The translations under genes and the position numbers were made by a program. 64,000 nt of DNA from Ascidiella aspersa (taxonomy: Eukaryota). How positions within the stretch are numbered: the first letter of the stretch is position 1; the number at the start of each line of letters is the position of its first letter. The notes beneath the pieces are model-generated. The model saw only the letters and a list, made by a program, of their open reading frames with translations. It searched no databases and was not told where the DNA came from. Location: the NCBI GenBank assembly GCA_963924565.1, contig OZ004610.1, positions 3,286,001-3,350,000 on the forward strand. Reading direction: 5' to 3'. Of the stretch, positions 1 to 64,000 are shown in pieces.

Positions 1-570
1 TCGGTACGGTACCATTCGGTATTTAGTGATTCTCCTATGAGTTCTATTGGGTTCATTTGGATTCCATTGAGTTCCATTTGGTACCATTCGGTATAGTGAT
101 TCACCTATAAGTTGTATTGGGTTCCATTGGATTTTATTGGGTTCCACTCGGTACCATTCGATACCATTCGGTCCCATTCGGTATTAAGTACGGAAATTCT
201 TCCTCCATTGGGGTCCATTCGGTATTTCGTGATTATTCTACGAGTTACAATGGGTTATATTGGGTTTCATTGGGTTTCATTCGGTACCATGTTCATTGCA
301 ACCCTCCTTAGGCCTCATACGTTTTAAAATACTCTCATGCGACAAGATATGCTTCAGTGTAAAATTAAATCAGATTTAGGAGTAAAACAGACGTTTAGTT
401 TGGTTGGCATTCTTTAGCATTCGATCCCACCATTCGGTGCTATTCGGTACCATTCGGTGCCATGCGGTGCCATTCGGTGCCATTCGGTACCATTCGGTAC
501 CATTCGGTACCATTCGGTACCATTCGGTACCATTCGGTACCATTCGGTACCATTCGGTATTTAGTACCAC
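1..570. repeat. 10-bp tandem repeat (CCATTCGGTA)n, degenerate at 1-290 and near-perfect at ~430-560
   Basis: Directly visible; produces the spurious repetitive ORFs (FGTIRYHSVP / NGTEWYRMVP). Similarity to the duplication unit only starts at ~574, so this is probably the end of an inserted repeat element. Confidence 0.9.
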
Positions 571-2794
571 CCCTTCAAGCGGACTGTATTAGAACAGGAT
601 ACAGGCGAACAACGAATGCGCAGACTAATCATCCATAACGAAACGTTGCCAAGCGATGCAGACTACAGTTTTTTTTATCTTGTACAGTTTTGGATATTAT
701 AAATGCGGAAATGTTTATAACTGTACCAAGTTAATGCGATGTTTATAATTTTACCATAAATAGCAGGTTAAAGACTTTTATTGTTGCTGAAGCCTACCTC
801 AGCGAACATTATTTGGGTTAGGGTGCGGGTTAGCGTTTCGGTTTGGGTAGGAAAAGCAATATTATTAAATAATAATACTTAATTAAACCACCCTCACCCC
901 AGTCTGGAAAGTATGACAGATCACGCGGGTGCACGGCCGAAAAAAATCGGGTAACCGCGTAACCGGGTTCAACAAAGTTAAAAAAGTGCATCTTTCGTCT
1001 GCTTTCAAATTTCCGGACTTCCACGTTATGATTTTCTCATGCACTCTGTATTGCATACATTGCGCTGTAAACGTATAAATAGGGGTGCACGAACGTTTTA
1101 CATGTTTAGGGTGCAGTTCAGATTTTTTTTCGGGGTGCACTTTTGAAAGGTTGAAAAAAACTCGCAGGTGCGCTTCCCATACTTTCCACAGTGGCCCTTA
1201 CCCAAAAAGTAACCAACACCCTGACGCAAATATTGTACCTTGCTGTAATAATTGTTTCAACACTGTGGTAGGACTATACCAGGGCCAAGACTTTTATTGT
1301 TGCTAAAGCTAATAATTCTGTTTCTGGCTATTGACTTCCATCCAAAGTGTTATTAGTTAAAAGACAATATTATTTACATTTACAATGCTAGAAAATAATA
1401 GTTGCAGCTAATTTACTTCATTATAATAAACTTAGTTAGCAAAATTTATGCCAAGGCATATTAAATTAGATAAGATGACCTTTGATTTGCAACTGTATTT
1501 TCTAAAATTTTGTCACCATTATAATGTAAATTAAGTCCTCAACAAATAGTTAATAGGTAATCGTAATATACATATTTGAAATATTATAAATTAAAAGTAA
1601 AGCCCATATTTTGGTGTTAAATTTAACTATGACAATTGGCTATTGTTATGGTGCATATTGCACCTAGTTTGCATTCTGTGGCAGATGCATACCAAATATT
1701 TTTAAAGCAGTTTGTGTGCACACCTCAATAACTAAATTGCACACTTCAGAAAAGGTTGAGTTGTGGTAGGATTTAGAACTTCAGTTATGCCAAAATATGT
1801 CTGCACATCTGGAAATTTGGTGATGTACATCAGATATCTGTGCATCGCTCATTCTTTGAACCACATCTTAGCGTGAATTTCATTTTTGTGGCATATAAAT
1901 CTTAAGGTCTGAAAATATGTTACTTCCTTCTGTTCATGGTGGTCTGAAGGCATACATCCAAACTAATAAAAACTCATGAATATTATGAGTTGTAAAAGTG
2001 ATGTAGTGGTCTCAAGTTGATAAAACATAGCTGCTGCATAAGGTTGTGAAGTTGTAAGAGATAGTGCCCGATAAATTTAAATCGCTTATATATGTTTCAT
2101 GTTTCACTACCTTAGTTGAACTTAATTTTTAACATTTTTGCATTGTTATCTTTCTTCATTAAGGTCATGTACAAGTCATGATTTTAAATAAAATTTTGAA
2201 CTTAAGTTGTTTAATATCTGTAGAAGCCATTTTGTCATATTGTGTTTACACAGAGAATTTTTGTTTTAATCGATGTGTCGTAACGGAAAATTTTCAGTAA
2301 AAATCTATGGCCTAAATTCTTTGTAACCATATTCTAATGTTTACGTTACTCCTTGCAGCCAATGTGCAAACGATAAGCGGAAAGTTTTCGGTAAAATTCC
2401 GTTACGTAGATTTCTTGCAACCACATAATATTTGCAGCGAATTTGCAAAATTCAAATCGTTGACACCAATTTTTATGCGTCAAGTTATTTACATCCGTTT
2501 TTTTTGTATATGTTTCAAAACACCGCGGTCTGAACATTAGTCGGTTTCCCCGGTTGTGTGATTTTAAACTGTTGACATTTTAACTGCAGACAGAGGCTGT
2601 TTCGCAATCGCATTTTGACGTAAAATTTGTATGTTTCGCGTCAGAAATAAGTGTGAAAAAGGTTTAAACCACGCCTTGTTATCACGTGATATTTTGTTAA
2701 GTATTATAAGAATTAATGACGTAAATCTTTTCTTTATCGCAGAAATTTTCTTAACTGATTCTCGTCTATAAATAGCGTGTTCAATCAATATAAA

Positions 2795-3734
2795 ATGGCT
2801 TATATAGCTACTACTCAGACAGCAAACTCGGGTGCTTTTGTGACTGAACCAGATAGAGGCTACTCACCCGAACCGCAGCAAGCGGACAGAACAGGGTTTG
2901 TACGCCGAGAACCAGAGTTCTCGCCAATCAGTTCTGCAAGCTCAGATTCAAGCAGAAATTCTCCTGTCCAGAAGGTACGTAAACCCTTCGTTAATCTTGA
3001 TAGACTTCAAGCATCTACTTCAGCAGCTGCTAATCATACAGCGAAAATACAATTGAGCAAGCCATCTCGAGGTCCAAGAACTCCACCTTTGATTAGACGA
3101 ATTTCAGGATCCAGATCGCCCATAAGATCTAGATCACCATCAAGCAGAAGATCACAATCAAGCAGAAGATCACCACCAATAAGAAGATATCCATCGGAAA
3201 GAAGAAACAATTACAGAAGAAATAGCCACGAACGTTCCCCGGAATCCGAAGATTCTTACGAACTGTATCTCCCGCCAGCTCCAAGACCTTCGTGGCGAAT
3301 CCACGTCCCGTTTAGTGCAGGCACATCAAGAGAGCAAATTGCTTCCGATCGGCTACTTGAAAATCAGGAATCTTGCCCTTTTGTCGATTCTTATTTCAAA
3401 GCTCGTGCAGTAACTACCCAACAAATCAGACTTCAAAACGGTTCTTTTGAGGCCATTATCAAGAGGACGGCCTTTGACCATTTTGCTATTCCTAGCATCA
3501 GAGAATTCCGGCATATCAGCAATATAGACAATCTTGGAATTGTGGCTGTGCATTCTCTGCAAGCCAACAACGAACCAGGAGACGTGTTCGTGTGGCGATC
3601 AAGTCATACTCCAACATCTATTGAAGGCAAGGTCTTAACAGAGACGTTCTTGGCATTAAGAATATTCCTTAGTGTTCCATTACGTCTTGTAACAAGTCTT
3701 GTTACTTCAAATTGGCGCGACCCGAGTGAGGAAC
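2795..3734 (+). CDS. Intronless ORF of unknown function inside the long-TIR element; Ser/Arg-rich N-half and a globular-looking C-half; runs into the gap
   Basis: More than 310 open codons from ATG 2795 (MAYIATTQ...); RSRSPSSRRS-type tract; TATAAATA at 2767; the same N-terminus is mirrored on the minus strand from 3925. Confidence 0.65.
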
Positions 3735-3834
3735 NNNNNNNNNNNNNNNNNNNNNNNNNNNNNNNNNNNNNNNNNNNNNNNNNNNNNNNNNNNNNNNNNN
3801 NNNNNNNNNNNNNNNNNNNNNNNNNNNNNNNNNN
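3735..3834. other. Assembly gap (100 N)
   Basis: Run of exactly 100 N, typical of a placeholder gap of unknown size. Confidence 0.99.
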
Positions 3835-6800
3835 CCGCTTGCTGCGGTTCGGGTGAGTAGCCTCTATCTGGTTCAGTCACAAAAGCACCCGAGTTTGCTG
3901 TCTGAGTAGTAGCTATATAAGCCATTTTATATTGATTGAACACGCTATTTATAGACGAGAATCAGTTAAGAAAATTTCTGCGATAAAGAAAAGATTTACG
4001 TCATTAATTCTTATAATACTTAACAAAATATCACGTGATAACAAGGCGTGGTTTAAACCTTTTTCACACTTATTTCTGACGCGAAACATACAAATTTTAC
4101 GTCAAAATGCGATTGCGAAACAGCCTCTGTCTGCAGTTAAAATGTCAACAGTTTAAAATCACACAACCGGGGAAACCGACTAATGTTCAGACCGCGGTGT
4201 TTTGAAACATATACAAAAAAACGGATGTAAATAACTTGACGCATAAAAATTGGTGTCAACGATTTGAATTTTGCAAATTCGCTGCAAATATTATGTGGTT
4301 GCAAGAAATCTACGTAACGGAATTTTACCGAAAACTTTCCGCTTATCGTTTGCACATTGGCTGCAAGGAGTAACGTAAACATTAGAATATGGTTACAAAG
4401 AATTTAGGCCATAGATTTTTACTGAAAATTTTCCGTTACGACACATCGATTAAAACAAAAATTCTCTGTGTAAACACAATATGACAAAATGGCTTCTACA
4501 TATCAATAGCTGCTTTAAGTTTATTATTACATAATTCGATTACATATTATCATGCCTGGCCAAAGTAATTTATATTTTTGTTTTTCATTATTAAAAAGGT
4601 TTTTATTTCCTGAAATAGCATTTTATATACAGATAATTCCTAGATCTAATATTTCAGTCAACCCCAAAAATGAAAGATTTGTAAGGTGAAAGTGCAAGTA
4701 AAAAGATGTCCCTGGAAGTGTTAAGTAACCTTTAAATCATTGGTAAAGCTCTCTGCATCAAGTCTACACCAATTTTGCCAAGAAACAGCTTCAGTTTCAA
4801 TCCCCACTAACAAACCTTTGTTTAAGAAAGTCAGAGTAAAGGTAATTTCCATTTTGTGTTGTACATTCAAAAACATTAATGTATACCAGCACTTCCCAAC
4901 CCGTTGCCGATGGTTTCCAGGTACCGAACTCGAAAATGTTTTTTTCAATAATCTTTTACAACGGCTTAGCTAATTGAGTCCGCAGTTATTGAAATATATA
5001 ACAACTACAAGGCTATTTAACAAAAACGTGCAAGTAGTTCAGGAGAAATATTGGTGTACCTAACATTTTTAGTATTGTCTAGTGTCGACAAACGAGTCCA
5101 ATCATCTAACGAGGAGAAACAACTAGCGATGAACTCGTGGAGCGTATTTGCAAAAAATCATACAGATATGAAGAAGTGGACAAACATTGAAATGTGTAAT
5201 TATTCTAGACCGGTGGTTACTGTATATTTACCCCGCATCATTTCACAGAATCGTTCGTGATCGCCGCTTAAAACTGCACATAGTAAAATAAACAGATTTG
5301 AAAAATCATATCCAAAATCGCGCCATTGATTGAATCATAGTTCTAACAGGCCGTCTAAAATACCCGGAATGCGATATTTTATTGAAAGATTTTATGGACT
5401 ACGTATACTACATTTATTACGCACCACATTGTGCAATTTTGGAAAAAAATATAAATAGTTTCCTGCTTTATTACACTCTGATTATGGTTTTGTGCCTGGT
5501 TTTTAGCTATTTTCAATTAGTGCTTTAACTGTGAGTTTAATAAAATAAAAACCAACGGTTATGTGTTCCAGTGTTGGTTGACTACAAAAACTAAGCCTAC
5601 TTACAAATAACAGTATTATTGTTAGCTGGTTTTTACACATACATTTTGCGTTTCGTCCTTAGTACTAAAAAAGAGGCCGAACGCTGTATTAAAATAAATA
5701 ATTTTATTAATTACTACATTCAAATTATGTCCGTGTTGGGACGTTCCTTGTTTTATGATTGACGATTAAAAATCAAGCAATATATCCACCGCACAACGCA
5801 GTAAATTAAATACGTGATTTGAGCACACATATTTGTAGTGGTTTAGCGTGCTATCTATTGATTCGAACTATATTTGCCCCTATGGCTTCGTTGTATCCCA
5901 TAGGACTCCAATGGTCCAGCCACAAGATCGAAATGAGAGCAACATCGATGTCGAAATATCACACATTTCGGAATAAGACTAAAATGGGACTAGGACCTAA
6001 TACTCGTAATAACGTATAAACGAAATATGTCCTAAATACGTCTGAATAAGACTTAACTTGCAAGAACCAAGCCTATACAAAATTTCACCTAACCCCGCCC
6101 CTAAGTACATCACAAACCCTTCTAATAATTTTAACTCTAAAATAATTTTCTAACCCTAAACAGGGCCAAAAAATCGATGTCAAAACAGCGAAGCCTTAAC
6201 GGCACCGTTCCATCTAGGGTGCCCAAGCGTCGACACCAAAACGGCCGATGGCCCCTGTTCGTCCCATACCCTCTCCCTTCAGTTTCATACGTTATTTTGG
6301 CCATTAAACGCCCTGTTTCGATGAATTTAGGACTTTTTCCGGCGGGTATGTGTCTTATTCAGGCGATTTAGATGTTATTCTGTCGTGGGTATTAGGCCTA
6401 TTGCGTATTTGGCTTTATTATGTCGTTGGTCTTCATACTATGGTATTATAGATTTTTCTGCTTAATGTATTTTTGCTTTGTAGTTATTATTGTATGTTTC
6501 CATCTGATTCCTATGAAAACTGTCCTAAATGGTGCCAAGGTGTAATGACTGTTAGCGATGGATACAATCGTGTTTATACTTTTAATAGCTTGCGTTACTA
6601 CATGTTGGTCACCTCGGACAAAATTCCGACGTCAACCTGGTTTTAAAATGGCCATATTTTAAAAAAAAATCCATCTCTTTTAGGTTTTAATACTGTTAGC
6701 AATGCTGCATTGAGGCATTGTTTTAACTACGTGTGACGAAACGAAACTAAACAATTATAGTTTGTTCAATGAGAACATGTTATTGACTTGCGTCTAAAAA

Positions 6801-7009
6801 TATTGCTATTCACAATATTTGTCAAAAGTTAAAATGCTTAGTATTAATGCACATTTCAACATACTAAACCATGCATGTTAAAGATTTTCATCCTGGCAGC
6901 TGCACAGCCGACAATTTTCTGCGAGAGCCTGTGGTTTTTTTAATGCTCATATATACGTCTTAAGTATACCGGTACTCAAAGTGTACTTCAGTTAAAAATG
7001 AGCAACTTT

Positions 7010-7470
7010 TACATTTGTAGAAGATATAAACACAATGATACTTGTACAAAAACTGTTTGTTTACATTTCGTACTTTGTCCGTAATTTTAATTTTGCGCTG
7101 ACCGTTGCAAAGCTGACTTTTTCCAGGTTCGTACCTTTTAAATGCCTATGATGCGCGCTAAGTACCAACGAGTTTTTTAAGTTGGAAAATTAAAACTTAA
7201 ACATTTGTGAAAGACATAAAAACTGAGATTGTTGGTAAAACAACTGTTCGTTTAACTCTTTTCGTTTGACAGTAATTTGACTGCGCGTTAAAGGTCGCAA
7301 AGCTGATTTTTCGCACATCTTCGTGCCTTATAAATTCTTATGATGCGCGCTTATTACAGAACAATTTTTCAAGTTCGAAAATTAAAACTTACACATTTGT
7401 GAAAGAAATAAAAACTGAGATGTTTGGTAAAACAACTGTTCGTTTAACTCTTTTGATTTGACAGTAATTG
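7010..7470. repeat. ~192-bp tandem repeat, about 2.5 copies
   Basis: AAAACAACTGTTCGTTTAACTC recurs at 7237 and 7429. Confidence 0.8.
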
Positions 7471-7975
7471 CTATTTATTGCAAGCGAATCGTGGCTGGTT
7501 TGCGACGCAAATTGAATTAAGCCTTTTCGAAGCGGGTGAGTTACTCATTCGCGTTTCATAAAATGGCTTTTAATGGTATCCTTTTTTAAGCGAAATATTG
7601 CCATAAGAAACAGGATATTGGACATAAAATGCCCGGAATAGTACTAAAACACCGCTTATAATTTGGTTATTTATAGCTTCCATTTACAATTGCTGGAATT
7701 GCATCAATTTATAATCCTATGGAAATCGTGTCAACTTTATAGAAGCACCTACTCAAATATAGGTTGATGTGCAACTTATCAGTCACTTGCAAGGCAGGAC
7801 AAACTGAGTATCGGTGATTTCAGTTGTATTTAAGAGCTTAAAGAGCGAAAAGGGAAAGAAACAATAAAACGATAGGAAGACCGCAAAATCTCCGTCGGGT
7901 TTAGGTTAAGTGAGAAGTGGTTTACTTGTTTAAACAAAGGCAAGGAAAATGATTTGTTGTTTTGTTGCTGACGTT

Positions 7976-11850
<3,875 letters not shown>

Positions 11851-11899
11851 TATTCTGAATTAGTAAATCGAAGATTTTCAAGCAAATTTGCGCAGAGGA

Positions 11900-12100
11900 A
11901 CGAGACACAGCTTTACGATGTGACTTCACCACTGAATGTGCGGAAAACTCGCGAGTGTTTGTCTGATGTGTCCGGGCGACTATGACGTAATAGTAAACAG
12001 TGTTGTTTCGGCCCTGATTGAACAAGATTTAGGTAACTAAGGCTTTTGATTGGTTGTTATTTGTTCTAAATTAGATAATGATATTGGTTGGAAATTATTT
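11900..12100 (-). promoter_or_regulatory. Putative promoter of alpha-tubulin A (shared by B and C)
   Basis: Inr-like TTCAGT at ~11931-11936, CRE-like TGACGTAA at ~11983, CCAAT boxes at ~12050 and ~12085, immediately upstream of the ATG exon. Confidence 0.45.
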
Positions 12101-12981
12101 GAACGTCACGCAAGTTTTATTTGTTTTTCGGGTAATGCGCGTTTGGAAAGACCTTATTTATCATTCCTGGGGTTTTAGGGTTACATATATAACAAATAAT
12201 TTGATTTGCCATTTGTCAAATGTTGCAAATAATACCATTAGTTGATAATCACGTTTCGTTTGAAGCTATTTAGTTATGAAATCTGTTAAGTTATGTGGAA
12301 ATAACTAACTCTATATAACTGTTGAGTATACCTTGTGTAGTTAAGTGACCAATAATAACCCACAATTAGCATGTTCCAAAATTGCGCCTGGGGTTTAACT
12401 TATCAAACATAACCCTTGCACATTTCTTGTCCTCTTACTTGTATCTATTTCTATTCACAGATATGGTTTAAGACTTCGGAGTTGTGCCTAGACTTGATTA
12501 CTGAATGTAGATTTCAAAATTGGATATATTAAAATATTTCAGACTGTGCCCTGAGTTGCGAGCTTTAGAGATGAAAATACAGGACGAAAAACAGTTAAAC
12601 CTGATAATAAAGTTACCAGGTTTTGTTAACAGGTGACGGCTTTTATAACATGCAATCAATTTGATTGTTATTAAAATTTCGTCAAATTTACTTAAAGGGG
12701 CAGGGTACCATTCAATTTCCTACAGGACAGGTTATAACAAAATCTATAAGTCAAAATAGGTTGTAGCACAAAAGGCTTTTGTAGGGCTGTCTGTGTTTTA
12801 TCCTTAAGTACAAGTAAGCCAATATTACAAACAAGCTGTGATGGAAATCAAAGGGTAAACCTACTTTACGGCAATAAAATAATAGTGTCAAAACGCAACT
12901 GGAGACCATTATTAGCGGTTTATTGGATCAACATTGCAAATATGAAATAACAGTAAAACATCTTGTCAGGTAGCTATCAAT

Positions 12982-15724
12982 CATCATCATTCAGTGCCAT
13001 GCCTGAACCAGGCTTCGGCTGCCATGAAACACTGTTTTCTCCATATGTTACTATTTCTTGCTAATTCAAAAATATTCTCTGCTTTGATGTTCAAAAAGTC
13101 CCTCAGTTGATTTATAAGCATTTTTCTTTGTCGTCCAGGTGCACGATTTCCACATATTTTGCCACACGAAATTATGAATTCTTGTTTTTGGTGTCTGGTT
13201 ATATGGCCGAAAAACTTGAGTTGTCTAAGTTTTATAGTGCTTAACAGTGATCTCTGTTGATTGGTCTGAATCAGTACCTCTTGATTGGTTTTATGGGACG
13301 TAAAAGATATACGCTGCATTTTCCTCAGGAACCACATCTCAGCGGCACTCAGGTTGTCAATCAGTTCCTTTGTGAAAGTCCAACTTTCACACCCGTAGAG
13401 AAGAACAGGCCACACATAACTTTTAAGAACTCTCACACGGGTATTTACATTTAATTTTTTGTTTGTCAAAATTGACTTGAGATTTATAAAGCAATTTTTT
13501 GCCTGTGCAATTCTGGCTTTAATTTCAGATTTGGACCGACCATCATCTGTAAGTATACAACCAAGGTATCTAAATCTTCGGGTTTGTTTAATTGGTTTAT
13601 CTGAAACTAGTATATTACATTTGTTCACACCTGCTACTTTGGCAATTACCATATATTCTGTTTTATCTTCATTTAAAGCCATTTCCATTTTCACACTTTC
13701 TTCTTCCACTGTTGTTACCATATTTTGAAGCTCCTTCTCGGATGTTGCAATAAGTACCGTATCATCAGCGTACCGAATATTGTTGATGTTTACACCACCA
13801 ACTTTGATCCCTTCTAAGTCAGCTATGCTTCTTAAGATGATTTCGCTATATAAATTGAAAAGGTCTGGAGATAACACACATCCCTGTCGGACACCCTTTT
13901 CTATGGTAATAACTTCGGTTTCGGAGTCTCCCACGCGCACCACTGCATGTTGGTTGTAGTACAGGTTTTGAATGATTCTTAGATCCTTGTCATCAATGTT
14001 GATGTTTTTTAGCATCTGTAGCATCTGCGCATGATTGACCCGATCCAAAGCTTTCCTGTAGTCAAGAAAGCAAACATAAAGTTTTTGTTGCATTTCGATT
14101 GCTCTTTCGCTGAGTATTCTCATCACGTATATCGCATTTCGTGTCCCTTTGTCAGTCATAAACCCATATTGTTCTTCTGCAATTTCTGCATTAATTTTGT
14201 TTTTCATTCGATTCATACATATTCTTAGCAGTAATTTAACAATATGGCTCATAAGGCTTATTGTCCTATAATCTTTGCACTCGATTGCTCCTGCTTTTTT
14301 TGGCAGTGCGACAAAAATCGACTTCCGCATGTCTTGAGGAATTTGACCAGTGTTGTAAATGCTATTTATAAGAAGTAGAAGTAAATTGATTCCAATGTCA
14401 TCCAAAGCCTTCAACACTTCTATTGGAATTTCATCAGGACCAACCGCCTTTCCATTTTTCATGCTAGCCAGGGCTTTCTCAACCTCACATTTCATTACTT
14501 CTGGCCCAGTTAGTGGTTCTTTAAACATAATTGGTGGGGCGTTTCTTGTTGGATCACTGTACAGTTCCTGGGTGTATTCTCGCCAACGATTTTTAATTTC
14601 CTCTTTTTGAAACAAGATCTTTCCGGTTTTACTCTTCACGCAGCCCGATTTTATCCAGTTTTCCTTCTTTCCATTGAGCTGATTAATTTTTTGGTGAGCT
14701 TCTTTCGCGCTGATATTAAAAAGCTTATCTACCTCTTGACATTTTTGATTTAGAAATTCTTCATAAGCAGAGTTGCACTTTAATTTAATACACCTATCTA
14801 ATTCCTTGTACTTCTTAAGATTTCTTTTGGTTCTGCGCCTTTTTTCCAGTAAACCTCTTATTTCATCTGTCATCCAGCTTTGCAAGTTCTCTCTCTGGAC
14901 TTTCGGAAGGTTGTTTTCCATTAATATTCTCAGTGACGTTTTGATTTCCTGGAATATGTCTTCTGGCCAACTCTGTTTTTTGTCATGCAGGTTTTTCAGT
15001 GCATTACCCATTTCATGTTTCAGTACTTCCTGTATTTTTGCATTTTGACAGGCGGCAACATTGTATTGCAGTTTTCTTACCGGTTTTCGACAAATCTTTA
15101 GTTTGGTATAGATATTTGCGACAACAGGTACATGGTCGCTCGAGCAGTCAGCACTTGGATAAGTCTTTGCATTTAAAACACTATTCCTGAAGCGCCTTGA
15201 AAGAGTATGAAACCAACGCCACGCTCATGCTTGCTTCCTCCAGACCATATGATTTTAAATCCTTGTTTAGTAATTTCGCCTTGGTCTGTCCATCTCATTT
15301 CAGATATGCCAAGAATATCAATTTTTAACCTCTTCATCTCCAAAATCACATTTTCCACTTTTCCTTTCTGATGCATGGTTCGTACATTCCATGTTGCAAT
15401 CCTTTTTAACTTTGATTGGTTTCGACGAGTAGCTGAATGACGATCGGGTATGACCTGACGAACATCATGATCCCTACCGAGCGAGATAACTGCTCCTGAC
15501 TGGAGTTGGTTACCGTTAACGCTGTTTTCGTTTAATTTTTTTCTATCAGTGTTCATTCATGTTGACTAGGCAAAGAATTACAAGGATGGTTTGCCATTGC
15601 CTTTCCTTGCCGACCCCTGCATTTAGCCAGCCTAACTGTTTCCGTCCGACACCACGAGGAGGTATGCAGTAGGACTTGGGAGTGTTTTCTACGAGAACAA
15701 ACAACCCCCCATTTTTTGACGGAC
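12982..15724 (-). mobile_element. RTE-clade non-LTR retrotransposon (APE endonuclease + RT), near full length with an internal deletion in the endonuclease
   Basis: RT motifs GVRQGCVLSP and NIRYADDTVL; APE motifs IATWNVRTM, DILGISEMRW, SDH; (ATG)n 3' tail; 10-bp TSD AGCTATCAAT at 12972-12981 and 15725-15734; empty site at ~25906. Confidence 0.93.
12987..15556 (-). pseudogene. RTE ORF: APE N-terminus (15173-15556) frameshifted from the APE C-terminus plus RT (12987-~15200)
   Basis: GVGFIL is followed directly, in another frame, by FRNSVLNAKTYPSADCSSDHVPV, which is in frame with the 674-aa RT ORF; the central APE motifs are missing. Confidence 0.85.
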
Positions 15725-17269
15725 AGCTATCAATAGAAAGGTTTAAAAAAATGAAAAATGTGCATGTAGCCATAGTCTAAAATTAGTGCTTTAACTGTGA
15801 GTTTAATAAAATAAAAACCAACGGTTATGTGTTCCAGTGTTGGTTGACTACAAAAACTAAGCCTACTTACAAATAACAGTATTATTGTTAGCTGGTTTTT
15901 ACACATTTTGCGTTTCGTCCTTAGTACTAAAAAAGAGACGAACGGTGTATTAAAATAAATAATTTTATTAATTACTACATTCAAATTATGTCCGTGTTGG
16001 GACCTTCCTTGTTTTATGATTGACGATTAAAAATCAAGCAATATATCCACCGCACAACGCAGTAAATTAAATACGTGATTTGAGCACACATATTTGTAGT
16101 GGTTTAGCGTGCTATCTATTGATTCGAACTATATTTGCCCCTATGACTTCGTTGTATCCGATAGGACTCCAATGGTCCAGCCACAAGATCGAAATGAGAG
16201 CAACATCGATGTCGGAATATCACACATTTCGGAATAAGACTAAAATGGGACTAGGACCTAATACTCGTAATAACATATAAACGAAATATGTCCTAAATAC
16301 GTCGGAATAAGACTTAACTTGCAAGAACCAAGCCTATACAAAATTTCACCTAACCCCGACCCTAAGTACATCACAAACCCTTCTAATAATTTTAACTCTA
16401 AAATAATTTTCTAACTCTAAGCAGGGCCAAAAAATCGATGTCAAAACAGCGAAGCCTTAACAGCACCGTTCCATCTAGGGTGCCCAAGCGTCGACACCAA
16501 AACGGCCGATGGCCCCTGTTCGTCCCATACCCTCTCCCTTCAGTTTCATACGTTATTTTGGCCATTAAACGCCCTGTTTCGATGAATTTAGGACTTTTTC
16601 CGGCGGGTATGTGTCTTATTCAGGCGATTTAGATGTTATTCTGTCGTGGGTATTAGGCCTATTGCGTATTTGGCTTTATTATGTCGTTGGTCTTCATACT
16701 ATGGTATTATAGATTTTTCTGCCTAATGTATTTTTGCTTTGTAGTTATTATTGTATGTTTCCATCTGATTCCTATGAAAACTGTCCTAAATGGTGCCAAG
16801 GTGTAATGACTGTTAGCGATGGATACAATCGTGTTTATACTTTTAATAGCTTGCGTTACTACATGTTGGTCACCTCGGACAAAATTCCGACGTCAACCTG
16901 GTTTTAAAATGGCCATATTTTTTAAAAAAATCCATCTCTTTTAGGTTTTAATACTGTTAGCAATGCTGCATTGAGGCATTGTTTTAACTACGTGTGACGA
17001 AACGAAACTAAACAATTATGGTTTGTTGAATGAGAACATGTTATTGACTTGCGTCTAAAAATATTGCTATTCACAATATTTGTCAAAAGTTAAAATGCTT
17101 TGTATTAATGCACATTTCAACATACTAAACCATGCACGTTAAAGATTTTCATCCTGGCAGCTGCACAGCCGACAATTTTCTGCGAGAGCCTGTGGTTTTT
17201 TTAATGCTCATATATACGTCTTAAGTATACCGGTACTCAAAGTGTACTTCAGTTAAAAATGAGCAACTT

Positions 17270-18112
17270 TTACATTTGTAGAAGATATAAACACAATGAT
17301 ACTTGTACAAAAACTGTTTGTTTACATTTCGTACTTTGTCCGTAATTTTAATTTTGCGCTGACCGTTGCAAAGCTGACTTTTTCCACGTTCGTACCTTTT
17401 AAATGCCTATGATGCGCGCTAAGTACCAACGAGTTTTTTAAGTTGGAAAATTAAAACTTAAACATTTGTGAAAGACATAAAAACTGAGATTGTTGGTAAA
17501 ACAACTGTTCGTTTAACTCTTTTCGTTTGACAGTAATTTGACTGCGCGTTAAAGGTCGCAAAGCTGATTTTTCGCACATCTTCGTGCCTTATAAATTCTT
17601 ATGATGCGCGCTTATTACAGAACAATTTTTCAAGTTCGAAAATTAAAACTTACACATTTGTGAAAGAAATAAAAACTGAGATGTTTGGTAAAACAACTGT
17701 TCGTTTAACTCTTTTCATTTGACAGTAATTTGACTGCGCTTTAAAGGTCGCAAAGCTGACTTTTCGCACATGGTCGTGCCTTATAAATGCTTATGATGCG
17801 CGCTTATTACAGAACAATTTTTCAAGTTGGAAAATTAAAACTTACACATTTGTGAAAGAAATAAAAACTGAGATTTTTGGTAAAACAACTGTTCGTTTAA
17901 CTCTTTTCGTTTGACAGTAATTTGACTGCGCGTCAAGGTCACAAAGCTGATTTTTCGCACATCTTCGTTCCTTATAAATTCTTATGATGCGCGTTTAGTA
18001 CAGAAGAATTTTTCAAGTTGGGAAATTAAAATTTACAAATTTGGGAAAGACATATAAACTGAGATGTTTGATAAAACAACTGTTCGTTTAACTCTTTTCG
18101 TTTGACAGTAAT
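17270..18112. repeat. ~192-bp tandem repeat, about 4.5 copies (also at ~33255-34097)
   Basis: Motif recurs at ~17498, 17690, 17882 and 18073. Confidence 0.85.
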
Positions 18113-18621
18113 TGCTATTTATTGCAAGCGAATCGTGGCTGGTTTGCGACGCAAATTGAATTAAGCCTTTTCGAAGCGGGCGAGTTACTCATTCGCGTTT
18201 CATAAAATGGCTTTTAATGGTATCCTTTTTTAAGCGAAATATTGCCATAAGAAACAGGATATTGGACATAAAATGCCCGGAATCGTACTAAAACACCGCT
18301 AATAATTTGGTTATTTATAGCTTCCTTTTACAATTGCTGGAATTGCATCAATTTATAATCCTATGGAAATCGTGTCAACTTTATAGAAGCACCTACTTAA
18401 ATATAGGTTGATGTGCAACTTATCATTCACTTGCAAGGCAGGACAAACTGAGTATCGGTGATTTCAGTTGTATTTAAGAGCTTAAAGAGCGAAAAGGGAA
18501 AGAAACAATAAAAAGATAGGAAGACCGCAAAATCTCCGTCGGGTTTAAGTTAAAAATAAAAAGTGGTTTACTTGTTTAAACAAAGGCAAGAAAAATGATT
18601 TGTTGTTTTGTTGCTGACGTT

Positions 18622-19508
<887 letters not shown>

Positions 19509-19559
19509 TTTGATAGTTGATGTGGTTGATCATAGTAGAATATACAAACAACAGCTTTG

Positions 19560-19900
19560 CAGACCGAGACAGGGTTTTACAGCAATTTTACGAGCTTTAT
19601 CACCGCTGAACTGTTAAGGCGTGAGGGAGCCGTGTGGGTTATATATCGCGGGCGGTTGCGAAACTGGCGGGATCTTTGCGTTTTTCGCGTGGCGTAATAC
19701 AGCAAACAGAGGCTTCACGCCGCGCGCGCTCTCGAGTGCTATTTTGTTGATGGAGTTTTGACAATTCAGAGCTAGACGAGCGCATCCTTCAATCTGATTG
19801 GTCGACTTCGCGCGGCATCCCGACGTGAAATTGTTGCAGCATCGCGCGACCTACTCACTCCATGGCAATACCAATAAAGCCTTTCAAAGAACCCGCGTGG
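19560..19900 (-). promoter_or_regulatory. CpG-rich promoter of the P1 tubulin paralog with a TATA-like element
   Basis: Minus-strand TATATAA at ~19639-19645, about 135 bp upstream of the ATG; CpG-rich context; CCAAT at ~19797-19801. Confidence 0.45.
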
Positions 19901-20919
19901 AAGGACTACGCCTGACTGATCGCGCCTTTTCATACCGAACAATGCCACGGGTGCGACACAAAAACCGAAAGGCGAATGTAATTTGGCGAAGCTGGTCAAA
20001 CCTTACTGTAGTCGGCCGCCCACTCGGATCTTCCGTGCAAAGATAATGTTGACACAAAGTCTGATATTTTCAGGGCTTGTAAATAATGTGTTCATCTCTC
20101 TGGGTTACCGGGTTCTATTTAATGGGCGTGGGGAGATTGATGTGTTTACCGGCAACAGTTTAAATATTTGTAAAGTAATTCGTTTGTAAAGAACGACAAA
20201 CCACCCCCCATACTTTGGAATCACTGCAACTAAGGGGCGATAAACTACGACTTTTTGCGTCGGATATTTACCGCAATGCTTTCGCAGTTTATTTTCTCAA
20301 ATGATGATTTCCCGTAGTTACATGTTTGAGTTCATAGAATTCAGTGGTTCCCAACCTTACTGTTCTCGCGACCTTTTTCAAGTTTTCGATATGTTGCGTG
20401 ACCTTCAAATATATTGCGTATGATACGTAAACCAGGGTCAATTAAAAACACATTTCAAAATTGGAAAAAAATTTAGACGGATTGTATTAAAATTTGGTTA
20501 AAATGTCTGGATTTCAGTTTGCACAAGATAAAGTTTGAGGGTTCTACTATTTTTATTATACATTGTTTGACTGAAGCTACGCTTGTTTCATTAATTAAAA
20601 ACTGTAATGGTGACGGTCGGTTGCTTTTGCTCCTAATTGGTTATATTTTATTGGTTCCCAATATCTTGCGGGTGACGACAACCACTAAATAGATGAGAGT
20701 TTAAATAACAAAGATTCCTTTTCTTAACTCTTTATACTTTACTTAAGGAGTCAGTTTTAATCGACCCGAAGCATCAAGTTAATGATTCACTCAAGCGATA
20801 AAAGCACTTTGGACTTGCAACAACACGAAGCTCAAAACCAAACATATGGAGCAAAATTAAACAAGGACGTTTTGTTTGTTAAACTTTTATTTCTTCAAGG
20901 CGAATTGAAAAACGCGAGT

Positions 20920-24790
<3,871 letters not shown>

Positions 24791-26490
24791 TATTCTGAAT
24801 TAGTAGATCGAAGATTTTCAAGCAAATTTGCGCAGAGGAACGAGACACAGCTTTACGATGTGACTTCACCACTGAATGTGCGGAAAACTCGTGAGTGTTT
24901 GTCTGATGTGTCTGGGCGACTATGACGTAATAGTAAACAGTGTTGTTTCGGCCCTGATTGAACAAGATTTAGGTAACTTAAGGCTTTTGATTGGTTGTTA
25001 TTTGTTCTAAATTAGATAATGTTATTGGTTGAAAATTATTTGAACGTCACGTAAGTTTTATTTGTTTTTCGGGTAATGCGCGTTTGGAAAGACCTTATTT
25101 ATCATTCTTGGGGTTTTAGGATTACATATATAACAAATAATTTGATTTGCCATTTGTCAAATGTTGCAAATAATACCATTAGTTGATAATCACGTTTCGT
25201 TTGAAGCTATTAAGTTATGAAATCTGTTAAGTTATGTGGAAATAACTAACTCTATATAACTGTTGAGTATACCTTGTGTAGTTAAGTGACCAATAATAAC
25301 CCACAATTAGCATGTTCCAAAATTGCGCCTGGGGATTAACTTATCAAACATAGCCCTTGTACATTTCTTGTCCTCTTAGTTGTATCTATTTCTATTCACA
25401 GACAAGGTTTAAGACTTCAAAGTTGTGCCTAGACTTGATTACTGAATGTAGATTTCAAAATTGGATATATTAAAATATTTCAGACTGTGCCCTGAGTTGC
25501 GAGCTTAAGAGATTAAAATACAGGACGAAAAACAGTTAAACCTGATAATAAAGTTCCCAGGTTTTGTTAACAGCTGACGGCTTTTATAACACGCAATCAA
25601 TTTGATTGTTATTAAAATTTCGTCAAATTTACTTAAAGGGGCAGGGCACCATTCTATTTCCTACAGGACAGGTTATAACAAAAGCTATAAGTCAAAATAG
25701 GTTGTAGCACAAAAGGCTTTTGTAGGGCTGTCTGTGTTGTATCCCTAAGTAAAAGTAAGCCAATATTACAAACAAGATGGAAATCAAAGGGTATTTACTT
25801 TACGGCAATAAAATAATAGTGTCAAAAAGCAACTGGAGACCATTATTAGCGGTTTATTGGATCAACATTGCAAATATAAAATAACGGTAAAACATCTTGT
25901 CAGGTAGATATCAATGGAAAGGTTTAAAAAAATGAAAAATGTGCATGTAGCCATAGTCTAAAATTGATCGTTCCGATTATAATGGATGGTGTTTCATATA
26001 ACATAGCGTGTGTTGCTCGACCTAAGCCACGATTTATACCACAGCACGAAATTTTTCCTGACATGGAATCGATATTAGTCTGTTTCCAGCAACTAGGCAC
26101 TCAGTCGGTCACTAGAAGGTTGTTAAGTACGTCGTACTTTAAGCCCCTTAAAAAGCTGGCAGGGCGGTATCAAAGAGCGACACATGATACCGAACTGAAT
26201 TGTATCAAATCTAATCAACTGGGATTTTAATTTGTGTCAAGCGAACGACGCCGTCATACGATAAGTTGTGTAATGTAATTACGCAGCGTTGCTCGAATGC
26301 TTGAATTCATTATTATAAGAGCGTTTCAATTTAAAGGTTTTCTACAAAAAGGACCACTCTTTTAAATTCGAATTTAAATCGCTGTGATAGCTTTGTTTAC
26401 ACGATTTCACCCAAGCAATTATCCGCATTTCCAGGGCTTAAGTAACGCGAATTAAAGAGCATATTAAAAAGCAGGTCTTGTACGTATTAG

Positions 26491-28292
26491 GTGTCTTGCT
26501 GCGACATGCCGTACCGCCGGGAAAGAAAGCACAAAGCCAATTTGTTTGGCCTCTTATCGCTCGGCAAACATGGGTGCGGTGTAATCGCCCAGCAACCAGC
26601 AGACCAAAACTGCTTTCAGCTATCATCCAAACGAGCCTGGCTTCGTATGTTGTCTGCTGTGGCTTGTACTTGTGTATTTGTTGCCCTGGCTACATTCGAA
26701 TCACAGCGATTAGGCCATCCAGCTGCCTGGCGTACACTGCTGGCAAGTGCAATCGATAAGCCTTTGTTTAGGCAAGGCGCTTTCGGTCTCGCAACATACA
26801 GTCGCTTGGTCAAGGGTGCTGAATCTGACGGTACAGCTCTCACCGAATTAAAACTGAGTAAAAGGTAAGACCCCATTATTCACACAAAAAACACATACCG
26901 CGCTGGTTTAACCTAATGCAAATCTTTAACTTTGTATGTTTTCGTCAATCGTATTCGTTTCAAATAATAGGTTTTCCCAATTATATTGTCGGTAATGTGA
27001 AATAGAAGTTTTAGTTCTTGACAAAACTTATTTCTGAGTTATAAGGTTACGCGTTGGTATATTAAATTATGGAATACGTTGCAGGTTTTTGAATACATAT
27101 CTAGTTTAACTTAATAGTGTATTGGCACTTGACGAAAAAATCGATAGTTATATCACCTAAAAAGAAGGTCATATGAAATTGTATTTAGTGTCAGGGATTT
27201 TATTCTACAACAAAAAAATAAGTTCAATTAATATTTATTTAACCTAAAAAAGCTTTATTGCGCACATATACATCCAAACCGGCGCTGCTGAACGATTTAA
27301 GATTACCTTTATTGCACAACCTAGTGGTGGAAATATAGGTCTACCGCTGGATAAACATCTTTTAAAAATATTTTTAGTATAAGCAATTGTCGAATGGAAG
27401 TGTGCAATTGTATTTCCATCTGTGAAAGAAAGTAATTAGATCATAAAAAGTTTCTGTATGGCAATTCTCAAAAAGTGAGCCGAATTTAAAGTTGTTTTAC
27501 CGAACAAAAAACTTTAGTTTGACATTTTACCAAAGCAGAACACCATACAACCAAGCTAATAGCGTTTGGGATCGGCATCTGTTGAACTTATTTTAAAACA
27601 ATATGTTTATTCATCGTGTTTCTACTTATAGGTTCAAATCACTCCAGAAACGAAGTTTAATGCAAGTCAAAGATCCGCATAACATCTGCAGTATTTCAGT
27701 TACGCCAGCACAATTTCAATACGTCATAGTTGATGACGTAAACAAGGTAAAAGTAAAATAAGTAAGGCACTTCTCTCAATATTTTAGTTCGTTTAATTTT
27801 TCCTAATGCAATTTTTTTAAATTAACGGCAGTTTTTGAAATAAAAATCGGTTCGCGTGGACCTGGGTCTTAAATTACTTAACAATTAGAATTTAAAAAAC
27901 TACAAAACAATTATAATTTTAAAACTTGCTGTTTTTCGGTCAAACTTACGCGTTAATATGAAAGTAAAATTGAGTCTAAATACATTCAAGCAGAAGGCAC
28001 CAAAAGCATTATTGTCAATGTACTTGTTTCTCTGTAAGTCCACGGATCACAGGTTAAGAACCCCTGACTTAAAGGTAGAGAACTGAAGGTATGCTCTTGC
28101 ATTTGCAAATTATTTTATTTCGTTGTAGGTTTTGTTTTGCTAAGTGTCGAAGGCAGGGAACAGCCATTGGAAAGCAGTTATGGCAGTTTTGGGAGGTTCA
28201 CTGAAAAATTTAGACCACTCACGTCGCTATGGCAACGTGTCAGATGTTCCAGTTAGAACGGGATCACCAAAACATGAGCCGGAATTTTTCAA
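26491..28292 (+). pseudogene. Carbohydrate sulfotransferase (Sulfotransfer_2, CHST8-14-like) 5' fragment; exons ~26491-26864, 27632-27746, 28129-~28292
   Basis: GT-AG exons splice in phase to a hydrophobic type-II anchor (WLRMLSAVACTCVFVALATF) and ...QYVIVDDVNKVLFC*VSKAGNSHWKAVMAVLGG, resembling the family's IVDD..K.L.C..PK....WK 5'-PAPS-binding motif; in-frame TAA at 28141. Confidence 0.75.
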
Positions 28293-28692
28293 GTAGGTCC
28301 CATAAAATGGCGTAATTTGTTAACAGTTTGTTATTGCGTTTAGTAGATCCAATCTGTTCCCTATGTATTAAACATTAAAGCAAGAAAAGCAATTAATATT
28401 TATAGGATTTCGCGATTTTATTTAAAAATCGTTTTCTCAGAAGTGATAATGAAAGTTTTACGATCAGATTAAAGTGAAACTTTAATAACAGCTTTACATT
28501 TTTAGTTTGGCTGATAAAACTGTACAGCAAACTGTAATACGAACATATACACCGCACGCGCAATTGGGCGCACACACATTTTAGCCCTGGCTGGTGAAAT
28601 TCCCACAGGGCGCCACAAAACGAGGTGCTGGTAGAAATCGAACTGCTGCTTGCCTTCTACTTAAAAAAGGTCAACTTAAGCTTCGTGCCTTA

Positions 28693-28984
28693 AGGCCCGT
28701 TTACACTACAGCTGCACTGAGCTGCGCTGGGCGTGAAGTTGTTTTCACTACAGCTGCGCTGAGCCGAGCTGGGCGTAAAAATCGCTCCAAACGTAACGTA
28801 TTTCTATAGCTGCACTGGGCTTGAGTTTAGCAAAGCATGAAATCGCTCCAAAGCATAACTTTAAGCTAGCTGCAGCTGCTGCATGGGGTTTGAGTTTAGC
28901 AAAGCGTGACACGCTCGCCACAATAGAATTTAAATGCAAATTACACTTTGCTCAGCTCGGTGCAGCTGTAGTGTAAACGGGCCT
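28693..28984. mobile_element. PIF/Harbinger-type (Tourist-like) MITE
   Basis: TIR AGGCCCGTTTACACTACAGCTGCAC ... GTGCAGCTGTAGTGTAAACGGGCCT; 3-bp TSD TTA. Confidence 0.85.
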
Positions 28985-31900
28985 TTATTGCCAAACATGG
29001 CGCTGCCACCCGATTCGATTTGTTTTCAGCGCTTGTAGCGCTCGTATTAGAATAATTCGGGACTTTGAAGCGTCTATGTTAGAACATGTGTTAAAATTTG
29101 GACGCTTCAAGTGGACTGTATTAGAACAGGATACAGGCGAACGGCGAATGCGCAGACTAACCATGCATAACGAAACGTTGCCAAGCGATGCAGACTACAG
29201 TTTTTTATCTTGTACAGTTTCGGATATTATAAATGCGGAAATGTTTATAACTGTACCAAGTTAATGCGATGTTTATAATTTTACCGAGTAAATAGCAGGT
29301 GAAAGACTTTTATTGTTGCTGAAGCCTACCTCAGCGAACATTGTTTGGGTTAGGGTGCGGGTTAGCGTTTCGGTTTGGGTAGGTTAAAAGCAATATTATT
29401 AAATAATAATACTTAAACTACCCTCACCCCAGTCTGGAAAGTATGACAGATCACGCGGGTGCACGGCCGAAAAAATTCGGGTGACCGGGTAATCGGGTTC
29501 AACAAAGTTAAAAAAGTGCATCTTTCGTCTGCTTTCAAATTTCCGGACTTTCACGTTATGATTTTCTCATGCACTCTGTATTGCATACATTGCACTGTAA
29601 ACGTATAAATAGGGGTGCACAGACGTTTTACATGTTTACGGTGCAATTCAGATTTTTTTCGGGCTGCACTTTTGAAAGGTTGAAAAAAACTCGCAGGTGC
29701 ACTTCCCATGCTTTCCACAGTGGCCCTCACCCAAACAGCAACCAACACCCTGACGCAAATATTGCACCTTGCTGAAATAATTGTTTCAACACTGTGGTAG
29801 GACTATACCAGGGCCAAGACTTTTATTGTTGCTAAAGCTAATAATTCTGTTTCTGGCTATTAACTTCCATTCCAAAGTTTTATTAGTTAAAAGACAATAT
29901 TATTATTTATTTATTCATTTGCAATGCTAGAAAATAATAGTTGCAGCTAATTTACTTCATTATAATAAACTTAGTTAGCAAAATATATGCCAAGAAATAT
30001 TGAATTAGATAAGATGACATTTGTTTTGCAACTGTATTTTCTAAAATTTGGTCGCCATTATAATGTAAATTAAGTCCTCAAGAAATAGTTAGTAGGTAAT
30101 CGTAATATACATATTTGAAATATTACAAATTAAAAGAAAAGCTCATATTTTGGTGTTAAATTTAACTTTGACACTTGGCTATTGTTATGGTGCATATTGC
30201 ACCTAGTTTTCATTCTGTGGCAGATGCATACCAAATATTTTTAAAACAATTTGTGTGCACACCTCAATAACTAAATTGCACACTTTAGAAAAGGTTGTGG
30301 TAGGATTTAGAACTTCAGTTATGCCAAAATATGTCTGCACATCTGGAAATTTGGTGATGTACATCAGATATCTGTGCATCGCACATTCTTTGAACCACAT
30401 CTTAGTGTGAATTTCAATTTTGTGGCATATAAATCTTAAGGTCTGAAAATATGTTACTTCCTTCTGTTCATGGTGGTCTGAAGGCATACATCCAAACTAA
30501 TAAAAACTCATGAATATTTTTAGTTGTAAAAGTGTTGTAGTGGTCTCAAGTTGATAAAACATAGCTGCTGCATAAGGTTGCAAAGTTGTAGGGAATAGTG
30601 CCCGATAAATTTAAATTGCTTATATGTTTCATGTTTCACTACCTTAGTTGAACTTAATTTTTAACATTTTTGCATTGTTATCTTTCTCCATTAAGGTCAT
30701 GTACAAGTCATGATTTTGAATAAAATTTTGAACTTAAGTTGTTTAATATCAATAGCTGCTTTAAGTTTATCATTACATAATTCGATTACATATTATCATG
30801 CCTGGCCAAAGTAATTTATATTTTTGTTTTTCATTATTAAAAAGGTTTTTATTTCCTGAAATAGCATTTTATATACAGATAATTCCTAGATCCAATATTT
30901 CAGTCAACCCCAAAAATGAAGGACTTTGTAAGGTGAAAGTGCAAGTAAAACTATGTCCCTGGAAGTGTTAAGTAACCTTTAAATCATTGGTAAAGCTCTC
31001 TGCATCAGGTCTACACCAATTTTCCAAAAAACAGCTTCAGTTTTCATCCCCACTAACAAACCTTTGTTTAAGAAAGTCAGAGAAAAGGTAATTTCCATTT
31101 TGTGTTGTACATTCAAAAACATTAATGTATACCAGCACTTCCCAACCCGTGGCCGATGGTTTCCAGGTACCGAACTCGAAAATGTTTTTTTCAATAATCT
31201 TTTACAACGGCTTAGCTAATTGAGTCCGCAGTTATTGAAATATATAACAACTACAAGGCTATTTAATAAAAACCTGCAAGTAGTTTAGGAGAAATATTGG
31301 TATACCTAACATTTTTAGTATTGTCTAGTGTCGACAAACGAGTTCAATCATCTAACGAGGAGAAACAACTAGCAATGAACTCGTGGCGCGTATTTGCAAA
31401 AAATCATACAGTGATGAAGAAGAGGACAAACATTGAAATGTGTAATTATTCTAGCACGGTGGTTACTGTATATTTACCCCGCATCATTTCACAGAATCGT
31501 TCGTGATCGCCGCTTGAAACTGCACACGGTAAAATAAACAGATTTGAAAAATCATATCCAAAATCGCGCCATTGATTGAGTCATAGTTCAACAGGCTGTC
31601 TAAAATACCCGGAATGCGATATTTTATTGAAAGATTTTATGGACTACGTATGCTACTTTTATTACGCACCACATTGTGCAATTTAAAAAAAAATATAAAT
31701 AGTTTCCTGCTTTATTACACTCTGATTATGGTTTTGTGCCTGGTTTTTAGATATTTTCAATTAGTGCTTTAACTGTGAGTTTAATAAAATAAAAACCAAC
31801 GGTTATGTGTTCCAGTGTTGGTTGACTACAAAAACTAAGCCTACTTACAAACAACAGTATTTTTGTTACCGGTAGCTGATTTTCACACATTTTGCGTTTC

Positions 31901-34606
31901 GTCCTTAGTACTAAAAAAGAGGCCGAACGCTGTATTAAAATAAATAATTTTATTAATTACTACATTCAAATTATGTCCGTGTTGGGACGTTCCTTGTTTT
32001 ATGATTGACGATTAAAAATCAAGCAATATATCCACCGCACAACGCAGTAAATTAAATACGTGATTTGAGCACACATATTTGTAGTGGTTTAGCGTGCTAT
32101 CTATTGATTCGAACTATATTTGCCCCTATGACTTCGTTGTATCCGATAGGACTCCAATGGTCCAGCCACAAGATCGAAATGAGAGCAACATCGATGTCGG
32201 AATATCACACATTTCGGAATAAGACTAAAATGGGACTAGGACCTAATACTCGTAATAACATATAAACGAAATATGTCCTAAATACGTCGGAATAAGACTT
32301 AACTTGCAAGAACCAAGCCTATACAAAATTTCACCTAACCCCGACCCTAAGTACATCACAAACCCTTCTAATAATTTTAACTCTAAAATAATTTTCTAAC
32401 CCTAAGCAGGGCCAAAAAATCGATGTCAAAACAGCGAAGCCTTAACAGCACCGTTCCATCTAGGGTGCCCAAGCGTCGACACCAAAACGGCCGATGGCCC
32501 CTGTTCGTCCCATACCCTCTCCCTTCAGTTTCATACGTTATTTTGGCCATTAAACGCCCTGTTTCGATGAATTTAGGACTTTTTCCGGCGGGTATGTGTC
32601 TTATTCAGGCGATTTAGATGTTATTCTGTCGTGGGTATTAGGCCTATTGCGTATTTGGCTTTATTATGTCGTTGGTCTTCATACTATGGTATTATAGATT
32701 TTTCTGCCTAATGTATTTTTGCTTTGTAGTTATTATTGTATGTTTCCATCTGATTCCTATGAAAACTGTCCTAAATGGTGCCAAGGTGTAATGACTGTTA
32801 GCGATGGATACAATCGTGTTTATACTTTTAATAGCTTGCGTTACTACATGTTGGTCACCTCGGACAAAATTCCGACGTCAACCTGGTTTTAAAATGGCCA
32901 TATTTTTTAAAAAAATCCATCTCTTTTAGGTTTTAATACTGTTAGCAATGCTGCATTGAGGCATTGTTTTAACTACGTGTGACGAAACGAAACTAAACAA
33001 TTATGGTTTGTTGAATGAGAACATGTTATTGACTTGCGTCTAAAAATATTGCTATTCACAATATTTGTCAAAAGTTAAAATGCTTTGTATTAATGCACAT
33101 TTCAACATACTAAACCATGCATGTTAAAGATTTTCATCCTGGCAGCTGCACAGCCGACAATTTTCTGCGAGAGCCTGTGGTTTTTTTAATGCTCATATAT
33201 ACGTCTTAAGTATACCGGTACTCAAAGTGTACTTCAGTTAAAAATGAGCAACTTTTACATTTGTAGAAGATATAAACACAATGATACTTGTACAAAAACT
33301 GTTTGTTTACATTTCGTACTTTGTCCGTAATTTTAATTTTGCGCTGACCGTTGCAAAGCTGACTTTTTCCACGTTCGTACCTTTTAAATGCCTATGATGC
33401 GCGCTAAGTACCAACGAGTTTTTTAAGTTGGAAAATTAAAACTTAAACATTTGTGAAAGACATAAAAACTGAGATTGTTGGTAAAACAACTGTTCGTTTA
33501 ACTCTTTTCGTTTGACAGTAATTTGACTGCGCGTTAAAGGTCGCAAAGCTGATTTTTCGCACATCTTCGTGCCTTATAAATTCTTATGATGCGCGCTTAT
33601 TACAGAACAATTTTTCAAGTTCGAAAATTAAAACTTACACATTTGTGAAAGAAATAAAAACTGAGATGTTTGGTAAAACAACTGTTCGTTTAACTCTTTT
33701 CATTTGACAGTAATTTGACTGCGCTTTAAAGGTCGCAAAGCTGACTTTTCGCACATGGTCGTGCCTTATAAATGCTTATGATGCGCGCTTATTACAGAAC
33801 AATTTTTCAAGTTGGAAAATTAAAACTTACACATTTGTGAAAGAAATAAAAACTGAGATTTTTGGTAAAACAACTGTTCGTTTAACTCTTTTCGTTTGAC
33901 AGTAATTTGACTGCGCGTCAAGGTCACAAAGCTGATTTTTCGCACATCTTCGTTCCTTATAAATTCTTATGATGCGCGTTTAGTACAGAAGAATTTTTCA
34001 AGTTGGGAAATTAAAATTTACAAATTTGGGAAAGACATATAAACTGAGATGTTTGATAAAACAACTGTTCGTTTAACTCTTTTCGTTTGACAGTAATTGC
34101 TATTTATTGCAAGCGAATCGTGGCTGGTTTGCGACGCAAATTGAATTAAGCCTTTTCGAAGCGGGCGAGTTACTCATTCGCGTTTCATAAAATGGCTTTT
34201 AATGGTATCCTTTTTTAAGCGAAATATTGCCATAAGAAACAGGATATTGGACATAAAATGCCCGGAATCGTACTAAAACACCGCTAATAATTTGGTTATT
34301 TATAGCTTCCTTTTACAATTGCTGGAATTGCATCAATTTATAATCCTATGGAAATCGTGTCAACTTTATAGAAGCACCTACTTAAATATAGGTTGATGTG
34401 CAACTTATCATTCACTTGCAAGGCAGGACAAACTGAGTATCGGTGATTTCAGTTGTATTTAAGAGCTTAAAGAGCGAAAAGGGAAAGAAACAATAAAAAG
34501 ATAGGAAGACCGCAAAATCTCCGTCGGGTTTAAGTTAAAAATAAAAAGTGGTTTACTTGTTTAAACAAAGGCAAGAAAAATGATTTGTTGTTTTGTTGCT
34601 GACGTT

Positions 34607-35493
<887 letters not shown>

Positions 35494-36904
35494 TTTGATA
35501 GTTGATGTGGTTGATCATAGTAGAATATACAAACAACAGCTTTGCAGACCGAGACAGGGTTTTACAGCAATTTTACGAGCTTTATCACCGCTGAACTGTT
35601 AAGGCGTGAGGGAGCCGTGTGGGTTATATATCGCGGGCGGTTGCGAAACTGGCGGGATCTTTGCGTTTTTCGCGTGGCGTAATACAGCAAACAGAGGCTT
35701 CACGCCGCGCGCGCTCTCGAGTGCTATTTTGTTGATGGAGTTTTGACAATTCAGAGCTAGACGAGCGCATCCTTCAATCTGATTGGTCGACTTCGCGCGG
35801 CATCCCGACGTGAAATTGTTGCAGCATCGCGCGACCTACTCACTCCATGGCAATACCAATAAAGCCTTTCAAAGAACCCGCGTGGAAGGACTACGCCTGA
35901 CTGATCGCGCCTTTTCATACCGAACAATGCCACGGGTGCGACACAAAAACCGAAAGGCGAATGTAATTTGGCGAAGCTGGTCAAACCTTATTGTAGTCGG
36001 CCGCCCACTCGGATCTTCCGTGCAAAGATAATGTTGACACAAAGTCTGATATTTTCAGGGCTTGTAAATAATGTGTTCATCTCTCTGGGTTACCGGGTTC
36101 TATTTAATGGGCGTGGGGAGATTGATGTGTTTACCGGCAACAGTTTAAATATTTGTAAAGTAATTCGTTTGTAAAGAACGACAAACCACCCCCCATACTT
36201 TGGAATCACTGCAACTAAGGGGCGATAAACTACGACTTTTTGCGTCGGATATTTACCGCAATGCTTTCGCAGTTTATTTTCTCAAATGATGATTTCCCGT
36301 AGTTACATGTTTGAGTTCATAGAATTCAGTGGTTCCCAACCTTACTGTTCTCGCGACCTTTTTCAAGTTTTCGATATGTTGCGTGACCTTCAAATATATT
36401 GCGTATGATACGTAAACCAGGGTCAATTAAAAACACATTTCAAAATTGGAAAAAAATTTAGACGGATTGTATTAAAATTTGGTTAAAATGTCTGGATTTC
36501 AGTTTGCACAAGATAAAGTTTGAGGGTTCTACTATTTTTATTATACATTGTTTGACTGAAGCTACGCTTGTTTCATTAATTAAAAACTGTAATGGTGACG
36601 GTCGGTTGCTTTTGCTCCTAATTGGTTATATTTTATTGGTTCCCAATATCTTGCGGGTGACGACAACCACTAAATAGATGAGAGTTTAAATAACAAAGAT
36701 TCCTTTTCTTAACTCTTTATACTTTACTTAAGGAGTCAGTTTTAATCGACCCGAAGCATCAAGTTAATGATTCACTCAAGCGATAAAAGCACTTTGGACT
36801 TGCAACAACACGAAGCTCAAAACCAAACATATGGAGCAAAATTAAACAAGGACGTTTTGTTTGTTAAACTTTTATTTCTTCAAGGCGAATTGAAAAACGC
36901 GAGT

Positions 36905-40773
<3,869 letters not shown>

Positions 40774-42473
40774 TATTCTGAATTAGTAGATCGAAGATTT
40801 TCAAGCAAATTTGCGCAGAGGAACGAGACACAGCTTTACGATGTGACTTCACCACTGAATGTGCGGAAAACTCGTGAGTGTTTGTCTGATGTGTCTGGGC
40901 GACTATGACGTAATAGTAAACAGTGTTGTTTCGGCCCTGATTGAACAAGATTTAGGTAACTTAAGGCTTTTGATTGGTTGTTATTTGTTCTAAATTAGAT
41001 AATGTTATTGGTTGAAAATTATTTGAACGTCACGTAAGTTTTATTTGTTTTTCGGGTAATGCGCGTTTGGAAAGACCTTATTTATCATTCTTGGGGTTTT
41101 AGGATTACATATATAACAAATAATTTGATTTGCCATTTGTCAAATGTTGCAAATAATACCATTAGTTGATAATCACGTTTCGTTTGAAGCTATTAAGTTA
41201 TGAAATCTGTTAAGTTATGTGGAAATAACTAACTCTATATAACTGTTGAGTATACCTTGTGTAGTTAAGTGACCAATAATAACCCACAATTAGCATGTTC
41301 CAAAATTGCGCCTGGGGGTTAACTTATCAAACATAGCCCTTGTACATTTCTTGTCCTCTTAGTTGTATCTATTTCTATTCACAGACAAGGTTTAAGACTT
41401 CAAAGTTGTGCCTAGACTTGATTACTGAATGTAGATTTCAAAATTGGATATATTAAAATATTTCAGACTGTGCCCTGAGTTGCGAGCTTAAGAGATTAAA
41501 ATACAGGACGAAAAACAGTTAAACCTGATAATAAAGTTCCCAGGTTTTGTTAACAGCTGACGGCTTTTATAACACGCAATCAATTTGATTGTTATTAAAA
41601 TTTCGTCAAATTTACTTAAAGGGGCAGGGCACCATTCTATTTCCTACAGGACAGGTTATAACAAAAGCTATAAGTCAAAATAGGTTGTAGCACAAAAGGC
41701 TTTTGTAGGGCTGTCTGTGTTGTATCCCTAAGTAAAAGTAAGCCAATATTACAAACAAGATGGAAATCAAAGGGTATTTACTTTACGGCAATAAAATAAT
41801 AGTGTCAAAAAGCAACTGGAGACCATTATTAGCGGTTTATTGGATCAACATTGCAAATATAAAATAACGGTAAAACATCTTGTCAGGTAGATATCAATGG
41901 AAAGGTTTAAAAAAATGAAAAATGTGCATGTAGCCATAGTCTAAAATTGATCGTTCCGATTATAATGGATGGTGTTTCATATAACATAGCGTGTGTTGCT
42001 CGACCTAAGCCACGATTTATACCACAGCACGAAATTTTTCCTGACATGGAATCGATATTAGTCTGTTTCCAGCAACTAGGCACTCAGTCGGTCACTAGAA
42101 GGTTGTTAAGTACGTCGTACTTTAAGCCCCTTAAAAAGCTGGCAGGGCGGTATCAAAGAGCGACACATGATACCGAACTGAATTGTATCAAATCTAATCA
42201 ACTGGGATTTTAATTTGTGTCAAGCGAACGACGCCGTCATACGATAAGTTGTGTAATGTAATTACGCAGCGTTGCTCGAATGCTTGAATTCATTATTATA
42301 AGAGCGTTTCAATTTAAAGGTTTTCTACAAAAAGGACCACTCTTTTAAATTCGAATTTAAATCGCTGTGATAGCTTTGTTTACACGATTTCACCCAAGCA
42401 ATTATCCGCATTTCCAGGGCTTAAGTAACGCGAATTAAAGAGCATATTAAAAAGCAGGTCTTGTACGTATTAG

Positions 42474-44275
42474 GTGTCTTGCTGCGACATGCCGTACCGC
42501 CGGGAAAGAAAGCACAAAGCCAATTTGTTTGGCCTCTTATCGCTCGGCAAACATGGGTGCGGTGTAATCGCCCAGCAACCAGCAGACCAAAACTGCTTTC
42601 AGCTATCATCCAAACGAGCCTGGCTTCGTATGTTGTCTGCTGTGGCTTGTACTTGTGTATTTGTTGCCCTGGCTACATTCGAATCACAGCGATTAGGCCA
42701 TCCAGCTGCCTGGCGTACACTGCTGGCAAGTGCAATCGATAAGCCTTTGTTTAGGCAAGGCGCTTTCGGTCTCGCAACATACAGTCGCTTGGTCAAGGGT
42801 GCTGAATCTGACGGTACAGCTCTCACCGAATTAAAACTGAGTAAAAGGTAAGACCCCATTATTCACACAAAAAACACATACCGCGCTGGTTTAACCTAAT
42901 GCAAATCTTTAACTTTGTATGTTTTCGTCAATCGTATTCGTTTCAAATAATAGGTTTTCCCAATTATATTGTCGGTAATGTGAAATAGAAGTTTTAGTTC
43001 TTGACAAAACTTATTTCTGAGTTATAAGGTTACGCGTTGGTATATTAAATTATGGAATACGTTGCAGGTTTTTGAATACATATCTAGTTTAACTTAATAG
43101 TGTATTGGCACTTGACGAAAAAATCGATAGTTATATCACCTAAAAAGAAGGTCATATGAAATTGTATTTAGTGTCAGGGATTTTATTCTACAACAAAAAA
43201 ATAAGTTCAATTAATATTTATTTAACCTAAAAAAGCTTTATTGCGCACATATACATCCAAACCGGCGCTGCTGAACGATTTAAGATTACCTTTATTGCAC
43301 AACCTAGTGGTGGAAATATAGGTCTACCGCTGGATAAACATCTTTTAAAAATATTTTTAGTATAAGCAATTGTCGAATGGAAGTGTGCAATTGTATTTCC
43401 ATCTGTGAAAGAAAGTAATTAGATCATAAAAAGTTTCTGTATGGCAATTCTCAAAAAGTGAGCCGAATTTAAAGTTGTTTTACCGAACAAAAAACTTTAG
43501 TTTGACATTTTACCAAAGCAGAACACCATACAACCAAGCTAATAGCGTTTGGGATCGGCATCTGTTGAACTTATTTTAAAACAATATGTTTATTCATCGT
43601 GTTTCTACTTATAGGTTCAAATCACTCCAGAAACGAAGTTTAATGCAAGTCAAAGATCCGCATAACATCTGCAGTATTTCAGTTACGCCAGCACAATTTC
43701 AATACGTCATAGTTGATGACGTAAACAAGGTAAAAGTAAAATAAGTAAGGCACTTCTCTCAATATTTTAGTTCGTTTAATTTTTCCTAATGCAATTTTTT
43801 TAAATTAACGGCAGTTTTTGAAATAAAAATCGGTTCGCGTGGACCTGGGTCTTAAATTACTTAACAATTAGAATTTAAAAAACTACAAAACAATTATAAT
43901 TTTAAAACTTGCTGTTTTTCGGTCAAACTTACGCGTTAATATGAAAGTAAAATTGAGTCTAAATACATTCAAGCAGAAGGCACCAAAAGCATTATTGTCA
44001 ATGTACTTGTTTCTCTGTAAGTCCACGGATCACAGGTTAAGAACCCCTGACTTAAAGGTAGAGAACTGAAGGTATGCTCTTGCATTTGCAAATTATTTTA
44101 TTTCGTTGTAGGTTTTGTTTTGCTAAGTGTCGAAGGCAGGGAACAGCCATTGGAAAGCAGTTATGGCAGTTTTGGGAGGTTCACTGAAAAATTTAGACCA
44201 CTCACGTCGCTATGGCAACGTGTCAGATGTTCCAGTTAGAACGGGATCACCAAAACATGAGCCGGAATTTTTCAA
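42474..44275 (+). pseudogene. Carbohydrate sulfotransferase fragment, duplicate copy
   Basis: Matches 26491-28292 at offset 15983, including the in-frame TAA. Confidence 0.75.
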
Positions 44276-44675
44276 GTAGGTCCCATAAAATGGCGTAATT
44301 TGTTAACAGTTTGTTATTGCGTTTAGTAGATCCAATCTGTTCCCTATGTATTAAACATTAAAGCAAGAAAAGCAATTAATATTTATAGGATTTCGCGATT
44401 TTATTTAAAAATCGTTTTCTCAGAAGTGATAATGAAAGTTTTACGATCAGATTAAAGTGAAACTTTAATAACAGCTTTACATTTTTAGTTTGGCTGATAA
44501 AACTGTACAGCAAACTGTAATACGAACATATACACCGCACGCGCAATTGGGCGCACACACATTTTAGCCCTGGCTGGTGAAATTCCCACAGGGCGCCACA
44601 AAACGAGGTGCTGGTAGAAATCGAACTGCTGCTTGCCTTCTACTTAAAAAAGGTCAACTTAAGCTTCGTGCCTTA

Positions 44676-44967
44676 AGGCCCGTTTACACTACAGCTGCAC
44701 TGAGCTGCGCTGGGCGTGAAGTTGTTTTCACTACAGCTGCGCTGAGCCGAGCTGGGCGTAAAAATCGCTCCAAACGTAACGTATTTCTATAGCTGCACTG
44801 GGCTTGAGTTTAGCAAAGCATGAAATCGCTCCAAAGCATAACTTTAAGCTAGCTGCAGCTGCTGCATGGGGTTTGAGTTTAGCAAAGCGTGACACGCTCG
44901 CCACAATAGAATTTAAATGCAAATTACACTTTGCTCAGCTCGGTGCAGCTGTAGTGTAAACGGGCCT
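44676..44967. mobile_element. PIF/Harbinger-type MITE, duplicate copy
   Basis: Same TIR and TTA TSD as 28693-28984. Confidence 0.85.
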
Positions 44968-47900
44968 TTATTGCCAAACATGGCGCTGCCACCCGATTCG
45001 ATTTGTTTTCAGCGCTTGTAGCGCTCGTATTAGAATAATTCGGGACTTTGAAGCGTCTATGTTAGAACATGTGTTAAAATTTGGACGCTTCAAGTGGACT
45101 GTATTAGAACAGGATACAGGCGAACGGCGAATGCGCAGACTAACCATGCATAACGAAACGTTGCCAAGCGATGCAGACTACAGTTTTTTATCTTGTACAG
45201 TTTCGGATATTATAAATGGGCAAATGTTTATAACTGTACTAAGTTAATGCGATGTTTATAATTTTACCGAGTAAATAGCAGGTGAAAGACTTTTATTGTT
45301 GCTGAAGCCTACCTCAGCGAACATTGTTTGGGTTAGGGTGCGGGTTAGCGTTTCGGTTTGGGTAGGTTAAAAGCAATATTATTAAATAATAATACTTAAA
45401 CTACCCTCACCCCAGTCTGGAAAGTATGACAGATCACGCGGGTGCACGGCCGAAAAAATTCGGGTGACCGGGTAATCGGGTTCAACAAAGTTAAAAAAGT
45501 GCATCTTTCGTCTGCTTTCAAATTTCCGGACTTTCACGTTATGATTTTCTCATGCACTCTGTATTGCATACATTGCACTGTAAACGTATAAATAGGGGTG
45601 CACAGACGTTTTACATGTTTACGGTGCAATTCAGATTTTTTTCGGGCTGCACTTTTGAAAGGTTGAAAAAAACTCGCAGGTGCACTTCCCATGCTTTCCA
45701 CAGTGGCCCTCACCCAAACAGCAACCAACACCCTGACGCAAATATTGCACCTTGCTGAAATAATTGTTTCAACACTGTGGTAGGACTATACCAGGGCCAA
45801 GACTTTTATTGTTGCTAAAGCTAATAATTCTGTTTCTGGCTATTAACTTCCATTCCAAAGTTTTATTAGTTAAAAGACAATATTATTATTTATTTATTCA
45901 TTTGCAATGCTAGAAAATAATAGTTGCAGCTAATTTACTTCATTATAATAAACTTAGTTAGCAAAATATATGCCAAGAAATATTGAATTAGATAAGATGA
46001 CATTTGTTTTGCAACTGTATTTTCTAAAATTTGGTCACCATTATAATGTAAATTAAGTCCTCAAGAAATAGTTAGTAGGTAATCGTAATATACATATTTG
46101 AAATATTACAAATTAAAAGAAAAGCTCATATTTTGGTGTTAAATTTAACTTTGACACTTGGCTATTGTTATGGTGCATATTGCACCTAGTTTGCATTCTG
46201 TGGCAGATGCATACCAAATATTTTTAAAACAATTTGTGTGCACACCTCAATAACTAAATTGCACACTTTAGAAAAGGTTGAGTTGTGGTAGGATTTAGAA
46301 CTTCAGTTATGCCAAAATATGTCTGCACATCTGGAAATTTGGTGATGTACATCAGATATCTGTGCATCGCACATTCTTTGAACCACATCTTAGTGTGAAT
46401 TTCAATTTTGTGGCATATAAATCTTAAGGTCTGAAAATATGTTACTTCCTTCTGTTCATGGTGGTCTGAAGGCATACATCCAAACTAATAAAAACTCATG
46501 AATATTTTTAGTTGTAAAAGTGTTGTAGTGGTCTCAAGTTGATAAAACATAGCTGCTGCATAAGGTTGCAAAGTTGTAGGGAATAGTGCCCGATAAATTT
46601 AAATTGCTTATATGTTTCATGTTTCACTACCTTAGTTGAACTTAATTTTTAACATTTTTGCATTGTTATCTTTCTCCATTAAGGTCATGTACAAGTCATG
46701 ATTTTGAATAAAATTTTGAACTTAAGTTGTTTAATATCAATAGCTGCTTTAAGTTTATCATTACATAATTCGATTACATATTATCATGCCTGGCCAAAGT
46801 AATTTATATTTTTGTTTTTCATTATTAAAAAGGTTTTTATTTCCTGAAATAGCATTTTATATACAGATAATTCCTAGATCCAATATTTCAGTCAACCCCA
46901 AAAATGAAGGACTTTGTAAGGTGAAAGTGCAAGTAAAACCATGTCCCTGGAAGTGTTAAGTAACCTTTAAATCATTGGTAAAGCTCTCTGCATCAGGTCT
47001 ACACCAATTTTCCAAAAAACAGCTTCAGTTTTCATCCCCACTAACAAACCTTTGTTTAAGAAAGTCAGAGAAAAGGTAATTTCCATTTTGTGTTGTACAT
47101 TCAAAAACATTAATGTATACCAGCACTTCCCAACCCGTGGCCGATGGTTTCCAGGTACCGAACTCGAAAATGTTTTTTTCAATAATCTTTTACAACGGCT
47201 TAGCTAATTGAGTCCGCAGTTATTGAAATATATAACAACTACAAGGCTATTTAATAAAAACCTGCAAGTAGTTTAGGAGAAATATTGGTATACCTAACAT
47301 TTTTAGTATTGTCTAGTGTCGACAAACGAGTTCAATCATCTAACGAGGAGAAACAACTAGCAATGAACTCGTGGCGCGTATTTGCAAAAAATCATACAGT
47401 GATGAAGAAGAGGACAAACATTGAAATGTGTAATTATTCTAGCACGGTGGTTACTGTATATTTACCCCGCATCATTTCACAGAATCGTTCGTGATCGCCG
47501 CTTGAAACTGCACACGGTAAAATAAACAGATTTGAAAAATCATATCCAAAATCGCGCCATTGATTGAGTCATAGTTCAACAGGCTGTCTAAAATACCCGG
47601 AATGCGATATTTTATTGAAAGATTTTATGGACTACGTATGCTACTTTTATTACGCACCACATTGTGCAATTTAAAAAAAAATATAAATAGTTTCCTGCTT
47701 TATTACACTCTGATTATGGTTTTGTGCCTGGTTTTTAGATATTTTCAATTAGTGCTTTAACTGTGAGTTTAATAAAATAAAAACCAACGGTTATGTGTTC
47801 CAGTGTTGGTTGACTACAAAAACTAAGCCTACTTACAAACAACAGTATTTTTGTTACCGGTAGCTGATTTTCACACATTTTGCGTTTCGTCCTTAGTACT

Positions 47901-48721
47901 AAAAAAGAGGCCGAACGCTGTATTAAAATAAATAATTTTATTAATTACTACATTCAAATTATGTCCGTGTTGGGACGTTCCTTGTTTTATGATTGACGAT
48001 TAAAAATCAAGCAATATATCCACCGCACAACGCAGTAAATTAAATACGTGATTTGAGCACACATATTTGTAGTGGTTTAGCGTGCTATCTATTGATTCGA
48101 ACTATATTTGCCCCTATGACTTCGTTGTATCCGATAGGACTCCAATGGTCCAGCCACAAGATCGAAATGAGAGCAACATCGATGTCGGAATATCACACAT
48201 TTCGGAATAAGACAAAAATGGGACTAGGACCTAATACTCGTAATAACGTATAAACGGAATATGTCCTAAATACGTCGGAATAAGACTTAACTTGCAAGAA
48301 CCAAGCCTATACAAAATTTCACCTAACCCCGCCCCTAAGTACATCACAAACCCATCTAATAATTTTAACTCTAAAATAATTTTCTAACCCTAAACATGGC
48401 CGAAAAATCGATGCCAAAACAGCGAAGCCCTAACGGCGCCGTTCCATCTAGTGTGCCCAAGCGTCGACACTAAAACGGCCGATGGCCCCTGTTCGTCCCA
48501 TACCCTCTCCCTTCAGTTTCAGACGTTATTTTGGCCATTAAACGCCCTGTTTCGATGAATTTAGGACTTTTTTCGGCGGGTAGGTGTCTTGTTCAGGAGA
48601 TTTAGATGTTATTCTGTCGTGGGGATTAGGCAGGGCCGGATTGAGGTTTTCATGGACCTGGGGCTGTATGGTAGTCAGAGGCCTATTGGTCTATTTTCAT
48701 TTTGTTTATTGTTTCACAATT

Positions 48722-49110
48722 CATAGGCGTAGCCAGGGGGCACAGGGGCCATGTCCACCCAAAATTTATAAATATTTTATTCCTAATAATTTGTTTTGTA
48801 GCATTTATAAGCAGTACCACAACAGTCGATCACAGACATGTCACACCTTCAATTGTTATGCACTGTTACGTCATAAACGATGTAGTTTATTACGTTTGGT
48901 ATATTAATGTGGTTTTACTACTTTTAGTCAGTTTTTGCTCTTTGAATGGTTTGTGAGGATTGCGAACACTAAGTCAGCTGCTGCTCGAAACGGTTTGCTA
49001 GCATTGTTATTTGTGTTCGTTATGGCAGTTAATACACTGGTGAAAGCTAAACAAAAAGTTCAAACTTTTTGGCACCATGAAAAAAATTTTCGGCTGGCTA
49101 CGCCACTATG
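48722..49110. mobile_element. hAT-like MITE
   Basis: Ends CATAGGCGTAGCC ... GGCTACGCCACTATG; near 8-bp TSD (T/C)CACAATT. Confidence 0.65.
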
Positions 49111-50238
49111 CCACAATTACCATAAAATAACATTGCTTTCTTCACTTATCAAACAGATCCAATTAACGTGTTTTTCCAGCTGTTTATAACGTCATCGCTG
49201 TATATTCTTTCTCCAAAATCTCGTTTTTTATACAAAAGTAGAGCTAAGGAGTGCAACCTACTTAGACTACCGCATTTGATTCTTTACTCTTTTAAGCTTT
49301 GTATGTGTATTCACAACAGAATCTGGCCCCCAAAAGAACACATAATGCCGACGATAAAAGTTCTAAAATTTATTAATAAAAGCTTGAGAAGCGCACCGCT
49401 CCGAACAAAAATCAGTCAGAAAGGTCTAAAACTTTAATACAAATATGTATTTCGCCATATAAATGGCATCATCAGTTTGTCTGTACAAATAAATAGTAAA
49501 AAATTTAAAATAATAAAATGTAAATGTAAAATAAATTAATAAAATACCTCCAAGATGAACAAAGACAAAGACAGTCTGCGTATAAACGCCAACCACCAAA
49601 GTAAAAACAAAAGCAAAAGGAGCATGCGATACGTGTAGCGGCCACAGAAAGCCACTGATAAAAACACGGCCCAGAGGGAAGCGGTATGAGAATCAGTGAC
49701 GTAGCAAAACACGGTAGATAAGAAAAGGTGGAAAGGCAAAAGCAAACCTAAAAGCACGGTTAGACAAGAAAACGGCATATAGCTCACATTCCGAAAATGG
49801 AACGGCACAACGCACAACGAAAACACAAAAATATATATATATAAAAATAAAAAAATTATATACAAAAAAGGCTACCGAATTTTGCTATTTAACCCCTTAA
49901 AACATCTTGTACAATTGAAAACAGTTATTAATTAACGACATGTAGCATAAATGAAAAACAAGTATAAAAATAAACGCATAAACCAAACATACATGCACGT
50001 GCGATGCTAATGACAATTTATGGCGTTTTATAACAGATTATTTTTTTTTAACAAATTAGTCGATGGGTTTGGAATGTATAACTGGAGGTTGTAGGTAAAC
50101 GTTAACTAAATCAAAGCACATTATTCTTGGTTTAAATAAAATCTTTAATCAAGCAACATTAGTCTGTAAGAAATTGTGTTGTTCAAAACTTGAAAGCAGT
50201 TGTCTCTGTGAAGTTGACATTGAAATCCATCAAGTTGC

Positions 50239-50242
<4 letters not shown>

Positions 50243-50284
<42 letters not shown>
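50243..50284. repeat. (TA)n microsatellite
   Basis: About 21 TA units. Confidence 0.97.
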
Positions 50285-50288
<4 letters not shown>

Positions 50289-50489
50289 AGTTGTTATTAT
50301 GTGACAGTAAATATTAAAGTATATTAAGGGCAAACATATCGATATCTGACGAATACTCTGAAATAGTGTAACCTTTACTAAGTTAAACCAAACTGTAGGA
50401 ATGTATACCCATTGAATGTATATGTAAGATAACCATTGAATGTATATGTAAATATATAAACAGAATAGATAGTTACAAAACAACCTGCT

Positions 50490-50730
50490 ATTAACCGGGC
50501 AAAACCTTTATAACATACAAAACTGTAATATAAAAATCTCTAGTCTGCATCGCTTGGCAACGTTTTGTTATGAATGATTAGTCTTCGCTTTCTCTGTTCA
50601 ACTGAATCCAGTTCAATTCAGTTCGCTTGAAACGTAAAATTTCTAACGCATGTTCGAACACAGACGCTTCAAAGCCCCGAATTATCCCAATACGAGCGCT
50701 GCAAGCGTTGAAAACAAATCGAATCGGATG
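50490..50730 (-). repeat. Diverged inverted copy of the interspersed repeat at ~29010-29260
   Basis: AGACGCTTCAAAGCCCCGAATTATCCCAATACGAGCGCTGCAAGCGTTGAAAACAAATCGAATCG is approximately the reverse complement of 29011-29075. Confidence 0.65.
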
Positions 50731-51166
50731 CTATTGATGCCAAAACCTTGACTGAAACTTTAGGCATTTTGGAATGACTTGCTTACAAAACTGGTATTAT
50801 GCATAGGGCAGGCAACATTAAAGCCTCTATAGTCTTTATATTTTATACTACTCAGTATATAAGTCGCCAACGCTCTATCGTTTTAATTATTAACCCTGAT
50901 CAGGTCAGCTGGTATCTGCTGCCGAAACGTCGGTTTATACTTCGTATATATAATTATATACGAAGAAATAATTATAACTGACCCAGGGGGTCCTAGCGAG
51001 GGATTGCCAGAAATTCCTCCCTAGAGGCAGACTTTTTAAAAAGTGAGTTTTAATTTTGCCGTATAATTCGCCAGCATTATAACTATACCCTAGACCTGCC
51101 TGCCCTTTCCTCTCACTTCCTCTTCCCCCTTAAGCATCTTTGGTTGGCAAGCGGTGACTAAATAGG

Positions 51167-51366
51167 GGCGCTGGTCTAGAATCCTACCACAGTTATAAAA
51201 TCAACGCACAAAATTTAAGTTACAGTGCGAGTTAGCGTTTGGGTGTGTGTGGGTCAAGTATTATTATATTCTTTGTTTAATGATAATACTTGACCCACTC
51301 TATCCCAAACGCTAACCCACAAACCCCAAATAACGTTTCGTTGTGGTAGGATTGGAGACCAGCGCC
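51167..51366. mobile_element. 200-bp MITE (GGCGC-ended, Merlin-like)
   Basis: TIR GGCGCTGGTCTAGAATCCTACCAC; 9-bp TSD CTAAATAGG. Confidence 0.8.
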
Positions 51367-52779
51367 CTAAATAGGCCTACACGACACCCTGCAGATTTCA
51401 GGCAGCACAGAAGCTGTAGGAATTTCTGGAGACAAAGCCTGCAGGTCGGGAATGGTCGGAACGCTCACAGTATTATTATTAAATATAATAACACTTGACC
51501 TACCTTCACCCAAACGCTAACCCCAACCCTAACCCAAATATTGTGCGTTGGTTTAATAATTGTTTTAATACGGTAACACTTAAATTAGTGAGCGTTCCGA
51601 CCATTCATCATTTCGTAAATTAGTATTACCCGCCAAAAACTGACAGTAATCAGTAGAAAAACTTGTAATTAACAAGCATTAAGCCATCGACGTTCACCAA
51701 CCATGAGCAGGCTTTTCACATTTGGTTTAAAAAAAATTTTTGCAGTCAGCTAGATTTTTAACAATGGTAGAGCGGGAAATAACATAAAAGTATATAAATC
51801 AATTTCAAGGTTATAAAAACCCACTAGATTCTCCAAGAAAACCACTAGTTTATTTCAAAAAACACTAGATCTAGTGGAAAACCACTAGGACTGACAACCC
51901 TGATAACAATTAAGCGGCAGCAAGCCCAGCATAGTTAGGGACATCATTCCCCTAATGTAATACAACTAAATTGTTTGTATTTAATAAAATATTTATGTAA
52001 TTTTCCCTTTCTAAATGCTTTTATTATTAAAATTATTTTTTTTTTGAATTTATTTCTTAAATATTTAGCCATTCATCATTGCACAATCTACGAACAAATG
52101 GATACCTTAGTGCAATAAAAAAAACAAATATTACTTTTCTGTACAGCTGTTTGCCAGTATATCACACTCACGAAGATTCGTGAGTGTTATGAGCGAGTGG
52201 AATAAGCTTTTCGCATAAAGCGGAACGCTAAGCCGCCAGTGGATCAGTGGACATCCACGGGATTGCTTGAAGGCCAAGGAAGTGAAATTAACAGACGGCT
52301 TAATGCGACCGAAACGAGTCGGATCGGGTGCTCCATGGCAACACCAATAAAGCCTTTCAAAGAACCTGCGTGGAAGGACTACGCCTGACTGATCGCGCCT
52401 TTTCATACCGAACAATGCCACGGGTGCGACACAAAAACCGAAAGGCGAATGTAATTTGGCGAAGCAGGTCAAACCTTATTGTAGTGGTAGATACTTAAAC
52501 ATGCATTGTGAGGTCCCAAATCCAAGCATTATAGGAAAGTTTCCTATTGGCTGAAATTTTATGACGTCACAGACGCTCAGCTGAGCGGCCGAACTAGGAC
52601 TTAAGAGTTGAACAAACCATCGACCTCAATAATACATTAGCAGAGAAGCTATTTTTTTTTTATTTTAACAGTTTGAATAGTTTAGTTATAGATTTTCGCA
52701 CGGTTCTTCAATTTTTTATAAAAAAACAGATTGCTGTCATTAGTTACCAATGACGCTTTTTTGACTCGCTTAGCATTAA

Positions 52780-54467
52780 GCAAGATTCACACCAGACGCG
52801 GTTGGCGGCAAGTGGCGCGTTTTTGCGTTCGACGGCAAGCGACGGGGTATTCACACCAGACGGCGTCATGCCGTGACGGCGTGATTTTTTAGCTTGAAAC
52901 GGCTGACGGCAAAGTTAAATCAGATTTAACTTTTCCGTCAGCCGCACTACTTGCAGACTGAAGAGCTGTGTGCAGAACCTTGTTGCAACGGGACAATTTC
53001 GTAGTTTTAAGCTGGTTTGCTTGAGGATAGAAGGTTTATGTAATATTTATTTATGGTAAGGGTACAGTTTGTCTTTCCCTAATATTTTTTTTTGAAAAAG
53101 TGTCGCAAGAAGAAAGGTGCAATAATGTTGGTTTGATTTAATTATTTTGGTGTTGTGTTGTAGACTTTTGTTAAGATAAACTTTTGCTTGAAAAACAATG
53201 GAATTCAATGAAATGCTGATACAATTGGTTCAGGATTCTCCCTGTATATATGATTCTGGTAGCAGCCAGTACAAGGATCAAAAGCGGAAAGAAAATGTGT
53301 GGAAACATATTGCCCAACAAACTGGCCAGACAAATAAGACTTGATACCCGGTAAATTATTTTAATCATGACACGATTATCAATGTTGCAGTTGAAACTTG
53401 CATGAAGCGCTGGAAGAGTTTGCAAGACCGCTTTGCTAAAGAAAAGAGGAAGAATGAAAATGCACAAAAAAGTGGTGCTGCTGCTGCAAATTTACAGGTT
53501 GGGAGCACTATGAGGCTCTTAAATTTTTGCAAGAGCATTTGAGGCATAAAGTGTGTGATTTTTAAAATTAATAGAAATTTTTTAAATGTGCTCTGTTAAC
53601 AACTGTGATTTTTCATAGGACTGTTGGCAACTTTCGCCAAACCTCCAGTCCAATTATTAATTTCACACAAGATGAAGCTATACCAGAAGATGGTATTTTT
53701 ATATTTGTTTGGTTTCAATCAATTCAATTTAACATATACTAATGTATAGTGTCTTGCACTTTTTGTATGCTTATGTGCACTTTTGTACAGTCTAGTTGTT
53801 TTCAATTTCATATGCTCCTGGTGTTGTGTTAGTGTCTTGTATTTTTATATGCTTTTTTGTACTTTTTATATTCCAAGTGTTAATTGTGTGTACTCATGGT
53901 ATTCTGTTACCTCATTATATTTTTTGTTCTGTATTATTAGCCAATGTTTACGCTGTTTCTGGCTTATCAAACATGAAAATGTACAAAAATAAATTTAACA
54001 AAACAGTGAATGAAAAGAACGAGGTTCATATGTAGCAAAGGTAATGCAGATCCTTACTGGGCTTTAATAACAAATTGTTCTCATTGCTAAGATATTTGTC
54101 TTAATAAATAAAAAACATGCATGACTATTTGATTCTTTACTGGGGTGGGGTTTAATATACTCCTTCTGTCAAGCACACTGACCCACTTTATTTGGCTATA
54201 AGCGTCCAAAAGCGCAAATAACCATGGACACATAAGTTATGAACCGTTACTTTTCGTGCCCTTTTGAATTTGGCAAAGCCTTTGTTTAGTACAAGATGAT
54301 CCATTCCTATCCCGCTGTGTTTGCAAGACAAAAACACTTCGTCGCCAAACGCATAGCTGGTGTGAACGCCGTTTTTGCGTCAAACGTCGCGCGGAAGAAA
54401 CGCGATCAACCGTTGCCGCCGCTTATCGCCAGCCGTCACCGTCAACCGCGTCTGGTGTGCAGAGCCC
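52780..54467 (+). mobile_element. Nested PIF/Harbinger-derived element carrying a degraded MADF (Myb/SANT-like) gene
   Basis: Inverted CACACCAGACGCGGTTG at both ends, TAA/TTA context; absent from the opposite arm of the host foldback element. Confidence 0.7.
53198..53550 (+). pseudogene. MADF-domain protein remnant (Harbinger accessory gene)
   Basis: MEFNEMLIQLVQDSPCIYDSGSSQYKDQKRKENVWKHIAQQ ... ETCMKRWKSLQDRFAKEKRK ... KSG ... WEHYEALKFL, with a short intron and frameshifts. Confidence 0.75.
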
Positions 54468-57400
54468 TTAAGCCCTGCTTAAAATGTCATCTTTTTGAAT
54501 AACTAACGAATTTACTTTTTATAAGTTAAGAGTTTGGCGCTGGTCTAGAATCCTACCACAATTATTAAATCAGCGCACAATTTTTAGTTAGCTTTTGGGT
54601 GTGTCAAGTATTATAATATTTTTTAATTAATAATAATACTTGACCAACCCTAACCCAAATAAGTGCGTTGTGGTAAGATTCTAGACCAATTTTAACTGCT
54701 TTTTTAAGAACCCCTTTGCAAACCCAAATTAAAAGAGGCTGTCTATTGGTTACAATTGTATTCATTCCGGCATATCTGCTAAATCAAATTTCCAAAAGCA
54801 CAATGCATTTTATTTTTTGAATAACTCGTACAAACACGACAACAATTTTTTGCAGTAAACTATTTTAAAAGTAATAAAATATAATTAATAACATAAATAT
54901 GAAGCTGACCCAAAACAAAATCTATCAACATGTAAATGCTCTTTAGGTATACATGTGTATGTTTTTAAGCTGTTGTTTAACCCCATTATTATGAAATTCA
55001 TTTTTATTGCAAGATAATGGAACACAATGTAAGCGTTTCAATGTAAAAAAATGTTGTTGCACTTTGTTGAGGATGATTGCTTCTCCAGTGCTATGGGGTC
55101 ACTTTGATTTTTTTCCTGCTCTACATGGTGACTTTGACAACAGGTCCTTCTGCCCAAGAAACTAACATTTCCTCCAAGTGTGTTTCCTCAAACCCAAGCA
55201 GGTATAATACAGCTACCGGCTAAAGGTCCTGCTTGTAAAATACAAAAAAACCTAATGACCACAAAAGATTACCTTAAGGATGCGGTTGGAAAATCTTGAT
55301 ATCTAAAAAAATTTAGAGGTTGTAAATTAATAATTGTGATACCAGTCAACTCCTTTTTAGGTATTAATGAATTGTTGTTGGTAAAGTCACTAACATGTTC
55401 ATAAAATGTAATGCCAGGTGCAGAATTTTTTTTTATCAGGAATAGTTAACAAAAGTAGCTTTCTGTTAAAAGAAACTATAATAGCATTTAAATATCATGA
55501 TTCTATAATTAAAATTTCTCTATATTTATTCATGCAGAGTAAAAGATTACTTTAGCATTGAGCAAACACATGTAGATAGATGCTCGACAATTTTGTACTA
55601 AATTAACAAATGGTATGTTAGACCTAAGTTAAGAATACTACTTTATATATTGATAAGCAAATATTAGTGTTTGTTGTTCTGTTTTTTTTTTTTTATACCT
55701 ACTATTTCAAAATACCTTGTTATTCTACTTTGGACATTGTTAGTTTAAAATAAAACCTTTTGTTGAGATTAAATTTATCAATTAAGAAAATAAAGGAAGC
55801 AATACAAATAATGTCTTAGATTGCTTAGAATAATTATTAAAATTTGAAATTCTTTATGCTAATGCTTATTTTTTGTTTACTTACAAGAAGCTAGTTTTTA
55901 TTTCACTTACAAGAAAAACCAATTGGGTTGCCAAAGCTTAGTCTTCATACCTAAGCTTAATATTTGGGTGGCTGCGAAAAAAGGTTGAGAAGCACTGGCT
56001 TACATCATGTTCCATTTATCTTGCAATAAAAATAAATTGTTTTTGCAATTTAATATTTTTCTCTTTCATAATACTTGCATTTAACAACAGCTTAAAATCA
56101 TACAGATAAATATTTAAAGCATTTACATTTTGAAAGATTTTGTTTTTGGGTCTTTTTCACATTTATTATTTATATTTTAATACATTTAAAAAAGTTTACT
56201 GCAAAAGTTTGTTGTCGTTTTTGATTGAGTTATTCAAGGAATAAAATGTGTTGTACTTTTGTAAAATTGATTAGGCAGATATGCGAGAATGAATACTATT
56301 GCAACCAATAGACATCTTTTTTGGGGGGAGGTGGGGTTGCAAAGTGGTTCTTAAAAAAGCGGTTAAAATTAAAACTCTTAACTTGTAAAGAGTAATTCGT
56401 TAGTTATTCAAAAAGATGACATTTAAAGCAGGGCTTAGGCTTGCTTAATGCTAAGCGAGTCAAGAAAGCGTCATTGGTAACTAATGACAGCAATCTGTTT
56501 TTTAGCAAAGATTGAAGAACTGGGTGAAAATCTATGTTTAGGTTTGGGTGGGTGTGTGGGGCACGGGGTTAGTAGTTTAAGCTTCTGACTCCCGTTTTAA
56601 GTTGACTAGAAGGTTGCGTGCGTATAACTCGTTCGCCAACCACAATGCTTCTGGTGATTAATAATTGTATTATCTGATAAGCGAACACCCAGTTGAAACT
56701 ATAGTAGGCGGACAAGTTAGCATACAGGAGATGCTACTTGCAAATGTCAAAGTTGCGAACAGCACAAGACGTCAACAAAGAAGAAGTTAGTTTACAAGCG
56801 GATAGCGGCAGTCTTAAATAGCTACCGACAATCCAACTGCTGACTGCAGAAACAGGCCATTTAGCATTTAACACTTTGGTGCGAGCAGCGTTGCTTCGCA
56901 TAGACAATTATCGCTGACAAAGCAAATACATCACAAAAGTTACTGTAAATACAATAGCTCTTAAGTCGGTAAATTCATGCAAACTACAGGTGCAGTATTA
57001 TTAATAAAAATACTGAACCCATCCTAACCAAAATAATGTGCGTTGTGGTAGGATTGTAGACCAGCGCCAAATCTATAACTAAACTATTCAAAGACACACC
57101 CAAACGCTAACTCGCACCCTAACCCAAATATTGTGCGCTGATTTAATAATTGTGGTAGGATTCTAGACCAGCGCCAAACTCTTAACTTGTAAAAAGTAAA
57201 TTCGTTAGTTATTCAAAAAGATGACACTTTAAGTAGGGCTTAAGGCTTGCTTAATGCTAAGCGAGTCAAAAAAGCGTCATTGGTAACTAATGACAGCAAT
57301 CTGTTTTTTTATAAAAAATTGAAGAACCGTGCGAAAATCTATAACTAAACTATTCAAACTGTTAAAATAAAAAAAAATAGCTTTTCTGCTAATTTATTAT

Positions 57401-58480
57401 TGAGGTCGATAGTTTGTTCAACTCTTAAGTCCTAGTTCGGCCGCTCAGCTGAGCGTCTGTGACGTCATAAAATTTCAGCCAATAGGAAACTTTCCTATAA
57501 TGCTTGGATTTGGGACCTCACAATGCATGTTTAAGTATCTACCTATTGTAGTCGGCCGCCCACTCGGATCTTCCGTGCAAAGATAATGTTGACACAAAGT
57601 CTGATATTTTCAGGGCCCGTAAATAATGTGTTCATCTCTCTGGGTTACCGGGTTCTATTTAATGGGCGTGGGGAGATTGTTGTGTTTACCGGCAACAGTT
57701 TAAATATTTGTAAAGTAATTCGTTTGTAAGGAACGACAAGCCATCCCCCATACTTTGGAATCACTGCAACTAAGGGGCGATAAACTACGACTTTTTGCGT
57801 CGGATATTTACCGCAATGCTTTCGCAGTTTATTTTCTCAAATGATGATTTCCCGTAGTTACATGTTTAAGTTCATAGAATTCAGTGGTTCCCAACCTTGC
57901 TGTTCTCGCGACCTTTTTTAAGTTTTCGATATGTTGCGTGACCTTCAAATATATTGCGTATAATGCGTAAACCAGGGTCAATTAAAAACACATTTCAAAA
58001 TTGGAAAAAAATTTAGACGGATTGTATTAAAATTTGGTTAAAATGTCTGGATTTCAGTTTGCACAAGATAAAGTTACAGTTTGAGGGTTCTACTATTTTT
58101 ATTATACATTGTTTGACTGAAGCTACGCTTGTTTCATTAATTAAAAACTGTAATGGTGACGGTCGGTTGCTTGTGCTCCTAATTGGTTATATTTTATTGG
58201 TTCCCAATATCTTGCGGGTGACGACAACCACTAAATAGATGAGAGTTTAAATAACAAAGATTCCTTTTCTGAACTCTTTATACTTTACTTAAGGAGTCAG
58301 TTTTAATCGACCCGAAGCATCACGTTAATGATTCCCTCAAGCGATAAAAGTACTTCGGACTTGAAACTTCAAGCATATGATAAACAGGAAGCTAAAAACC
58401 AAACAAATGGAGTATAATTAAACAAGGACGTTTTGTTTGCTCAACTTTTATTTCTTCAAGGCGAATTGAAAAACGCGAGT

Positions 58481-63193
<4,713 letters not shown>

Positions 63194-63635
63194 CTAGAAA
63201 TGTTAAAGACACATTTGCACCCTAAGTTATTGATTGGGGTTTCATTCGCACGCGATATCTATATCGCTAACCGCAGCCGTGTTATAAAGCGGTGCTAGGA
63301 ACCTGGACGCTTTTACTATTGTACGTAAAAATTAATAAAAAATTTTTTTTCTTTAAATACCGCATACCACAACGCATATAATAAGTGTTATTAATAACAA
63401 ACATAATATTACTTGACCCACCCTCACCCAAACAATATGCCTTGAGGTATACGGTATTATTATTTTTTTTTTTGCATAACTTTTCACGTGCGAAACTTAG
63501 AAAAGTGAAAGAGCGCCCCATTTTGCATTATAATAGCATCAAACTTTGTTAAAAATCGCCAACGGTTCAGTACTTGCAACTTTGCGTGAACAAAACGTTA
63601 CTTGAATCCTACTTTTTCGTTCGGTGGGTTTATTT

Positions 63636-63836
63636 GGCGCTGGTCTAGAATCCTACCACAGTTATGAAATCAACGCACAAAATTGAGTTAGGTTGCGGGT
63701 TAGCGTTTGGGTGTGGGTGGGTGAAGTATTATTATATTCTTTATTTAATAATAATACTTGACCCACCTTAACCCAAACGCTAACCCGCAACCTAACCCAA
63801 ATAATGCGCGTTGTGGTAGGATTCTAGACCAGCGCC
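63636..63836. mobile_element. 201-bp MITE (GGCGC-ended, Merlin-like) in intron 1 of tubulin D
   Basis: Perfect TIR GGCGCTGGTCTAGAATCCTACCACA; 8-bp TSD GTTTATTT; empty site at ~24337. Confidence 0.9.
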
Positions 63837-64000
63837 GTTTATTTTGCTAAAATTATTTGGGTGCGAGTTAGCGTTTGAGTTGGTCAAGTATTGTTATCAT
63901 ATTTATTTCTTCCTTGAAATTTCAATTTTAACAACTCGTTTTGGTACTGTACTTTAAAAAAAGTGGTAGAAAACCAGCGCCAAGTATTTGCATGTTTAGA

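Follow-up and report, generated by a model that had tools for sequence, protein, structure and literature searches.

The DNA at positions 2219-4500 of the window (the whole stretch of 64,000 nucleotides from Ascidiella aspersa that was analysed) raises the question of which kind of mobile element has inserted here, with two long inverted arms that each hold the beginning of a gene. We tentatively favour a DNA element with long, promoter-bearing terminal inverted repeats (TIRs) and a cargo other than a transposase, put in place by an integrase of the Ginger2 type, and put the probability of this reading at roughly 0.45.

The insertion and its inverted arms

A real insertion of mobile DNA at 2219-4500 is confirmed. 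The element starts with TGTAGAAG and ends with CTTCTACA, its termini being TGTAG on the left and CTACA on the right (TGTAGA/TCTACA when six nucleotides are considered). The earlier note had described a clean recent insertion with an empty site in two paralogous units, and both its coordinates and the TATC copies on the two sides were verified. The features concerned are:

2215..2218, + strand, target-site duplication, left copy, TATC
2219..2885, + strand, left TIR arm, matched part and hence a minimum, 667 nt, starting with TGTAG
3735..3834, no strand, assembly gap, 100 N, no other N-run being present in the window; missing interior, the true size of which is not given by the N count
3835..4500, - strand, right TIR arm, cut by the gap, 666 nt, ending with CTACA
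4501..4504, + strand, target-site duplication, right copy, TATC
30746..30751, + strand, second repeat unit, empty site with the 6-mer ATATCA and a single TATC at 30747-30750
46734..46739, + strand, third repeat unit, nearly the same in sequence as the second, empty site with a single TATC at 46735-46738

The second and third units are 99.67% identical across 16.9 kb and the two empty sites therefore amount to about one independent observation. A fold-back chimera of the flank is ruled out, since the empty-site sequence runs on past the right junction. Three registers of the duplication are conceivable: a 4-bp one that leaves symmetric TGT/ACA ends, a 5-bp one (ATATC) that makes the ends asymmetric, and a 6-bp one that contains one mismatch; the symmetric 4-bp register is the most parsimonious, a single insertion being unable to fix the length. 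The flanks diverge by 2-6% from the empty units whereas the arms differ from each other by no substitution in 666 nt, and thus either the insertion postdates the duplication of the units or the arms have been homogenised.

The near-identity of the arms over at least 667 bp, also claimed before, was borne out: the sole difference is one T in a homopolymer, which is T8 in the left arm (2498-2505) and T7 in the right arm, the latter being cut by the gap. The arms are inverted, and a direct repeat of the arm does not occur in the window. The contigs enter the element by just 1516 nt from the left and 666 nt from the right. Beyond the matched arm the left contig continues for 849 nt (2886-3734), which may be either TIR or unique interior. 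The assembly resolved the 16.9-kb tandem duplication (99.67% identity, none of the four indels lying in homopolymers) and nevertheless broke at the element, which fits a long or multi-copy interior; the gap itself does not prove a large interior. The short reach of the contigs would also fit a break of the reads at a compact palindrome.

The promoter-like region and the gene of the arms

The arms consist of a non-coding outer part followed by the beginning of an open reading frame (ORF) pointing inward:

2219..2794, + strand, non-coding part of the arm, promoter-like by its motifs and its CpG o/e
2795..3734, + strand, orphan ORF of at least 313 aa, ATG at 2795, still open at the gap
3836..3925, - strand, beginning of this ORF as it recurs in the right arm, 30 codons, directed inward (tblastn, 30/30 identical)

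In the left arm the non-coding part contains TGACGTAA at 2616 and 2717, CACGTG at 2683 and TATAAA at 2767, 28 nt upstream of the ATG, which we take to be CRE-like sites, an E-box and a TATA box; these motifs were picked after viewing the sequence. The CpG o/e of 2219-2794 is 1.75 and exceeds that of all 54 host windows. A sigma-70 scan, which looks for a promoter type wrong for this host, returned 2 sites where 3.5 were expected, and a search of the window with Rfam gave no matching family. We regard this part of the arm as a candidate promoter.

The ORF starts 576 nt inside the element, and its length is unlikely to be fortuitous, as none of 3000 shuffles of the region reached 313 codons (the longest had 222). 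That each arm holds the start of the ORF was correctly noted before; the further suggestion of a diploid gene stands for the first 30 codons, the only ones visible in both arms, and is unproven beyond them. The encoded protein has a disordered N-terminus (residues 1-85) followed by a basic Ser/Arg/Pro tract (residues 86-152, net charge +15, 18 Arg and 17 Ser), within which three 18-nt repeats lie at 3131-3188. Residues 166-313 are probably a folded domain. There is one Cys in the 313 aa, and HHCC and CCHC motifs are absent from them. The two single-sequence AlphaFold2 models have a mean pLDDT of 35.3 and 35.0, and a Foldseek comparison of the first of these with viral structures gave nothing at E<=0.001, the confidence of the model being too low to inform.

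Searches for relatives of the ORF were throughout negative or not usable. Neither of two ORF queries matched a family in Pfam or in PHROGs, no match was obtained in NCBIfam, and none of the PDB sequences matched at E<=10. With residues 166-313 as query no hit was found at E<=0.001 among 1.84 billion representatives. A word-index search, covering proteins of near or greater length, confirmed none of 201 candidates of near length (with residues 150-313 as query) and none of 7114 longer ones. Phage tblastn with the ORF and plasmid blastn gave no match, and of 92 pattern matches in GTDB genomes none was confirmed. In the ESM Atlas, clusters of the heparinase II/III C-terminal family came up (0.91-0.92), but they share 128-135 of 256 features and have a recognition score below threshold, which is chance level, and when this family was skipped nothing else was found. 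These negative results are weak evidence because the neighbouring RTE element of the host itself has a best identity of 52% among the 120 matches listed of 823. The readable 2.2 kb of the element contain no integrase, polymerase, ATPase or capsid sequence; a transposase could start past residue 313.

Comparison with Ginger elements and large integrating DNAs

Ends and duplication of the retroviral-integrase type had been proposed before, a proposal that our comparison supports and narrows, with Ginger2/Tdd as the closest signature. Elements of this group have TGTNR ends, a 4-bp duplication (5 bp in Tdd) and an AT-rich RTATAY target (PMC2836005). Here TGTAG occurs at both ends, the duplication is TATC/TATC (in one insertion), and the host is an invertebrate and the target AT-rich. 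The agreement of the empty 6-mer ATATCA with RTATAY is weak, being 4/6, a score that 12.7% of the window positions also reach. The element differs from Ginger2 in its TIR, which as assembled has at least 666 bp as against the 45-297 bp in Table 2 of PMC2836005, in agreement with the earlier statement that these TIRs far exceed the described Ginger TIRs. It differs furthermore in that the ORF begins within the TIR, and the visible 313 aa have neither a match to the integrase-like DDE core nor the H2C2 finger of Ginger2 transposases (PMC2836005; Bao, Kapitonov, Jurka 2010). Ginger1 elements share the TGTNR ends and the 4-bp duplication and have TIRs of about 40-270 bp, but their duplications are CCGG or CCGT/ACGG (99%) and the TATC of our element led us to reject them. 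TGT..ACA ends are also known in IS481EU, Gypsy and the fungal PlavakaA.

The architecture has more precedent than the earlier note allowed, there being neighbours among EMALE virophages, nimaviruses with a Ginger2-like integrase and MuDR. EMALE virophages of Cafeteria have TIRs of 0.2-2.3 kb, duplications of mostly 3-5 bp and a similar assembly difficulty at the TIRs (PMC8547959), but they have a protist host, depend on giant viruses and show no sequence match. The nimaviruses of sesarmid crabs (PMC10871703) share the concept of a Ginger2-like integrase that inserts a large DNA at AT-rich positions of an invertebrate genome. They have a 46-bp TIR starting with GTTG, (AT)n targets and a size of 265-285 kb, and show no sequence link to our element. 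Teratorn, a piggyBac-herpesvirus fusion (PMC5601938), likewise combines transposase-type ends with long inverted repeats and is large and unclosed in draft assemblies; it differs by CCYT ends, a TTAA duplication and a fish host. In MuDR/MULEs promoters in long TIRs drive convergent genes (PMC3310237), but these plant elements have TIRs of 100-500 bp and duplications of 9-11 bp, and with a 4-bp duplication in the element this assignment was rejected.

Modelled on the known families, our preferred reading would proceed as follows. A DDE integrase of retroviral type, presumably of the Ginger2/Tdd kind, would process the TGT...ACA ends and join them to the AT-rich site, and fill-in of a 4-nt staggered cut would yield the TATC duplication. 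In each of the identical arms, of at least 666 bp, an inward-pointing gene would begin behind a promoter for RNA polymerase II; its product would be a basic, probably nucleic-acid-binding protein not recognisable as a transposase. The integrase would be encoded in the missing interior or supplied in trans, and the element would most likely carry several genes including cargo and be either a large transposon or a DNA virus that integrates.

Competing explanations

A bolder version of this reading, which we consider unlikely, sees at this locus the ends of a large integrating DNA virus, or of a giant transposon of invertebrates, that would be undescribed and would have acquired a Ginger2-type integrase. 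Its kilobase TIRs would each hold a CRE/TATA promoter and a full gene copy for a new-family basic, Ser/Arg-rich nucleic-acid-binding protein (core or early regulatory), and it would represent a recently active, further independent fusion of virus and transposase beside Polintons, Teratorn and the sesarmid nimaviruses. An undescribed integrase-mobilised element or virus had also been proposed by the earlier note; integrase-type ends are indeed present, while a large, autonomous or viral nature is not established. Also unlikely is a Polinton/Maverick (adintovirus) with variant ends, that is a self-synthesising element of 13-25 kb with pPolB, rve integrase, ATPase and capsids in which an orphan accessory gene starts in the TIR. 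Such elements have TIRs of 100-1500 bp, a range that includes the at least 666 bp found here, integrate by an rve-type enzyme and carry intronless orphan accessory genes. On the other hand their duplications have 5-8 bp, whereas here the exact symmetric duplication has 4 bp, and the registers that would come into this range are asymmetric (5 bp) or contain one mismatch (6 bp). None of the Polinton proteins (pPolB, rve integrase, ATPase, protease, capsids) matches the visible ORF, and no core gene is seen in the readable part. TGTAGA/TCTACA at the two ends matches none of the three end motifs given for the Mavericks of vertebrates, (AGT)2, (AG)3 and (AC)3A, so that the ends are not canonical Polinton ends, as had been remarked before.

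It is rather improbable that the element is a compact non-autonomous fold-back derivative of Ginger2 type, in which the other end received a copy of one end with its promoter and with a gene that was captured or is accessory, leaving a near-palindrome of a few kb at which the reads broke. Long palindromes break long reads, and the contigs ending 1516 and 666 nt inside the element would fit. Moreover EMALE TIRs regenerate following truncation (PMC8547959), and coding sequence inside the TIRs is reported for Turmoil-1 (PMC2572040). Against this the ORF remains open across 313 codons, 2219-3734 contains no palindrome centre (the longest self-match is 17 nt), and it was the unit with both ends that integrated, as is evident from the duplication. 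We think it improbable, too, that the insertion is real but has an ordinary Ginger2 TIR of 45-300 bp, the assembler having prolonged the right arm with sequence from the left end of the same or another copy. Judged from the assembly alone, this would explain why the right arm terminates a contig at the 100-N gap and is almost identical to the left arm. However, the assembly keeps apart 16-kb units that are 99.67% identical and differ by substitutions, which speaks for long and accurate reads, the one-base difference means that the right arm is not a literal copy, and both junctions fit the empty site, as those of a simple fold-back chimera would not. Very improbable, finally, is a retroelement, either as two Gypsy-type LTR ends placed head to head or as a DIRS element, with the ORF encoding Gag. 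TGTNR is common to Gypsy ends as well, and Gag-like ORF1 proteins often have a basic low-complexity N-terminus. But no CA-N(0-4)-TGG primer-binding site is found in 2219-2900, AATAAA and ATTAAA are absent from 2219-2794, the TATA box lies only 28 nt upstream of the ATG, and with its inverted arms the element is rejected as a direct-LTR retrotransposon. In DIRS elements the ITRs measure 66-316 bp, diverge in their outer parts and bear terminal extensions; the ends are mostly NTT, and no target site is duplicated. We reject DIRS, as had been done before, because of the duplication, the TGT ends, the ITR length and the outer ends, which agree to the last base. The internal complementary region, reverse transcriptase and tyrosine recombinase of a DIRS element would lie in the gap; within 2886-3734 the outer end is matched over 9 nt at best.

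It has been proposed that the Polinton integrase derives from Ginger-type integrases, and at least one lineage of large DNA viruses has captured such an enzyme (PMC10871703). Should our preferred reading be true, an active Ginger2-ended element with Polinton-sized TIRs and orphan cargo would be an intermediate between both or a further independent fusion of virus and integrase in animals; should the interior be small or the arm over-extended, it would be a minor Ginger2 derivative. With the 666-nt arm as a clean probe, further copies could be sought in the host genome along with their duplications and interiors. The composition also speaks for our preferred reading: the GC content is 45% as against 34-35% in the flanks, and the GC3 of the ORF is 0.33 compared with 0.62 in a host tubulin exon.

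The insertion and its target site

Self-comparison of the window gave one long inverted repeat (2216-2885 versus 4503-3835) and a single run of N (3735-3834). Within the repeat, a base-by-base alignment delimits the two arms, i.e., the terminal inverted repeat (TIR) copies, of the element at 2219-4500:

2219-2885: left arm, 667 nt
3835-4500: right arm, 666 nt

There are no substitutions between the arms and the sole difference is one additional T in a homopolymer, in agreement with the near-identity claimed in the earlier note. The element starts with TGTAGAAG and ends with CTTCTACA, its terminal 10-mer has no further occurrence within the window, and TATC flanks it left and right. The empty site reported for two paralogous units was found again, the same flanks being joined by one TATC at 30747-30750 and 46735-46738. 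When the ends are read symmetrically the target duplication is 4 bp; for a 5-bp duplication (ATATC) the element would have to finish in CTAC, and a 6-bp duplication requires one mismatch.

The surrounding DNA is an array of alpha-tubulin genes containing introns, which makes an invertebrate animal the most probable host. In the four apparently complete copies the introns lie near codons 1, 76, 111, 176, 342, and 407. The insertion falls between genes, about 3.5 kb beyond the 3′ end of the closest tubulin copy.

7977-63200, minus strand: alpha-tubulin array, four apparently complete and two 5′-truncated, frameshifted copies
~10890-7980, 23830-20930, 39810-36910, 63200-58490, minus strand: apparently complete copies
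18626-19304, 34611-35289: 5′-truncated, frameshifted copies
15781-32643 and 31759-48631: tandem duplication (units two and three, with the empty sites), 16.9 kb, 99.67% identity

Units two and three differ by 41 substitutions and 4 indels, none of the latter in homopolymers, and the differences are concentrated at both alignment ends. Because the units are near-identical, the empty sites amount to about one independent observation. The duplication could be recent or could represent two haplotypes assembled in tandem, and likewise the occupied and empty units might be alleles; the empty-site argument is valid for alleles in tandem as well as for true repeats. The insertion flanks are 94.4% and 97.7% identical to the empty-site units. 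Substitution-free arms within flanks diverged by 2-6% indicate that the insertion is young or its arms homogenised.

The reading frame and the putative promoter

The outer, non-coding 576 nt of the arm have a GC content of 33% and a CpG observed/expected ratio of 1.75, higher than in any of 54 host windows of the same length (mean 1.01, maximum 1.69). This segment contains TGACGTAA twice (3.5 per kb versus 0.13 in the host background) and CACGTG once, and TATAAA lies 28 nt upstream of the ATG at 2795. Since these motifs were chosen after inspecting the sequence and it is our assumption that they represent CRE, E-box, and TATA, the segment is no more than a putative promoter.

From this ATG a reading frame runs inward and stays open for 313 codons, up to the gap; shuffling the frame's region 3000 times (maximum 222) or the left segment 2000 times (maximum 199) never gave a frame this long. 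Residues 86-152 are basic and of low complexity (net charge +15; 18 Arg, 17 Ser, 10 Pro), and residues 166-313 are 34% hydrophobic. The basic tract, which we take to resemble viral core and SR-type proteins, is the one feature suggesting that the protein may bind DNA or RNA. The 313 residues include one Cys and neither an HHCC nor a CCHC motif. The right arm holds codons 1-30 only. Of the diploid terminal genes proposed earlier the shared start of the frame stands; the further 849 nt of the left contig may belong to the TIR or to the unique interior. A 17-nt near-perfect hairpin of the GTAACAAG-CTTGTTAC type (3689-3705), 30 nt short of the gap, is the longest self-match of the left segment.

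Searches with the protein gave no relative in Pfam, PHROGs, NCBIfam, PDB sequences, or 1.84 billion cluster representatives; nor did GTDB genomes, phage records, or two word-index searches yield a match. The Atlas search yielded heparinase II/III C-terminal domains, weak by the tool's own criteria and rejected, and no alternative in their place. Single-sequence fold predictions reached a pLDDT of 35, at which the empty Foldseek result carries no meaning. As a control, an RTE retroposon that is largely intact and situated 8 kb from the element gave 823 matches, of which the 120 listed reach 52% identity at most. The host's mobile-element proteins are therefore thinly covered, and the orphan status of the frame is in part a matter of sampling.

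Mode of integration and related elements

Symmetric TG...CA ends with a 4-bp duplication are what retroviral-type integrases leave. We put the probability of a real insertion by such an integrase near 0.8. The TGT..ACA ends are not diagnostic on their own, being common to IS481EU of parabasalids (PMC10045372) and fungal PlavakaA, which has 2-bp duplications (PMC12730594). Among DNA elements Ginger2/Tdd, with TGTNR ends, a 4-bp duplication, and an AT-rich RTATAY target (PMC2836005), fits best, as the element has TGTNR-type ends and the same duplication length. The empty-site 6-mer ATATCA agrees with RTATAY at 4/6 positions, a match of little weight because 12.7% of window positions reach 4/6 too. 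Unlike Ginger2, whose TIRs measure 45-297 bp (PMC2836005), the element has TIRs of at least 666 bp, and its reading frame, which begins within the TIR, is devoid of transposase features over 313 residues. Ginger2-type integration of an element with true long promoter-bearing TIRs and non-transposase cargo is the leading, though tentative, reading, to which we give somewhat less than even odds. Ginger1 was ruled out, its targets being CCGG/CCGT and the target here TATC.

A Polinton with variant ends is a less likely candidate. Its TIR range of 46-1447 bp (PMC8097293) or 100-1500 bp (bioRxiv 10.1101/2023.08.22.554363) covers the arms, TGTAG differs from AGTAG by one base, and the junctions can be read, at a stretch, as a longer duplication; however, Polinton duplications are described as 5-8 bp against 4 bp in the symmetric reading, and vertebrate Polintons as ending in (AGT)2, (AG)3, or (AC)3A instead of TGT...ACA. 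The long matching arms and the TATC duplication speak against DIRS elements, whose ITRs are shorter and diverge in their outer parts and which leave no duplication (PMC3266345). A retroelement is highly improbable; for an LTR retrotransposon the arms are inverted, and ahead of the reading frame there is neither a primer-binding site nor a poly(A) signal. We assign the element to no family: it is Ginger2-like in its working but has TIRs beyond the Ginger2 size and ends other than those of vertebrate Polintons.

For each of its features another system offers a precedent, and their combination is unusual. Long TIRs (0.2-2.3 kb) with short duplications (mostly 3-5 bp) are shared by EMALE virophages (PMC8547959), and nimaviruses of 265-285 kb carry a Ginger2-like integrase, with TIRs of 46 bp versus at least 666 bp here (PMC10871703). 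TIR promoters drive convergent genes in MuDR (PMC3310237), the promoter of our element being putative, and the TIRs of Turmoil-1 reportedly contain coding sequence (PMC2572040), as does the arm with the start of its frame. Excerpts of PMC6431247, PMC3575427, PMC4455052, and PMC8502044 held no closer system. Among the papers listed by full-text searches, no title or abstract opening describes an animal element that joins a 4-bp duplication and TIRs >600 bp to ends of the TGT...ACA type; most subscription journals and Repbase Reports, which may have such a family on record, and bioRxiv supplements lie beyond that scope. The combination is easily tested in the host genome, and the potentially surprising part is the missing interior.

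The gap and neighbouring repeats

The contigs stop 1516 nt (left) and 666 nt (right) into the element. The assembly was presumably built from long accurate reads, since it keeps apart 16-kb units differing by 0.3%. A compact near-palindrome can interrupt reads, so that a compact fold-back derivative, to which we give little credence, could produce the same break. Assemblers can also run a contig end too far, and an over-extended right arm has a small probability. A long or multi-copy interior would explain the break as well; Teratorn is likewise described as absent from a draft genome (PMC5601938, PMC10175614) and EMALE TIRs as giving assembly trouble (PMC8547959). The large element of the earlier note is thus one of three possibilities.

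Other repeats of the window are:

12972-15734, minus strand: RTE-type non-LTR retroposon, short (ATG)n tail
12972-12981, 15725-15734: its 10-bp duplication, AGCTATCAAT
15173-15556 (127 aa), 12987-15224 (745 aa), minus strand: its coding region in two frames
63636-63836, 51167-51373: MITE-like palindromic family, ~200 bp, GGCGCTGGTCTAGAATCC ends
~790-900, 11083-11260, 24022-24200, 54466-54688, 57000-57245: partial copies of this family
7107-7469, 17368-18113, 33353-34098: 192-bp tandem repeat, 2-4 copies, immediately downstream of tubulin 3′ ends

A 125-codon stop-free frame of the repeat unit (26491-26868 and 42474-42851) has no match in NCBIfam and is probably not a gene. Positions 1-573 are the end of another insertion with 10-bp CCATTCGGTA repeats, finishing GTACCACCCC, which is missing from the matching place (~29105) of the second unit. 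The RTE retroposon has its empty site at ~25906-25915 and shares with the TIR element the 7-mer TATCAAT (filled 4501, 12975, 15728; empty 25909, 30747), the two empty positions being its only plus-strand occurrences in the 16-kb unit 15781-31758. This sharing was spotted after the fact and is probably a coincidence of two AT-rich target preferences.
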